Shown here: one piece after another, positions 1-64,000 of the stretch | Layout of the letters: each line of letters opens with the position of its first letter | Numbering within the stretch: position 1 is the stretch's first letter | IMG/VR virus record: IMGVR_UViG_3300034102_001587 | Location: 1-64,000 of that record | Length of the DNA stretch: 64,000 bases | Reading direction: 5' to 3' (one strand) | DNA from: an uncultured virus (IMG/VR IMGVR_UViG_3300034102_001587) | Lineage: Duplodnaviria > Heunggongvirae > Uroviricota > Caudoviricetes | Notes under the pieces: generated by a model | Databases searched by the model: none | The model's input: only the letters and a program-made list of their open reading frames with translations | What the model was told of the DNA's origin: nothing | Program-made: the position numbers and the translations under genes

Positions 1-2412
1 GGTGTAACCAAATCAAACTCGGAAAAAATATATTTTTCTCACATTACATTTGAAGATGTAAATGGTAATAAGTTTTCTACCATATCAAATGAAAACGCAG
101 AATACAAAATCAATCTAAAATCCGGTGTATATCAAATCAAAGCATCTTATGTTGGATATACTACTTACACAAATCAAATAAACCTAACATCAGATACTAC
201 ATTTGATATTGTATTTGCGGATGATGCAAAACAATTATCAGAAGTTGTTGTTAGAGCGGCACCTCAAAAAGTAACCGAAGTAGCGGTAGTAAGAACAATC
301 CGAAATAGTAATGTGGTATCGGATGGAGTATCAATAGAATTCATTAAAAAAACACCCGATAGAAATGTGGGTGATGCACTTAAAAGAGTAAGTGGTGTAA
401 CAATTCAAAACGATAAGTTTGTATTAGTAAGAGGATTGGCAGATAGATACAATTCAGCCATTCTAAACAAAACACTTCTACCATCAACCGAACCTGATAG
501 GAGAGCATTTTCATTTGATATAATTCCAACCGCATTAATTGATAACATTATAGTTTCTAAATCAGCATCCGCAAATCAGCCGGGAGATTGGAGTGGTGGA
601 TTGGTTCAGATTACAACAAAAGAAGTATCCGATAATTTCTTCAATATCTCATTGGGAAGTGGTTGGGGTTCGGTTTCAACTTCGAAAGGTTTCAAGTTAG
701 TTCAAGCTACCGAATTCCCTTCCACATTCCCATCCACTTACAAATATCGTATTAGTGGCAATGGTGATAAGAGATTATTTACAAAGCAATTCGGCAATCC
801 AACGGAAGAATCCTTTACATCTACTCCAAACTTAAATGGAGGTCTTTCGTTTGGTTATACAAAAGGAAAATTTAATTCCTTATTTAGTTCAACTGTAAGA
901 AACACATTTACTCTAAATAATATTGAAAGAAAGGATTATCAATCATCAACTGAATTAGCATACGATTATAAAGATATTTTATATACAAAAAGATTTTCTA
1001 CAAATGGTTTATTAAACTTAACTTATTTAGGTGAAAATCGATATAGCTGGAAAACATTAGTAAACTATCAGGCAGATGATACATACCTAACCCGTAGTGG
1101 TGATAACTTTGATAATGTTCAAAATGTTTTAAGTAATTCATCTAACCACATTAATAATATTGTAATCAATTCTCAATTAGATGGTAAACTTAAAGATTGG
1201 GATTTCAATTTAGGGTATAATTTTATATTCAGAGAACAGCCCGATTATAGAGTAAATCCAATTACAAAATCATTAGGTGTAAACGAACCTTATGCTACTG
1301 CATGGAGAGATACATATCGTTTTTGGAGTGTAATGGATGAGAATAGTTTTAATGGTAACATCAACAAATCGTTTGGTAACATTAAAGTTGGTGGTGGTTA
1401 TCTAAAAAAGATTAGAGGATTTAATGCAAGAATATTCAGATACCTTTCAACTGATATGTTAGATGAAATAACAAACAATACCGATAGATATACTGCTGAT
1501 TTTGATTTAGGTTCTCTTTATTCAATGTATGAAAACGAATGGGGTAAGTGGAAACTAAATACAGGTTTGAGAGGTGAGTATAATCTATTCAATGTTAATA
1601 CAGCAGATTTTAGTGGACAGAAAGTAAATGTGAATAGAGAGTATTTAGACCTTTTACCATCATTAAACCTTTCTTACAATTTAGAAAAAACAAAGTATAG
1701 ATTTTCATTAAGTAAAACATTGGCAAGACCTGAATTTAGAGAAGTAGCTAATTTTGCTTATTATGATTTTGTAAGAAACGCACAAATATTGGGTAATTCT
1801 AAATTAGAAAAATCTGACATATATAATGTAGATTTGAAATGGGAACTATATCCAAAAGCAGGAGAGAATATTTCAGTATCCGTATTTGGTAAACAATTCA
1901 TTAGACCGATAGAACAAATAGTAGCAGATGGTTCAGTTCCATCTAACTTATTATTAACTTATACAAATCCTGATAATGCACTTCTTTATGGTGTTGAATT
2001 GGAGTTTCGTAAAAAGGTAATGAGTTGGTTAGATGTATATACCAATACTTCGGTAATGAATTCTGAAGTAAATGTAAATGGAATAAAAAGACAATTACAA
2101 GGGCAATCAAACTATGTAATAAATGGTGGTGTTAATATTCACAAAAATAAAAACACACTTAACATAACTTACAATAGAGTAGGTGATAGAATATCAGCAG
2201 TAGGATTTCAGGGTTACCCAGACATATTTGAAAACAGCAGAGATGTATTGGATATAACTCTTTTACATAAACTCAAAAATGGGGAAATAAAATTGGCAGT
2301 AGGTGATGTATTTGGCCAATCATCAATCTATTATCAAAAGTTACAAAACCGAAATCTAATAAAAATAAACAACGAACAAACAATTTCATTAACATTAAAT
2401 TTAACATTATGA
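1..2412 (+). CDS. TonB-dependent receptor, Bacteroidota type, with N-terminal carboxypeptidase-regulatory-like domain; 5' end lies outside the window
   Basis: The frame is open from base 1 (GVTKSNSE...IKASYVGY...QLSEVVV), so the 313 start is internal. Plug motifs DALKRVSGV, VRGLADRYN, FDIIP; barrel motifs GLRGEY, LPSLNLSY, ARPEFRE, GNSKL, N.DLKWE.YP. Confidence 0.9.
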   Translation, partial: GVTKSNSEKIYFSHITFEDVNGNKFSTISNENAEYKINLKSGVYQIKASYVGYTTYTNQINLTSDTTFDIVFADDAKQLSEVVVRAAPQKVTEVAVVRTIRNSNVVSDGVSIEFIKKTPDRNVGDALKRVSGVTIQNDKFVLVRGLADRYNSAILNKTLLPSTEPDRRAFSFDIIPTALIDNIIVSKSASANQPGDWSGGLVQITTKEVSDNFFNISLGSGWGSVSTSKGFKLVQATEFPSTFPSTYKYRISGNGDKRLFTKQFGNPTEESFTSTPNLNGGLSFGYTKGKFNSLFSSTVRNTFTLNNIERKDYQSSTELAYDYKDILYTKRFSTNGLLNLTYLGENRYSWKTLVNYQADDTYLTRSGDNFDNVQNVLSNSSNHINNIVINSQLDGKLKDWDFNLGYNFIFREQPDYRVNPITKSLGVNEPYATAWRDTYRFWSVMDENSFNGNINKSFGNIKVGGGYLKKIRGFNARIFRYLSTDMLDEITNNTDRYTADFDLGSLYSMYENEWGKWKLNTGLRGEYNLFNVNTADFSGQKVNVNREYLDLLPSLNLSYNLEKTKYRFSLSKTLARPEFREVANFAYYDFVRNAQILGNSKLEKSDIYNVDLKWELYPKAGENISVSVFGKQFIRPIEQIVADGSVPSNLLLTYTNPDNALLYGVELEFRKKVMSWLDVYTNTSVMNSEVNVNGIKRQLQGQSNYVINGGVNIHKNKNTLNITYNRVGDRISAVGFQGYPDIFENSRDVLDITLLHKLKNGEIKLAVGDVFGQSSIYYQKLQNRNLIKINNEQTISLTLNLTL

Positions 2413-3605
2413 GAAAACTATTAGGAATTATTTTAATTTTGGGACTATTCAGTTGCCAAAAAGAATTGGGTGGAGATGATGCACCTATTAACATTCCATC
2501 ATCAACAACATTAACCGGAACTATTAACACAACAACAACTTTGACAGCAGACAAAGTGTGGACATTGAAAGGATATGTTTATGTAACCGATGGTGCTAAA
2601 CTTATCATTCAACCTGGCACTACAATCATTTCTGATATAAGTGAGAAGGGTGCATTGTGTATCGAAAGAGGTGCACAAATAATTGCGGAAGGAACTGTAA
2701 CAAAACCAATTGTATTTACATCAGGCAGACCTGCAGGTGAAAGAACTCCTGGTGATTGGGGTGGTATTGTAATATTGGGTAGAGCAAAAACCAATAGAAC
2801 ATCAGAACCAACTATCGAAGGTGGTATTGGTAGACCTTATGGTGGAACAAACGATTTAGATAATAGTGGTGTTCTAAAATATGTAAGAATTGAATACGCT
2901 GGAATTGCTTCAATGCCAAACTCTGAAATCAACGCATTAACATTAGGTGGTGTTGGTAGTGGAACAATAATTGATAATGTTCAAACTATCTATGCTAACG
3001 ATGATGCATTTGAATTCTTTGGTGGAACTGTAAATGCTAGAAACTTATATGCATTTGCAACTGCTGATGATGATTTTGATTTTGATTTTGGATACACCGG
3101 AACTATTACAAATGGTGTAGCAAAGAGAGACCCACAATTCGTAGATAACGGAGATGCTGGAAATGGCATTGAATGTGATAATGATGGCACGGGTTCAACT
3201 GCAACTCCATATACACATCCAAAACTATTCAATATGATTTTAGTTGGTCCTAATGTATCAACTGCATTGGCAAACCATAACTTAGGTTTAAGATTTAGGA
3301 GAGGGACTCAATTCACAATGAAGAATAGTGTAATTTGGGGATGGATGAAAGGTGGATTGAGTTTAGAAAGTAATGAAACTGCACAATTCGTAAAAGATGG
3401 TGTTTCTGTATTTGAAAACAATTCAGTAGGAACATTTAACCCTACGCTAAACTTTATCAGTAGAGCAACCACAATCCTAACAAATGACCAACTTAAAACT
3501 TTGGCATTAAGTAAGAGTAATAAAGAAATAGATGTTGTAATACCTGAATTAGATAAACCAATATGGGTGAATGGGTGGGCTAGATTCCCATCTAAAGGTA
3601 ATTAA
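2409..3605 (+). CDS. Lipoprotein with beta-helix repeats, of the kind typically paired with a TonB-dependent receptor in Bacteroidota
   Basis: Signal peptide II with lipobox LFSC; motifs PIVFTS, GDWGGIVILG, NSGVLKYVRIEYAG, DDAFEFFGG, DDDFDFDFGY; ATGA overlap with the receptor. Confidence 0.8.
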   Translation: MRKLLGIILILGLFSCQKELGGDDAPINIPSSTTLTGTINTTTTLTADKVWTLKGYVYVTDGAKLIIQPGTTIISDISEKGALCIERGAQIIAEGTVTKPIVFTSGRPAGERTPGDWGGIVILGRAKTNRTSEPTIEGGIGRPYGGTNDLDNSGVLKYVRIEYAGIASMPNSEINALTLGGVGSGTIIDNVQTIYANDDAFEFFGGTVNARNLYAFATADDDFDFDFGYTGTITNGVAKRDPQFVDNGDAGNGIECDNDGTGSTATPYTHPKLFNMILVGPNVSTALANHNLGLRFRRGTQFTMKNSVIWGWMKGGLSLESNETAQFVKDGVSVFENNSVGTFNPTLNFISRATTILTNDQLKTLALSKSNKEIDVVIPELDKPIWVNGWARFPSKGN

Positions 3606-3609
3606 AAAG

Positions 3610-3636
3610 AAAGGGAGTATTAAACTCCCTTTTTTT
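3610..3636 (+). terminator. Rho-independent terminator
   Basis: AAAGGGAGT-ATTAA-ACTCCCTTT followed by a T-tract directly after the lipoprotein stop. Confidence 0.85.
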
Positions 3637-3645
3637 ATATTTATA
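3637..3645 (+). promoter_or_regulatory. Putative phage late promoter motif ATATTTATA
   Basis: Recurrent intergenic motif, 20 nt before the ATG at 3666. Confidence 0.65.
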
Positions 3646-3665
3646 GGTAACTAAATAATATACCT

Positions 3666-4505
3666 ATGAAAAACCTATTATTTTTATTGGCATTTGTGCC
3701 AACACTAGCTTTTTCACAAGTTAGTAATTGGAGAAGTAATCCTCCACAACCACAAAGAAGCACATCATCGGTACAACCATCAACTCCACAAAGAAACGAT
3801 GTAAGTAGTTGGAGAAATGAATCACCGAGAGAATTTAATAGACCACATCAAACGAAACCAGGCTCTAACATAATCATTAACAATAACCCTTGGTTATGGA
3901 ATGATTGGGGTTGGGGATGGGGTTTCAATAGATGGAATATGTGGGGAGCACCTGCATTTGGTTGGAACTTCTACACACCTTCATTTTATTGGAATGATTG
4001 GGGCTACCGCCAACCACAAAGAATTTACGTTTACGAAGATGGTAAGAGAGATACAATAAGAGGTAAGAAACCAATTATCAGTTTTGGTTTACACAAAACA
4101 ACTGATAGACAAATTGGTGGATTCTTCACAATTGGTAATAGAGGATATTTTGTAATGGATTTTAGTTCCACTTATGAAATAGACCGTTCAACTTTCTTTC
4201 CTTATGGAACACTAGATAGAGTTGATTTTCCACTTATAAATGATTTAGTTAAAAAAAGAAGTATGTATTTAGGAGCCGGTAAACGATTTAAGAGAACTGG
4301 TGTACATGCTATGATAGGTTTTGGAAATGAAAGAATATTATTCAGAGGTAAGGATATAGTAGGTGAAATTACTTTTCCTAAATCCAATTCTAAGTTTACA
4401 TCAATTAAACTTGGTGCTATCAGAGATTTCAAAAACTTTACTTTGAAATTTGATTCTGACCCAATTAGAGGTTATTCTCAATTCGGACTCGGATTAAATT
4501 TCTAA
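3666..4505 (+). CDS. Secreted protein with Pro- and Trp/Gly-rich N-terminal region and probable C-terminal outer-membrane beta-barrel
   Basis: Sec signal peptide (AFS|Q); alternating beta-strands; C-terminal FGLGLNF resembles a Bam signal. Confidence 0.6.
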   Translation: MKNLLFLLAFVPTLAFSQVSNWRSNPPQPQRSTSSVQPSTPQRNDVSSWRNESPREFNRPHQTKPGSNIIINNNPWLWNDWGWGWGFNRWNMWGAPAFGWNFYTPSFYWNDWGYRQPQRIYVYEDGKRDTIRGKKPIISFGLHKTTDRQIGGFFTIGNRGYFVMDFSSTYEIDRSTFFPYGTLDRVDFPLINDLVKKRSMYLGAGKRFKRTGVHAMIGFGNERILFRGKDIVGEITFPKSNSKFTSIKLGAIRDFKNFTLKFDSDPIRGYSQFGLGLNF

Positions 4506-4514
4506 TAAATCGTT

Positions 4515-5873
4515 TTGAAAAAATTATTATCACTATTGACCATATTGGTATTTGTTTGTGTAAGCTGGAAAGCTGAAGGACAAACCTATACGCAAACCTA
4601 TAAAGATAAATGTACTGGTGAAATTAAAATAGCAACCACTACAATCACAAACGGATTTGCAACAGTATCTTTCTATAATCAAATAAGAGTATTCTCACCA
4701 CAGGAAGTAATGGCAGGTGCGGTTCAAGTTTGGATAACCGCAACTTATACAGCATATTCAACAATGGGATGTCCTACAAATCAAGTAGTTCAGCAAACAA
4801 TAACTCAAGCAGCTGCTCAAGCAGCATCACAAGCAGCATCACAAGCAGCATCACAGGCTGCAAGTAGTGCTGCAAGTTCGGCAGCTAGTTCATCGGCTTC
4901 TACCGCTGCAAGTAGTAGTGCAAGCGCAGCAGCTGCATCAACACCATCAACAACGGCACCACCTTCATCTGGTAGTAGTTCTTCATCGTCTTCATCGGGA
5001 AGTAGTTCATCTTCATCATCAAGTTCATCATCCGAAACCAAAACTGAAACTAAAACAGAGACTAAATCTGAAACAAAATCAGAGAGCAAATCAGAAAGCA
5101 AGTCAGAATCAAAAGAGGAATCCAAATCTGAAAGCAAATCGGAAGAAAAGAAAGAAGAATCCAAGTCAGAGGAGAAGAAGGAAGAAAAGAAAAAAGAAGA
5201 AAAAAAGAAATCCGTAGCAAACCCAATGATGTTAGCATCTGATTTGGCTGGTACGGAAGATATGGAAGGTAGATATGCTGTAATGATGAGTGTGGGAGTT
5301 TCTAAATCATCTCTTATGGGTGATAAATCATATTCAGCTACCGCACTTATTTGGAGTACCCTAAACCAATTCGCATTGAGTGCTGGGGTTACTAAGATGG
5401 ATTTTGATGAAGGTAAATTAAATGCGATACATTCATACGGAACTACATTTGCGTACCTTAAAGGAACTCTAATGAACCTTAATGGATATACCTACATCAA
5501 ACCACATCCTAAGTACGGAACATTTGGTTATAATGTGGGTGTAATTACCCTAATGATGCCTAGAATGGGTGAGGGTGGTTATGATGTATCCCTAAGTGCA
5601 TCTGCAGTTGGATTTTGGATGAAACCATTTCAATATAGTAGAAAGGTTACACTAACCCCTCAATTATTCCTAATGCAATCACCGATAGCATGGAATACAT
5701 TGACAGGAAATAGTTCAGTAACACGAAAACCTGGTGCTATAATTGGGTTAGGATATGATTATAAACTTAGTAAACGATTTGCTCTATCAACTTCGTATAG
5801 AGGAGCTATGACCTTTGAACCTAAATTTAATTTGATGAACAACTTCCAAATTGGTTCAAAGATGGTATTTTAA
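4515..5873 (+). CDS. Secreted protein with Ala/Ser/Glu/Lys low-complexity stalk and C-terminal outer-membrane beta-barrel
   Basis: TTG start and signal peptide; QAAS, SSS and ESKS/EEKK repeats; amphipathic strands (LGYDYKLSKRF); terminal Phe. Confidence 0.6.
   Translation: MKKLLSLLTILVFVCVSWKAEGQTYTQTYKDKCTGEIKIATTTITNGFATVSFYNQIRVFSPQEVMAGAVQVWITATYTAYSTMGCPTNQVVQQTITQAAAQAASQAASQAASQAASSAASSAASSSASTAASSSASAAAASTPSTTAPPSSGSSSSSSSSGSSSSSSSSSSSETKTETKTETKSETKSESKSESKSESKEESKSESKSEEKKEESKSEEKKEEKKKEEKKKSVANPMMLASDLAGTEDMEGRYAVMMSVGVSKSSLMGDKSYSATALIWSTLNQFALSAGVTKMDFDEGKLNAIHSYGTTFAYLKGTLMNLNGYTYIKPHPKYGTFGYNVGVITLMMPRMGEGGYDVSLSASAVGFWMKPFQYSRKVTLTPQLFLMQSPIAWNTLTGNSSVTRKPGAIIGLGYDYKLSKRFALSTSYRGAMTFEPKFNLMNNFQIGSKMVF
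4818..4853 (+). repeat. Coding tandem repeat CAAGCAGCATCA x3 (QAAS)
   Basis: Three exact 12-nt copies inside the low-complexity stalk. Confidence 0.9.
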
Positions 5874-5882
5874 AACAAATTA

Positions 5883-5891
5883 ATATTTATA
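5883..5891 (+). promoter_or_regulatory. Putative late promoter motif ATATTTATA
   Basis: 18 nt before the ATG at 5910. Confidence 0.65.
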
Positions 5892-5909
5892 CACATAAAA
5901 ACACGTCTT

Positions 5910-6566
5910 ATGAAAAAATTTGTTAATTTTAAAAACATTGCTATTGCAGCATTAATCATCTACATACTTTTACAATGGTTTAATCCAGGTGGAGTAATGC
6001 CAGGTGGAAGAACTATCAGAATTGATGGTAAAAAATATGAGGTTATTAAACATACAATTGATACTGTAGAAGTTGAAAAGATTAAAACAGTAACTAAAAA
6101 AGGTAAAGATATTGTACATGAAGTAATTGATGTAGATACCTTAGTTCTTAAAGAATTGGTAAATGTAGATAGTGCAGCTATTCTTAAAGATTACTTAGCT
6201 AAAATTATCTATAAAGATACATTAGTATTAGATGGTGGATTAGGAACTATTGCTCTTACCGATACTATCACAAAGAATAGAATTTTGGGTAGAACTTGGG
6301 ATGCTAAAGTAAAAGAAAGAACAATTAAAGAAGAACTTATTGTTAAAGAACCTGCAAAAGCACAACTTTATTATGGTTTGAATGCTGGGTTTAACAAAGA
6401 AGATTATGTATCTGCAGTTGGAGCTGGTCTAATATTAAAAACTAAAAAAGATAAAATTTATCAATTTGGTTTGGGTGTAAATAATAGAACTACCGATGGA
6501 ACTAATGGTTCATTCTCACCTTATGTTGGTTTTGGTACATATTGGAAAATTAAATTAAAGAAATAA
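5910..6566 (+). CDS. N-terminally membrane-anchored protein with C-terminal beta-strands (possible spanin-like envelope protein)
   Basis: N-terminal TM (IAIAALIIYILLQWF), DT-rich middle region, about 4 amphipathic C-terminal strands ending YVGFGTYWKI. Confidence 0.5.
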   Translation: MKKFVNFKNIAIAALIIYILLQWFNPGGVMPGGRTIRIDGKKYEVIKHTIDTVEVEKIKTVTKKGKDIVHEVIDVDTLVLKELVNVDSAAILKDYLAKIIYKDTLVLDGGLGTIALTDTITKNRILGRTWDAKVKERTIKEELIVKEPAKAQLYYGLNAGFNKEDYVSAVGAGLILKTKKDKIYQFGLGVNNRTTDGTNGSFSPYVGFGTYWKIKLKK

Positions 6567-6567
6567 A

Positions 6568-6840
6568 ATGATAAAGCTTACTCAACTAAACGAAGCATCG
6601 GAAGTAAAATTCAAAGAATTAAAGCCTATTCAACAAAAACAGGTTGTAGCATTTCAAAAAGTAATTGGTGCAGACCATTCTCAAATTTTTGCTGGTATTC
6701 ACGGAATGGTGGTAGATATTCCAGCAAGAGGTAATTTTGGAACTGGTTATCGTTTTGGCGCCGATACTCTTAAAAAATTATTAGCATTAAAGATTCGTTG
6801 GGTTGAAGCAGATGGTGATGTAATTTCAATAGGATTTTAA
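6568..6840 (+). CDS. Small hypothetical protein with MIKLxxLxE leader (putative internal head protein)
   Basis: N-terminus MIKLTQLNE. Confidence 0.6.
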   Translation: MIKLTQLNEASEVKFKELKPIQQKQVVAFQKVIGADHSQIFAGIHGMVVDIPARGNFGTGYRFGADTLKKLLALKIRWVEADGDVISIGF

Positions 6841-6841
6841 T

Positions 6842-7189
6842 ATGATAAAGTTAAAAGATTTAATAACAGAAGCAAAATCAGATTATCAAGTATATCATAA
6901 AACATACTCAGCAGCAATAGCTACGGCTAAAGAATATGCGGAGAAAAAAGGATATGAAGTTGATGATGAAGATTCTTTTAGAAAAATAGGAATGGGCCCT
7001 AGAAAACCATCCGCTGGTAAGACAAATAGATTTTCAATTGAATTAACTAAAGGTGGAAAGCCACAAAAGAAAATGTTACATATTCAAGTCTATAATATGG
7101 GTACTTTCAAAAGAGATTCTGATGGTTCTTTAGTTAGAAGTATGTATGGTGGTCAAAATGAATACGAATTGAATTGCTATATTAACTAA
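6842..7189 (+). CDS. Small hypothetical protein with MIKL leader (putative internal head protein)
   Basis: N-terminus MIKLKDLITE. Confidence 0.6.
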   Translation: MIKLKDLITEAKSDYQVYHKTYSAAIATAKEYAEKKGYEVDDEDSFRKIGMGPRKPSAGKTNRFSIELTKGGKPQKKMLHIQVYNMGTFKRDSDGSLVRSMYGGQNEYELNCYIN

Positions 7190-7191
7190 TA

Positions 7192-7959
7192 ATGATTAGA
7201 CTTACTAACATATTATTAGAACATCGTCATCAGACTCCAAATGAAAGAATCTCTAAGTATAAAGAGAGAATTAAACATTTACAAGATAAAATATCTAAAG
7301 CAAAAGATAAAAGTTCTGAAACAGTAAAATTACAAAAAAATCAAATAAAAGTTATTCAACAAACAATGAATAACTTTAAACAATCACAAACAATAAAGAA
7401 GCATAAATCGGAAAGTAAATTATCTGAAATATTAAAAGAGGGTATATTACAAGATGCTTTAATATTCATTTTAGTTAATGGTGCTATTTGGGCAATTAAG
7501 CAAGCCATCCTTTCATTTAGAGGAAAATCGGTTAAAGAAAAAGAAATTGGTAAAGCATATATTAAGTGGTTGGATAGATTGGATAAAAATGATAAATTTA
7601 ATAAGTTTGTTTACTATACTTTAAAAAATGATAGTAAACTTAAATCATTACAATCAAAAGAAAAAAATGGTAAATTTGATTTTGAAAAGTTTACTTATGA
7701 AAAATCATTAGTTAGAAAATGGTTGACAAGCAAACCGGCAGAAAATGAATTGGAAAAAGTATTTAAAGAATTATATCCTGATAAGGATAAAAGTTCTAGA
7801 AATATACCAACCGATACTATGTTAAATGTAACATATTTTCAATGGAAATTACTAACACTAAATAAAGCAGTTGATGAATTTACTAGTGTTTTACAAAGTG
7901 GACAAGTAAAAGGTTTTATAAATCAATACGCAGAAAAGCAAGGATTGGAAAAGATATGA
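7192..7959 (+). CDS. Basic hypothetical protein with MIRL leader and one hydrophobic segment
   Basis: N-terminus MIRLTNILLE; second KLSEILKE motif; hydrophobic ALIFILVNGAIWAI. Confidence 0.55.
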   Translation: MIRLTNILLEHRHQTPNERISKYKERIKHLQDKISKAKDKSSETVKLQKNQIKVIQQTMNNFKQSQTIKKHKSESKLSEILKEGILQDALIFILVNGAIWAIKQAILSFRGKSVKEKEIGKAYIKWLDRLDKNDKFNKFVYYTLKNDSKLKSLQSKEKNGKFDFEKFTYEKSLVRKWLTSKPAENELEKVFKELYPDKDKSSRNIPTDTMLNVTYFQWKLLTLNKAVDEFTSVLQSGQVKGFINQYAEKQGLEKI

Positions 7960-8768
7960 TAAACGAATGTATCATTGTATCCAAAGAAGTTGGTGATAAA
8001 TTTATATTAGCTAAAAATAGAGATAGAGCTTACAACCCATCTTTAGAAATTGTTCACACTATTATTGATGGTGTGGAAGTTGCATATCTGCATGATTTAA
8101 TCACAGATTGGAGTGAAGGACTAAATGAAAACGGAATTGGTGTTGTAAACTCAGCACTATTAGTTGGGCACGATGAAGCCGAACATAAGATTGTAAAGAA
8201 GGGTGGGAAGCCAGGTCCTGATGGTGATAAAATGAGAAACATCATTAAACAACCAACACTTAAACAGGCATTAAAAGCATCTATAACATATAAAGGTAAA
8301 AGTGGATTGGCTCTAAAAGGACATACATTTCTATCTTCTCCAAAACATATGATTAGTGTTGAGACCACATCAAAACATAAACCTGATATTAAACTACAAA
8401 ATTCAGAATCAGCAGTGGTTCGTACAAATCACGGACATTTGTTCACCGATGCTGGATATACGAATGGAGAAAAGTATTTAAGTTCTAAAATGAGAAAAAT
8501 ATCAGCTGAAAAATCGGTTGATAAAGTAGATGATTGGAAAGAAATAGCACAAGCTATGAGAAAGGAATACTTTCCAAAAAAACCTATGTTAAATATGAAA
8601 AGGGACACCAAAGAGATGTCTACATCATCACAAACGGTAATGAATCTAACAGACCGTATATTACAAATTACATATTTTAAAGATAAAGTAAAAGAATTTA
8701 AAGGTATAAACAATCAACTACCTAAAGATTACCAACCTAAGATAAAAATACAGGTAATCGAATTATAA
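7956..8768 (+). CDS. N-terminal nucleophile (Ntn) cysteine hydrolase, C45/C59-like
   Basis: C-I-I-V then LAKNRDR; EGLNENGIGVVNS; RTNH. Catalytic Cys predicted at residue 5. Confidence 0.75.
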   Translation: MINECIIVSKEVGDKFILAKNRDRAYNPSLEIVHTIIDGVEVAYLHDLITDWSEGLNENGIGVVNSALLVGHDEAEHKIVKKGGKPGPDGDKMRNIIKQPTLKQALKASITYKGKSGLALKGHTFLSSPKHMISVETTSKHKPDIKLQNSESAVVRTNHGHLFTDAGYTNGEKYLSSKMRKISAEKSVDKVDDWKEIAQAMRKEYFPKKPMLNMKRDTKEMSTSSQTVMNLTDRILQITYFKDKVKEFKGINNQLPKDYQPKIKIQVIEL

Positions 8769-8788
8769 CCCCACTTTTTTCATTATAC

Positions 8789-8797
8789 ATATTTATA
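8789..8797 (+). promoter_or_regulatory. Putative late promoter motif ATATTTATA
   Basis: 24 nt before the ATG at 8822; heads the baseplate operon. Confidence 0.65.
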
Positions 8798-8821
8798 GAC
8801 ATACCTAAAATAGAAAAACGT

Positions 8822-9214
8822 ATGTCAACAGATTTCGAGTTATTTAAAGGAAAAAACCTAAGTTCTCTATTTGAGGACATTTATAACAACCAAACTTCAA
8901 AGAAACAAAGGATAAGTTCTTTAATAGAAGAACTTAAAAAAATGATTAAGCACGCTGGAGATGTGGCAAGTATAGGACCTATCCTATCTTCACTAATTGA
9001 TAGTTCTGTAAAGAACGATGACCAATTGGTTAAACTTGCAACAATTGCAACTAAAATTATAGCATCTGAAAAGAAAACCGAAGGACAAGATGGATTCCTA
9101 ACTGAATTTGAAAAAAATCAACTACTCAAAGAATTAGAAGAAACTAAGCAAGAGGTTGAGAGAGTAGATGATTTGGAGTTTGAGTTGGAAGAATTAAAAA
9201 AATCAATAAAATAA
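8822..9214 (+). CDS. Hypothetical helical phage protein
   Basis: 130-aa ORF after the motif; coiled-coil character. Confidence 0.6.
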   Translation: MSTDFELFKGKNLSSLFEDIYNNQTSKKQRISSLIEELKKMIKHAGDVASIGPILSSLIDSSVKNDDQLVKLATIATKIIASEKKTEGQDGFLTEFEKNQLLKELEETKQEVERVDDLEFELEELKKSIK

Positions 9215-9215
9215 G

Positions 9216-10445
9216 ATGCCATTAGAAAATTCAAGAGTAACATCAGCAAGGTCATCACAAAACGCCGTAGGTTCTACTCCAAAAGGATTGGGCACTGTTT
9301 ATGCTATTATTTTGGATGAAACAAGTCCTGTTATTAAAAATAAAGATTTAGATGTAAGTTATGTAGGGGCTATTCAATTTAGATTTAGTGGACAGATGTC
9401 TTCTGATGAAGCAAAATTACCTGTTGCACTACCATTTGATAAAAATTTCAAATCATTACCTGTTAAAAATGAAATAGTTGAAATTATAGTAGCTGGAAAT
9501 GGACAACCTTATTATAAAAGAATTGGAAATGAAGCAAGTCCAAATGTTAATACACCAGAAACTACAATTTCAAAATTATTTTCACCTGAAAAGGATAATT
9601 CTCAAAGTGCACAAGATTATAATAAAGTACAATCAACGGGAATTCAAAGAACTAATGCAGATGAATCAACAAAGTATGATGGCTATGGTGATTATTTTAA
9701 ATTAGAAAATGGAATACACAAATTAAAACTTAATGAAGGTGATATGCTTATTGAAAGCCGATTTGGACAATCAATAAGATTTTCCGCTTACAATAACAAC
9801 GATAGAACGTTTTCACCAACAGTAATAATAAGAAATGGAGAGAGTTCAATTACAAGAAATAATGATAATGCAAATACAATAAATGAAGACGTTGCTAGAG
9901 ATGGTAGTATAATTACATTAAGCTCTAATCAGTATCAATTAAACTTTGCACCCGGTACTGTTGATGATAAAGGAACTTCTGATTTTGAAACAAAACCAAA
10001 TAGTTTTAAATCATATCCATCTACATTAAAAGGAGACCAAATTTTAATAAATTCGGGAAGAATTATATTATCTGCAAAAAATGCGGAAATGATTTTTTAT
10101 TCTAAAAAGAATTACGGATTTATTTCTGATGGTGGATTATCAATTGATAACAAATTAGGAATAGATATAAACGTTGGGGATAATACGAATGTAAAAACTA
10201 ACGATAGAGATGTAAACCTCAACACAGGTAATGGTAAAATAAATTTAGGTGATAAAGAGTTAGAACCTTTAGTAAAGGGTGATAAGTGGGTTTCTATTAT
10301 GGAAGAACTTATTGATGCAATAGTAGCCCAAAATTATTTAACACCATCTGGTCCATCAAAGGTAGGACCTGAAAACTTACCAACATTTAATTCAATAAAA
10401 AGTAAATTAAAAACTGCTTTGAGTAACTTAAACAAAACTTCATAA
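9216..10445 (+). CDS. Baseplate hub/spike protein (gp5/GpV-like)
   Basis: OB-fold-like N-terminus (LPVKNEIVEI), EGDMLIESRFGQSIRFS, beta-repeat region and EPLVKGD..TPSGP C-terminus; located upstream of gp25/gp6. Confidence 0.6.
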   Translation: MPLENSRVTSARSSQNAVGSTPKGLGTVYAIILDETSPVIKNKDLDVSYVGAIQFRFSGQMSSDEAKLPVALPFDKNFKSLPVKNEIVEIIVAGNGQPYYKRIGNEASPNVNTPETTISKLFSPEKDNSQSAQDYNKVQSTGIQRTNADESTKYDGYGDYFKLENGIHKLKLNEGDMLIESRFGQSIRFSAYNNNDRTFSPTVIIRNGESSITRNNDNANTINEDVARDGSIITLSSNQYQLNFAPGTVDDKGTSDFETKPNSFKSYPSTLKGDQILINSGRIILSAKNAEMIFYSKKNYGFISDGGLSIDNKLGIDINVGDNTNVKTNDRDVNLNTGNGKINLGDKELEPLVKGDKWVSIMEELIDAIVAQNYLTPSGPSKVGPENLPTFNSIKSKLKTALSNLNKTS

Positions 10446-11632
10446 TGTCTTGGGAGATATTCAAAAATAATATATTAAATGTTGCTAACAATCCAGACCA
10501 AATAAGAAGTATAGAACAGGTAGCTGAATTGTATGCTAGAGAATATGATGCTGCGATAAAAAGAGGTAAAGATACTGTACATGGTGTACCTTTACAAAAA
10601 GGTAATGTTGAAGCAATGAAACAACTTTTTGTAGTTGCTTTACAAAAAGGTTTAACATCAAAACAACCTTATGATTTGGTTGGTGAAATGGGAAAGGGTG
10701 TTTTAGCATATTGGACAAGTGGTACAATGTATAATACGCCAATTCCCATCATACCAGCTGTTGGTGCTGTTGTAAATGTTGCTGTAATTTCTAATTCAAT
10801 TAGTAATCCAGGCCAATGGCAACCACCACAAAGTTTAGGCGGACAACCAAACTTTGAAATGAGTGAAGAACAAAAACAAGGAGCAAAAGAAGATTTAGAA
10901 AGTGCCAAACAAGAACTTGCAGCAATAGAAAATGACCCAGAAGTTTCTGAAGATATAAAAGAAGCAGCAAAAGAACAAATATCTTATCAAGAAACTAGAT
11001 TAGCCACAAATGAAAACTATTCAGTAGATGATGAAGATGTTAGAACACCACCAATAAGAACTGAAATACCTTTAGATGGTGGTGTTACAAATCCAATTCA
11101 GGTCACAACTAATACACCATCAAGACCAGCAGATGAACCACAAGGACCACCACCAAATGTGGCTGAATCCGATATTGGAAAAAGAATTGTTGCTTATGCA
11201 AATATGGATGTTGGTAAATTAGAAAACCCACTCCCACCGGGCAAACCTGAAAATTGGGGACCTTATGTTTCTTCTGTTCTTGCTGGAGTTGGTCATAAAG
11301 CACCAGCCTTTTGGTGTGCAGCTGCTGTTTCAAGTTGGTTCAAATCAGCGGGAGCAAAATCACCAAATAGTGCAGGATGTGACCAATGGGTTAGTTGGGC
11401 AAAGAAAAATGGATTGTGGAGTACAACACCAGCAATAGGAGCAGCCATATTATATGGTACACCTGCTGATGCACATCATATAGGTATTGTAGAATCGGTT
11501 GATGGAAATATAGTTAAAACGATAGAAGGTAATACTTCTGGTGGTGGGTTTAGTAGAAATGGGGTTGGTGTATTTAAAAAGAAAACTACTACTGCAAAAG
11601 CATTAGGTTATGTACTACCTGTAAAAAAATAA
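10445..11632 (+). CDS. Virion-associated CHAP/NlpC-type peptidoglycan hydrolase
   Basis: C-terminal AFWCAAAVSSWF, HIGIVE and TIEGNTS motifs. Confidence 0.8.
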   Translation: MSWEIFKNNILNVANNPDQIRSIEQVAELYAREYDAAIKRGKDTVHGVPLQKGNVEAMKQLFVVALQKGLTSKQPYDLVGEMGKGVLAYWTSGTMYNTPIPIIPAVGAVVNVAVISNSISNPGQWQPPQSLGGQPNFEMSEEQKQGAKEDLESAKQELAAIENDPEVSEDIKEAAKEQISYQETRLATNENYSVDDEDVRTPPIRTEIPLDGGVTNPIQVTTNTPSRPADEPQGPPPNVAESDIGKRIVAYANMDVGKLENPLPPGKPENWGPYVSSVLAGVGHKAPAFWCAAAVSSWFKSAGAKSPNSAGCDQWVSWAKKNGLWSTTPAIGAAILYGTPADAHHIGIVESVDGNIVKTIEGNTSGGGFSRNGVGVFKKKTTTAKALGYVLPVKK

Positions 11633-11635
11633 TAT

Positions 11636-12778
11636 ATGTCAGCAATTTCACCAACTAAAAATACAGGCTTAATAGTAGATGATTTTATAGCTTATGCTAC
11701 ACAACATCTTACAACAGTTGGTGGTACTATAAGTACAACTTCATTATATCCACCGACAGGAACTCCAGCACCAGGTATATTAACTTGGACAGGATACTTT
11801 GTTGACCCAGCAACTCCAAGTCAACCAACAGCTTCAGATATAAATGAAGTTCCAACTGAAGAAGAAGCAGAAGCTTTAGCAACTCAAAGAGAATTAGCAG
11901 AGGAAGATATAAAAGCGGTTCAAAGTGTAATTGAAGAAACCGATGATGAAGAAGTAAGACAAGTTGGTAAAAGATTTATAGACGAAACTGTAAATGAAAG
12001 GATACCTATTGGAGAAGCTGTGAAAACAAATAATGAAGTAAACGAAGAAGAAAAAAATAAAAGAAATAAAGAAACTGAAGAAGATGAAAGAAAAAATCCA
12101 CAAAAAAAAGATGCTGGCTCTGGTGGTAAAAAGTATAACAAAAATAAAAATTTAGATTTAATAGAAAGGGCATTAGCTAAAGTTGGTATTACTGATGAAG
12201 CAATAGTAAAAGCGGTAAAAGCAAATGCTTTAAAAGAATCTGGTGGACAACCTATTGTTGAATTTATGAATTATGGTGGTACATCAAATGAAAGAATTAG
12301 GTCTATATTTGGTAAACGAGCTTCAAAATATTCCGATGTAGAACTAAATGGAATTAAATCTAATCCACAAAGTATGGGAGATTTAATGTATGGTCCTGAT
12401 TCGGGTAATGTTGGTAAGTGGCTAGGAAATACATCATCTGGTGATGGCTTCCGATATAGAGGTAGAGGGTTTATCCAAATTACAGGAAAAGCTAATTATA
12501 CGGCAAATTCATTGGCAGTTTACAAAAATACTTCTTTAGTCACAAACCCAGAATTATTACAACAACCAGAACCAGCTGCAGATAGCTGTGCATGGTTTAT
12601 TAATAGAAGTCTTAAAACTTTTTCTAAAAAAATGGGTATTCCAACTCAAGGGGCTTCCCAATCGGATGCTAATTTATTAATTACAAGTATAATTGCTGGT
12701 AGTCCAATAAAGAGGGGTAGTGGTAGTTATTTAGCATCTTTAGTTACAAAAGTTGATGTATATTCTACACAAGTATAA
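11636..12778 (+). CDS. Virion-associated glycoside hydrolase family 19 (lysozyme-like) protein
   Basis: LKESGG (catalytic Glu), LGN..GDGFRYRGRGFIQITGKANY, NPELL, SCAWF. Confidence 0.85.
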   Translation: MSAISPTKNTGLIVDDFIAYATQHLTTVGGTISTTSLYPPTGTPAPGILTWTGYFVDPATPSQPTASDINEVPTEEEAEALATQRELAEEDIKAVQSVIEETDDEEVRQVGKRFIDETVNERIPIGEAVKTNNEVNEEEKNKRNKETEEDERKNPQKKDAGSGGKKYNKNKNLDLIERALAKVGITDEAIVKAVKANALKESGGQPIVEFMNYGGTSNERIRSIFGKRASKYSDVELNGIKSNPQSMGDLMYGPDSGNVGKWLGNTSSGDGFRYRGRGFIQITGKANYTANSLAVYKNTSLVTNPELLQQPEPAADSCAWFINRSLKTFSKKMGIPTQGASQSDANLLITSIIAGSPIKRGSGSYLASLVTKVDVYSTQV

Positions 12779-12804
12779 TAAAATCCCAAAAATATACCAT
12801 TCAA

Positions 12805-12813
12805 ATATTTATA
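12805..12813 (+). promoter_or_regulatory. Putative late promoter motif ATATTTATA
   Basis: 20 nt before the ATG at 12834. Confidence 0.65.
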
Positions 12814-12833
12814 AACATAACAAATAAAGACAT

Positions 12834-13310
12834 ATGAATACTGAGAAATTAGTACAAGCCATTCAAATCTTAGTTAAAGAGGAAATTAAACAACAACTTC
12901 CTACTCTTATTAAGGAAGCTGTAAGGTCTGAAATGAAGAAATTGTTGGCTGAACAAAAACAACCAAAAAATACTGGATTAAGTATGACTAAAGCTATTTT
13001 AGGTGAGGAAGTAATTAAAGTAGCAGATACAAAATCAAAAGAATTTAGTAAGAATCCAATGATTAATCAAATACTAAACGAAACAAAAGCAGCTGTTTCA
13101 AATGATGCTGGTGGTTTTAGAACTATGGCGTTTGGACAGGCTGATATGGGTTCAATAGTTGGTAGAACAGCAATGGCTGAAAAAATGGGTTATGGTGAAT
13201 TCGCTAATGGAACTCAAAAAACCGGATTGGGAGTTCAAACGGGCGTAGCTGAATTAGATAAAGCTTTTAATAGAGATTATTCTGAGCTTGTTAAAAGATT
13301 TAAGAAATAA
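12834..13310 (+). CDS. Hypothetical phage protein
   Basis: 158-aa ORF; ILVKEE...LIKE...LLAE; ends RDYSELVKRF. Confidence 0.6.
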   Translation: MNTEKLVQAIQILVKEEIKQQLPTLIKEAVRSEMKKLLAEQKQPKNTGLSMTKAILGEEVIKVADTKSKEFSKNPMINQILNETKAAVSNDAGGFRTMAFGQADMGSIVGRTAMAEKMGYGEFANGTQKTGLGVQTGVAELDKAFNRDYSELVKRFKK

Positions 13311-13738
13311 TGGCAATTGTATTAGGTAGTAAACTTGTTCAAGACGTAAAAAAATACGAAGATTATGCTATTGGTATAACACTACCTTTGCAGATGACAG
13401 GAAATTCATTTGCTCAGGCATATAAAACAGCAGAACAAGCAAAATCTAATATTAAAAATTTACTTCTCACAAAAAAAGGTGAGAGGCCAATGCAACCGGA
13501 ATTTGGAAGTAATTTGCAAAATCTAATTTTTGATTTTAATGATGACCAACTTCCGGGTAAAATAGAAGAAGCTATTGGAAGTGCCATACAAATTTGGTTA
13601 CCATATGTAAATGTAGAAGATATTTTAGTTGAAAACGGAAATTATGAAAGAGATAATAATTTAGTTAATATTACAATATCGTTTTCAGTTTTAAATAACC
13701 CAGAATTAAACAGTGTTACTTTTAATGTAGCAGCATAA
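13310..13738 (+). CDS. Baseplate wedge subunit, gp25-like
   Basis: KSNIKNLLLTKKGERPMQPEFGSNL...WLPYV. Confidence 0.9.
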   Translation: MAIVLGSKLVQDVKKYEDYAIGITLPLQMTGNSFAQAYKTAEQAKSNIKNLLLTKKGERPMQPEFGSNLQNLIFDFNDDQLPGKIEEAIGSAIQIWLPYVNVEDILVENGNYERDNNLVNITISFSVLNNPELNSVTFNVAA

Positions 13739-13747
13739 TAAAAAAGT

Positions 13748-15787
13748 ATGGCATTAACTATTACAAATAAGAATTTTAAAAATAAAGGTAGAGATATAAA
13801 ATATCTTAATAAGGATTTTGTAAGTTTTAGAGAAAATCTTATTGAGTATGCTAAGACTTATTTTCCAAAAACGTATTCAGATTTTAATGAGGCTTCTCCT
13901 GGTATGATGTTTATAGAGATGGCATCTTATATTGGCGATTCTTTATCTTATTATGTTGATGATACATTAAAAGAATCTCTAATGGTGTATGCTGAAGATA
14001 TTCAAAATATTTTAGCATTATCTCAATATTTGGGATATAAACCAAAAGTAACTGCGCCAGCAATAACTACATTATCAATTTATCAATTAGTCCCATCAAT
14101 AGGAACTGGCGCTAATAACAAACCAGACCCAAAATATTATTTAAGAATAAGGGAAGGATTACGCACTACATCTAATACAAATGGAGTGGTTTTTAGAACT
14201 ACAAATGTTGTGGACTTTAATGATGAAACAGATAGAGAAATCACAGTATATCAAAGAGATGCAATAACAGGAGAACCAACATTCTATCTTATAAAAAAAT
14301 ATGTACAAGCTATATCAGCTGATGAAAAAACAATAACATTTGATTTTGGAACATACGAACCATTTCAGAGAATTAATTTAGATGATACAAATATAATAGA
14401 AATTTATGATGTAAGAGATTCTAATAATAACAAATATTATGAAGTACCTTATTTAGCACAAGAAATGGTTTTTGCTGATATGCCAAATACTGAAGCAAAC
14501 GATCCTGATTTATATCAATTCAAAACTACAGTACCATATGTTCTTAAAACCATTAGAACTCCAAAACGATTTGTTACTAAAGTAAATGCAGATAGTACAA
14601 TGACTATACAATTTGGAGCTGGTGACCCATCTGCGGCAGATGAACAATTGATTCCAAATCTTAAGAATGTAGGATTGGGATTACCAAATTCAATTAGTAG
14701 ATTGGAAGAATCATTCGACCCAACTAATTTTTTAAAAACAAAAACATATGGAACATCACCAGCCAACACAACAATAACAGTTAAGTATTTAATTGGTGGT
14801 GGTGTAAATTCAAATATTGGTGTAGGTGAATTGACAAGAATAAGTGCAGTTCAATATGAAGAAGATTTGAGTTTATTTTCAACACCAGAATTAGCAACGT
14901 ACAACACAGTTAAAAATTCCATAGCAATAGATAATGAAGTACCTGCAACTGGTGGTAGAAGTGGTGAGACTGTAGAAGAAATTAGACAGAATGCATTAGC
15001 AAATTTTGGTTCTCAAAATAGAGCAGTTACTGCAAAAGATTATCAAGTAAGAGCATTATCTATGCCTGCAAAATATGGTGGTATAGCAAAGGCATTTGCA
15101 ACAGCAGATGGTACGTTAGATAATAATTCACCATCATCAATATTAGCATCTCCAAATAATTTGCAAGAATTTACTGATTTGGTAATGAGCTTTGTAAATA
15201 AACCTGATAGTGAAGAACCTAATGTAGCAAGTGTTAAGCAAGATATACAAAAATTTTTAATTGGAAAAACTTCAAATACAAACGAAAAAAATAATCCATT
15301 TGCAATTAATCTTTATTTATTAGGATATAATTCTGATGGTAGGTTAAGTCAATTAAATAGAGGCGTAAAAGAAAACTTAAAAACTTATTTAAATGAATAC
15401 CGTATCTTAACTGATGGTGTAAATATATTAGATGGTTTTATTATAAATATTGGTATAAACTTTGAAATTATTGTTTACCAAAATTACAATAAATCTGAAG
15501 TATTGACTAAGTGTATAACTGAGTTAAAAGATTACTTCAATACTGAAAATTGGCAATTTAATCAAACTATAAATTTGAGTGAAGTTGAATTGTTAATAGC
15601 AAATGTTGAAGGAGTATCATCAGTACCTATGGTTGAAATTGTAAATAAATGTGGGGGTGGTAGATATACAAATAATTCTTATAACATTACTGCGGCAACA
15701 AAAGATAAGATTGTATATCCATCATTAGACCCATCAGTTTTTGAGGTGAAATATCCTGATTCAGACATAAAAGGTAGAGTAAGATAA
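13748..15787 (+). CDS. Baseplate wedge subunit, gp6-like
   Basis: DFNEASPGMMFIEMASYIGD, LGYKPK, IQFGAG, ATGG..ETVEEIR..A..SQNRAVTAKDY. Confidence 0.9.
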   Translation: MALTITNKNFKNKGRDIKYLNKDFVSFRENLIEYAKTYFPKTYSDFNEASPGMMFIEMASYIGDSLSYYVDDTLKESLMVYAEDIQNILALSQYLGYKPKVTAPAITTLSIYQLVPSIGTGANNKPDPKYYLRIREGLRTTSNTNGVVFRTTNVVDFNDETDREITVYQRDAITGEPTFYLIKKYVQAISADEKTITFDFGTYEPFQRINLDDTNIIEIYDVRDSNNNKYYEVPYLAQEMVFADMPNTEANDPDLYQFKTTVPYVLKTIRTPKRFVTKVNADSTMTIQFGAGDPSAADEQLIPNLKNVGLGLPNSISRLEESFDPTNFLKTKTYGTSPANTTITVKYLIGGGVNSNIGVGELTRISAVQYEEDLSLFSTPELATYNTVKNSIAIDNEVPATGGRSGETVEEIRQNALANFGSQNRAVTAKDYQVRALSMPAKYGGIAKAFATADGTLDNNSPSSILASPNNLQEFTDLVMSFVNKPDSEEPNVASVKQDIQKFLIGKTSNTNEKNNPFAINLYLLGYNSDGRLSQLNRGVKENLKTYLNEYRILTDGVNILDGFIINIGINFEIIVYQNYNKSEVLTKCITELKDYFNTENWQFNQTINLSEVELLIANVEGVSSVPMVEIVNKCGGGRYTNNSYNITAATKDKIVYPSLDPSVFEVKYPDSDIKGRVR

Positions 15788-16857
15788 TGGCATACTATTT
15801 TATAACAGCATCAAAAGATGCAACGGTTTATCTACAACAACCAAACCAAAATACTGGATTGGATGAAGTATTAGAAGTGACTAAAGTTTATTATGGAACA
15901 ATAAAAGATGTTTCAAGAGCTTTATTAAAATTTGATATAAGTCACTTATCATCATCCATTTCAAATGGTAGTATGAATTTAGGAGAAGCAACTTTAGTTT
16001 TGAGAGAAACTGAAAGTGAAGAAATTCCTTTAGAATATACAATATACGCACATCCAATTTCTGGAAGTTGGCAAATGGGTAAAGGAACTAGATTCGATGA
16101 TATTACAACAGAAGGTGTGACTTGGAATTATAGAGAAGGTGATTCAAAAGATAGATGGTTACCTAATAATGTATATGCTTTGGGTTCTACTGGAAGTTAT
16201 AATGGATTGGGTGGTGTGTATTACACCACTTCAGAATCATCTCAGTATTTTAATTACCAAACAGCAGATATTCAAATGGATGTTAAATCTATGATTAGAG
16301 CATGGATAAGTGGTTCTATTCCAAATGATGGTATTATATTAAAACACTCAAACTCTGTAGAAACTGATACGGAAGATTATGGTATTGTAAAATTATTTAG
16401 TAAAGAAACGCATACTATATATCAACCAAAATTAAGAATTGGTTGGAACGACCAAGCTTTTTCAACTGGCTCATTATCGGCAATTACTTCAACAAATTTA
16501 AAAGTTGTAGCAAGAAATTTCAAAAAAGAATATAAAGTAAATACAACACCTAAAATAGAAGTTTTAGGTAGAGAACTTTATCCTGTAAAAACTTTTAGTA
16601 ATACATTCACATACAACGATATTAAATATCTACCAACATCGTCATATTATCAAATTAAAGACTTCGCATCAGATGATGTAATTGTACCATTTGGTGACTA
16701 TTCAAAAATAAGTTGTAATAGTAGTGGAAATTATTTTAAATTAAATCTTTCCAATTGGGAAATAGGAAGAGTCTATAAGATGGAATTTAAAGTTGATTTT
16801 GGAGAAGGAGATATTCAGTATTTTGATGATGATTTAACTTTTGAAGTAATTAATTAA
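15787..16857 (+). CDS. Structural protein with DNRLRE/CBM96-like domain
   Basis: ASKDATVY..PNQNTG, RALLKFD, VTWNYR, W.SGSIPNDGIILK, FSKE..PKL. Confidence 0.6.
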   Translation: MAYYFITASKDATVYLQQPNQNTGLDEVLEVTKVYYGTIKDVSRALLKFDISHLSSSISNGSMNLGEATLVLRETESEEIPLEYTIYAHPISGSWQMGKGTRFDDITTEGVTWNYREGDSKDRWLPNNVYALGSTGSYNGLGGVYYTTSESSQYFNYQTADIQMDVKSMIRAWISGSIPNDGIILKHSNSVETDTEDYGIVKLFSKETHTIYQPKLRIGWNDQAFSTGSLSAITSTNLKVVARNFKKEYKVNTTPKIEVLGRELYPVKTFSNTFTYNDIKYLPTSSYYQIKDFASDDVIVPFGDYSKISCNSSGNYFKLNLSNWEIGRVYKMEFKVDFGEGDIQYFDDDLTFEVIN

Positions 16858-16859
16858 AA

Positions 16860-17873
16860 ATGGTAAAAGCAGGACTTAAAAACGAAGTTAAAGTTCAAGA
16901 CATAATTGTATCCGGTTCGTTGAGTATTAAATCTAAAAACGAATACGGCGTACATATTTTTAGTGCTTCAAATGATGATGATGGTATTATATTTGGTAAA
17001 CTAACTAAACCAAAATATAATAAAGTAGAATTAATTAAATCAATAGATACAAATATTGTAGAATTAATTCCAATAGAAGCACCACCACTACCTGATACAG
17101 TATTAAGAAGTATATATAATCCAGTAACACAATCTGTAATTGATTTAACAGCAGAAGTTGAACGATTAAATGGAAATATTTTAGATTTAACTGGTAAAGT
17201 AAAAGAATTAGAAATAATTTCTCAGAGTTTACGAGTAGATTTGGATGCAAAAGATTTAGTAGTTGCATCTTCTCAAAATCAATCGTTTCAATCTACAAAT
17301 AAAGTTCAATCTTCTGTAGTTGATTTACAAAATGCAATACAAAAAGCAACAGCTGAAGCAATACAAAGAGTTTCACTTACTGCTTTAACTAGAGCATTAG
17401 AATCTGAAAACGCAACATTAAGAGAACAATTATTTGGTAAGCAAGCATCAAAAGACGAAGGGGCAAAAGTAACAGATGATTTTGCAGTTAAAGTTGTAAA
17501 TAAAGCAGAAGCACAATATGCGGATTTAACATTTAGAGCTAGAGCAAAGGATAATGGCAGAGGAACTTGGATTAATGGTCCTGAAATTAATATTAAAAAT
17601 TTCACAAAAGATAGCGTTACTATTACGTTTGCACAAGATGGTGAAATATCTGGTATATTTAATTCTATACCATCCTTAACATTAGCATCAAATGAAGAAA
17701 AAAATATAACTCTTAAAACTATTGATGGTAAAATTAAAGATTATGCTCCTAAAAATGGATTTGGATTTATTGGAGATAAAGAATATAAGGGTAATATAAT
17801 TGTTAAATCATCAAAGGGAACAGTTAACATTCCAGTTGCATTACAAAAAATGCGTGGAGATAAATGGGGATAA
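16860..17873 (+). CDS. Hypothetical baseplate-region protein with central coiled coil
   Basis: Long ORF in the baseplate operon; heptad region then a beta-rich C-terminus. Confidence 0.55.
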   Translation: MVKAGLKNEVKVQDIIVSGSLSIKSKNEYGVHIFSASNDDDGIIFGKLTKPKYNKVELIKSIDTNIVELIPIEAPPLPDTVLRSIYNPVTQSVIDLTAEVERLNGNILDLTGKVKELEIISQSLRVDLDAKDLVVASSQNQSFQSTNKVQSSVVDLQNAIQKATAEAIQRVSLTALTRALESENATLREQLFGKQASKDEGAKVTDDFAVKVVNKAEAQYADLTFRARAKDNGRGTWINGPEINIKNFTKDSVTITFAQDGEISGIFNSIPSLTLASNEEKNITLKTIDGKIKDYAPKNGFGFIGDKEYKGNIIVKSSKGTVNIPVALQKMRGDKWG

Positions 17874-17879
17874 TAAAAT

Positions 17880-19121
17880 ATGGCATTGAGAAACTTTAAA
17901 GATATTATTGATAATAAAGCTTACTTTATAAATTCAAAAGATAGAAAAATTTTTGAAGAAGGTGATTATGCTTCATTCTTTGGATTTGGTGAAGGTGATA
18001 TGATTGAATTTATTGTTTATGATGCTAATGATAATCAATTAGAACAAGCTAATATTGGATTAGTTAGATATATTCAACTAAACAATCAAAATATAAGAGA
18101 TTATATTTTATTACCAGATGGTACACAATTTCAAGCTCTTAATTTTCCAAAAGAATATTTTGTAGATATAGAAAGATTACTTAATGAAGGCGGGTTTGAT
18201 AATGGTATTTTTAAAACTCAAATTAATCTAATAAACAGAAGGGTTGGTGGATTTGAAAGAGATAATAAAATGTGGATTTCAGAAATATCGCCATCAAGAA
18301 CTGAATTAAGATTATTTCCTTTAAAAAAACCAACAAATCAAAGTTATCAATTGGATGAAAGATTTAAACTATTTGTTTCAGATGAGGAATTTAGAGATGA
18401 TACAATACAATCAGCTTTATCATTTTTGGAAAAAATTAATCCATCTGTAATTGATACATTTTTAACAAACAAATATTCAGATGCATGGACTCAAAAAATG
18501 CAAAGTGATTATAGAATTACAAATATAGATGAATTTTGTAATAGAGTTTATAGTAAATTTTTAGAATCAGCAATTTTTGAATTTACAAATAGATATTCCG
18601 ATATTAATTCATTATTGTATGGAAAATTAAAACCAAACCCATCACCTTTAAAATTATCAAAATCCGAAATAAATAATAAATGTACTCAATTATTAATAAC
18701 TTCTATAAACTTTTATTTAATAATTCCTGATATTAACAATAAGTCTGATTTCGAAATAGCAACTGAAGAAAGTATGGATTTGGTATCTGATGTTTTACAA
18801 ACAAAAACAGCTGATACGATGTTTGAAACAAAAGAACCATTGGTAGTTAAAGCAGAATTGCAAAAACCAATTGAAAAGCAAGAAACATTAGAATTAAAAA
18901 AACAAATAAAAAAGGAAATTCCAATTATAATAGATAATCCCCCACCAATTAAAGAACCGGTTATAGAAACACCAATTGAAACACCAATTGAAACACCACG
19001 TGGAGGCGGCGGTGGCGGATTCGGCGGCGGTGGTGGATTTATTGAAAGAGATTTTGGAACAGGTTATGGTAGAGAACAGGTTTTTGTAAGAGAAAGTAGT
19101 CAAAGAGAAAATATACAATAA
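17880..19121 (+). CDS. Hypothetical baseplate-region protein
   Basis: ISEISPSRTELRL motif; ETPI repeats and a Gly-rich tail. Confidence 0.55.
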   Translation: MALRNFKDIIDNKAYFINSKDRKIFEEGDYASFFGFGEGDMIEFIVYDANDNQLEQANIGLVRYIQLNNQNIRDYILLPDGTQFQALNFPKEYFVDIERLLNEGGFDNGIFKTQINLINRRVGGFERDNKMWISEISPSRTELRLFPLKKPTNQSYQLDERFKLFVSDEEFRDDTIQSALSFLEKINPSVIDTFLTNKYSDAWTQKMQSDYRITNIDEFCNRVYSKFLESAIFEFTNRYSDINSLLYGKLKPNPSPLKLSKSEINNKCTQLLITSINFYLIIPDINNKSDFEIATEESMDLVSDVLQTKTADTMFETKEPLVVKAELQKPIEKQETLELKKQIKKEIPIIIDNPPPIKEPVIETPIETPIETPRGGGGGGFGGGGGFIERDFGTGYGREQVFVRESSQRENIQ

Positions 19122-19137
19122 AAGTATTTATTAAAAG

Positions 19138-22100
19138 ATGGCAGTGTTTTCAGAAAATACAATTGATTTAACATTAACCGGTACTATTGAAGGTGGCGGT
19201 GGTGGCAGTGTCATTTATGATGCTAATACAGATATATCAACTAAACCAACATTTGGTATGCCAGTGGGTGTGAAGTCTGGTATAGAAACGCCAGTAGAAC
19301 CTACAATACCAAAAGATATAAATCTACCAAATTACGGAACTGCAGTTGACAATATAAACTACATAATTTATGTAAAATCAAATATTGAATCTGCAAATAT
19401 ATTAATTGATGGTGAAAATACTTTTAGAATTACACCAGACGCAATCAATATAGATGTTAATTCAATATTAAAAAGCCCTACGGGATATAAAACGATTACA
19501 ATATCCAAAGATGGATTTAAAACAACTCAAAAATATGTATTTTCTGTAATTCAAAATCCATATTTTAATTCTTATTTTGAAAAGAGTACTATTAATATTG
19601 ATTTAGGTTTAGGTTCTTCGCTATATGGATATTCAAATTATTATGATTTACAAAAAATAGCAGCTCCATTTCAAAACGTTTATTCTAATGAAAAATTTTA
19701 TAGGATAAAAATTGAATATTATGTTGATGATATTATTCAAAGTTTTCCATATGAATTATCTGACCAAACTCAAAATATAACATTTGAATTAGTACCTTCT
19801 GTAATTGTTCGAGAACCATTACCAATAAGTCAGTTACCTATAACTTTAGATGGTCCTGATAATTCGGTAGAAATTATAAAAAATAATATTGATACTATAT
19901 CTCTTAAAAATGGTAGTAACGTTTTAGAATTTTACGCCGGCGATACAATATCAATTCAAACAGCAGATACATTATCATTTAGAGTTACAAATATAAACAT
20001 AGCATCCACAACTACCAGAATTGCACCTTTAGAAGCAGGGCAAGATGAGAGTTTAAAAACTTCTATTAAATTGGATGGTGACTATTCTATTGATATAAAA
20101 TCAATAGAAATAAATAAAGGATTTGTAGCATCGCCTTTAATTAATGTAACAAATAATGAAGCAAGAGAATATAATATAAACTCAAATTCTGGAGTTCCAG
20201 TTTATATTGAAATTATTAGAAATGTATCATATGTAACTGCATATGTTGGTACTAACTCATATAAGTTTGAAATACTAGAAAGCGAAAAAACAGCTGTTAT
20301 TGTAATACCATCAGCTGCTTTTGAACGAGTTGGAAATTATAGAGTAGTAATTGTGCCATCAAATATTGCTGGTGATGGTGATTCAAAAGATGTAACTGTA
20401 AAAGTAATTGATGCGGTTTATGTTGGTGTACCGGATATTAGAAATATTGTATATCCATCTATAATAAAAGGTGCGGATAATGTTGGCACAAATGTAGATT
20501 TTCAAATAAGTTGGGAAAGTATTAATACTGATTATGTAAGAATTTTTAATGGTGAGAACGGATTATATACACAAGTTAATAAAGTAGGTAAAGTAAATCT
20601 TAATTTTCAACAATTATTAAACTTAGCAAATGAAAATATAAGTTCAACTCAATCTAAAAATACAAATGAAAATATAATATCACTTACCCTTAAATTAATA
20701 CCATATAATTCAAGTGGTAATGAAGTAGTTGAGGGAAAAGCTGAATTTATAACAATAAAATTAGAAACTGGTAAAACAATATTACCAAGAAATTTAGTTT
20801 TAAATAGAATTTTAGAAGGATTTACTTCTCAATTTGATGATACTGTATTTGAACAAGAAACATCAAAGTATTTAACGCATCTTTTACATTTAGGAGATGG
20901 TGATAATAAAGTTATTACAACTTGGACAGGTAGTTTAGATTCTTTAATTGTAAAATTATATGAACCAATACCAACAGCAATCCAACCAAATCAGCAAGTT
21001 TGGATTTCAAAAATTCAATCAAATCCAATAATTGAAACAGTAACAATTGTTGGAAAAGAAAGTGCATATTGCCCACCATTAAAAGGGCCTAATTTTAATT
21101 TACTTCCTGATAATGGAATTGGATTTAAAGTATTTGATGAGTTGGTAGCTAGTGGTTCTGCCACATCAAACGATTTAGTATTACGATATGCAGCATCAAA
21201 TAATATTGATACCACAAATTTAAATATTCAATACACAAGTGGTTCAGTTTATTCCTTTGAAAACTTTTCACATTTTGGTTCTGCAGAAGAAAGATTTAAA
21301 AACTTCTTCTACAAAGTTCAATTGATAGAAACTTATGAATCAAAGTATAATGAATTATCTTCTGGTAGTGCATGGACATCATCTATTAACGTAGTAAACG
21401 AAGCAAATAAAGTTCAACAAAAAGTATCTGAAGTTAAAAGAGGATTTGATGGACTTGAAAACTTTTTATATACAGACGTTTCATCATCGTTATCATATCC
21501 AAAAGTAAATGGAATATTACTATCATCAACAAATCCAACAGTAGAAAATTGGTATGACACAGCAATTGATTTATCCGCAGAATATGATAAGTACAATGTA
21601 AACTATTTAGTAAATAATTTACCAGAACATATTAGAGAAGATTATAACAATGAAGATTTTATTCTTTTCTTAGATATGATTGGTCAGCACTTTGATGTTA
21701 TTTGGTCTTATATAAATGGTATAAATAAAACAAAGTTAGTTGAAAATAAACAATTTGATGGTGTAGCTAATAATATGGTTTATCATCTTTTACAATCTTT
21801 AGGTTGGGAAGGTAAACGAGCTTTTGATTCACAATTCCTTTGGGAGTATGTATTTGGACAATATAAAGATGGTACTAAAAAATATGATAGACCTTTAGAA
21901 GATGCTAATAATGAAGTTTGGAGAAGAATATTAAATAACTTACCTTATCTATTAAAGCATAAGGGAACTGGTAGAGCTATGAAAGCTATTATGGCTTGTT
22001 ATGGCGTACCTCAATCTATGTTGACAATAATGGAGTTTGGTGGACCTCAAGACCCAACTAAGGGTGGTTCTACTAAATTTACATTTGATGATAGGACTGC

Positions 22101-24174
22101 GGCAATACAAATGAAGTCTGGTTCTTTAGTTCAAATACCTTGGAAAGTTATACCTTCAACAATTCATTATCCTGACGCTGTAGAATTTAGAATAAAACCT
22201 GATGTTGTAAAAAATACTACATTAGCTACGTTTGGAGAATGTTCAATTACTTTAGAACAAACAACGGGCTCATTTGTAAAACTTGGATTTAGTGTAGGTA
22301 GTAGTGTAACGGCTCAACCATACTTTACAGCATCTTATTATAATGACCCAACATATACAATATATGTTTTACCGCCAGAAACTGGAACGGGAAGTTTGGA
22401 TTTCCCATTATCAACAGAGCACTACAGTAATATTTTAGTAAATAGACATCAATATGGTGGTGGGAGTTTATATGAAGTATTATTTGCAACTTCAAATGGT
22501 ACAAGAATTACAACATATGTAAGTATGTCACTTCTTTCTGAGCCTGGTCCTTGGGAGAGTGGGTCTGTACTTACAATAGGAAATGATTATACTGGAGCAT
22601 TGGATGAAGTTAGATTATGGAAAGTACCATTACAAACTTCAAAGTTTGAAAACCACACATTATTTCCAGATGCAACAAATGGTAATTCATACACAGCATC
22701 TACATCAGATTTAATGTTCCGTTTAGATTTTGAATATCCAAAAGATAGAACCGCTGATAATAGTATTAAAAATGTATCAATTAGTACATTATACGCAGAA
22801 AATTACGCAACGGCAAGTAAATTCTATTCAGCATCTTCATATCCTTATCAATATATTCCATATGATAGAACAGTAACAGCTACTGTTCCTTCAACAGGAT
22901 TAAGTTATTCAAATAAAATTAGATTTGAATCTGCTTCTTTAGTTACTGACCTTTCATATAAAGTAAGAGCAACTAAAAAATCATTTGACCAAGCTCCAAT
23001 AGATTCCAATAGATTGGGATTATTCTTCTCTCCTATGAAAGAGTTGAATATGGATATTCTTAAAACATTTGGAGATTTTAATATTGATAATTACATAGGT
23101 AATCCTGCGGATGAATATAAAGATTCTTATAAAGAATTGGAAACTCTTAGAAATTACTATTTTGAAAGATTGGATAGAAACATTTATGAATATATTCAAT
23201 TGGTAAAGTATGTTGATAAATCTTTGTTTGATGTTTTAGCAGATTTGGCACCGGCTAGAGCTAAAATTTCAAAAGGTTTACTTATTGAACCTCACTTTTT
23301 AGAAAGAAGTAAAGTAAGATGGGATAAGCCAACTTCTGTTAGAGGTGATTACGATACAATTATAAACATAGATGAAAACAATGAAATAGAATCAACTTAT
23401 AATGTTGAAGAAATGAACATTGTTACAAATGATACTACAAATTTAGTTGGAGAATTACCAAACTATGATGCATTAATTGAAAATGAAAATTTATGTGTAT
23501 TAGATGTAACCAATCCAAATTACGATACACTTATTGAATATGATACAACAGAAATAATAGAAGCAACTGCTCCTTTTTATGATGTTGAAATAGAAGCACC
23601 AAATGGAGCAACACTTACAGGTCAAGCCGATTCTTTTAAATCTGTTCAAATTGGTATGGAAAAGGATTCTTTGGCAAATTCTGGATTTGGTTTATATGCA
23701 AAAGATGGTAATGCATTGGTAAGACCTTTTGATGGGGTATTTGGGAACTTTCAATTGACTGGAAGTAGACAAAGTGTATTCTTAGTTAAAGAAAGTTATG
23801 TAGAAAATGTTTCAACTCAAGTTGCCGGATGGCCTGTAAATGGAGCTCAATTGGGTGACCAAGTAGTTTACCAAAACGTTTCAGTTACAAAATATAAATA
23901 TAGAATTTCTCAACTTCCTTTTAGTGGAAGTATTGCGGTAGGAAATAATGTAGTACAAGTAACAGCTTTAAATGGATATTTCCCAACACACTATCGTTAT
24001 ACAAATAATTTATCAGAGGGAATGCAACGTACTTATTGGAAAGGTTCTCAACAAACTGCAACAACTACACCTGATGGGTTATCTCCGGTAGAAACATTTA
24101 CAACTAATCCTAACATTCTTAGAGTTGCTAAGACTGGTAGAGGTAGTGGTGAACCAATATTGGAAGTTGATTAG
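19138..24174 (+). CDS. Large baseplate wedge protein (gp7-like) with LamG-like domain
   Basis: NNLPEHI..FLDMIGQHFD, LPYLLKHKGT (wedge/P2 gpI-like), VEFRIK..GALDEVRLW (LamG-like). Confidence 0.65.
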   Translation: MAVFSENTIDLTLTGTIEGGGGGSVIYDANTDISTKPTFGMPVGVKSGIETPVEPTIPKDINLPNYGTAVDNINYIIYVKSNIESANILIDGENTFRITPDAINIDVNSILKSPTGYKTITISKDGFKTTQKYVFSVIQNPYFNSYFEKSTINIDLGLGSSLYGYSNYYDLQKIAAPFQNVYSNEKFYRIKIEYYVDDIIQSFPYELSDQTQNITFELVPSVIVREPLPISQLPITLDGPDNSVEIIKNNIDTISLKNGSNVLEFYAGDTISIQTADTLSFRVTNINIASTTTRIAPLEAGQDESLKTSIKLDGDYSIDIKSIEINKGFVASPLINVTNNEAREYNINSNSGVPVYIEIIRNVSYVTAYVGTNSYKFEILESEKTAVIVIPSAAFERVGNYRVVIVPSNIAGDGDSKDVTVKVIDAVYVGVPDIRNIVYPSIIKGADNVGTNVDFQISWESINTDYVRIFNGENGLYTQVNKVGKVNLNFQQLLNLANENISSTQSKNTNENIISLTLKLIPYNSSGNEVVEGKAEFITIKLETGKTILPRNLVLNRILEGFTSQFDDTVFEQETSKYLTHLLHLGDGDNKVITTWTGSLDSLIVKLYEPIPTAIQPNQQVWISKIQSNPIIETVTIVGKESAYCPPLKGPNFNLLPDNGIGFKVFDELVASGSATSNDLVLRYAASNNIDTTNLNIQYTSGSVYSFENFSHFGSAEERFKNFFYKVQLIETYESKYNELSSGSAWTSSINVVNEANKVQQKVSEVKRGFDGLENFLYTDVSSSLSYPKVNGILLSSTNPTVENWYDTAIDLSAEYDKYNVNYLVNNLPEHIREDYNNEDFILFLDMIGQHFDVIWSYINGINKTKLVENKQFDGVANNMVYHLLQSLGWEGKRAFDSQFLWEYVFGQYKDGTKKYDRPLEDANNEVWRRILNNLPYLLKHKGTGRAMKAIMACYGVPQSMLTIMEFGGPQDPTKGGSTKFTFDDRTAAIQMKSGSLVQIPWKVIPSTIHYPDAVEFRIKPDVVKNTTLATFGECSITLEQTTGSFVKLGFSVGSSVTAQPYFTASYYNDPTYTIYVLPPETGTGSLDFPLSTEHYSNILVNRHQYGGGSLYEVLFATSNGTRITTYVSMSLLSEPGPWESGSVLTIGNDYTGALDEVRLWKVPLQTSKFENHTLFPDATNGNSYTASTSDLMFRLDFEYPKDRTADNSIKNVSISTLYAENYATASKFYSASSYPYQYIPYDRTVTATVPSTGLSYSNKIRFESASLVTDLSYKVRATKKSFDQAPIDSNRLGLFFSPMKELNMDILKTFGDFNIDNYIGNPADEYKDSYKELETLRNYYFERLDRNIYEYIQLVKYVDKSLFDVLADLAPARAKISKGLLIEPHFLERSKVRWDKPTSVRGDYDTIINIDENNEIESTYNVEEMNIVTNDTTNLVGELPNYDALIENENLCVLDVTNPNYDTLIEYDTTEIIEATAPFYDVEIEAPNGATLTGQADSFKSVQIGMEKDSLANSGFGLYAKDGNALVRPFDGVFGNFQLTGSRQSVFLVKESYVENVSTQVAGWPVNGAQLGDQVVYQNVSVTKYKYRISQLPFSGSIAVGNNVVQVTALNGYFPTHYRYTNNLSEGMQRTYWKGSQQTATTTPDGLSPVETFTTNPNILRVAKTGRGSGEPILEVD

Positions 24175-24195
24175 AATTGAAAATACTAAATGGTT

Positions 24196-24204
24196 ATATT
24201 TATT
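24196..24204 (+). promoter_or_regulatory. Putative late promoter variant ATATTTATT
   Basis: 29 nt before the ATG at 24234. Confidence 0.55.
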
Positions 24205-24233
24205 TTAGATAAAAAGCATAAAAACAATATCAA

Positions 24234-24857
24234 ATGGCATATTTAGATAATACCGAAATTACTGTAGATGCGGTTCTTACCAAAAAAGGTAGAGAAAAAT
24301 TAGCATCCGGTCAATCTCTTAACATCACAAAATTCGCATTGGGTGATGATGAAATTGATTACACACTTTATGAGCCGGCACACCCAAAGGGTTCGGCTTA
24401 TTATGATTCAGCAATTAGAAACATTCCTGTTACGGAAGCATCACCTGATGAAACTCAAGTATTGAGATATAAATTAGTAACACTTCCTAAAGGAACAACT
24501 CAAATCCCAACTGTAAGATTGGGTGTACCTTCAATCGCTGTAAACCAAACTGAAGGTGGGGTGGCACTTTCACCAACAACATCTCCTGCTGGAAATACAA
24601 ACGCAGGTTATACTGTGGTGTTAGCAGACCAAAGAGCAGGTACTCTTACTGTAACAAGAGGAGCAACATCAACTGGAACTGTTCCGGTATTTTTGGGTGA
24701 AGAAATTACAACAACTGCACAAGTTGTTAGTGGTTTAGAATTTAGATTTACTCCAAATCCAAATTTAACAATTGATATTGCAACAACTCTTACTGTGTAT
24801 GGTAATGAAACTGGAGGTTCTCAAACTATACCTGTAACCGTAACTTATAAAGCATAA
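24234..24857 (+). CDS. Baseplate/tail-fibre attachment protein
   Basis: VDAVLTKKGREKLA..ITKFALGDDEIDY, typical of tail-collar N-termini. Confidence 0.55.
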   Translation: MAYLDNTEITVDAVLTKKGREKLASGQSLNITKFALGDDEIDYTLYEPAHPKGSAYYDSAIRNIPVTEASPDETQVLRYKLVTLPKGTTQIPTVRLGVPSIAVNQTEGGVALSPTTSPAGNTNAGYTVVLADQRAGTLTVTRGATSTGTVPVFLGEEITTTAQVVSGLEFRFTPNPNLTIDIATTLTVYGNETGGSQTIPVTVTYKA

Positions 24858-24870
24858 AAAGACATAGAAA

Positions 24871-26112
24871 ATGGCACTAATTAATGACCCTAATATAACC
24901 GCCCAAATTAGAGATTTAGCTAATACGGGCACAATTGATTCGAATCAACTCGTTTCAATTTTAAATTCTGTTTTACCAGCAGGTCAACAAATTGCTGTTG
25001 GTTCTGGCGTAACAACTGGTATCTATAAAAGATTTGGCGATTTTGACAAGGTAAACGCAAAAGTAGAAGTTGTAACAACTGGATTGTGGACTAATGATTC
25101 GGGTTCTTTAATTTCATTCTTCACTTCATCTACGCAAGTAGCAGCTACAAGCGGACAATATTATTATAATGTTTATAGTACAAGTCCAACAACGGATTCA
25201 TCAGCAGAAATACAGTATGCAGTTGCATACGGACATGTTGATGGAAGTGGTTCGGTAGATTTAGCAACTGATGATAATGCATTATTATCTTCAAAAGCAA
25301 CATATGCACAATATCGTTCTATGTTGTTAGACCCAACGGATACCAAATTTTCATTTGAAAATTCATCTGGTATTTCAACAGATTGTAATGGAATCTATGC
25401 AATTAATGTAGCTAGAGGACGTTATAGAGAAAAAATGGATGCTGGTAACTGGTCATTAAAACTATCTGGTTCTAATGGTTTATTTACTTTCATTGATAAT
25501 AGTGGAAAGAAATTTGGTGATGATTTAGGATTAAGTGGTAGAGAATTTAAAGTAGTTTCTGGTTCACTTAATTTAGGAACACAATCAGACGCAACCATTA
25601 AAAACGAAGCAGATACAGCTACTGATTTAGCAGTAGGTAAACCAGCAACCAATGAAGGATATGGTACTTTCTATCCTGATAGAGGTATTATTGTTCTTAA
25701 CGCTAAAGCGATTGGTTCTGTTGTTGGTAACGTATGGACTGAAACATTTGATAATGTTGGAAATGCTAGTGGTAGTATTTCAACTGCAGCTGAGCAATAC
25801 AATCATAAAAGAATCTATTACGCAATAAAGAATGGTAAAGATTTTGAAGCAAGAAGAACTGAAAATGTATCAACACAACATTTCTTCGTAAGAGCAACAA
25901 ATAGAGAGTTTAACTATTCTAACAACCCAACTTATGTTGATGCAGATGGTTTCTTTGTAGAAGGTACATTTGAATCGGACCCTCAAACTTACATTACAAC
26001 TGTAGGTTTATTAAACGATGCAAACGAATTGATTGCAGTTGCAAAAACTTCTCAACCAATTCCAAAATCATTTGATAAAGAAGTACTAATTAAAGTTAAA
26101 TTATCATTCTAA
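24871..26112 (+). CDS. Baseplate/tail structural protein
   Basis: GTFYPDRGIIV, EFNYSNNP, YITTVGLLNDANELIAVAK. Confidence 0.55.
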   Translation: MALINDPNITAQIRDLANTGTIDSNQLVSILNSVLPAGQQIAVGSGVTTGIYKRFGDFDKVNAKVEVVTTGLWTNDSGSLISFFTSSTQVAATSGQYYYNVYSTSPTTDSSAEIQYAVAYGHVDGSGSVDLATDDNALLSSKATYAQYRSMLLDPTDTKFSFENSSGISTDCNGIYAINVARGRYREKMDAGNWSLKLSGSNGLFTFIDNSGKKFGDDLGLSGREFKVVSGSLNLGTQSDATIKNEADTATDLAVGKPATNEGYGTFYPDRGIIVLNAKAIGSVVGNVWTETFDNVGNASGSISTAAEQYNHKRIYYAIKNGKDFEARRTENVSTQHFFVRATNREFNYSNNPTYVDADGFFVEGTFESDPQTYITTVGLLNDANELIAVAKTSQPIPKSFDKEVLIKVKLSF

Positions 26113-26135
26113 TAAAATTTAAACTCAAATAGGAG

Positions 26136-26156
26136 AACCCCCGAAAGGGGGTTTTT
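26136..26156 (+). terminator. Rho-independent terminator
   Basis: AACCCCC-GAAA-GGGGGTT plus T-tract. Confidence 0.9.
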
Positions 26157-26166
26157 CATTTAAGAA

Positions 26167-26175
26167 ATATTTATA
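26167..26175 (+). promoter_or_regulatory. Putative late promoter motif ATATTTATA
   Basis: Follows the terminator, 17 nt before the ATG at 26193. Confidence 0.65.
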
Positions 26176-26192
26176 TAAAATTGGAAAATTAA

Positions 26193-27134
26193 ATGATTAA
26201 GGAAATTCCAAAATCCGATGTGGTTGTTAGACCTATAAAGGTCTATAAAGAATGGAGATTAGATGAAAATGATATTTCTCCTATATTTGCTATGAGTTCT
26301 TCTTTGGGCGCATTTGATGATGAAAATGACCCTAAGAGTCAAGGAATTTCAAAACTAAGTCTATATAATTCTGTAAGAGCACAATTCTACACAAATTCAG
26401 CAACCGCTTCGGTTCTTACTGAAGTTGGTAGGAGAAAATCTTATGCATCAACTTATGAAAGAGTTTTAGAAGATGAATTTGCAGTATTTTCAATTCCTCA
26501 AATTTATTATGGTGAAGGAATTAAACCACAAACTGTAACATTAAGAGATGATACAATAGGTAGAACTTACACAGATGATGGGTATTCAAATTTAATAGAT
26601 TCTGCAAGTAATGTTAAAGGAAATATATTTTATGATAGAGGACTTGTCGTGATAACAAAGGATATTAATAGTGGTTCTGTTTTGGGAAACTTTACTTTAG
26701 ATTTCCGTTCAACAAAAACTATATTTGAAAATGAAATCTTTATTTCAGTATTAGAAAATGAATTTAATTTTTCACAAAATCCAACAGCTGTTTATGAAGA
26801 TGGTGGTACAAAAATTTCAACTATTATTAATAGACCGGGTAATACAAAGATAAATGATTTAGTTACATCATCGTTTTATGATCCTGGTATCAAATGGGTA
26901 AGAAATTCAAAATACCCAATTCAATCAAAATTGATTCCATCAAAATATGGTAGTTTTGATGATTATGAGTTTAGTAGCTCAATAGACCCAACAGGCTCCT
27001 ATTTAGCTCCTTATATCACAACAATAGGTTTATATGATAACGAATTAAATATGGTTGCAGTGGCAAAGTTACCACAACCAATCAAATCTTTACCGGATTA
27101 TCCAATAAACTTCATTATCCGTTTTGATACATAA
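26193..27134 (+). CDS. Baseplate/tail structural protein, paralog of 24871..26112
   Basis: GNIFYDRGLVV, EFNFSQNP, YITTIGLYDNELNMVAVAK. Confidence 0.55.
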   Translation: MIKEIPKSDVVVRPIKVYKEWRLDENDISPIFAMSSSLGAFDDENDPKSQGISKLSLYNSVRAQFYTNSATASVLTEVGRRKSYASTYERVLEDEFAVFSIPQIYYGEGIKPQTVTLRDDTIGRTYTDDGYSNLIDSASNVKGNIFYDRGLVVITKDINSGSVLGNFTLDFRSTKTIFENEIFISVLENEFNFSQNPTAVYEDGGTKISTIINRPGNTKINDLVTSSFYDPGIKWVRNSKYPIQSKLIPSKYGSFDDYEFSSSIDPTGSYLAPYITTIGLYDNELNMVAVAKLPQPIKSLPDYPINFIIRFDT

Positions 27135-27138
27135 GGTT

Positions 27139-27147
27139 ATATTTATA
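27139..27147 (+). promoter_or_regulatory. Putative late promoter motif ATATTTATA
   Basis: 21 nt before the ATG at 27169. Confidence 0.65.
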
Positions 27148-27168
27148 TAAAGATAAAACAAATAAAAA

Positions 27169-27357
27169 ATGGCTAGTATTATAGATATTTACGAAAAAAC
27201 TCCACCAAAGACTGGTAAAATTGACTCTAAAGGTAAAGATAAAACTCCAATAGAAGCAGATGGTGGCTTAGACTTAGCTAAAAATGAACCTAGACTTAAA
27301 AAAGCTAGAGGTGGAGATTTGAAAATTACCAAATACTCCGATACAGTTAAAAAGTAA
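27169..27357 (+). CDS. Small basic hypothetical protein
   Basis: 62 aa, follows the motif and an A-rich leader. Confidence 0.6.
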   Translation: MASIIDIYEKTPPKTGKIDSKGKDKTPIEADGGLDLAKNEPRLKKARGGDLKITKYSDTVKK

Positions 27358-27359
27358 AA

Positions 27360-27767
27360 ATGTCTTGGAAATTTAATGGAAATTTGGTTACAGAAGAAAA
27401 CACCCCAGAGGGTGCGGTTGGTTTTGTCTATAAAATTATACACAAACCAACTGGTAAATTCTATATTGGTAAAAAATCACTTACATCAACCCGCCGTTTA
27501 AAACCGCTAAAAGGAAAGGTTCGTAAGAGAGTAGTTCGTAAGGCTTCTGATTGGGAAAAATACTACTCATCAAATGAATGGATTAAATCTGAAGTAAAAG
27601 AAGGTAGAGGTGGGAATTTTGAAAGAGAAATCATTCAATTCTGTTTTAGTAAAAAATCACTTACATATTGGGAAGTTTGGTGGCAGTTCAAATTAGATGT
27701 ACTGTCAGACCCACAATCAATAAATGAAAACCTTATGGGAAAATTCTTTCGTAAGGATATATATTAA
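27360..27767 (+). CDS. GIY-YIG family nuclease-like protein
   Basis: GFVY..(10)..FYIGKK, YYSS, REII, conserved Glu and Asn. Confidence 0.7.
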   Translation: MSWKFNGNLVTEENTPEGAVGFVYKIIHKPTGKFYIGKKSLTSTRRLKPLKGKVRKRVVRKASDWEKYYSSNEWIKSEVKEGRGGNFEREIIQFCFSKKSLTYWEVWWQFKLDVLSDPQSINENLMGKFFRKDIY

Positions 27768-27779
27768 TAAACACACGTT

Positions 27780-27983
27780 ATGACAATTACTGAAATTTGT
27801 AAAAAATATGGCATTTCAGATGCATATTTAAACTCAAAAGATGATGCGCATTCAGTAGCAGCTGCATCCTTATTAGACCTTAAAAATATGGTTCTTCAAA
27901 ATCAACCAAGAGAAGAAGTAGCCAATAAACTCCAATTTTTAGCCGATTTTCTTATTGATATTAAAAATTCTTATGGCGGTTAA
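27780..27983 (+). CDS. Small hypothetical protein
   Basis: 67-aa ORF in tight operon spacing. Confidence 0.5.
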   Translation: MTITEICKKYGISDAYLNSKDDAHSVAAASLLDLKNMVLQNQPREEVANKLQFLADFLIDIKNSYGG

Positions 27984-27988
27984 TTAAA

Positions 27989-28020
27989 TTTGGATATATC
28001 CCAAAAATGTTGTATATTTG
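27989..28020 (+). promoter_or_regulatory. Bacteroidota primary-sigma promoter (-33 TTTG / -7 TAnnTTTG)
   Basis: TTTG 27989-27992, 20-nt spacer, TATATTTG 28013-28020; upstream of the primase. Confidence 0.8.
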
Positions 28021-28049
28021 TATAAGTTTTTGTGGATATAACCTAAATT

Positions 28050-28985
28050 ATGCTATCGGGTAAGAACAAATTAAAAATAATCAATATATTAGACTCCGCA
28101 TTAGGAGTAGGTTCATCCTTAAAGGGAAATGAACAGGCGCATCATTGTCCTTTTTGTAATCACCACAAAAAGAAACTTCAAATAAATTTAGATACACAAA
28201 GATGGCATTGTTGGGTATGTGATTCTAAAGGTAGAAGTATATCATCACTCCTTCGTAAACTGAATGTAGACCTTAGGGATATATCGGTTGTAAAGGATGT
28301 ATATGGTGATGAACCAGAATATGATTCCAAAGAAGAATATGTAGCTAAGTTACAACTACCAAAAGAATTCAAACAATTATACTTCAAACCAAAAGGAATA
28401 AATCCAGTTTATAATCAAGCTTTACACTATTTAAATAAAAGAGGTATCACTCAAGCTGACATCGTAAAGTATAACATCGGATATTGTGAAGATGGTTTAT
28501 ATGGTGGAAGGGTTATTATACCTTCTTACGATGATAATGGTGACCTTAATTACTTTGTAGCTCGTTCTTTCTATGAAGATGAGAAAATGAAGTATAAGAA
28601 CCCACCAATTAGTAGAGATGTGATTGTATTTGATAATATGATTAATTGGGATGAGCCAATCACATTAGTTGAGGGAGTATTTGATTCTTTCTCAGTCAAA
28701 AGAAATGTAATTCCCCTATTGGGTAAATTCTTACTCAGCAAACTCAAAAATAAAATTATGGAAAAGGGTGTTAAGGATGTAACGATTATGTTAGATTCTG
28801 ATGCCGTAGATGATTCTACAAAACATACTGAATGGTTTCAAAAAAATGGAATCAAAGTAAGAAATATTATCCCAACCGATAAGGATGCTGGTGAAATGGG
28901 ATTTCAAAAAGTAAACGAAATATTAAAATCTGCCAAAGAAACTACATGGGATGATTTGGTGATGGCAAAGTTAAATAATATATGA
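28050..28985 (+). CDS. DNA primase (DnaG/gp61-like)
   Basis: Zinc finger CPFC...HCWVC; YL..RGI; RVIIP; KYKNP; TOPRIM LVEGVFD and LDSD. Confidence 0.92.
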   Translation: MLSGKNKLKIINILDSALGVGSSLKGNEQAHHCPFCNHHKKKLQINLDTQRWHCWVCDSKGRSISSLLRKLNVDLRDISVVKDVYGDEPEYDSKEEYVAKLQLPKEFKQLYFKPKGINPVYNQALHYLNKRGITQADIVKYNIGYCEDGLYGGRVIIPSYDDNGDLNYFVARSFYEDEKMKYKNPPISRDVIVFDNMINWDEPITLVEGVFDSFSVKRNVIPLLGKFLLSKLKNKIMEKGVKDVTIMLDSDAVDDSTKHTEWFQKNGIKVRNIIPTDKDAGEMGFQKVNEILKSAKETTWDDLVMAKLNNI

Positions 28986-31900
28986 GTAAATTAAAAAGGA
29001 TTTATCATATTGCGGATATTCATATTCGTAATGTAAAGAGGCATAAAGAGTTCAGACAAGTATTTGAAAAAATGTTTGAGGAAATCCGTCAAAGAGGAAC
29101 GGAAAACTCACTAATTTATTTAGCAGGTGATATTGCACATGCTAAATTGGAAATGTCACCTGAATTGGTGAAAGAGATTAGTTGGCTATTTACCGAATGT
29201 ACAAAACATTGTCCAACAATTCTTATTGCTGGTAATCACGATTGTAATATGAATAACTCTGACCGTTTGGATGTATTAACTCCAATCGTAGAGGCTTTGA
29301 ATTTAGAAAACTTTTGGTATTTAAAAGATACACAAATTTGGAAATATAGACAATGTGAATTCGCAGTGTTTAGTATTTTTGATAATAAAGATAATTGGCC
29401 ACAATCATACAGTTTAACGGCTGAAACAAAAATTGCACTATTCCACGGACCTGTGGACCATTCTGAAACTGATATAGGTTATGTAGTATCATCTCGACAT
29501 TTCACAACTGATATGTTTGATGGTTACGATTTAGCCCTTTTAGGTGACATCCACAAAAGACAAGAACTCAAATCGCCAAGAGGTTGTAGGTGTGTTTACG
29601 CAGGTTCGTTGGTGCAGCAAAACTTTGGAGAAACTTTGGACAAGCATGGTTTCTTAGTTTGGGATTTAGATACATTAACATATGAAGAAGTTGATATACA
29701 AAACGATTATGGTTATTACACCATGGATATTATCGCAGGAGTTGTTCCTGACGTTACTGATTTACCTACTCATCCTAGGCTTAGGGTAAGATTTTCTGAT
29801 ACTGATGCGGTAGATACTAAAAAAGCAATCACCGAAATTAAGGTGAAGTATGGTGTAGAAGATTTTACAACAATTAGGACTGATTCGTTGGCAAAGAAAA
29901 AGACTGGTGATAGGGATAATCAATTGGAGTTGGAAGATATTACGGATGTGACTTATCAAAACTCCTTAATTACGGATTATATACAAAGAATGATGCCATT
30001 CGCAACTGCGGATGATATAGCAGGAATACAATCGCTAAATAAGGACATCAATAATAGAATAGAGATGGATGAACTTACTAGAAACGTACAATGGAAGCCG
30101 GTAAGATTTGAATTCTCTAATATGTTCAGTTATGGTGAGGATAATGTAATCAATTTTGATAAAGTAAATGGACTGATGGGATTATTCGCACCCAATGCAA
30201 GCGGAAAATCATCTCTATTTGATGCAATCTCATTTTGCTTGTTTGACAAATGTAGCAGAGCATTTAAGGCAGCTAATATTATGAACAATAGGAAATCAGA
30301 CTTCCATTGCCAACTACATTTTCAGGTTGAAGGTATAGATTATCACATAAGGAGAGAAGCCCGAACAATTAATAAAGGAAGAAATGTTAAAGTAGATGTT
30401 CAATTCTGGAGAACCAATGGTGGGGAAAAGGAATCCCTTAATGGGACAGAGAGAAGGGATACTAACTCCGTTATAGAACAATACGTTGGAAGATATGAGG
30501 ATTTCGTAATGACTGCTCTATCACTACAAGGTAACAATGCACTATTCATTGATAAATCACAATCGGAAAGGAAAGACCTTCTTGCGCAGTTTATGGGCTT
30601 GGATATATTTGATAAGCTGTACGCAACTGCTAGTGAAGACATTAAGGAAGTGGCGGCACTAATCAGAAATTTCAAAAGGACAGATTTTACGACTGAATTA
30701 GCCCAAAAGGAAACCGACTTAACCGAAACTCAAAAAGAATTAGACAGTTTACAATCTGAATATAAACAATTAGAAAAACTTAAAGAAGAAAACCAAAACG
30801 CAATTTCTGATTTAAAGGAATCCCTAACACCAATTGATTCTAAGTTAGACCTTATACAATTGGAAAAATCTAAAAAGAAGATTGATAGTGATATTGAGAA
30901 TAATGAATCACTTATAGAAACTAAAAAGAATAATATTGAAAGTTATTTTGAAGTTCTTACCGAAGCATCGCAATCAATATCACAATACGATACAGTAAAT
31001 GGTTTACCTATTAATGAAGCTAAGAAAGAATGGGATTTGGCAAAAGGTAAATTAGCAGATGTTCAACAACAAATAGATAAGTTGGAAGGACAATACGAAT
31101 CTAATTTGGAAAAACTTAAACATTTGGAACAACATGAGTATGACCCAAATTGTAAGTTTTGCATGAATAATGTATTCGTTAAAGATGCTATCGCAACAAA
31201 AGAAATTGTTAAAACACAAGAAAGACAATTGGAAACTTTGAATATAGCACATCATGCTTTAATCAAAGCAACTGAACCATTTTCTGAAGTAGAATATGTT
31301 TGGGAAAAATTAGTTGAACTACGAAACAAATATCAAAAGGGCGAAATCCTTAAACAAAAAGGAGAAGCCGAATTGAGTGGATTGAAAACCGCTCATCAAC
31401 TTTTAGAAAATCAATTAGATGGAGTTAAAACTGATATAGAACGATACCATGCAAACGAAGCAACAATTCGTAAGAACAATGAATTGAATGAAGAAATTAA
31501 AGGATTGGAAATTCGTAAGAAAAACATAGATAAGGAACTTTCAGATATTAATAGACAGATTCTTCAAAAAACTGGCGCAATTGGTTCTATACAATCATTT
31601 ATAGACTCCACTAAAGCTAAGATGGATGAAGTAAAACAATTGGAAAATAAGAATACTCTTTACACTTACTATTTAGATGCTGTTAAGAAAGATGGTGTAC
31701 CATATGAACTTATTTCCAAAGCAATGCCTGTAATTGAATCCGAAGTGAATAACATATTAGCACAGGTTGTTGATTTCTCACTTTCAATGGATACTGATGG
31801 TAAGAACATTAACGCTAAAATCGTTTACGAAGACCAGGAGTGGGCTCTGGAGATGTGTAGTGGTATGGAGAAGTTCATATCGGGATTAGCGATTAGAGTG

Positions 31901-32128
31901 GCTCTAATTAACATATGCGGCCTTCCTAGACCTAACTTCTTAGTTATTGATGAAGGGTTTGGAACTTTGGATGCGGATAACCTATCTTCACTCTTTATGA
32001 TGATGCAATATCTGAAAACCCAATTCGATTTTATTTGGATGATTTCTCACTTAGAACAAATGAGAGATATTGTTGATGGACTAATTGAAATTAAGAAAGA
32101 TAATGGGTTCTCTAAGATTAACTTTTAG
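28982..32128 (+). CDS. Fused Mre11/SbcD nuclease and Rad50/SbcC ATPase (gp47+gp46-like)
   Basis: DIH, GD, GNHD, FHG, GDIH phosphoesterase motifs; Walker A NASGKSS; Zn-hook CKFC in the coiled coil; signature CSGME; Walker B IDEGFGTLD; ISH. Confidence 0.93.
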   Translation: MSKLKRIYHIADIHIRNVKRHKEFRQVFEKMFEEIRQRGTENSLIYLAGDIAHAKLEMSPELVKEISWLFTECTKHCPTILIAGNHDCNMNNSDRLDVLTPIVEALNLENFWYLKDTQIWKYRQCEFAVFSIFDNKDNWPQSYSLTAETKIALFHGPVDHSETDIGYVVSSRHFTTDMFDGYDLALLGDIHKRQELKSPRGCRCVYAGSLVQQNFGETLDKHGFLVWDLDTLTYEEVDIQNDYGYYTMDIIAGVVPDVTDLPTHPRLRVRFSDTDAVDTKKAITEIKVKYGVEDFTTIRTDSLAKKKTGDRDNQLELEDITDVTYQNSLITDYIQRMMPFATADDIAGIQSLNKDINNRIEMDELTRNVQWKPVRFEFSNMFSYGEDNVINFDKVNGLMGLFAPNASGKSSLFDAISFCLFDKCSRAFKAANIMNNRKSDFHCQLHFQVEGIDYHIRREARTINKGRNVKVDVQFWRTNGGEKESLNGTERRDTNSVIEQYVGRYEDFVMTALSLQGNNALFIDKSQSERKDLLAQFMGLDIFDKLYATASEDIKEVAALIRNFKRTDFTTELAQKETDLTETQKELDSLQSEYKQLEKLKEENQNAISDLKESLTPIDSKLDLIQLEKSKKKIDSDIENNESLIETKKNNIESYFEVLTEASQSISQYDTVNGLPINEAKKEWDLAKGKLADVQQQIDKLEGQYESNLEKLKHLEQHEYDPNCKFCMNNVFVKDAIATKEIVKTQERQLETLNIAHHALIKATEPFSEVEYVWEKLVELRNKYQKGEILKQKGEAELSGLKTAHQLLENQLDGVKTDIERYHANEATIRKNNELNEEIKGLEIRKKNIDKELSDINRQILQKTGAIGSIQSFIDSTKAKMDEVKQLENKNTLYTYYLDAVKKDGVPYELISKAMPVIESEVNNILAQVVDFSLSMDTDGKNINAKIVYEDQEWALEMCSGMEKFISGLAIRVALINICGLPRPNFLVIDEGFGTLDADNLSSLFMMMQYLKTQFDFIWMISHLEQMRDIVDGLIEIKKDNGFSKINF

Positions 32129-32294
32129 AATTAACAGGTAATATATTTTTAGGTGGGGTCTTTTTAACAGATTCCACCTTTTCTTTTATAAGAGATTCCA
32201 CCAATCCATTAATTTTGTAACCTTTCTCTTTACAAAAATCCTTCAGTACTTGATGAATTTCGGCATCAATTTGAATCATTGCGTATTTTTTCAT
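32118..32294 (-). CDS. Ribbon-helix-helix (Arc/MetJ/CopG-like) DNA-binding protein, 58 aa; not in the ORF track
   Basis: Manual translation: MKKYAMIQIDAEIHQVLKDFCKEKGYKINGLVESLIKEKVESVKKTPPKNILPVNSKS*, a strand-helix-G-helix pattern. Confidence 0.75.
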   Translation of the reverse strand: MKKYAMIQIDAEIHQVLKDFCKEKGYKINGLVESLIKEKVESVKKTPPKNILPVNSKS

Positions 32295-32355
32295 AAACTT
32301 CTTTAGTTTTCTTTAGAATTCTATATATATAATTATAGGAATAAAAAATAATCGA

Positions 32356-32364
32356 ATATTTATT
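32356..32364 (+). promoter_or_regulatory. Putative late promoter variant ATATTTATT; a divergent ATAATTATA lies on the minus strand at 32328-32336
   Basis: 21 nt before the ATG at 32386. Confidence 0.55.
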
Positions 32365-32385
32365 TTTGTAATTAACAAACTCTAA

Positions 32386-35300
32386 ATGGCGAGAATAAAA
32401 AAATACGCAGAAGTTTTAACTCAACCATTAACATCTTTTCAAACTTTTTTAGTTGATACGAATCCAAATTCAACTTATTTTAGAATAACTGAGTTTAAGG
32501 ATACGTTTACTGGTGGTAAAAATGGATTCCTAATAGAAGGGTCTCAACACCTTAAAGAATCAACTGAAATAAAGATTCAAATATTAGATGTAAATGGTGA
32601 CCCGATTTATTATGAGCCTGGCAATGGTGTGCCCGAATATTATGAAGGTGTATCAAAACTTGTAGCCGTTTATGTTTACGAAGATACTCCTATTGGTGAA
32701 GCAAAAATAACTGTTTTAGGGGAGTTAAAAACTTATTTAGATGAGGGTGGTGTAGTAAGGGATGTTCCTGATGAGTGGAAAAGTGTATATAATGTAAAAT
32801 GGGAAAAAACTTTTAAAGTTAATAAATTAATTTCTAATGAAGATAAGGTAAGATTTTATAGAAGACCGGAAGTAACAATAAATGAAATAGTTAAACCAAT
32901 ATTTTCAAACATCGTTAGGCAGGTCACCCAAACGGGTTTTATAAATGGTATTCCACAAATCCCAGCGGAAGGTGAAAGTGTGTCTGGTTATACATTACCA
33001 ACATCATATCTTTTAACAACCCTAAATGATTCATTTTGGACAGGTTCTGTTACAAACAATTATATCACACTCACAAATAAGGGTGTAAGTTTATTAGCGG
33101 ATGATGTTGTTAGTGATAGAGATTTAACAGTATCAACTCCATATAATGAAAATGGTATTGTAAAAACATTAATAGCAGAACCTTATTCTGTAACATTTAA
33201 TTACATTGAAGGTAATGATAATTTAAAAACAGCATTAACTGGTTCATTCGCTAAAATTAATATAACCGATTTAACAACATTTGTAGGAGATTGTGCAAGA
33301 GTAAAAATATATAGAAGGTCACAATCAGATTTATCGGATTATCAATTTGTACAAGAAATACAATTAGAATCAAATGAATTACTTAAAGATTTAGAATCAA
33401 ATTCAAAAAATGAAGAATATTACGGTAGTTTTGACCAATTTAATTATAAAAATTATTGGATAACTTCTTCAAATAATTTAGTAACATCATTTAATCAAAA
33501 TTTCTTATATAACTCTGTTAAGTTAAACAGTTTAATTTCTGGAGAAAGGTTTGCAACAACAAAATCTTTAGATGTAAGAGAAAATACTGAATATACTCTT
33601 ACTTTTAATACTAGAAAAGATGCGGTAGGAAGTGCTAACCATTATATAAAAGCATATTTGAGCGGTTCTAGACTAAGTACATACAATAACGTAACTAGTA
33701 CAATTCAAATTGAGCAGCCAATCGTAACGATAACTTCTGATAGTAGTGTGTTACAAAAATCAAATGTAGTAGCTAACTTTAAAGCAGAAGATATTAATAA
33801 TACTAGATTATATTTTGAAACTGAGGGTAGTGATTGGTATATATCCGATGTTAGTTTAAGAGCATCTCAAGAAACATCTTTTAGTCCTGATGAAATAACA
33901 TTCATACAACCAATACCAAGGACTTTACCTAGAGAAACATTTGATTTTAGGTTTCAATTTTACGATATAAATAACAATTATATCCCTGTTTTGGTAGAAG
34001 AAACAAAAACATTTGATGGCGGTAATTTAAATGTAATTAATAAAGATTTACAATTAGTACCATCATCGCTTTATTTTCAATTTGATTCTGGTTCTGGTAA
34101 TGGCAACCCGTTACCACCAACAACAGTTTATATTGATGTAATTAAAAACTATCTAACGGGTTCGGTAAATTTTACATCACGTTCTTTTGATTTTGCAAAT
34201 AACGAATTGTTCAATACCGATTATGTTGGAGTTGGTTCACAATATCCAGGTTTATTATTGGATAGGAATTTGGATACAGTAAGATTAACCGTAGAAAACT
34301 TTACAGGTTCCAGAGCAGATAAATTAGTTCAATATATAGAATTTACTGGTGAATGTGAAGGTGTAACTGATTCAATTATTATTACAAGAGTTTTAGATGG
34401 TAAGGGTGGAGTTAATCATTTCATTAGACCTTATAGAGGAACTCAAATTAGAAATAGTAGTACTGCATCTTTAGAAATTCAAGCGGTAAGAATTGATGGT
34501 ATTAATGAAATTAATCTTTATAGTGGTGCTCAAGATGGTTGGGGAAATATACAACTACACGTTTTATCAGCATCTCTTAATCCAGCAACTGAACCTGAAA
34601 AATTTATTCCTTTATCATTGGCATCATCAAGCAAATATATCAGAGGAATAATAACTGGTTCGTTGGGTTCTAAAGAAATTAACTATAATGCAGTATTTGA
34701 TAGAGATTCAATAGATTTTAGGAGAATTATTTATTTAATGCCATCATCATCTGCAGCAGCTTCACCGGCATATGCAGTATCTGGTTCGGTTTTAGCATCT
34801 ATTATTTTAGAAGATTTGCAAGATGGTTTGGATACACCAAGTATAGTATTTAATGCTGATACATTTGCTATAAATCCAAGAAATGAAATAAATTTTAGAC
34901 CATCATTTGCATTTGCTACGGCTTCATTTTTTGAAAGAGGAACAACCAACGCAATAACAGCATCGTTTAGGGTATTCCCTTCGATGTCAATTAATAAAGA
35001 TTATGTTCCTGAATATTGGTTTTATTATACAACACAAAGTGCAGATAAAACTATTTCCGTAATAGCAAGAGATGAAAATAAAAATGTAATTGATTCATTA
35101 CCACTAAATTCATATATAGGGCAATCTAATAAGCAAAGTAAAAATTTAACAATTACATTTACATATACTGAACCTTGGACTTCTGCATCTATAAGTTTAG
35201 ATAAAACATTCACTATTATACCAGAAGGTAAGCCGGGAGATGAAACAATTATTTTTGAAGTAACTCCTGCATTGGTATCTCTTAATGCAACAGCAGAAGG

Positions 35301-38300
35301 TTTTGTAAATAGTTATTCATCATCAGTAACACAAATAAGATTAAAACAAGGCTCTAGGTATCTTAATTTTACAGCAAGTAAAGGTGAAGGAACTTTCTTT
35401 ATTGTTTCAGGCAGTATAACTGGTTCTAATATTATACCTGGTAAAATTATAAACCCAATACCACCGGGCTTTAATGCAAATTACACAGGTTCTTTGTTTA
35501 TAGGCGCAGCTAGTGGTATGAACAATTTAAGTGGTAGTGTTACATATAATCTTGAAATACAACCATTTTATACATCATCAATTTATACGGGAAGTGTAGT
35601 TCAACAATTTACAAAAATATTAGATGGTACACCACAATTAGAAGTATCATTAACACCCGAATCCGTTGTTTTAAATGCTGATGAAAACGGAGTTGTATCA
35701 AATTATGCATCATCTAATACTACATTACGAATTAAAGAAGGAAATAAATATTTACTTTATAATTCTTGGTCTTATCAACCTGGTACATTCTATGTTGATA
35801 ATTTTGAACAAACTAATGTATTTACGGCATCATTAACAGCATCATTTAATGGTGATAGGGCATTAATAAGATTTCACAATTTTAATCAAGGACCAAGAAC
35901 AGGTAGTGTAACATATAATATAATTGCATATCCATATTCACTAGGACCTGGTCATCAATATACTTCATCGGTAATAAATAAAGTTCAAAACTTTACTAAA
36001 CTATTAGATGGCGCGGATTCAAGAGGAGTAACATTATCAGCAACTTCAAATTTTGTAAGTTTTGATAGTGATGGTGTTGTAGTATCACCAGCGGGAGATA
36101 TAGAATTAACGGCAACAGTTACCAACTTTACCGGTTCAGCTTATTATCAATTTTTAAAAGATAATGTAGCATATACACCAATACAAGCATCAAACATAGC
36201 AACAATAGCTTCTGGTGACTCTGTTGCACCAGGCGAAACCGCACTATGGGTAGTACAAGTTAGAGATGGTAACATAAGTTCAACACAACCAATTACAGCA
36301 CAAGCATCATTAACACTTACAGGTTTACAACAAGGTGTTCCATCATATAACGCAACTTTAACTAATGATAACGTTTCTATTATTTATAGAGTTTCTGGTG
36401 AAGTTGAATTGGGTGGAACTGGAACAACTATAAATGCAACAAAAGGAATAACACAATTAACTCATGCTAACCCATTTGGTCCACAAACTTTAGATATATT
36501 TTCAAATGAAATTGGTTCGTTGGGAGAATATCAAGTAACTATACATTCAAAATCAGCTTATTTAGGATTAGCTGGTGGGTTGGTATCTCAAAGTGTTTTA
36601 CCAATTGTTGCTGGTAGAGCTGTAATTGGTGATTTGGTATCTTGGACAACCGCTGATTCAAATCCAATTGGGTCTGTTGTTTATAGAATTGATTTTGAAA
36701 ATGGAAAGGGAGTAGCATTTAAAACCCAATCATTCTCTGTTCAATTTGAAGGTGAAACTGGACCTGGTATTGTAATGAGAGGTCAATATAGTGAATATGA
36801 AGATTATATTGGTTCGTATGAAACAGTAAATTATCGTAGAGATGCAATTATTTGGCCTGACCCATCTGGTAGTAATAATACAACTCACTATTTTGCAGCA
36901 CTAAGTGGAAGTGGGCCTACAACTTATGTAAACCCAACAACATCTGATTATTATGTTGGAGCAACACCACCGGGTGGATATGTATTAATTGGACATCAAT
37001 ACCCACCTGCTGTTGGTAATAGTAACGATTATTGGCAGTATTTGGGTGAGCAAGATTTCTTTGTAGCAGCTAAAATTGCTATATTTGAAGAATCTTATGT
37101 TAAGAATTCAATTAACGTAGGTACTTATAACAATACTTCTAAATTTGCTAATATAGTAATAGCAGGTGGTAGACCTGACCCATATATTTCAATTGGTCAG
37201 CATGGTACTGTAGGTACTGCGGGCACATCTGGTACAACATATAACCCATCAACTTCCGGCGCATCTGGTACATCTGGAACTGGTATTATTGGATTTAATA
37301 GACCTGGTATATTTTTAGGAATGTACGAAGATGGTGTCAATGGTACAACAGGAAGATTTTCAATTAAAGAATATGGTGGTAGTGGTAAGGGATTATTTTG
37401 GGATGGTGGTACTTTGACTATTGTTGGTTCAATAAAACAATCATCCCCTGGCGTAAACGAAGGACGTTTAATGGGAGCTTGGGCTGATGCAACTGTTTAC
37501 TACACAAACGATATTGTTACATATGGTGGAAATACATGGACAGCAAACTCTAACCACACATCTACAAATAATACAAATGTAGGAACAGGTTATCCTGGTT
37601 CCGGTCCTTGGACTATTGCACCAATAGCAGCTAAGTTACTTAGATTAGAAGCATCTGCTCAAGTATTTGTTGAAACAAAGAGTGGTTCGCTTTCTCCAAA
37701 TTATATTGAATTAACTTCAAACAAACAAAATATTTCCGCAACAACGAATTGGACTACAACACCATCCGTAACATTATTTGATTCTGCAACGGGTGGAAGT
37801 ACAACAACAAGCGGAAATATTGTTTATTTAAGAACGGGTTCTTTTGGTACAAATACTTTGGTTGAAATTAGTGCAACAGCGGATTCAATAACTGATACTG
37901 TTTCAATAGCAAGGGTTAAAGAAGGAAGTGATGCATTAACCGTAATAGTAACAAATGAATCTCATACTTTACCAGCAGCAAATGATGGAACTGTTTCATC
38001 TTATGCTGGAAGTGGTACTGATATATACATTTATGAAGGTGCAACTCAATTGGATTATGATGGGGTTGGTACTTCACCGGGTAAATGGGCAGTATCCTCA
38101 TCTGTTACCAATATTACAGCCGGATCTGTAACCGATGGTGGTAACTATGCAGTAGTTGGTAATCATTCCAATATGACAGCTGATTTGGCAAGTATTAATT
38201 ATACATTATCCGGTAAGAAAATAAATGGAGATTTGTTTTCTTTAAGTAGAGTTCAATCTTTTTCAAAATCCAAACAAGGAGCAGCGGGAGCAGCTGGTGA

Positions 38301-40500
38301 TACTGGACCTGGTGTGGTTTATAGGGGTGAATATAATGCAGCAACTGCATACATTTTTTCAGCAGGTGTTCGTAGAGATATTGTAAAATATAATAACGCA
38401 TATTATTTAACAAAACAAAATACAACGGGTAATCTTCCAACTAATACAACATATTGGGAATCTTTTGGTGCACAATTTAGTTCAGTAGCAACTGATATTT
38501 TACTTGCTCAAGACGCAACTATTACGAGAGCTTTAGTTATGGGTGTTGAGACAAGTGGAACGGGTAGTGGAATTATACGTTCTGCTACAGCAGCAACGTT
38601 TAATAGTGGTTCTGGATTTTATATGGATAGTAGTGGTAGAGTAAGATTTGGTAATCCAATTGGTAGCCAAATTAAATTTGAAGAAAATAATTTCTCTATT
38701 ACAGGTTCTATTTCAGCTACCGATGGTAGAATTGGAAATTGGATTATTGAATCACAAGCATTGGGTGGAAACTTACGAGATTCCGGTTCAAAACTTATTT
38801 TAAACCCTACTGTACCTGAACTTGGATTTTATTTAGCGGGTGAAAAAAAATTAAACATATCTCCTGTAAACTATTTGACAAATGTTGGTGGTTCAAACGT
38901 AAGTGTAAGTGATATACCAAATGGAAATGGTTCACCATATCCGGATTGGACAACACCAGCTGATGTATCGGCATTTGGAACATTTGCTACGCAATATGGG
39001 CCGTATTCATATGCAGATGTTTCTAATTTTGAAACTGCAACAAATTATTCAATACCTGCTGCAGGTACTTATGCACTAACTAATCTTTATACATTTAGTG
39101 TTTTACAAATTGATAATTTATCATCACAAACCATTTATGCAAACGCAAATAATCCAAATAATCCTGGAACGTATCCTGGGGAAAGTCAAAATGGATATGC
39201 AAGTCCTAAGTTTGTTGGCGCTGATGTGTATTTAGAAGGTGTCAACCAATCTACGGGTCAAATAGCTAGAGTTTGGATACAAAATGTATCATCTTATAGC
39301 GCAACCAGTGTTGATAATTGGGAGTGGAATGGTTCAAGTTGGATTTATAGTAATTATACAACACCGGGCGTTCATACCGGATACACAACCGGCGGATTTA
39401 CAGCAATTACTGATAGATTTATTACTTTCCCTTCTGCTGGAAATTACAAATTTAGATATTCAATTCAAATATCCGCAAGAGCTGGAAGTTCAGTATCTGT
39501 AGATAGTTTTGGTACAGAGTTACCTGAAGTATTTTATGGACATACTTCTGGTATTAATACTGCTGTAACTGATAATGGAATTGGTTATAATTCTAATAGT
39601 TTTACTATTATAATACCAACAAACATAGTAGAAGTTACAACTGGAGGTATTCAGATAGCAAATGATACATCAACGTTTGTTCAAATTCCACGTCTTTCTA
39701 CATCAGTTGGTTCGAGTGATATAATTTTTGAAGCAAAAGGAGCTCAATCTAAATTTTGGGCATTTGGTGCCGCTGGTGGTGCATTTTCGAACTATGCAAT
39801 AGATTCACGTGGAAGCCTTTATTTAGCAGGAAATATATTCATTTCTGGAAATGATGCAAGTCCGGGCTATGGAAGATTGGATTTAGCGTATAGACCAAAA
39901 TACGGAAGTATATATCAAGCGCATTTTATAGATGATGTACACCCCGCCGATACACGCTGGGGAACTGCTGGTGGACCACATAATGGAACTCAAGATATGG
40001 GTAGTAACTCGGGTACTGGAGTTTTTTGGGATGAAATATATGCCGATAATTTTAATAATTTATCTGATTTAAAATTAAAAGAAAATATTTACACTTCCGA
40101 TTTAGGTTTGGATTTTATTAAACAATTAAGACCGGTAAAATATAATTTCATATCAAGTACTAAAAAAAGACCGAGATATGGATTTATTGCACAAGAGGTA
40201 TTAACTGCTTTAGAATCGCTTGGAAAAACATCTGATGATTTTAAAGGATTGAATACGGGTTCTTCTTTTATCAAATCATTAGAAAGAGAATATAAAAGAC
40301 CTATTGAAGAAATTATAGCAAGTGGTTCTATAACAGGTTCTGATGGTACTCTTTACAATCAACAATGGTATGATGAAGAACAACAAAATGCTGGATGGTC
40401 TGTTACATACAATGAATTTATATCACCTATGGTAAAAGCAATACAAGAACTTTCACAAAAAGTTTCTAGTTTAGAAGCATTTATAAGTGGTTCTTTATAA
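32386..40500 (+). CDS. Giant tail fibre/receptor-binding protein with C-terminal intramolecular chaperone (peptidase S74)
   Basis: 2704 aa, beta-rich repeats, CBM5/12-like modules (GAWADATVYYTNDIVTYGG); C-terminal SDLKLKENI..LRPVKY..GFIAQEV..YNEFISPMVKAIQEL. Confidence 0.85.
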   Translation: MARIKKYAEVLTQPLTSFQTFLVDTNPNSTYFRITEFKDTFTGGKNGFLIEGSQHLKESTEIKIQILDVNGDPIYYEPGNGVPEYYEGVSKLVAVYVYEDTPIGEAKITVLGELKTYLDEGGVVRDVPDEWKSVYNVKWEKTFKVNKLISNEDKVRFYRRPEVTINEIVKPIFSNIVRQVTQTGFINGIPQIPAEGESVSGYTLPTSYLLTTLNDSFWTGSVTNNYITLTNKGVSLLADDVVSDRDLTVSTPYNENGIVKTLIAEPYSVTFNYIEGNDNLKTALTGSFAKINITDLTTFVGDCARVKIYRRSQSDLSDYQFVQEIQLESNELLKDLESNSKNEEYYGSFDQFNYKNYWITSSNNLVTSFNQNFLYNSVKLNSLISGERFATTKSLDVRENTEYTLTFNTRKDAVGSANHYIKAYLSGSRLSTYNNVTSTIQIEQPIVTITSDSSVLQKSNVVANFKAEDINNTRLYFETEGSDWYISDVSLRASQETSFSPDEITFIQPIPRTLPRETFDFRFQFYDINNNYIPVLVEETKTFDGGNLNVINKDLQLVPSSLYFQFDSGSGNGNPLPPTTVYIDVIKNYLTGSVNFTSRSFDFANNELFNTDYVGVGSQYPGLLLDRNLDTVRLTVENFTGSRADKLVQYIEFTGECEGVTDSIIITRVLDGKGGVNHFIRPYRGTQIRNSSTASLEIQAVRIDGINEINLYSGAQDGWGNIQLHVLSASLNPATEPEKFIPLSLASSSKYIRGIITGSLGSKEINYNAVFDRDSIDFRRIIYLMPSSSAAASPAYAVSGSVLASIILEDLQDGLDTPSIVFNADTFAINPRNEINFRPSFAFATASFFERGTTNAITASFRVFPSMSINKDYVPEYWFYYTTQSADKTISVIARDENKNVIDSLPLNSYIGQSNKQSKNLTITFTYTEPWTSASISLDKTFTIIPEGKPGDETIIFEVTPALVSLNATAEGFVNSYSSSVTQIRLKQGSRYLNFTASKGEGTFFIVSGSITGSNIIPGKIINPIPPGFNANYTGSLFIGAASGMNNLSGSVTYNLEIQPFYTSSIYTGSVVQQFTKILDGTPQLEVSLTPESVVLNADENGVVSNYASSNTTLRIKEGNKYLLYNSWSYQPGTFYVDNFEQTNVFTASLTASFNGDRALIRFHNFNQGPRTGSVTYNIIAYPYSLGPGHQYTSSVINKVQNFTKLLDGADSRGVTLSATSNFVSFDSDGVVVSPAGDIELTATVTNFTGSAYYQFLKDNVAYTPIQASNIATIASGDSVAPGETALWVVQVRDGNISSTQPITAQASLTLTGLQQGVPSYNATLTNDNVSIIYRVSGEVELGGTGTTINATKGITQLTHANPFGPQTLDIFSNEIGSLGEYQVTIHSKSAYLGLAGGLVSQSVLPIVAGRAVIGDLVSWTTADSNPIGSVVYRIDFENGKGVAFKTQSFSVQFEGETGPGIVMRGQYSEYEDYIGSYETVNYRRDAIIWPDPSGSNNTTHYFAALSGSGPTTYVNPTTSDYYVGATPPGGYVLIGHQYPPAVGNSNDYWQYLGEQDFFVAAKIAIFEESYVKNSINVGTYNNTSKFANIVIAGGRPDPYISIGQHGTVGTAGTSGTTYNPSTSGASGTSGTGIIGFNRPGIFLGMYEDGVNGTTGRFSIKEYGGSGKGLFWDGGTLTIVGSIKQSSPGVNEGRLMGAWADATVYYTNDIVTYGGNTWTANSNHTSTNNTNVGTGYPGSGPWTIAPIAAKLLRLEASAQVFVETKSGSLSPNYIELTSNKQNISATTNWTTTPSVTLFDSATGGSTTTSGNIVYLRTGSFGTNTLVEISATADSITDTVSIARVKEGSDALTVIVTNESHTLPAANDGTVSSYAGSGTDIYIYEGATQLDYDGVGTSPGKWAVSSSVTNITAGSVTDGGNYAVVGNHSNMTADLASINYTLSGKKINGDLFSLSRVQSFSKSKQGAAGAAGDTGPGVVYRGEYNAATAYIFSAGVRRDIVKYNNAYYLTKQNTTGNLPTNTTYWESFGAQFSSVATDILLAQDATITRALVMGVETSGTGSGIIRSATAATFNSGSGFYMDSSGRVRFGNPIGSQIKFEENNFSITGSISATDGRIGNWIIESQALGGNLRDSGSKLILNPTVPELGFYLAGEKKLNISPVNYLTNVGGSNVSVSDIPNGNGSPYPDWTTPADVSAFGTFATQYGPYSYADVSNFETATNYSIPAAGTYALTNLYTFSVLQIDNLSSQTIYANANNPNNPGTYPGESQNGYASPKFVGADVYLEGVNQSTGQIARVWIQNVSSYSATSVDNWEWNGSSWIYSNYTTPGVHTGYTTGGFTAITDRFITFPSAGNYKFRYSIQISARAGSSVSVDSFGTELPEVFYGHTSGINTAVTDNGIGYNSNSFTIIIPTNIVEVTTGGIQIANDTSTFVQIPRLSTSVGSSDIIFEAKGAQSKFWAFGAAGGAFSNYAIDSRGSLYLAGNIFISGNDASPGYGRLDLAYRPKYGSIYQAHFIDDVHPADTRWGTAGGPHNGTQDMGSNSGTGVFWDEIYADNFNNLSDLKLKENIYTSDLGLDFIKQLRPVKYNFISSTKKRPRYGFIAQEVLTALESLGKTSDDFKGLNTGSSFIKSLEREYKRPIEEIIASGSITGSDGTLYNQQWYDEEQQNAGWSVTYNEFISPMVKAIQELSQKVSSLEAFISGSL

Positions 40501-40528
40501 ATTTAAAATATATTTAAAATAAAAACAT

Positions 40529-40786
40529 ATGGAGTTACAAACTGAAAAATTAGAAGAATATCAACTAATTAACTTAAAAAACCTTTCAACCAAAAAAACC
40601 GAACTTATATATAATATAGGGGAGTTGTATTTAGAATTATCAGAGCTTAAAAAAATCATATTGGGAGCGGAAACTGAATATAAGCAAGTTTCCGTTGAAT
40701 TGGATACTTTATTAAATGATTTGAATCAAAAATATCCAAATGGAGAAATAGACCTGAATGAAGGTAGTGTAACGTTTCAAAAATAA
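40529..40786 (+). CDS. Small coiled-coil protein, paralog of 44581..44985
   Basis: IGELYL...KYPNGEIDLNEG. Confidence 0.65.
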   Translation: MELQTEKLEEYQLINLKNLSTKKTELIYNIGELYLELSELKKIILGAETEYKQVSVELDTLLNDLNQKYPNGEIDLNEGSVTFQK

Positions 40787-40818
40787 TTTGGAAATTCCAA
40801 AAAAAAATCGTATATTTG
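40787..40818 (+). promoter_or_regulatory. Bacteroidota primary-sigma promoter
   Basis: TTTG 40787-40790, 20-nt spacer, TATATTTG 40811-40818; upstream of the glycosyltransferase cassette. Confidence 0.8.
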
Positions 40819-40828
40819 TAAATAAGTT

Positions 40829-43009
40829 ATGAAAAATAGAAAAAAGTTACTTTATGTATGTCCACACCTTTCAACAGGCGGACAACCACAATATACATAT
40901 AAGCAAGTAAAGCATTTTTTAAATGATTTTAATATTGAAGTTGTTGAAATAAACAATAGTGGTGGTGATGCGTTTGTAGTTCAAAAAAATAGAATTAAAT
41001 CTTTAGCTATTGTACATACTTTAGGTGAGGATAAATCTAAAATACTTGATATAATTAAAGACTACAAACCTGATATAATTCATTTTCAAGAAATCCCACA
41101 ATTTGATTTATCAAATGAAATATTAGATAAAATATTTGATAACAAAAGAAAATATTTTATCGTAGCAACAACACATGGTTCATTTACAAATCCATTAGAT
41201 ATTACACATCATCCAGATAGATATGTTTTGGTATCTGAGTGGAGTAAACAAAAATTTGATGATGCTAATTTAGGAGTTGAAACTCAACTTTGGGAATATC
41301 CCATTGAAGAATATAATTTTGATAAAGAAGAAGCGCAAAAAAAATTAGGATTTGACCCAACTTGGAAGCATATTTTAAATGTTGGATTATTTTCACCGGG
41401 CAAAAATCAAAAAGAAATATTTTCAGTAGCAAGGCAATTGGAAAAATATAAAATTAAATTTCATTTTGTTGGAAACCAAGCTATGAACTTTGAAAATTAC
41501 TGGTTGCCACTAATGAAACATAAACCTGATAATTGTGTTATATGGGGAGAGCGAAATGATGTTGATACATTTTATGCAGCATCTGATTTGTTTTATTTTT
41601 CATCAATATTAGAGTTAAATCCATTATCGGTAAAGGAAGCTCTTTCTTACAAGCTCCCATGCTTATTTAGAAGATTGCATACTTTTTTGGATACATATGA
41701 TAACAATAATTTAGTAACATATATTGATGATGATACTAAAAAAACAAAACAATTATTACTTCAAAAATTAAAACCTGAATTTTACGAAATACCTGGTTGG
41801 TTTTCATATGAAAATTTATATGATAGAATGGTAGAAACTGCACCTTTTAATTCTACATTTGTTGAGGTTGGTTCTTGGTTTGGAAAATCTACAAATTATT
41901 TAGCAAAAAAAATTAGAGATTCTAAAAAGAATATTTCATTTACAACAATAGATACATTTAAAGGAACTGGAGATGAAGAATTACACATAGATATTGTAGG
42001 GTCTTTCAATGGAGATATATTTTATGAATTCGTTGATAACACAGTTATTTCAAATAATTATGAAGCGTTTAATACTATAAAAGATACATCAGAAAATGCT
42101 TCTAAACTATTTCAAAATAATTCTATTGATTATATAATGATTGATGGTGGGCATAGTAGAGATTTTGTATTAGGTGAGTTAGATAGATGGTATCATAAAG
42201 TAAAACCTGGTGGAATTATTAGTGGAGATGATTTTGGAGTTTTTAGTGGAGTAACAGATGCAGCTAATCACTTTTTTTATGGACAGATTCAAAAAGATTT
42301 TTTATCTTTTGTTCGTAAAAAACCACGTATTCAAATAAAACATATGTTGACAAGACCGGATGATATGCGTGAAAGAGTATCTATTCAATCTTTAAAACAA
42401 TTACGTCAATATGGAATTGATTATCAACCAATTGTTAATAAGGTTTATGAAGGGTTACCGCCGGCAGAACATTGTAGAAGACCTGAGCATTTAAGTAAAG
42501 ATAATAAACCTGGTGAATTATATCCTGGTGCTGGTTTGGGTTGGATAACTGGTAGACATTATGGTTGTTATTTAGCACATAGAAACGCTATAGAAACAAT
42601 AGATGATACGAATTACGATTATACTTTAATATTTGAAGCCGATGCATTTATTTACACAGGGTTAGAAGAATTTGTAAACATAGTTCATAAAGCCTGTTTT
42701 ATTTCAGAAAGAGATGATGTATATTTTATAGGATTGGCAGATAACCCATCACGAGAAAAATATAGAATTGATGATTTGTTTACAAAAACAGGACACAATC
42801 AAGACCTTGCACACGCTTATTTAATTCCAAATAGAAACAAAAGCTGGTGGATGGATAGAATAAAAGATTGTGAATGGGATGTGGGCGACCTTTGGTTTAA
42901 TCATATATTTTATCACCATCCAAAACCTAGATATACTACTAATAAAATGTACTCCAAACAAGCAGAAGGATATTCTTTATTGGATGAAACTATAAAAACT
43001 TGGGATTAA
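40829..43009 (+). CDS. Three-domain fusion: GT4 glycosyltransferase, class I SAM methyltransferase and GT25-like glycosyltransferase
   Basis: PHLSTGG, NVGLFSPGKNQ and EX7E (ELNPLSVKE); VEVGSWFGKS, IDGGH, KPGGIISGDD; GCYLAH and LIFEAD. Confidence 0.8.
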   Translation: MKNRKKLLYVCPHLSTGGQPQYTYKQVKHFLNDFNIEVVEINNSGGDAFVVQKNRIKSLAIVHTLGEDKSKILDIIKDYKPDIIHFQEIPQFDLSNEILDKIFDNKRKYFIVATTHGSFTNPLDITHHPDRYVLVSEWSKQKFDDANLGVETQLWEYPIEEYNFDKEEAQKKLGFDPTWKHILNVGLFSPGKNQKEIFSVARQLEKYKIKFHFVGNQAMNFENYWLPLMKHKPDNCVIWGERNDVDTFYAASDLFYFSSILELNPLSVKEALSYKLPCLFRRLHTFLDTYDNNNLVTYIDDDTKKTKQLLLQKLKPEFYEIPGWFSYENLYDRMVETAPFNSTFVEVGSWFGKSTNYLAKKIRDSKKNISFTTIDTFKGTGDEELHIDIVGSFNGDIFYEFVDNTVISNNYEAFNTIKDTSENASKLFQNNSIDYIMIDGGHSRDFVLGELDRWYHKVKPGGIISGDDFGVFSGVTDAANHFFYGQIQKDFLSFVRKKPRIQIKHMLTRPDDMRERVSIQSLKQLRQYGIDYQPIVNKVYEGLPPAEHCRRPEHLSKDNKPGELYPGAGLGWITGRHYGCYLAHRNAIETIDDTNYDYTLIFEADAFIYTGLEEFVNIVHKACFISERDDVYFIGLADNPSREKYRIDDLFTKTGHNQDLAHAYLIPNRNKSWWMDRIKDCEWDVGDLWFNHIFYHHPKPRYTTNKMYSKQAEGYSLLDETIKTWD

Positions 43010-44157
43010 TGATTTACGATAATTTAAAAAAGAATCACAATAATATTGTTGAAATAAAAAACAAAGTATTAATTCATTTTGTTAAAGGACCTTTTGTTGA
43101 AATAAAAGGACCAAAAAAAGCAAAATATAAAATTAATTTTATTGATAATAATTCTGATAAAATTGTATTTTCTTCTGAAATAGAAAACAATATGTGGTCT
43201 AGATGTAGTATAGAATATTTTATTGATTGGCGTATAGAAATATATGAAAACGATAATCATTTCCATACACATTATTTTAATGCAGAAGAAAAAAGAGTTT
43301 ATATAGCATTAGATTCAAAAGCTCTTGGGGATTCTTTAGCTTGGTTTGCTTATGTAGAGGAATTCAGAAAAAAACATAAATGTAAAGTTGTTGTTTCAAC
43401 TTTTATGAATGATATGTTTGAAAATGGGTATCCACATATTGAATTCGTACAGCCGGGTACAAATGTTGAAAATTTATACGCTATGTATTGTGTTGGGTTA
43501 TTTTATAATGAAGATAATTCACATAACATTTTTAAAAATCCAAATGACCCAAAAAGTTCAACTTTACAAAAAATGTGTTCTGATATATTAGGATTAGAAT
43601 ATGAAGAAATTAAACCTAAAATAAAAGAAAGATACATAACAAAAGATTATAATTTAAAACAAGTTTGTATTGGTATGTTTGGTACTGCACAATCTAAGTT
43701 TTGGAATAATCCAACAGGTTGGCAAGAAGTTGTTGATTGGTTAAACGAAAGAGGGTATGTTGTTAGAATTATATCCAAAGAAGGTGATGATTATATGGGA
43801 AATAAAATTCCAAATGGAGTTATCAAACACCCCGATGGTCCAATTGAATTAGTTATGGATGAATTATTAAAATCAAAAGCATTTATTGGAATTGGTAGTG
43901 GGTTAAGTTGGTTAAGTTGGGCATTAGATGTACCTACAGTCTTAATTAGTGGTTTTTCTTATAAATGGGCAGAAATGAAAGATTGTGTTAGAATAGGTTC
44001 TCCGGAAGGGAAATGTGAAGGATGTTTCAATAGAATACGTTTAGATGCTGGTGATTGGAATTGGTGCCCAGACCACAAAGGTACTGAAAGACAATTTGAA
44101 TGTACTAAATTAATTACATCTGATATGGTAATTAAAGAATTAGAGAAATTCTTATAA
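43009..44157 (+). CDS. TibC/Aah-like protein O-heptosyltransferase (GT-B fold)
   Basis: Short N-terminal beta domain (EYFIDWRIEI), SKALGDSLAW, KFWNNP.GW, FIGIGSGLSWLSWA..VPTVLISGF, four-Cys finger CEGC..WCP.H..FEC. True start is probably the ATG at 43009 (TAATG overlap). Confidence 0.8.
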   Translation: MIYDNLKKNHNNIVEIKNKVLIHFVKGPFVEIKGPKKAKYKINFIDNNSDKIVFSSEIENNMWSRCSIEYFIDWRIEIYENDNHFHTHYFNAEEKRVYIALDSKALGDSLAWFAYVEEFRKKHKCKVVVSTFMNDMFENGYPHIEFVQPGTNVENLYAMYCVGLFYNEDNSHNIFKNPNDPKSSTLQKMCSDILGLEYEEIKPKIKERYITKDYNLKQVCIGMFGTAQSKFWNNPTGWQEVVDWLNERGYVVRIISKEGDDYMGNKIPNGVIKHPDGPIELVMDELLKSKAFIGIGSGLSWLSWALDVPTVLISGFSYKWAEMKDCVRIGSPEGKCEGCFNRIRLDAGDWNWCPDHKGTERQFECTKLITSDMVIKELEKFL

Positions 44158-44546
44158 TGAAAAAAATTTGGATAAATGGAACTTTTGATGTTTTGCACAT
44201 TGGCCACATCAGACTTATGTTACATGGTGCATCATTGGGCACCTTACGAATGGGGATTGATACGGATGAAAGAGTTCGTTCAAAAAAAGGAGTGGGAAGG
44301 CCGTTCAATACGTTGGCTGACCGTATGGAGTTTCTATCCGCTATCAATGGTGTTGACTCTGTGGTCTCTTTTGATTCTGATGATGAATTAATCGAAAGAA
44401 TAAAAGAATGGGGACCTGATATTATGGTAATTGGAAACGATTATAGTTATGAACAAATAATAGGCGCAGAATTTGTACCAAAAATTGAATATTTCAACAA
44501 AATACCAGGCTTTAGTACATCTAAGATTTTAAAAAATAAAAAGTAA
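44157..44546 (+). CDS. Cytidylyltransferase-family adenylyltransferase, RfaE domain II/HldC-like (ADP-heptose synthesis)
   Basis: NGTFDVLHIGH, DTDERV..KG.GRPFN..DR, PDIMV.G.DY, GFSTSKI. Confidence 0.8.
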   Translation: MKKIWINGTFDVLHIGHIRLMLHGASLGTLRMGIDTDERVRSKKGVGRPFNTLADRMEFLSAINGVDSVVSFDSDDELIERIKEWGPDIMVIGNDYSYEQIIGAEFVPKIEYFNKIPGFSTSKILKNKK

Positions 44547-44547
44547 T

Positions 44548-44556
44548 ATACTTATA
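44548..44556 (+). promoter_or_regulatory. Putative late promoter variant ATACTTATA
   Basis: 24 nt before the ATG at 44581. Confidence 0.55.
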
Positions 44557-44580
44557 TATACAAACAAAAAAACATAAATT

Positions 44581-44985
44581 ATGTCATTAGATAACATTCC
44601 TACAAAAACAACAATTGAAATCGAAACAGTAAAACTTGATGAAGAAACTTTAAATTCAGTTAAAAACCTTAACACTATGTTGGGTAATTATGTAACTGAT
44701 TTTGGAAATCTTTATTTAAGAAGAAAAGATTTAATGGAAGAATCGAGAAAACTTGATGAAACTGTTATAAGAATTGAAGAAGAATTCAAACAAAAAAATG
44801 ATGAATTCAAAAAAATGATGGATGATTTGGATGATAGGTATCCTGGAGGACGTTTGAACCTTATGGAAGGAACTATCCAATATCAACCTGGAACTCTTTC
44901 AAGAAAACAAATTGCAGAAATGCAAAAACAACAATTAGCTCCACAAGCACCATCTGAAGGTGAAGTAAAAATTGATGGAAATTAA
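44581..44985 (+). CDS. Small coiled-coil protein, paralog of 40529..40786
   Basis: FGNLYL...RYPGGRLNLMEG. Confidence 0.65.
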   Translation: MSLDNIPTKTTIEIETVKLDEETLNSVKNLNTMLGNYVTDFGNLYLRRKDLMEESRKLDETVIRIEEEFKQKNDEFKKMMDDLDDRYPGGRLNLMEGTIQYQPGTLSRKQIAEMQKQQLAPQAPSEGEVKIDGN

Positions 44986-45001
44986 TAAATGTTAATCTTC
45001 A

Positions 45002-45010
45002 ATATTTATA
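45002..45010 (+). promoter_or_regulatory. Putative late promoter motif ATATTTATA
   Basis: 15 nt before the ATG at 45026. Confidence 0.65.
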
Positions 45011-45025
45011 TAGTATAATAACTAT

Positions 45026-47374
45026 ATGAACAGATTAGCACAATTTTTAATAGAAAGCATATTAGGTGAAGCGGCTCAGATAGACAAAACAATAGTTGTC
45101 TATTCGGGCCGCTTTCAACCTTTTCATAAGGGTCACTACGCAACGTATGACCATTTGGTTAAGAAGTTTGGAAGGGATAATGTTTATGTAGGAACTTCCG
45201 ATGTAACCGATTCAAAGAAATCTCCATTCGGGTTTAAGGAAAAGAAAGTAATAATGACAAAGATGTTTGGTATTCCATCAAACAAAATAGTCAGTATTAA
45301 AAACCCATACGCTCCACAAGAAATACTCAATAAATTTGATTCAGATACTACTGCATTTATAACAGCAGTTGGTGAAAAAGATTCTTCACGTCTAAGTGGT
45401 AAATACTTCAAACCATATAAAGGTAAAGTAGATACTGGATATTTGGATAGGGGGTACGTTTATATAGCACCTGCTCAATCAAATCCTATAAGTGGAACTG
45501 ATGTTCGTTATTGGTTAAGTGCTGGTAGTGAAGCGGATAGAAAGAAAGGTTTTATGAAAGCATATCCAAAGTTTGATGAGCAAATATTCAAAATGATTAC
45601 TCTCAAACTTAAATCTCTTAAAGAATATATTAACGAAGAAATTAAATTAAATGTTAAGATTGGTGACCAAATCTTAATGGGTAAATTTAAAAACAAAAAA
45701 GTTTTTGTTAAATCTATCGGAAAAGATGAATGGGGAATGCCAACAATCAATGGTAAGAAAGCCGTAACATTTAGAATTCCTAAGAAAGATATTAAAGAAG
45801 GACTAGGTGGTGGTGCTGGTGTTGGATTATCTTTGACTGGTGGATATATTAATGGAGCACCAAATCCAAAAGATGTTAAGAAATTAAAATCTAAATTGGA
45901 TAAAGATGGTAGTGAGGAATACACTAAAGTAAAAGAAGATAAAATACCAGGTGGAAAAGCCGAAGGTATGACACTATCGGATATAGCTAAACACCATAAA
46001 GTTAGTCAGCAGACTTTAAAGAACGAATTTATAAAAGGATATGCAGTAGAAAGAGAGCATACAACCGATGTAAATGTTGCAAAAGAAATAGCATTAGACC
46101 ATTTATACGAAGACCCAAATTATTATAGTAAATTATCAAAGATTGAAACCCCACTAAGTGAAGGTTTACTTTTAGAAGGTGGAGCATATGGACATATGAA
46201 TCACCCATTTGACATTCAGATGAATCTTACATTTGGTGACCTTAAAAATATTGTAACTAAAGCTCTTAATGGTGATTTGGAATTAGCAAGAGAAAAAACT
46301 GATGGACAGGCATTGGCAATTAGTTGGGTAAATGGTAGATTGGTTGCCGCAAGAAATAAATCTCATACAAAAAATAAAGGTGAAGGTGCAATGACTATAG
46401 GGCAGGTTGCAAAACAATTTGCTGGTAGAGGTGCTCTTACAGATGCTTATACATTTGCTATGAATGACCTTTCAAAAGCAATAGCAGGATTAACTGAACC
46501 ACAACGTAAGAAGATATTTAAAGATGGTGCATGTTTTATGAATTTGGAAGTAATATATCCAAAGAATTCAAACGTAATACCATATGGACAAAACATTTTA
46601 GTATTTCACGGAACTTTTGAATATAATAAAGAAGGTGAAGTAATCGGAGAGAACCAACAGGCGGCATCTATCTTAGCTGGTATGATTAAGCAAGTTAATA
46701 AGCATGTACAAAATACATACACAATTCAGGGACCCCCAATACAATCATTACCAAAATCTCAAGAACTTTCTAAATTACAAGGAAAGTATATATCAATGGT
46801 TAATAAATTGCAAAACGAATTTAAACTTTCTGATTCAGCTGGAGTAGCAGATTACCATCAGGCTTGGTGGCAAAATTATGTTGAAAAGAATGCAAAAAAA
46901 TTAGACATAAATTCAAAAATAGGGTTGGTTAAAAGATGGGCTTTTGGTGATAAATCAATGCGTATAAATCAAATACAAGACCAGAAGATAAAAGCATGGG
47001 CGGATAAAACTGATAAGCAAGACCAGCAAAAGATTATGAAAGAAAACATAATGAAGTTTGAACAAATCTTTTTAGGTGTTGGTGCTGATGTATTATCATT
47101 TATGGAATCTGTACTTACCGCCAATCCTTCGGATGCAACCAAACAATTAAGAAAAGAATTGGGAACTGCAATTAAGCAAATAAAAGCTTCTGGAAATCCA
47201 CAACAAATTGATAAATTAAAAATTGAATTAAGCCGCTTAAATTCTTTAGGTGGATTTGATAAAATTGTTCCAAATGAGGGTATTGTTTTCGTTTATGGGG
47301 GAAATACCTATAAATTGACTGGAGCATTTGCACCATTAAATCAAATATTGGGTATCTTTAAGTACGGAAGATAA
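45026..47374 (+). CDS. Multidomain protein: HIGH-motif nucleotidyltransferase (NMNAT/cytidylyltransferase-like), DUF5661-like domain and ligase-like (KxDG) domain
   Basis: GRFQPFHKGH and ISGTDVR; VEREH..AKEIALDHLYEDPNYYSKL; GHMNHPFD, EKTDG, ARNK, EGIVF..YKLTG. Confidence 0.7.
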   Translation: MNRLAQFLIESILGEAAQIDKTIVVYSGRFQPFHKGHYATYDHLVKKFGRDNVYVGTSDVTDSKKSPFGFKEKKVIMTKMFGIPSNKIVSIKNPYAPQEILNKFDSDTTAFITAVGEKDSSRLSGKYFKPYKGKVDTGYLDRGYVYIAPAQSNPISGTDVRYWLSAGSEADRKKGFMKAYPKFDEQIFKMITLKLKSLKEYINEEIKLNVKIGDQILMGKFKNKKVFVKSIGKDEWGMPTINGKKAVTFRIPKKDIKEGLGGGAGVGLSLTGGYINGAPNPKDVKKLKSKLDKDGSEEYTKVKEDKIPGGKAEGMTLSDIAKHHKVSQQTLKNEFIKGYAVEREHTTDVNVAKEIALDHLYEDPNYYSKLSKIETPLSEGLLLEGGAYGHMNHPFDIQMNLTFGDLKNIVTKALNGDLELAREKTDGQALAISWVNGRLVAARNKSHTKNKGEGAMTIGQVAKQFAGRGALTDAYTFAMNDLSKAIAGLTEPQRKKIFKDGACFMNLEVIYPKNSNVIPYGQNILVFHGTFEYNKEGEVIGENQQAASILAGMIKQVNKHVQNTYTIQGPPIQSLPKSQELSKLQGKYISMVNKLQNEFKLSDSAGVADYHQAWWQNYVEKNAKKLDINSKIGLVKRWAFGDKSMRINQIQDQKIKAWADKTDKQDQQKIMKENIMKFEQIFLGVGADVLSFMESVLTANPSDATKQLRKELGTAIKQIKASGNPQQIDKLKIELSRLNSLGGFDKIVPNEGIVFVYGGNTYKLTGAFAPLNQILGIFKYGR

Positions 47375-47394
47375 TCGTTTTATTTAATTTTGAT

Positions 47395-47403
47395 ATACTT
47401 ATA
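47395..47403 (+). promoter_or_regulatory. Putative late promoter variant ATACTTATA
   Basis: 23 nt before the ATG at 47427. Confidence 0.55.
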
Positions 47404-47426
47404 TATACGAATATATCAAAACTAAT

Positions 47427-48110
47427 ATGGCAAAGGAATTTCAAAAAAAGTACATGCATCCAACCCGCCGAAAGTTGGTAAATATGGTTTTAACAGGCGG
47501 TGATTATGAAAAAAATACACAAATATCATTCGCCGGGGCAGATAAACAAAATGTAAAACGTGAGGTTGGTGAAAGATGGACTGATGAAAACGGAAAGTCT
47601 TGGGAGCAACATGCTGCTGGTAAAGTAGAAGTATCCGAATTGGGTGATATAATGGCTGAGACACGAGCTTACCTAGCTGCATTAAATAGTTGCAAGGGTG
47701 ATGCTTGTAATACAATTAAATTAAGTAGAGCTGATAAAAAACTCATCTCAAAAACTGGATATTGTGCAACTTGTTTAGCAAAAAAAGAATTAACAATTAA
47801 ATTAGATGGGTTGTGGGAAGCATATGAAGATTATAAAATATACAATAATATGATTTCGTATGGTAAAGATGTAGTATCACAATTTCAACAAGCGTACAAT
47901 GATGCTAAGCAAGATTATGAAGTTGTGCAAGAAGATGGTACGCTTGAAAAGTGGAGTATGGAAAGAGATGTAAATGAATTAAAGGCAGAAATACTTGCTG
48001 ATATTACACGATTTGAAGAAGAAATACAACAGGCAAAAAAACTAAGAAATGAGGCTTGGGAAAAACTTAAAGATAAAAATTACGATTTAGTTAAACCACC
48101 AATTGATTAA
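47427..48110 (+). CDS. Hypothetical protein with four-Cys cluster, coupled to the terminase
   Basis: CKGDAC...YCATC; TAATG overlap with terL. Confidence 0.6.
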   Translation: MAKEFQKKYMHPTRRKLVNMVLTGGDYEKNTQISFAGADKQNVKREVGERWTDENGKSWEQHAAGKVEVSELGDIMAETRAYLAALNSCKGDACNTIKLSRADKKLISKTGYCATCLAKKELTIKLDGLWEAYEDYKIYNNMISYGKDVVSQFQQAYNDAKQDYEVVQEDGTLEKWSMERDVNELKAEILADITRFEEEIQQAKKLRNEAWEKLKDKNYDLVKPPID

Positions 48111-49711
48111 TGGCTCAAAATTTAGGTATAACACAAAAGAAATCTTTAAAAGAGATTATTGCAGAAGAATACAAAAAGTGTGCTAGTGACCCTATACACT
48201 TTATGAAAAAATATTGTATGATTCAGCATCCGGTGAGAGGTAAAATACCTTTTCACCTTTTCCCATTTCAGGAAAAAACATTAACTCAATTTGCAAATAA
48301 TCGTTTTAATATAGTATTGAAATCACGTCAAACTGGTATCTCAACGCTATCAGCTGGTTATGCACTTTGGAAAATGTTATTCAATTCGGATTTCAATGTA
48401 TTGGTTATTGCAACAAAGCAAGATGTAGCAAAAAACTTAGTAACTAAAGTAAGGGTGATGCATGAATTACTTCCTTCTTGGTTGAAGGGTGGTTCTTTGG
48501 AAGATAATAAACTTTCCCTTCGTTTACACAATGGTTCTCAAATTAAGGCTATTGCTAGTTCTCCGGATGCAGGACGTTCCGAAGCCCTATCACTTCTTAT
48601 ATTTGATGAGGCTGCTTTTATTGATGATATTGATGAGATTTGGGTGGCAGCTCAATCTACCTTATCAACGGGTGGTAGTTGTATTGCACTTTCTACTCCT
48701 AATGGTGTGGGTAACTGGTTTCACAAAACTTGGTTAGGTGCAGAGGAAGGACAAAATCCATTCAATACAATTAGATTGCATTGGACAGTTCATCCTGAAA
48801 GAGGACAACAATGGAGAGATGAACAAGAAAAACTATTAGGACAAAAGAAAGCAGCTCAAGAATGTGATTGTGATTTCGTATCTTCTGGTGATACTGTTAT
48901 TGATCCTGAACTATTGATGTTTTACAAAGAAACATTTTGCCAAGACCCAATTGAAAAGACTGGATTTGATGGAAACCTTTGGAGATGGGAATATCCAATG
49001 GCAAATGGTTCATATATGGTGATAGCCGATGTGGCGAGAGGAGATGGAAGTGACTATTCAGCCGCACATGTTATGGATATTACAACTTGTACACAAGTTG
49101 CTGAATATAAAGGAAAAATTGATACAAAAGACTTTGGAAACTTCTTAGTCAATCTCTCAACAGAATATAATGATGCATTATTAGTAATAGAAAATGCAAA
49201 TATTGGATGGGCTTGTATTCAACAATGTATAGATAGACAATATAAAAACTTATTCTATATGAGTAAGGATTTAAAGTATGTAGATGTTGAACACCAAATG
49301 AGAAACAAATATAGAGCTGACGAAAAACAAATGGTTGCTGGATTCTCAACAACTTCTAAAACTAGACCTTTGATTGTATCTAAATTAGATGAATACTTTA
49401 GGGAAAAAGCAGTAACAGTTCGTTCAAATCGTTTGATAGATGAATTGTTTACTTTCATATTCATTAATGGTAGAGCAGAGGCTATGAAAAGTTATAATGA
49501 TGATTTGGTGATGGCATTTTGTATTGGGTTGTGGGTAAGAGATACGGCACTTAGATTAAGACAAGAAGGAATAGACCTTACAAAAAGAACTTTGGGTGGT
49601 ATTTCATCAAATCAACAATACGAAGGTGTTTATGGACCATCCGATAGGGATGATAACCCTTGGAAAATGAGAATTGGTGATAATTTTGAGGACTTAACAC
49701 AGTGGTTGTAA
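48110..49711 (+). CDS. terL: Terminase large subunit (gp17-like)
   Basis: LFPFQ, KSRQTGIST (Walker A), LIFDEAAF (Walker B), LSTPNG, nuclease motifs ADVARG..DYS, IENANIG, NDDLVMA. Confidence 0.95.
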   Translation: MAQNLGITQKKSLKEIIAEEYKKCASDPIHFMKKYCMIQHPVRGKIPFHLFPFQEKTLTQFANNRFNIVLKSRQTGISTLSAGYALWKMLFNSDFNVLVIATKQDVAKNLVTKVRVMHELLPSWLKGGSLEDNKLSLRLHNGSQIKAIASSPDAGRSEALSLLIFDEAAFIDDIDEIWVAAQSTLSTGGSCIALSTPNGVGNWFHKTWLGAEEGQNPFNTIRLHWTVHPERGQQWRDEQEKLLGQKKAAQECDCDFVSSGDTVIDPELLMFYKETFCQDPIEKTGFDGNLWRWEYPMANGSYMVIADVARGDGSDYSAAHVMDITTCTQVAEYKGKIDTKDFGNFLVNLSTEYNDALLVIENANIGWACIQQCIDRQYKNLFYMSKDLKYVDVEHQMRNKYRADEKQMVAGFSTTSKTRPLIVSKLDEYFREKAVTVRSNRLIDELFTFIFINGRAEAMKSYNDDLVMAFCIGLWVRDTALRLRQEGIDLTKRTLGGISSNQQYEGVYGPSDRDDNPWKMRIGDNFEDLTQWL

Positions 49712-49735
49712 ATTATAGTGTTTTGATATTTTCCG

Positions 49736-49744
49736 ATATTTATG
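49736..49744 (+). promoter_or_regulatory. Putative late promoter variant ATATTTATG
   Basis: 28 nt before the ATG at 49773. Confidence 0.5.
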
Positions 49745-49772
49745 GTATATGTCAAAATAAAAGGAGACTAAA

Positions 49773-50210
49773 ATGATTAAATTAACAAATATCCTAAAAG
49801 AAGATGAATATGTAAATAAAGCATATTCTAAGGGAGACCAACCAGCCGATAACCCAATTGATGATTATGATGAATTGGATGTTGAGCAAGAAGATATGGA
49901 TGATTTTATAAATTATCTTAAATCTTACTCACAATCGTTAGATGAAGCTAATTGTAATTGTGTTTACGAGGCAGAATATCAGGGTAGAGAAGTAAAGTTA
50001 GGTAAACCAATGCAAGGTGATGTTAAAAAGTTTAAAGTTTATGTTAAGAATCCTAAAACAGGTAAAGTAGTTAAGGTAAACTTTGGAGATAAAACAATGA
50101 GAATTAAGAAGTCTAATCCTGATAGAAGAAAATCCTTCAGAGCAAGACACAATTGTGATAATCCTGGTCCAAGAACAAAAGCAAGATATTGGTCTTGTAG
50201 AAAATGGTAA
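49773..50210 (+). CDS. Basic phage head-region protein with MIKL leader
   Basis: MIKLTNILKE; C-terminal KKFKVYV..VNFGD..RRKSFRARHNC..ARYWSC. Confidence 0.65.
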   Translation: MIKLTNILKEDEYVNKAYSKGDQPADNPIDDYDELDVEQEDMDDFINYLKSYSQSLDEANCNCVYEAEYQGREVKLGKPMQGDVKKFKVYVKNPKTGKVVKVNFGDKTMRIKKSNPDRRKSFRARHNCDNPGPRTKARYWSCRKW

Positions 50211-50218
50211 AATAAATT

Positions 50219-52003
50219 ATGGCAGAACAATTCCAAGACGATAGGAGTTTCTTTGGGAGACTTAAAAAACTATTCTCAACTAATGCAATCGTAACCGTTG
50301 ATAAAGAAGGTAAACGTAGAGTAGTTGACGTTGAAGATAGACAGCTGAATACAAACTTTGTAAACCTAAGAGATAGGTACACAAAACTTCAAAGGTCTTA
50401 CTTCGAAACACATCAAGGTGCTCAATCAATGGCATATCACCAAGTTCGTAGAGAACTTTTTAGAGATTATGATGCTATGGATATGGACCCGATTATAGGT
50501 TCAGCATTAGACATATATGCAGATGAATCCACAACCAAGAATGAATATGGTGATGTTCTTCAAATTAAATCAACGAATGAGAACGTAAGAGAAATGCTTC
50601 ACAATCTATTCTATGATATAATGAATGTGGAATTTAACTTATGGCCTTGGATTAGAAACTTAGTAAAATATGGTGATGCTTTCTTAGCATTAGAAATTAT
50701 GCCTGGTAAAGGTATTATCAACGTAGCACCACACTCAACTTATAACGTAGAGAGATTAGAAGGTACTGACCCAAATAATCCTGATTATGTTAAGTATAAG
50801 GTGGAATTGGACAGATTTGGTAAAAAGGAATATGAGCAATACGAAATGGCTCACTTCAGAATGCTATCAGACACTAACTTTTTACCTTATGGCAAATCAA
50901 TGGTTGAAGGTGCAAGAAGAATTTGGAAACAATTATCTCTTATGGAAGATGCGATGTTAATTCATCGTATTATGAGAGCACCTGAAAAGAGAGTATTCAA
51001 AATTGATATTGGTAACATTCCACCGCAAGAGGTAGATAACTATATGCAAAAGATTATTAACAAAATGAAGAAAACTCCATTTGTTGATAAAAATACTGGC
51101 GATTATAACTTAAAATACAATATCCAAAACCTTACTGAAGATTTTTTCCTACCTGTTCGTGGTAGTGATAGTGGTACAACTATTGATAATCTGCAAGGTT
51201 TAGAATATGCAGCAATTGAAGATATTGATTACTTAAAGAATAAATTATTTGCAGCTCTAAGAGTACCAAAGGCTTACTTATCTTATGATGAAAATGTTAA
51301 TGGTAAAGCTACATTGGCTGCAGAAGATGTTCGTTTTGCAAGAACTATTGAAAGAATCCAACGTACAGTTGTTAGTGAATTGGCAAAAATTGCAGTAGTT
51401 CACTTAGCAGCAAATGGTATTGATGATTCAGAAATGACAAATTTTGAATTAACACTCACAAACGCTTCTACAATCTATGAGCAAGAAAAGGTTAATTTAT
51501 GGTCTGAAAAAGTAAGATTAGCATCTGATGCAAAAGCACTTAATATGTTATCATCTGATTGGTCTTATCATAATATATTTGGGTTATCGCAAGATGAAAT
51601 AGATATTGAAAGAGCAAAAGTAATCTTAGACCTAAAAGATAGATTCAGACATACATCAATAGAACAACAAGGACAAGACCCAGCAAACCCACCACAACAA
51701 CAAAATGTGGAAGAAGAAATCAGTAAATTAAAAACTGAAATTGAATTAAATAGGGGAGTTGGTAGACCTAAAGAAGGAAACACTTATGGTAAAGATAAGC
51801 ACCCATATGGTAGAGACCCATTGGGAGATAAGGAAAATCATAAGGAACGAAAGAGAGATGATAGAACATTAAACACAAACGCTAAAAAGCTTGCACGTGA
51901 ATATATAAACGGAATTTCATCAAAAAAGAAGGTTTTAAACGAAAAATCCCAAAAATCGGGTATGTTAGATGAAAAAAACCTGTTAGATGAAACTAAAATT
52001 TAA
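50219..52003 (+). CDS. Portal protein (gp20-like)
   Basis: ALDIYADE, LMEDAMLIHRIMRAPEKRVFKIDIGN, EDFFLPVRG, DIDYLKNKLFAALRVPK. Confidence 0.95.
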   Translation: MAEQFQDDRSFFGRLKKLFSTNAIVTVDKEGKRRVVDVEDRQLNTNFVNLRDRYTKLQRSYFETHQGAQSMAYHQVRRELFRDYDAMDMDPIIGSALDIYADESTTKNEYGDVLQIKSTNENVREMLHNLFYDIMNVEFNLWPWIRNLVKYGDAFLALEIMPGKGIINVAPHSTYNVERLEGTDPNNPDYVKYKVELDRFGKKEYEQYEMAHFRMLSDTNFLPYGKSMVEGARRIWKQLSLMEDAMLIHRIMRAPEKRVFKIDIGNIPPQEVDNYMQKIINKMKKTPFVDKNTGDYNLKYNIQNLTEDFFLPVRGSDSGTTIDNLQGLEYAAIEDIDYLKNKLFAALRVPKAYLSYDENVNGKATLAAEDVRFARTIERIQRTVVSELAKIAVVHLAANGIDDSEMTNFELTLTNASTIYEQEKVNLWSEKVRLASDAKALNMLSSDWSYHNIFGLSQDEIDIERAKVILDLKDRFRHTSIEQQGQDPANPPQQQNVEEEISKLKTEIELNRGVGRPKEGNTYGKDKHPYGRDPLGDKENHKERKRDDRTLNTNAKKLAREYINGISSKKKVLNEKSQKSGMLDEKNLLDETKI

Positions 52004-52020
52004 TAAAGAAAAATTTGTTT

Positions 52021-52029
52021 ATATTTATA
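52021..52029 (+). promoter_or_regulatory. Putative late promoter motif ATATTTATA
   Basis: 40 nt before the ATG at 52070. Confidence 0.6.
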
Positions 52030-52069
52030 TGTGTTAGTTTATAGGGTAGAATAAATATAGGGTAAGTAA

Positions 52070-52939
52070 ATGAAAAAAATTAAACACTCAAAGTTTAAGA
52101 ATACTGGAGTGTTATTTGAGCTTTTAGTAAGACAAATAACGCTTGAAATTCTTAATGGCGATAAATCTGAAAACGCAAAAAGAATTGTAGCAGAGTTCTT
52201 TGCTCCAAATACGGAATTAAACAAAGAATTACGTCTATATGACATATTGTTAAAGGAAAAATATAATTCCGAAACAAAAGCAGATAGATTGGTAGAAACA
52301 GTATGTGATGCACACGCTAAATTAAATCAATCGATACTTTCTAAAGAGAAATTTAACCTTATTAAAGAAATTTCAGCAAAATTTGAAATTGAACAATTTT
52401 TATCATCCCCTATTTCTAACTATAAAGTTCTAGCATCTATATATAAAGTATTTGAATCTAAGAGAGCAGATGTATATGATATTAAAGATATTTTTAATTC
52501 TAAGATTACCCTAATCGAAAACATTACATCAAAGCCCGCTCAACAAATCCAACCAGCTGAAGATAAAAAGTTGATTGAATCCTATAAACAACAAGACAAA
52601 GACCTTAGATTACTTACTTATAAGATTTTAGTAGAAACTTTCAACAAAAAATATACAAATTTAGATGATTCTCAAAAGAATTTGTTGAAAGAATATATAA
52701 ACAATATCACTAATACTACGAAATTTAAAGATTACGTTGGACAAGAATTGCCAAATATTATTTCTGAATTAAATGGTATTAAATCAAAATTAAAAGATAA
52801 AGTTACGCAAATCAAACTATCAGAAACTATTTCCGTTTTAGAAAAAATGAAAATTGGAAAGACTGTATCTGATTCTCAAGTTTCATCAATTATGCTTTCT
52901 TATGAGCTAATTAAGGAACTTAAATCTAAAGTAAAATAA
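52070..52939 (+). CDS. Hypothetical head-module protein
   Basis: KHSKFKNTGVLFELLVRQ; lies between portal and protease. Confidence 0.65.
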   Translation: MKKIKHSKFKNTGVLFELLVRQITLEILNGDKSENAKRIVAEFFAPNTELNKELRLYDILLKEKYNSETKADRLVETVCDAHAKLNQSILSKEKFNLIKEISAKFEIEQFLSSPISNYKVLASIYKVFESKRADVYDIKDIFNSKITLIENITSKPAQQIQPAEDKKLIESYKQQDKDLRLLTYKILVETFNKKYTNLDDSQKNLLKEYINNITNTTKFKDYVGQELPNIISELNGIKSKLKDKVTQIKLSETISVLEKMKIGKTVSDSQVSSIMLSYELIKELKSKVK

Positions 52940-53604
52940 TGGAAGCAAGATTAAAAGAGGCTATTCGTAAATACGTTAGAGAAAGAAACATTCAAAAAAC
53001 TTTGGATGAAATGTCAGTAACAGGTAATGTGGCTGGATATAATACCCCAGCGGCATTTTCAAAGCCTGGTCAAACTGCAAAGAAAAATAAAAGATTAGCT
53101 GCAATTGCAGGTGGTACTGTTGTTGATGATTTGGAAGAAGGTTTGACAAGTAGTGCTGGTGCACCATTTTCAAAACCATCTGAAGTTGCTGGTAAAAACG
53201 CAAAATTAGCTAAATTATCCGGAGCTACTATTGTTGGTGAAGGTGAAAAAGATTGGGCATTAGGTGATGTGCCGGCTAGTAAAGATGAAGCACTTCCAAT
53301 GAAACCAACAGCTGCAAAAGAAGTTGATAAAGCTAAAGTTGCAGATATTAGCGGTATGATTGTTGCGGAAAATAGATGGTTAGAATTAAAAAGAGAAGAA
53401 TCTTCACCAAAATCAAAAGTTGGTAGAGGTGTTTCTAATATACACAAACAACTTTCTGAAATAGAGAAGTTTGTTAATTGGTATTCTAAAATTAAGACTG
53501 AAAATGGACTTAAGAAAGAAGATTACTGGAAAAGAACAAACGCATCTCTTTATAAAATCAGAGAAAGGTTAATGGGAATAACTGAAAAATTAAGAACTTT
53601 ATAA
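52939..53604 (+). CDS. Hypothetical head-module protein with internal repeats
   Basis: FSKP..KN..LA..G.T.V repeated; LDE, LEE and VAE sites. Confidence 0.6.
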   Translation: MEARLKEAIRKYVRERNIQKTLDEMSVTGNVAGYNTPAAFSKPGQTAKKNKRLAAIAGGTVVDDLEEGLTSSAGAPFSKPSEVAGKNAKLAKLSGATIVGEGEKDWALGDVPASKDEALPMKPTAAKEVDKAKVADISGMIVAENRWLELKREESSPKSKVGRGVSNIHKQLSEIEKFVNWYSKIKTENGLKKEDYWKRTNASLYKIRERLMGITEKLRTL

Positions 53605-53605
53605 T

Positions 53606-53974
53606 ATGCCAGCACAATCTAAAGCACAACAACGATTTATGGGTATGGTACATGCAGTACAAAAAGGAGACATGGAAGCACCATCTAAAGAAGTTGAAAA
53701 AGCAGCAGACTCAATGAGTAAAAAATCTGCTAAAGATTTTGCTTCAACATCACATAAAGGATTACCTAATAAAAAAGAAAATATGAAAATCTCAAAAAGT
53801 AGATTAAAAGAAATAGTTAAAGAAGTTTTAAAGGAAGAATCTGAATATCAAGCTTTCTTTAAAAAAGCATTAGAAAAAGCTGGCAAATCTATCACCTCAA
53901 TGAGTGATGATGAGAAAAAAGCATTCTTCAACAAAATTGATACAGCTTGGAATTCAAAAGGAGAAAAAAAGTAA
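53606..53974 (+). CDS. Small head-module protein (DUF3008-like N-terminus)
   Basis: MPAQSKAQQRFMGMV..DFAST.HKGLP, then MKISKSRLKEIVKEVLKEE. Confidence 0.6.
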   Translation: MPAQSKAQQRFMGMVHAVQKGDMEAPSKEVEKAADSMSKKSAKDFASTSHKGLPNKKENMKISKSRLKEIVKEVLKEESEYQAFFKKALEKAGKSITSMSDDEKKAFFNKIDTAWNSKGEKK

Positions 53975-53975
53975 T

Positions 53976-54569
53976 ATGAAAGCACTTTTAATAGAAACAC
54001 ATTTATTTGAAGGTAAAGTAAAAGAAGATGAGGGGGGTAGAACCTTAGTAAAAGGTGTCTTACAAAGAGCTGGTGCGGAAAATCAAAATGGCAGAATATA
54101 TCCGAAACCAATCTTAGAAAGAGAAGCTAAGAAATATTTAACATTTATTAAAGAGCGTAGAGCTTTAGGTGAATTAGACCATCCAGATTCAACTGTTATC
54201 AATTTAAAAAATGTTTCTCACAATATCAAAGAAATTTGGTGGGAAGGTGATGACTTATGTGGAACGGTTGAGATTCTATCAACACCATCCGGTAACATTC
54301 TTAAAGAGTTACTAAAAGCTGGTATTCTATTGGGTATTTCATCAAGAGGAATGGGTTCAACTAGACCTATGAGTGGAAACAAAGTAGAAGTACAAGAAGA
54401 TTTTGAATTGATTGGTTGGGATTTTGTATCCAATCCATCTACACATGGTGCATTTATGGTCCCAATGAATGAGTCCGTAAATCCACTAAAACAAATTGGT
54501 ACTGATGTGTGTGGTGAATACTGCAAGGCACAGGATTTAATGAGAGAAATAATAACTGAAATAGCATAA
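53976..54569 (+). CDS. Prohead core protease (gp21-like)
   Basis: NQNGRIYP, ALGELDHP, VSH, GISSRGMGS, DFVSNPST. True start is likely the ATG at 53976, not 53904. Confidence 0.95.
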   Translation: MKALLIETHLFEGKVKEDEGGRTLVKGVLQRAGAENQNGRIYPKPILEREAKKYLTFIKERRALGELDHPDSTVINLKNVSHNIKEIWWEGDDLCGTVEILSTPSGNILKELLKAGILLGISSRGMGSTRPMSGNKVEVQEDFELIGWDFVSNPSTHGAFMVPMNESVNPLKQIGTDVCGEYCKAQDLMREIITEIA

Positions 54570-54570
54570 A

Positions 54571-55128
54571 ATGAGCAAGAATTTTGATATATACAGCTAC
54601 GTTCACAACAACAAATTCAAATTGAAAGTTGAAGAACCAAAGCACGTAACTAAAGTAGCTAAAGGATACAACGATATTCGTAAAACTGCTTTAACTGAAG
54701 TAAAGATTAAGGATGGTAAATTTTCTATTAAAGAGAATTTGGAATCACCTGATAGAAAACTTTCTTTAGAAGTAAAAAAGCACTTCTTAGAAATTATCTC
54801 TACTTACAATACTTTCCAAGACCAAATGAAACGTAACTCAGATATGACTGAAGTTTCTGAAACATTGGGTGCTATTGTAGAGGCTGCAAAAGAATTATCA
54901 TTAAGAGAAGCTAACGATTGGTTCGATGCTCAAACTGTAAAAAGAAATATGAGTGAGTTGGATAAATTGGGTAAGCAATTTGATAAATTCTCAGTAGAAG
55001 CAAAAGCAATGGATGAAAGATTACATGCTTTATATGAAGATATGGGTCACATCCTAAATCGTTACTATGAAATCTCTGACATCCCAACTGATGTAATGAG
55101 AGAAAGACTTGCAATGAAAAAGAAATAA
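54571..55128 (+). CDS. Hypothetical head-module protein
   Basis: DWFD..TVKRNM..ALYEDMGHILNRYY. Confidence 0.6.
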   Translation: MSKNFDIYSYVHNNKFKLKVEEPKHVTKVAKGYNDIRKTALTEVKIKDGKFSIKENLESPDRKLSLEVKKHFLEIISTYNTFQDQMKRNSDMTEVSETLGAIVEAAKELSLREANDWFDAQTVKRNMSELDKLGKQFDKFSVEAKAMDERLHALYEDMGHILNRYYEISDIPTDVMRERLAMKKK

Positions 55129-55130
55129 GA

Positions 55131-55970
55131 ATGATTCGTTTAACTGATTTAGCTGGAAATGGTTCTTTCACTATGGGTGGTAAGAAATTTGAATATGGAA
55201 AGGTTTATTCTAATCCATTTGCATCTGCATTTAAACCTGTAAATGAAGGGGAAGAATCAGAAGACCACGAAGTTTCTATGGCACAAAATCAGTTAGGTTC
55301 TATTATCAAACATGCAACTGAATTAAAACAAAAAATGGGTGAAGAAGAAAAGCAAATTCCTGCTTGGATTCAAGACCACATCACTAATTCTGAAAACTAT
55401 ATTTCTCAAGCTGCTTCTAATTACCACGAATATGGTGATTCAAATGAAAGTGTAGTAACTGAAGCAAGTGATATGGATTTAGTTAAAAATATGGAAAAAA
55501 CCATTAAAGATTTAATGGCTAGATTGAATGTAACAAAAGATTCAAAACAAAGAGAAGCAATTAAAAAAGGTATTGCGGTTAATATGGGTATTCTTAATTT
55601 TTGGAAAGGTAGAATGGTGGGTGATAAAATAAGAGAAGTAAATGAAGCATCACCTTGTTGGAAAGGATATAAGCAAGTTGGAATGAAAAACAAAAATGGT
55701 AAAGAAGTTCCAAATTGTGTACCCGAATCGGTAATGAGCGAAGCAAGAAGTGTAGGAGCTATACAAAAAGATTTTACAAAAGTAATTGCAGCAATTGCAT
55801 CTGAATTAGAAAAATACAAATCAGTAAAAGGTACACCAAAAGCAAAACAATACGTTGTTAATCTTAAAAAACTTAACGCAGCAAAAGAAAAATTAGAATC
55901 AGAAATGGACTATGTAGTTAGTAACATTTACGCTGATGCTGAATTAGAAGAAGGCTGTGGTTGTAAATAA
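55131..55970 (+). CDS. Modular head-associated protein
   Basis: MIRLTDL leader; DHEVSMA..PAWIQ module; PCWKGYKQVGMK..VPNCVP module. Confidence 0.6.
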   Translation: MIRLTDLAGNGSFTMGGKKFEYGKVYSNPFASAFKPVNEGEESEDHEVSMAQNQLGSIIKHATELKQKMGEEEKQIPAWIQDHITNSENYISQAASNYHEYGDSNESVVTEASDMDLVKNMEKTIKDLMARLNVTKDSKQREAIKKGIAVNMGILNFWKGRMVGDKIREVNEASPCWKGYKQVGMKNKNGKEVPNCVPESVMSEARSVGAIQKDFTKVIAAIASELEKYKSVKGTPKAKQYVVNLKKLNAAKEKLESEMDYVVSNIYADAELEEGCGCK

Positions 55971-56015
55971 TTTCTAAAAATTTCTTTAGAAAATTACGTT
56001 TTCATTAAATTTTAT

Positions 56016-56024
56016 ATATTTATT
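56016..56024 (+). promoter_or_regulatory. Putative late promoter variant ATATTTATT for the scaffold/capsid operon
   Basis: 143 nt before the ATG at 56168, followed by hairpins. Confidence 0.55.
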
Positions 56025-56167
56025 CTTACAATAACGCATTTCTATATGCGTTTTTTATTGGTAAATGAATACTCTCGTTTTATGAGTAGTGACCAAAACG
56101 CCAATCAAACAATTCTATTTAAGCTTCAATTCTAATAGCTTAAGAAATCCTAATAATAAGGAAAATA

Positions 56168-57322
56168 ATGGCAAGTTCAAAACTTTTGAAAGAAGCTATC
56201 GCTGATGCTAAAGCTGTGCGTGAAACTGCTATTGCTAATGCTAAAATCGCTCTAGAAGAAGCATTTACTCCAAGATTACAATCTATCCTTTCTAAGAAAC
56301 TTCAGGCAGAAATGGCTGATGAAGAAGAAGTGGAAGATAAAGTTGAAGAGAATAATGATGTATCTAGCGAAATTGGTGGTGGTGATAACAAACAACCAGC
56401 AGCAAAAGCTAACGATGCTGACACCGACCTTAGTGGAATCGCTAAGCAATCAGGTGAAGTTGGCTCTGAAGTTGAAGACTACGATAAGGTAAAAGGCCTT
56501 AACGAAGAAGAGTCTGATGACGAAGAAAAAGCTGACATGAAAGAAGCTGAAGGTGAAGATGAAAAAGAAGAAGAACCAATAAAAGAAGAAGATGAAATGG
56601 ATATGGATGACATGTCTGATGATTCTGATGAAGATGAATTGGATCTTGAAGCTATCATCAAAGAACTAGAAGCACAAATCGCTGAAGAAGGCGAAGAAGA
56701 AATGGCACATGAAGATGAGCCAGTAGCAGCAGAAGGTGAAGAAGCACCGGTTGAAGAACCAGTAGCAGCTGAACCAGTAGCTGAACCTGCAGTTGAAGCT
56801 GAAGAAGTTCCAACTGAAGAACCAGCTCACGATGATGAGGAAATCGACTTAGATGAAATCTTACGTGAAATGGGATATGGTGATGACGAAGAAGAAGTTA
56901 AAGAAGCTGAAGAACCAGCTCATGACGAAGAAAAAGAGAAAATGGCTGAAGAATTAAAAGAAGCTTATTCTACTATCAAATCTTTGAAAGGCACTATCAA
57001 CGAAGTAAATTTGTTAAATGCAAAATTACTTTACGCAAACAAATTGTTCCGTTCTTACAATTTAACTAACGAACAAAAAGTTAAAGTTGTTGAGAATTTG
57101 GACAGAACTTCTTCTGTAAGAGAAGTTAAATTGGTTTACGCAACTTTAGCAGAAAGCATGAAGTTTACTGGTACTGAAAGAAAAGTAGCAGCTAAGAAGA
57201 CAATGACCGAAGGGTTTGCTTCTAAGCCACAAGCTACAACAGCTCCAGCAAAAGAAATCATCGCTGAAAGCTCAAACGAATTAGCTAACCGCTTTAAGCA
57301 ATTAGCTGGTATCGTAAAATAA
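56168..57322 (+). CDS. Prohead scaffolding protein (gp22-like)
   Basis: LLKEAIADAKAVRE..ALEEAF; very acidic centre; EVNLLNAKLLY; immediately upstream of the major capsid gene. Confidence 0.85.
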   Translation: MASSKLLKEAIADAKAVRETAIANAKIALEEAFTPRLQSILSKKLQAEMADEEEVEDKVEENNDVSSEIGGGDNKQPAAKANDADTDLSGIAKQSGEVGSEVEDYDKVKGLNEEESDDEEKADMKEAEGEDEKEEEPIKEEDEMDMDDMSDDSDEDELDLEAIIKELEAQIAEEGEEEMAHEDEPVAAEGEEAPVEEPVAAEPVAEPAVEAEEVPTEEPAHDDEEIDLDEILREMGYGDDEEEVKEAEEPAHDEEKEKMAEELKEAYSTIKSLKGTINEVNLLNAKLLYANKLFRSYNLTNEQKVKVVENLDRTSSVREVKLVYATLAESMKFTGTERKVAAKKTMTEGFASKPQATTAPAKEIIAESSNELANRFKQLAGIVK

Positions 57323-57346
57323 CAATCCATAAAAAAATAAAATAAA

Positions 57347-59032
57347 ATGGCAAATTTTGATTTAGGAAAACTTATGGAAGGCAAAAACCCACAAGCAGTA
57401 ATGCTTGCTGAAACTCGTCAATTGAGAAACAAATGGGAAAAAACTGGTCTTCTTGAAGGTTTAAAAGAAAGAGAGCAACACTCTATGGCAGTGTTGTTAG
57501 AGAACCAAGCTAAGCAATTGCTTGACGAGGCTACTCAAACTGGTACTTCAGCAGGTTCTGAAGAATGGTCTGGTGTTGCATTACCATTAGTAAGAAGAAT
57601 CTTTGGTGAAATCGCTGCGAAAGAATTCGTTAGTGTTCAACCAATGAACCTTCCTTCTGGTCTTGTATTCTTCTTAGACTTCAAATATGGTTCTGCACAA
57701 GGTTCTGAAGCACAATTCGGTGGTAAATCACTTTTTGGTGGTACTAACGCTACTGGTTCTGCAGCTAACTTTGGTAGAACTAACGCAGCTCAAAACGGTC
57801 TTTATGGTGAAGCTCGTTATGGATATTCTGTAAACGATGCAGTATCTTCTGCAATCACTGGTAGATTAACTGCTACATCTGTTAATGCTGGATTTACATC
57901 AGCATCTGCAACATGGGCTGATCTTGGGTTTGATGCAGCACTTTCTGCATCTGCAGCAGCTGGACAAATTATTAAATTAACCACTAACAAAGCTAGTATT
58001 TCTTCAACTGCAGATTTAGAAGCAGTACGTTCTTTTGTTGTTGCTGGAAACGCAGCTGTTTACTCTAACGTTCATCAGTTCAACTTTGTATCTGGTGATA
58101 ACGTAACTTTATTCGTATCTGCATCTGCAGCTACAGATTTCTTTACAACTGCTGGTGAAACAGTAACTGTAAGATATTCTGAGCAACCAGTTGCTTACGA
58201 TAGAGGTGATTTCGAAGATGCAACTGCAAATAGCGCTGGTAACACAACTACTGCATTGGATATTCCTGAAATTGACTTAGAATTAAAGAGTGAAGCAATC
58301 GTTGCTAAAACTCGTAAATTAAAGGCTGTGTGGACTCCAGAGTTAGCACAAGACCTTAACGCTTACCACTCAATAGATGCTGAAGCTGAATTAACTTCTA
58401 TGTTATCTGATTATATCTCTTTAGAGATTGATTTAGAAATCTTAGATATGTTAAAATCAAACGCTTTAACAACTGAGTACTGGTCAGCAACAATTGGTGA
58501 AGAATATTTGAACAACGGTGCAACTGGACAAGCTGCATGGGGTTCTTCAGTACCTTCTGGTGCAAACACTTACTATACTAAGAATTCTTGGTATCAGACT
58601 TTAGGTGTTAAGTTGAACAAAGTTTCTAACAAAATTCATCAATTAACACTTCGTGGTGGTGCTAACTTTGTAGTAGCATCTCCTGATGTATGTACTATCT
58701 TAGAATCAATTCCTGGATTCACAGTTAACGCTGATAAAGATGCAATGCAATTTGCAGCTGGTGTAACTGCAGTAGGTTCTATGAGTAACAGATTCACTGT
58801 GTACAAAAACCCATATATGACTTCTAACGAAATCTTAATGGGCTTCAGAGGAAATAACTTCCTTGAGACTGGTGCTGTTTACGCTCCATATGTACCATTG
58901 ATTATGACTCCATTAGTGTACGACCCACAAAACTTCACTCCACGTAGAGGAGTTATGACTCGTTACGCTAAGAAGATGGTAAGACCAGAATTCTATGGTA
59001 AGATCTTGATTAAAGATTTAGCTAATATCTAA
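57347..59032 (+). CDS. Major capsid protein (gp23-like)
   Basis: KWEKTGLLEG, LLENQ, LPLVRR, VQPMNLPSGLVF, AKTRKLKAVWTPELAQDL, YAPYVPL, PRRGVMTRY. Confidence 0.97.
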   Translation: MANFDLGKLMEGKNPQAVMLAETRQLRNKWEKTGLLEGLKEREQHSMAVLLENQAKQLLDEATQTGTSAGSEEWSGVALPLVRRIFGEIAAKEFVSVQPMNLPSGLVFFLDFKYGSAQGSEAQFGGKSLFGGTNATGSAANFGRTNAAQNGLYGEARYGYSVNDAVSSAITGRLTATSVNAGFTSASATWADLGFDAALSASAAAGQIIKLTTNKASISSTADLEAVRSFVVAGNAAVYSNVHQFNFVSGDNVTLFVSASAATDFFTTAGETVTVRYSEQPVAYDRGDFEDATANSAGNTTTALDIPEIDLELKSEAIVAKTRKLKAVWTPELAQDLNAYHSIDAEAELTSMLSDYISLEIDLEILDMLKSNALTTEYWSATIGEEYLNNGATGQAAWGSSVPSGANTYYTKNSWYQTLGVKLNKVSNKIHQLTLRGGANFVVASPDVCTILESIPGFTVNADKDAMQFAAGVTAVGSMSNRFTVYKNPYMTSNEILMGFRGNNFLETGAVYAPYVPLIMTPLVYDPQNFTPRRGVMTRYAKKMVRPEFYGKILIKDLANI

Positions 59033-59065
59033 TCTTTATCGAATCTAACGTAATGATTCAATAAT

Positions 59066-59096
59066 AAAAAGGGGGTGAGAAATCACTCCCTTTTTT
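59066..59096 (+). terminator. Rho-independent terminator after the major capsid gene
   Basis: AAAAAGGGGGTGA-GAAA-TCACTCCCTTTTTT. Confidence 0.9.
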
Positions 59097-59104
59097 ATTT
59101 GATA

Positions 59105-59113
59105 ATATTTATA
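59105..59113 (+). promoter_or_regulatory. Putative late promoter motif ATATTTATA
   Basis: After the terminator, 40 nt before the ATG at 59154. Confidence 0.65.
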
Positions 59114-59153
59114 AGAGAATTGTTACATTTTAAATTATAAAAATAAAATTAAA

Positions 59154-59474
59154 ATGGGACAAGTAAAGGGGACACCAACTTACACAGCTCAACAACAAGC
59201 TTACATTGACAAATACGGAGCATCAAATCCATTTGGAAGAAATCCTGGTTCAAAACCTGTAATGATTGCAGGAGATACAAATTTAAATACAGTTGTAGAT
59301 GCAACATTTGCTACTGATGAAGATAAAAATACTACAAACGCAAAATTAAATGCATTATCACCATTTGCATCAATAACAGGAAGTTGTGCAAATGATGGAG
59401 CAGCTGCAAGTGCTGGTGTACCTGTTGGTGGTTTATATCATACAAGCGGAACTATTAAAGTAAGATTAGTTTAA
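59154..59474 (+). CDS. Small structural protein (possible head decoration/fibre)
   Basis: ANDGAAASAGVPVGGLYH C-terminal motif; follows the major capsid gene. Confidence 0.5.
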   Translation: MGQVKGTPTYTAQQQAYIDKYGASNPFGRNPGSKPVMIAGDTNLNTVVDATFATDEDKNTTNAKLNALSPFASITGSCANDGAAASAGVPVGGLYHTSGTIKVRLV

Positions 59475-59493
59475 TTATTAAATGAATTAAGAT

Positions 59494-59724
59494 ATGGCAT
59501 TATTTTATAATAATGATGGTACAATATCAGAAATTGAAATAAAAGCAATGATTTTTGGTAAAGTTACATCATCATTGGTAACAGCACCAACTATACAACA
59601 AGCATTTCAAGCATCAGCATCTAAAGCAATTTATATGAGCGCTATGAATGCTGGTTCATCTTCAAATAAAGCATACGAATTAGCATATCCAAGCGGTTCT
59701 CTAAATAGAAATGCTAGAAACTAA
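59494..59724 (+). CDS. Small hypothetical Ser/Ala-rich protein
   Basis: 76-aa ORF before a terminator. Confidence 0.5.
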   Translation: MALFYNNDGTISEIEIKAMIFGKVTSSLVTAPTIQQAFQASASKAIYMSAMNAGSSSNKAYELAYPSGSLNRNARN

Positions 59725-59733
59725 AAAATGATT

Positions 59734-59758
59734 AAAGGGAGAATTATCTCCTTTTTTT
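59734..59758 (+). terminator. Rho-independent terminator
   Basis: AAAGGGAGA-ATTA-TCTCCTTTTTTT. Confidence 0.75.
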
Positions 59759-59783
59759 ATTTTTATCCCTTTCACCATTCATT

Positions 59784-59792
59784 ATATTTATA
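59784..59792 (+). promoter_or_regulatory. Putative late promoter motif ATATTTATA
   Basis: 20 nt before the ATG at 59813. Confidence 0.65.
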
Positions 59793-59812
59793 GTGGTAAA
59801 CACACTAAATAT

Positions 59813-60190
59813 ATGGCAGCAGGTAAATATTCTTTTATTATAGAACAAGGTGCAACTACTAATTTTCAAATAAATTGGGCAGATGAAAGTGGCTCGGCAG
59901 TTAATCTATCGGGCTACAATGCAAGAATGCAGTTAAGAACTGATTATAATTCAGCACCGCTAATTTCATTATCATCATCCCTAAAAGCGGATGGTACTGG
60001 TATTAATTTAAGTGGCTCTAATGGAACAACACCATTATCTTCTGGTTCAATAGCAGTGTATATATCTGCAGTATCTTCATCGCTTTTAGATTTTGGTGAA
60101 GCACTTTACGATTTGGAAATGGTAAAAGGAAATGAAGTTACGAGATTATTAGAAGGTAAAGTTAAGTTATCTAAAAACGTAACTAAGTAA
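59813..60190 (+). CDS. Ig-like structural protein (BppU N-terminal-like)
   Basis: IEQGAT..NLSGYNARMQLR..YDLEM..VTRLLEGKV. Confidence 0.6.
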   Translation: MAAGKYSFIIEQGATTNFQINWADESGSAVNLSGYNARMQLRTDYNSAPLISLSSSLKADGTGINLSGSNGTTPLSSGSIAVYISAVSSSLLDFGEALYDLEMVKGNEVTRLLEGKVKLSKNVTK

Positions 60191-60193
60191 GAA

Positions 60194-60589
60194 ATGTCCG
60201 TAGAAATAAAAAAAGATATAACAACTGTCCAAGTTGAAGTCCCAAAGACTAATGTAGCGGTAGAAAATGCTATAACTAATATTAATGTCCAAATTTCTCA
60301 ACCACAATTAACAATATCACAAGCGGGAGTTAGTGGTAGAGATGGAACATCTGGTACTTCTGGGTTTTCAATAGATAGTTCTTCGTTTACAACAACTGGT
60401 TCAAATCAATTTAATGGAAATCAAACTATAACAGGTTCGTTAAATATTAGTGGTAGTAACTCAATTGTAGTATTACCAAATCACTCAACTGCACCAACTT
60501 CACCAACGTCTGGAGCACTTTATTTTAATACTACCGATTTTCATTTCTACGGATGGAATGGTGGACAGTGGACACAATTGGATAATTAA
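60194..60589 (+). CDS. Short fibre-like structural protein
   Basis: GVSGRDGTSGTSG, TGSN.FNGNQTITGSL, GALYFNTT..GWNG..W. Confidence 0.55.
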   Translation: MSVEIKKDITTVQVEVPKTNVAVENAITNINVQISQPQLTISQAGVSGRDGTSGTSGFSIDSSSFTTTGSNQFNGNQTITGSLNISGSNSIVVLPNHSTAPTSPTSGALYFNTTDFHFYGWNGGQWTQLDN

Positions 60590-60621
60590 TCCTCATTAAA
60601 TTACTAATCTTACTATTTCTA

Positions 60622-60630
60622 ATATTTATA
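60622..60630 (+). promoter_or_regulatory. Putative late promoter motif ATATTTATA
   Basis: 26 nt before the ATG at 60657. Confidence 0.65.
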
Positions 60631-60656
60631 GGTAACGTTTAAAATAAGTACTTATA

Positions 60657-61823
60657 ATGGCATTAGAAACATTAATATATCCTGGTTCATCTTCGTTTTT
60701 CCCAGGGCAAACCCCCTTTGGAATATATGATAACGATTATGAGTTTCAAGAGGAAGCCCCAAAAGTGGCACTTTGGTGCGCTAGAAGATTGGGTTATCCT
60801 ATTCAAAACATAGAATTAATTGATGAAAATTTTTATGCGTGTCTTGAAGAATCGGTATCTGAATACGGAGCACAAGTAAATCAATTTAACATTCGTAATA
60901 ATTTAGATACTCTTAGAGGAAAATCTAAATCTACAAATTTATCAAGTAAATTAGTACAAGGTTCAAATTTACCAACACTAATAGGTATTTCCGATGCGTA
61001 TGGTACATTAGCCGGAGTTGGTGGTAATACTGATATTAAGAAAGGATTTGTTGAATTAGTTCCTGGTCAACAAGAATATGATTTAGATACATTGTGGGCA
61101 GCGGTTTCTGAAAGTGGAAAACGTATAGAAATTGTAAAAGTATTTCACGAACCAGTACCAGCAATTAATAGATTCTTTGACCCTTATTCGGTAAGTGGAC
61201 AAGGTACTTTAAATTTGATTGATGAATTTGGATTTGGTTCATATTCACCGGCAGCACAATTTATATTGATGCCGATATTTGAAGATATGTTAAGAATACA
61301 AGCTATTGAATTTAATGACCAATTCAGAAAATCGGCATTTACATTTAATATTGTTAATGGTAAAATTAGAGTATTTCCAAGACCAACCTCGCAACATGTA
61401 AATCTTTATGGAAAATTATATTTTGATTATTTTGTAAGAGATGAATTTGTAGCTAATTCAACTAACATTACTCCAAACGTAATTTCTGATTATTCTGATA
61501 TACCTTATGATTTTATGGAATATGGTGGTATTAATGATGTGGGTAAACAATGGATTAGAAAATATTGTTTAGCATTGGTAAAAGAATTGCTAGGAGCTGT
61601 TAGAGAAAAATACTCTAATATTCCTATACCTGGTTCCGAAGTTAGTTTGGATGGAGCTGCATTGAGAGCTGAAGCACAAACTGAAAAAGAATCCTTAATG
61701 ACTCAGCTTAGAGAAACACTAGAAGAATTAAGTAGAACAAAGCAGTTTGAAAATCGAAATACCGAAACGAATGCTCATCAAGAAATGTTACGAAAAGTTC
61801 CACTTCCAATCTATATAGGATAA
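60657..61823 (+). CDS. Neck/head-tail adaptor protein (gp13-like)
   Basis: RRLGYPIQNIEL, WIRKYCLALVKELLG.VREKY..IPG..LDG..L..EA..E. Confidence 0.85.
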   Translation: MALETLIYPGSSSFFPGQTPFGIYDNDYEFQEEAPKVALWCARRLGYPIQNIELIDENFYACLEESVSEYGAQVNQFNIRNNLDTLRGKSKSTNLSSKLVQGSNLPTLIGISDAYGTLAGVGGNTDIKKGFVELVPGQQEYDLDTLWAAVSESGKRIEIVKVFHEPVPAINRFFDPYSVSGQGTLNLIDEFGFGSYSPAAQFILMPIFEDMLRIQAIEFNDQFRKSAFTFNIVNGKIRVFPRPTSQHVNLYGKLYFDYFVRDEFVANSTNITPNVISDYSDIPYDFMEYGGINDVGKQWIRKYCLALVKELLGAVREKYSNIPIPGSEVSLDGAALRAEAQTEKESLMTQLRETLEELSRTKQFENRNTETNAHQEMLRKVPLPIYIG

Positions 61824-61827
61824 TATT

Positions 61828-62295
61828 ATGGCAAGGTTTGCATTAGCGAGAGATATAAAATTTTTTGAGGGAATTTCTAGAGAGTTAGTAGATGCGGTAA
61901 TTGAAACTGCGGTAGTTCTCTATAAACTTGTTATTGAAGATAGCAAGACAAATCTTTATGGAGAATCCCTAAATAAAACATATTATCAAGGTGTAGAGTG
62001 CACAGCAATTATTCAAAGAGATGATACAACAGCAAACTACGAAGGATTTGGTGTTGATGCTAATCAAAATGTAGAATTTCGTTTTAATAGATTTACATTA
62101 AAAGATAAGGGATTCTATCCGGAAGTTGGTGATATTATTTTTCATAATGAGGCGTATTTTGAAATTGATAATGTAACTGAAGATTTTTTAATTGGTGGTA
62201 GGGTTGAAACAGGAGATGGTGAAAAGTTCTCTATCACATGTTCTACATTTATGACTAGAAGAAGTAGTATTCAAACTGAAATGAGAGTGGTATAA
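61828..62295 (+). CDS. Neck/head closure protein (gp14-like)
   Basis: NLYGES..K, FGVD, YPEVGDIIF...FEIDNV; follows the gp13-like gene. Confidence 0.75.
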   Translation: MARFALARDIKFFEGISRELVDAVIETAVVLYKLVIEDSKTNLYGESLNKTYYQGVECTAIIQRDDTTANYEGFGVDANQNVEFRFNRFTLKDKGFYPEVGDIIFHNEAYFEIDNVTEDFLIGGRVETGDGEKFSITCSTFMTRRSSIQTEMRVV

Positions 62296-63356
62296 TGGAT
62301 AAAAAACAAACAAATAGAGCCAAACAACTACCAATACAAAAGGAGTTCATAAAAGGTGTAAAACTTATTGATGTTGATACTGCTATTGCCGAATATATGG
62401 GGGATGTGGTAATACCTGATTTGGAAGAAAATGAAAAGGTTGTAAGAGTTCCTCTTGTGTATGGTAATGCTGAACGATGGGCAGGTGCTAGAAAAGAAGG
62501 ATACTTAAGAGACCAAAGAGGTAAAATACAAATTCCTTTGGTAATGTTCAAAAGAAATTCAATTGAAAGAAATGAGTCTCTTGCAAACTTTAGAGAAGTA
62601 AATACAATTGGTACTTATAAAAAATATTCTCCAAAAAATAGATACGAAAGATTTAGTTTACAAAATGGAGTAACACCTGCTTATGAATTGTATAGTATAA
62701 CTGTACCTGATTATGTAACAATTACATATGAAGTAATGATTTGGACTTCTTTTACCGAACATATGAATAAAATAGTTGAAGCATTCCAATTTGCAACAGG
62801 AAGATATTGGGGTAAAGAAGATGGATTCAAATTTAAAGCACAAATTGATTCATTTGAAAATCAGCAAGAAGTTGGACAGGGTTCTGAAAGAGTAATTCGT
62901 ACAACGTTTACTATGGTTGTAAACGCTTACTTATTGCCTGAAAGATATAATGAAAAACCTACAATTAAAAAATCATATAGTCCAAAAAGAGTTGTGTTTG
63001 GTGTTGAAACTGATTTAACAGGAAACTTATTTACACAACCATCTCTTTATAATGAATATGCAGATATAATTGATTTTGTTGCAATCAGAGGTTCTCAATT
63101 AGCAGAATTTGTAACAGCAAATACTGCTAGATTAACAAATGTTAGAATACCAATTCTACCACCTGTTTTAGCAGAATCTTTTGATGTTTTAAATTGGTTT
63201 AGAATTTATATAAATGGAGATTTTATTTCTCCTGATAAATACACATATACTTTTGATGGAGTAGCTAATCAATTATTATTTACTTTTACTGGATTAGCAT
63301 TTGTATTAGATGATAATGATGAAATTGCAATAACAGGAAAATTCCAACAATTATAA
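62295..63356 (+). CDS. Tail terminator/sheath stabiliser (gp15-like) with C-terminal Ig-like extension
   Basis: VPLVYGNAERW, IQIPL..FKR, PDYVTITYEV.IW..MNKIVE, F...AYLLP. Confidence 0.7.
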   Translation: MDKKQTNRAKQLPIQKEFIKGVKLIDVDTAIAEYMGDVVIPDLEENEKVVRVPLVYGNAERWAGARKEGYLRDQRGKIQIPLVMFKRNSIERNESLANFREVNTIGTYKKYSPKNRYERFSLQNGVTPAYELYSITVPDYVTITYEVMIWTSFTEHMNKIVEAFQFATGRYWGKEDGFKFKAQIDSFENQQEVGQGSERVIRTTFTMVVNAYLLPERYNEKPTIKKSYSPKRVVFGVETDLTGNLFTQPSLYNEYADIIDFVAIRGSQLAEFVTANTARLTNVRIPILPPVLAESFDVLNWFRIYINGDFISPDKYTYTFDGVANQLLFTFTGLAFVLDDNDEIAITGKFQQL

Positions 63357-63357
63357 T

Positions 63358-63726
63358 ATGAATATAAGACAATTAAAAAATATTATGAAAGAGGTTAATG
63401 CACCAAATGAGTTCGTTGCAGAACCATTTGATTTGCAACATCCTAATTTTTGGATTTTCAAAATAGAAAATGTAAGAATAAAAACTTTATTTTCAAAATT
63501 AGAAGAATTTAGAAAACCAATTGCAAGATTTGATGTATTTGTAAATGGATTATTTATAAGAGAAGAAGATTATTATTTTCAAAATATAAATAATGATTTT
63601 TATATAAAATTTAAGAGAGAAAAATTTCCTGAATTTGACCGTTTTGGAAACCCATATATAATTGATGAAACCGATGAGGTTAAAATAAATGGAGATGTTG
63701 AAAATATAGATAATACTGATTTATGA
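63358..63726 (+). CDS. Hypothetical structural protein
   Basis: FDVFVNG..EEDY..DETDEVKING. Confidence 0.55.
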   Translation: MNIRQLKNIMKEVNAPNEFVAEPFDLQHPNFWIFKIENVRIKTLFSKLEEFRKPIARFDVFVNGLFIREEDYYFQNINNDFYIKFKREKFPEFDRFGNPYIIDETDEVKINGDVENIDNTDL

Positions 63727-64000
63727 ATAGAACAACACCAAATATAGAATTAGGAACTACTCTTAAAAAAAGAGATAGAATGGATTTTAAATCATTTGTA
63801 ACTGGTGTAGTTACTGATACATTTATTTATCAATTTAATCCAAATGCAATTAGTTTAGATGAAACTGGAGAATTATTTACACTTTCTTTATTTAATAAGA
63901 GATTTATAGTAGATAATTTACAAGTAGATAAAGTGAAGGATTATATTGATGTATATTTATTTGGAGTTAAACAGCCACAAAACCGATATGATGTCAGTTT
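63723..64000 (+). CDS. Hypothetical structural protein, truncated by the window end
   Basis: ATGA overlap; open to the end: MNRTTPNIELGTTLKKRD...YIDVYLFGVKQPQNRYDVS. Confidence 0.6.
   Translation, partial: MNRTTPNIELGTTLKKRDRMDFKSFVTGVVTDTFIYQFNPNAISLDETGELFTLSLFNKRFIVDNLQVDKVKDYIDVYLFGVKQPQNRYDVS

Follow-up and report, generated by a model that had tools for sequence, protein, structure and literature searches.

The window analysed here, 64,000 nucleotides of DNA from an uncultured virus, begins inside a forward-strand open reading frame (1..2412, 803 amino acids) whose 5' end is left open by the start of the contig. Its product carries three Pfam domains, CarbopepD_reg_2 (PF13715, 36.7 bits), Plug (PF07715, 31.5 bits against a cut-off of 23.9 bits) and OMP_b-brl_3 (PF14905, 92.7 bits), all of which score above the Pfam cut-offs. 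A first-pass annotation had described this receptor as apparently intact, which does not hold for the window, where the first 22 codons are missing, but does hold for a 100%-identical viral record (L001) in which the complete gene (9935-12412) encodes 825 amino acids from an ATG start. Because that record has the full gene, with its start codon and an N-terminal signal peptide ending FA|Q, the truncation is an assembly cut and the 5' end is not degraded. In the full-length protein the signal peptide is followed by an N-terminal carboxypeptidase-regulatory-like domain, a TonB-box-like motif, a plug and a barrel. The motif, (L/M)xEV(V/T)(V/I), follows the N-terminal domain, precedes the plug and is conserved in phage and bacterial receptors alike; its resemblance makes it a candidate TonB box. 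No TonB gene is encoded by the phage. An AF2 model of the receptor reached a pLDDT of 77.4 overall and about 85 in the barrel, with a low-confidence plug (24-66), and a Foldseek search of the PDB with this model gave 210 matches at E<=1e-3. Those listed are TonB-dependent transporters throughout (TM 0.46-0.67), the best among them being PhuR (1.4e-23), and they include XusA in complex with its lipoprotein XusB (9gbc). By sequence, there were 0 matches to solved structures at E<=0.001, and the top NCBIfam match, the TonB-Xanth-Caul subfamily, falls under its cut-off. With plug, barrel and export signal all present, the reading frame encodes a TonB-dependent transporter.

The start of the second gene (2409..3605, forward strand, 398 amino acids) overlaps the receptor stop by four bases (ATGA). 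Its product has a signal peptide with a lipobox (LFSC, Cys16) and is predicted to fold into a right-handed parallel beta-helix (pLDDT 89.5, pTM 0.88), a fold further supported by VIA-align (Z 21-24) and common to pectate/alginate lyases and epimerases. Acidic Asp/Asn/Glu motifs are invariant in 24 aligned homologues. The family assignment, Pfam PF28492 (Beta_helix_4), was taken from precomputed labels; local profile searches of Pfam, PHROGs and NCBIfam gave no match, a Foldseek search of the PDB found nothing at E<=0.001, and a viral structure library yielded generic tailspike-like helices only. SusD-type domains (PF07980/PF14322) likewise had no match in the local Pfam library and, given the beta-helix fold, the pair may therefore work in a SusCD-like manner but is not a SusCD system.

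Downstream of the lipoprotein gene lies a forward-strand hairpin (3606..3636; 13-bp stem, 5-nt loop, T-run) resembling an intrinsic terminator, and a similar hairpin is found 3' of the lipoprotein gene in many phage copies. This terminator-like element appears to close a two-gene operon, much as had been proposed at first inspection for a receptor overlapping an Asp-rich beta-helix lipoprotein. Directly after it, at 3637..3645 on the same strand, stands ATATTTATA, a recurrent promoter-like phage motif with 13 occurrences in the window where 5.2 would be expected; none of 100 shuffles had as many. The first-pass annotation had placed the pair directly against genes carrying this motif, and so it is: the copy at 3637-3645 stands where the following phage transcription unit (g02) begins and thus gives the right-hand border of the cassette. 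More broadly, the pair is part of a block whose other genes (u02-u05, u11, g02 and g03) encode exported proteins and lipoproteins. In some relatives a glycosyltransferase and a phosphoesterase lie 3' of the pair; both are absent from this position in the present phage, and a 253-aa phosphoesterase in the other genome half was rejected as the counterpart of the pair-following enzyme, tblastn finding no similarity at E<=1e-3. RNA-library contigs from four lake or freshwater runs match the pair at 90-100% identity, three of them spanning the gene junction, a hint of expression, although DNA carry-over is possible and such contigs give neither strand nor expression level. Two of them stop at 3638 and 3662, near the terminator, which is a weak hint at most. 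Parts of positions 1-6000 have no RNA-contig cover.

The phage character of the surrounding DNA is evident from genes for baseplate, terminase, portal, prohead protease, capsid, sheath, tube, DNA polymerase, SSB and UvsX on the contig, where 93 of 94 open reading frames share one strand. Joining the contig to itself revealed neither a terminal repeat nor a plausible gene reading through the junction. A second viral record (G001, 160,007 bp), however, overlaps both its first 2,653 bp and its last 1,402 bp at 100% identity, and together with the 136-kb contig it closes a map of about 292,243 bp in which phage genes flank the pair on both sides. No tyrosine integrase was found in either genome half, in keeping with the earlier remark that none was apparent, and a tRNA scan of the window found none. 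In base composition the pair (GC 32.5%, GC3 19%) resembles the phage (GC3 median 17%) rather than the Aquirufa copies (GC 37-40%, GC3 28-36%). The pair is genuine phage cargo. Its carrier is a large T4-like lake phage with a circular map of about 292 kb, whose host, assigned by gene similarity alone, is probably an Aquirufa-like freshwater member of the Cytophagales.

Relatives at 60-100% identity are encoded in 119 viral stretches, and metagenomes contain more than 7,900 relatives of the lipoprotein (bacterial and viral pooled), so that the cassette is widespread. Receptor and lipoprotein are adjacent and co-oriented in 62 of 73 viral loci, the remaining 11 being cut by contig ends, and in 73 of 80 bacterial loci. 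Six examined loci that share nothing but the pair with the present phage are all phage-like in context. Lysin-like genes on one side and baseplate genes on the other enclose the pair in L002, L003, L022 and L026; in L030 it follows a primase and an exonuclease. The capsids of carriers are 47-89% identical to that of the present phage; one 326-kb record combines a capsid of 47% identity with a receptor of 77% and a lipoprotein of 87%. Conversely, most of the 80 loci in the capsid-relative test were short fragments, and the pair was absent from all 12 large records searched, including one of 252,603 bp rated 100% complete (a search without a positive control). These comparisons show that the cassette is an accessory element which has passed between divergent large phages. 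It is also under purifying selection, and strongly so, with median dN/dS values of 0.148 for the receptor (832 pairs) and 0.149 for the lipoprotein (1,042 pairs).

The nearest cellular copies are those of Aquirufa (64-73% identity). Phylogeny against host pairs, suggested at the outset as a check, placed phage and Aquirufa/Spirosomataceae copies in one clade with support of 100 in both gene trees; the phage lipoproteins form a single clade (support 99), and the phage receptors split into two groups placed around the Aquirufa clade. Downstream of the pair, Aquirufa has an AlkP-superfamily (phosphatase-like) gene, one or more PHO4/PitA-like transporters and porin O/P, a phosphate porin. In Chitinophaga and Niastella, PHO4, PhoU_div and Metallophos genes lie upstream, and in Chitinophaga and Paracnuella genes that score best as PhoB and PhoR are found nearby, the PhoB, PhoR and PitA matches being best-scoring families that fall under the NCBIfam curated cut-offs. 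Overall, a phosphate-type gene lies within 8 kb of the pair in 36 of 80 bacterial loci (23 of the 43 with full flanks), and such genes recur in two bacterial orders; 44 of the 80 have no phosphate gene in the flanks examined. Trees and neighbourhoods together show a host-derived cassette, descended from a bacterial receptor-plus-lipoprotein unit sited among phosphate-acquisition genes. As a host-derived phage gene unit kept by selection, it probably belongs with the auxiliary metabolic genes.

A further clue comes from the promoters. A phased double TTAACA box is common to 12 of 12 Aquirufa-type PHO4 promoters, and in 35 of 57 phage loci the best match of a matrix derived from these sites alone, taken over the entire locus, lies 62-87 nt upstream of the receptor gene; in 43 one of the top three lies there. 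Given the kinship of the phage loci, the 35 are not independent events. The other 14 loci have no top-three match, and in L004, L027, L030, L038 and L068, for example, the rank is above 100. The box is matched in 9 of 9 bacterial receptor promoters. In L001 it scores 14.6 bits, a value reached by 1 of 100 shuffles of that record, and the 136-kb contig contains just two weaker, intragenic matches of at least 12 bits; the phoH locus has no PHO4-type box of at least 8 bits. The arrangement differs between the two groups: in Aquirufa receptor promoters the strongest box, at about -109, is in most cases on the opposite strand, and in the phages it is forward at about -78. The predicted Pho box, direct repeats phased at about 11 bp, also occurs at further phosphate genes in the host lineage. 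Pho boxes predicted in phages by bioinformatics are regarded as unreliable and often fail binding assays (PMC10976474). PhoB control is put forward here as a prediction; the cassette probably still lies behind the host phosphate switch.

If the pair is indeed under that switch, it probably makes infected cells gather phosphorus for the phage's use. We therefore favour, as a reasonably probable reading, a mobile, host-derived auxiliary phosphorus-uptake cassette that host PhoB probably activates. When an infected cell runs short of phosphate, PhoB would bind the 11-bp-phased TTAA-type boxes some 76-80 nt upstream of the receptor gene and turn the operon on, after which the host Sec, Lol and BAM pathways would export both products. 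The beta-helix lipoprotein would capture or process a phosphorus-containing substrate at the cell surface, the receptor, energised by host TonB-ExbBD, would import it across the outer membrane, and host periplasmic phosphatases and PitA-type transporters would complete uptake. The phosphorus gained could then feed replication of the roughly 292-kb genome. A bolder formulation, which we hold tentatively, is that the cassette constitutes a mobile 'Pho-regulon plug-in' (predicted PhoB operator, importer, lipoprotein and terminator) circulating among divergent jumbo phages of freshwater Bacteroidota, and that it taps host phosphate-starvation signalling to add an import route for a phosphorus compound. 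Of the nutrients originally suggested, phosphorus or metal, host neighbourhoods, the promoter box and the induction of a similar pair by phosphate (Pi) starvation in Flavobacterium johnsoniae (PMC8115612) speak for the former, and no evidence was found for the latter.

Membership in a block of exported proteins and lipoproteins, together with spread among divergent phages that would have a host group in common, would also suit a device for remodelling the receptor landscape or excluding superinfection, in which the pair masks or replaces the host adsorption complex and nutrient uptake is secondary or absent. Parallels are known in phages T5, with Llp on FhuA, and lambda, with Lom on LamB. Remodelling of the infected-cell surface was the other option of the first-pass annotation, and for phage-encoded outer-membrane proteins in general the idea has been raised in a recent preprint (10.64898/2026.10.24.761521). 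We consider it unlikely for this pair, as it is the transport machinery that is best conserved, the plug matching the Aquirufa consensus at 83% identity and the TonB-box-like motif being retained. Outside its strands the barrel has diverged no further than within them (74% versus 67% identity), and therefore gives no sign of surface diversification. Furthermore, the lipoprotein retains every invariant acidic motif of the bacterial family, and a conserved phosphate-type promoter box is not expected of an exclusion gene.

The favoured phosphorus-uptake reading must also be weighed against import of some other cargo, for instance iron, a different metal, a vitamin or a glycan, with the phosphate neighbourhood reflecting coincidence or co-regulation only. 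The best structural matches of the receptor model are heme and siderophore transporters (PhuR, Cir, PfeA, FoxA), but these matches are of a generic kind, with 10-13% identity and scores that tie. The sub-threshold TonB-Xanth-Caul assignment, the sharing of the lipoprotein fold with polysaccharide-lyase and epimerase families, and the bacterial loci that lack a nearby phosphate gene could be read in the same direction. Against this, eight annotated bacterial neighbourhoods contain no iron, heme, cobalamin or glycan-utilisation genes except for a sigma/FecR pair at one Pedobacter locus, phosphate genes recur in two orders and share the promoter box, and in F. johnsoniae this architecture responds specifically to Pi and is repressed under N and Fe limitation (PMC8115612). 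Such a cargo is accordingly quite improbable.

Two further alternatives are very improbable. A host-chromosome flank, prophage edge or chimeric contig end might be suspected from typically bacterial genes at the extreme end of a contig whose first 10.4 kb or so have no PHROG match, but an independent record runs at least 10 kb upstream into phage-type genes and joins the contig's other end, the pair is internal in 62 of 73 viral loci, its composition is that of the phage, no integrase was found, and the Aquirufa loci contain no other genes of the present phage. A virion tailspike or depolymerase unrelated to the receptor, brought to mind by the many phage tailspikes (TSP2 of CBA120, Det7 and others) returned in fold searches, is hard to reconcile with a lipobox-bearing signal peptide, 68-73% identity to chromosomal Aquirufa lipoproteins, constant coupling to the receptor, and tailspike matches of just 7-13% identity whose scores are tied with those of non-phage beta-helices.

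Should host PhoB drive this auxiliary phosphorus-uptake cassette, viral use of host two-component systems would extend to another phylum and to outer-membrane transport, and beta-helix lipoproteins of the FII/ElpS type would matter enough in phosphorus scavenging for phages to keep them, making their substrate an attractive experimental question for lake phosphorus cycling. The plug-in formulation, if correct, would describe the first phage-borne TonB-dependent nutrient uptake with hijacked host regulation and would offer a handle on the function of the FI/FII/ElpS lipoprotein family.

Among known systems, SusCD and XusAB of Bacteroidota likewise combine a TonB-dependent barrel, with an N-terminal carboxypeptidase-regulatory-like domain, and a surface lipoprotein encoded beside it. 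Here, in contrast, the partner is a beta-helix lipoprotein, neither SusD-type helical nor XusB-like, and barrel and lipoprotein are presumed physical partners. A closer counterpart is PUSIV of F. johnsoniae (Lidbury et al., ISME J 2021, PMC8115612), reported to lie in a phoBR cluster, in which Fjoh_0545, a receptor with the same three domains (PF07715, PF13715, PF14905), precedes Fjoh_0546, the pectin-lyase-fold lipoprotein FII, with log2 fold changes of 8.0 and 9.9 on Pi depletion. Bacterial copies of our pair similarly adjoin phoBR-type, OprP-type and Pi-transport genes in Bacteroidota, whereas the phage pair stands apart from every other Pho gene. Judged by domain architecture and context, rather than by direct alignment, the two pairs are probably homologous. 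Le Blastier et al. (2010, PMC2996285) describe ElpS of Caulobacter crescentus, 31-36% identical to FI/FII/FIII (PMC8115612), as a surface-anchored lipoprotein that is induced by Pi starvation and has a link to phosphatase activity. A surface location and a tie to phosphate starvation are predicted for the phage lipoprotein too; ElpS differs in being alphaproteobacterial and in its release, which a type II secretion system assists.

In phages, a literature search combining Aquirufa and phage found nothing relevant. A survey of huge-phage outer-membrane beta-barrels (Yuan & Chen, bioRxiv 10.64898/2026.10.24.761521, 2026 preprint) describes 1,603 such proteins, among them 22-stranded TonB-dependent receptors, with a transcribed example from a Lak phage, and reports phosphate-acquisition genes as their neighbours in aquatic phages. 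Its main text does not mention 'lipoprotein', a receptor/beta-helix pair, a Pho-locus origin or a promoter box, and its Supplementary Table 7 may list members of this family. The textbook phage phosphorus genes so far are pstS and phoA of cyanophages, thought to boost phosphorus supply in starved infected cells (PMC10976474). Like them, the present genes are host-derived, would serve phosphorus acquisition, and are carried by a T4-like phage behind Pho-box-like repeats with a TTAA core. Control of pstS by host PhoBR (PMC10976474, citing Zeng & Chisholm 2012) rests on experiment, and that of the present cassette on prediction. The same strategy would thus operate in heterotrophic freshwater Bacteroidota with a different machine, the cyanophages supplying a periplasmic binding protein and a phosphatase, and the phage described here an energised outer-membrane transporter and a surface lipoprotein.

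The window opens with a TonB-dependent receptor ORF on the plus strand (1..2412; 803 residues, open at its 5' end), in which CarbopepD_reg_2, Plug and OMP_b-brl_3 each score above the Pfam cut-off. It shares a four-base overlap with a lipoprotein ORF on the same strand (2409..3605; 398 aa, lipobox Cys16), and a terminator-like hairpin (3606-3636) follows, directly 5' of a copy of ATATTTATA. The first-pass annotation had described an apparently intact receptor overlapping a beta-helix lipoprotein, closed by a terminator and adjoining genes that carry a phage motif, and each of these elements was found. Intactness holds for the gene but not for its copy in the window. In L001, a locus cut from the 160,007-bp viral record that supplies the other half of the genome, the receptor is complete at 825 aa, begins with ATG and carries a Sec signal peptide; as L001 is 100% identical to the window over 2,653 bp, the window copy is seen to be truncated by the contig end and 22 codons short. 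The motif ATATTTATA recurs at 3637-3645, 5883-5891, 8789-8797, 12805-12813, 26167-26175 and elsewhere (13 matches in the window versus 5.2 expected, a count reached by 0 of 100 shuffles). It sits 15-45 nt upstream of many genes and is likely the late-type promoter of the phage. No copy precedes the receptor, where a host-type box is found instead.

The window comes from a single contig of 136,291 bp, whose first 64 kb it covers. This contig encodes a baseplate wedge, terminase, portal, prohead protease, major head protein, sheath and tube, as well as three giant fibre genes, DNA polymerase, SSB and UvsX, with 93 of 94 ORFs on a single strand; it is a T4-like myovirus. At its far end the 160,007-bp record is 100% identical to the final 1,402 bp of the contig. 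The record thus overlaps both contig ends, giving a circular or circularly permuted map of approximately 292,243 bp. In the 10 kb upstream of the receptor, L001 carries twelve more co-oriented genes, several with signal peptides or lipoboxes and none of them a bacterial housekeeping gene. Neither genome half yielded a tyrosine integrase or a TonB gene. The pair had been proposed as phage cargo, against the alternatives that the upstream sequence is host chromosome or that the receptor is degraded at its 5' end. Both alternatives are refuted, because the upstream genes of L001 are phage-type, the map closes, the receptor is whole at its 5' end, the contig is T4-like and an integrase was not found. 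The other genome half additionally encodes a PhoH homologue (G001:C1:23139-23789, 171 bits) and a phosphoesterase unrelated to the one that follows the pair in other phages.

Several further features of this genome deserve description. Positions 575-9865 of L001 form a block of exported proteins, in which signal peptides mark u02, u03 and u11 and lipoboxes mark u04 and u05; weak C-type lectin and dockerin matches occur in u03, and u09 and u10 are a pair of DUF2589 proteins. After the terminator lie g02 (window 3666-4505, 279 aa) and g03 (4515-5873, 452 aa), each with a signal peptide and a C-terminal Phe like that of outer-membrane barrels. A long Ser/Ala and then Lys/Glu/Ser low-complexity linker is present in g03, whose C-terminal half resembles small outer-membrane beta-barrels; its relatives are mostly viral, and one Atlas cluster of them is labelled Porin_O_P, which we take as a lead only. 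Both genes adjoin the pair in many related phage loci and are absent from the bacterial ones. Together, the upstream block, the receptor pair, g02 and g03 make up approximately 16 kb of genes directed to the envelope. Four giant genes, three beyond the window (contig 64109-73285, 74294-87913 and 90014-104167) and one within it (32386-40500), encode 3,058, 4,539, 4,717 and 2,704 aa, respectively, and repeatedly match tail-fibre and collagen-like PHROGs. Finally, window 28982-32128 contains a single 1,048-aa ORF that appears to fuse two subunits, with matches to an SbcD-like nuclease over the N-terminal third and to an SbcC-like ATPase over the remainder.

In a viral contig collection, receptor relatives with 60-100% identity are encoded in 119 stretches, and 73 viral loci were kept. 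The lipoprotein gene directly follows the receptor on the same strand in 62 of these, and in the remaining 11 the contig stops in or just after the receptor, so that there are no exceptions to the pairing. The flanks vary, matching the neighbours of the window phage in many loci. Elsewhere the pair lies between a lysin-like gene and baseplate genes (L002, L003, L022, L026) or after a primase and an exonuclease (L030); in L041, L011, L017, L058 and L060 the neighbours are likewise phage genes, among them homing endonuclease, DNA methyltransferases, endolysins, thymidylate synthase and RNA ligase. The composition of the pair (GC 32.5%, GC3 19%) matches that of the phage (median GC3 17%) and differs from that of the nearest bacterial copies (GC 37-40%, GC3 28-36%). 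Among distinct phage copies, at dS about 1, the median dN/dS over 832 receptor pairs is 0.148, and over 1,042 lipoprotein pairs 0.149.

The cassette is accessory: it occurred in none of 12 large capsid-related records, in a search run without a positive control, and one cassette-free record of 252,603 bp, rated complete, has a capsid 71% identical to that of the window phage. Capsids of the carriers are 47-89% identical to it. In a 326-kb record the receptor and lipoprotein retain 77% and 87% identity and the capsid only 47%; such far better conservation of the cassette points to exchange among divergent large phages. A 635-kb uncultured phage (LR745206.1; L159, 4581-8421) has, beside genes for ClpP and RNA ligase, a distant beta-helix lipoprotein and receptor pair with reversed gene order (28% and 38% identity). 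Nine phage loci have a calcineurin-like phosphoesterase (Metallophos) 1-3 kb downstream of the pair, approximately 40% identical to the enzyme beside the pair in Chitinophaga, and in two of the viral loci (L036, 13953-15382; L062, 13619-15137) a family-2 glycosyltransferase stands between pair and phosphoesterase. As a lead, these two enzymes are possibly a phosphate-stress lipid-remodelling pair; in the table of PMC8115612, lipid remodelling includes a glycosyltransferase and PlcP, a PF12850 enzyme, although calcineurin-like phosphoesterases are in any case common in huge phages (10.64898/2026.10.24.761521).

Relatives of the lipoprotein are encoded in 364 stretches of cellular genomes, sampled at one per prokaryote species. 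The nearest belong to Aquirufa and related Cytophagales (lipoprotein 68-73%, receptor 64-67% identity), followed by Chitinophagaceae and Sphingobacteriales (52-66% and 31-43%). The receptor gene lies immediately upstream, on the same strand, in 73 of 80 bacterial loci; of the other seven, six are cut off by the start of their contig before this can be judged, and L143 departs from the arrangement. Apart from the pair, no gene of the phage has a match in these loci, so they are not prophages. In FastTree trees of the lipoprotein, all 49 distinct phage copies form one clade (support 99), which joins 10 Cytophagales copies in a clade with support 100. The receptor tree also unites phage and Cytophagales copies (56 rows, support 100), and within this clade 40 phage copies are separate from a second set, made up of 7 phage copies and 9 from Cytophagales. 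This split may reflect one capture, two captures or an artefact of rooting.

Phage receptors retain the signal peptide and a TonB-box-like motif, and identity to the Aquirufa consensus is 83% in the plug, 69% in the barrel and 31% in the N-terminal domain. The latter, carboxypeptidase-regulatory-like, is lost in some phage receptors, such as L030 (9956-12196) and L038 (747 aa versus 825 aa). Within the barrel, non-strand parts (74% identity) are no more divergent than strands (67%), a pattern that speaks against diversification of the surface loops by selection. By sequence search no solved structure was detectable. The structural model (pLDDT 77.4, plug weakly modelled) matches solved TonB-dependent transporters (210 matches at E<=0.001), among them XusA, whose structure was solved with the surface lipoprotein XusB. 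At the C-terminus (window 2389-2412) phage receptors end in Leu (...NLTL, ...NLNL, ...NYNL), and the Aquirufa copies in the usual aromatic residue (...NYNF). Searches of the lipoprotein against local Pfam, PHROGs and NCBIfam libraries gave no match; its assignment to PF28492 (Beta_helix_4), a pectate-lyase-like beta-helix mainly of Bacteroidota, comes from precomputed labels and the ESM Atlas. With 24 sequences as input, AlphaFold confidently models it as a right-handed parallel beta-helix (pLDDT 89.5, pTM 0.88). Foldseek gave no match at E<=0.001, and the structural matches obtained are numerous and unspecific (alginate epimerases, tailspikes, NosD and PL6 lyases; Z 21-24, 7-13% identity).

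Gene neighbourhoods in bacteria point to phosphate. Downstream of the Aquirufa pair come a gene of the alkaline-phosphatase superfamily, one PHO4 (PitA-like) transporter gene or two, and a gene for a phosphate-selective porin. The Chitinophaga and Niastella pairs have PHO4, PhoU_div and calcineurin-like phosphoesterase genes immediately upstream. A histidine kinase and response regulator are found near the pair in Chitinophaga and Paracnuella, their best NCBIfam matches being PhoR/PnpS and PhoB, below curated cut-offs. At least one such phosphate gene is present in 36 of 80 bacterial loci (23 of the 43 with full 8-kb flanks), and none in the flanks examined of the other 44.

A conserved leader, approximately 90 nt long in L001 (9840-9934), accompanies the cassette irrespective of the flanking genes. 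All 12 PHO4 promoters in the Cytophagales loci bear a double TTAACA-type box with 11-bp phasing, and a 22-nt matrix made from those 12 sites only was used to scan both strands of 57 phage loci (12-22 kb). The top match of the entire locus falls 62-87 nt upstream of the receptor start codon in 35 of the 57, and the box is among the top three in 43; because the loci are related, these are not independent events, and 14 loci fail, some badly. Receptors without the N-terminal domain (L030, L038) also lack the box. In L001 it scores 14.6 bits at -76, a value reached by one of 100 locus shuffles, and the whole 136-kb contig (272,582 positions) contains only two matches of at least 12 bits, both weaker and intragenic. 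The matrix also matches all nine Cytophagales receptor promoters, at sites outside the training set (13-28 bits); most of these sites have the opposite orientation and lie at about -109. Near phoH, no PHO4-type box reaches 8 bits. Cyanophage pstS, under host PhoBR control, provides a precedent, and the cyanobacterial consensus likewise has a TTAA core; the same source warns that predicted boxes in phages often fail binding assays (PMC10976474).

Fifteen lake-water DNA runs contain 59-73% of the words sampled from window 1-6000, and six lake or freshwater RNA runs contain 5-8%. Contigs of four RNA runs match both genes at 90-100% identity, three of them spanning the gene junction (2227-2644, 2186-2482, 2240-2659) and two stopping near the terminator, at 3638 and 3662. 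Since RNA libraries may contain DNA, these matches are only a hint of expression.

Auxiliary nutrient uptake had been suggested for the pair, with phosphorus among the candidates, and the analysis supports phosphorus: the cassette is best read as a set of auxiliary phage genes for phosphorus acquisition. It is probably an energised outer-membrane importer with a surface lipoprotein, wired to host PhoB via the predicted box. An October 2026 preprint surveyed 1,603 outer-membrane beta-barrels in huge phages (10.64898/2026.10.24.761521). It mentions TonB-dependent receptors of 22 strands and, for aquatic phages, phosphate-acquisition neighbours, with no mention of a lipoprotein in its main text. 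Our literature search found no paper on the receptor/beta-helix pair in phages, its Pho-locus origin or the promoter box; the supplements of the preprint may list the family.

The closest described counterpart is in Flavobacterium johnsoniae, where Lidbury et al. (PMC8115612) describe a TonB-dependent receptor, Fjoh_0545, and an 'FII' lipoprotein of pectin-lyase fold, Fjoh_0546. The two belong to the phoBR cluster, rise on Pi depletion by log2 fold changes of 8.0 and 9.9 and are abundant in the exoproteome. The same authors relate FII to Caulobacter ElpS, a surface-anchored, phosphate-starvation-induced lipoprotein linked to phosphatase activity (PMC2996285). By published description, Fjoh_0545 has the same three Pfam domains as the phage receptor, a likeness of architecture, and Fjoh_0546, as in the phage pair, is a pectin-lyase-fold lipoprotein beside its receptor.
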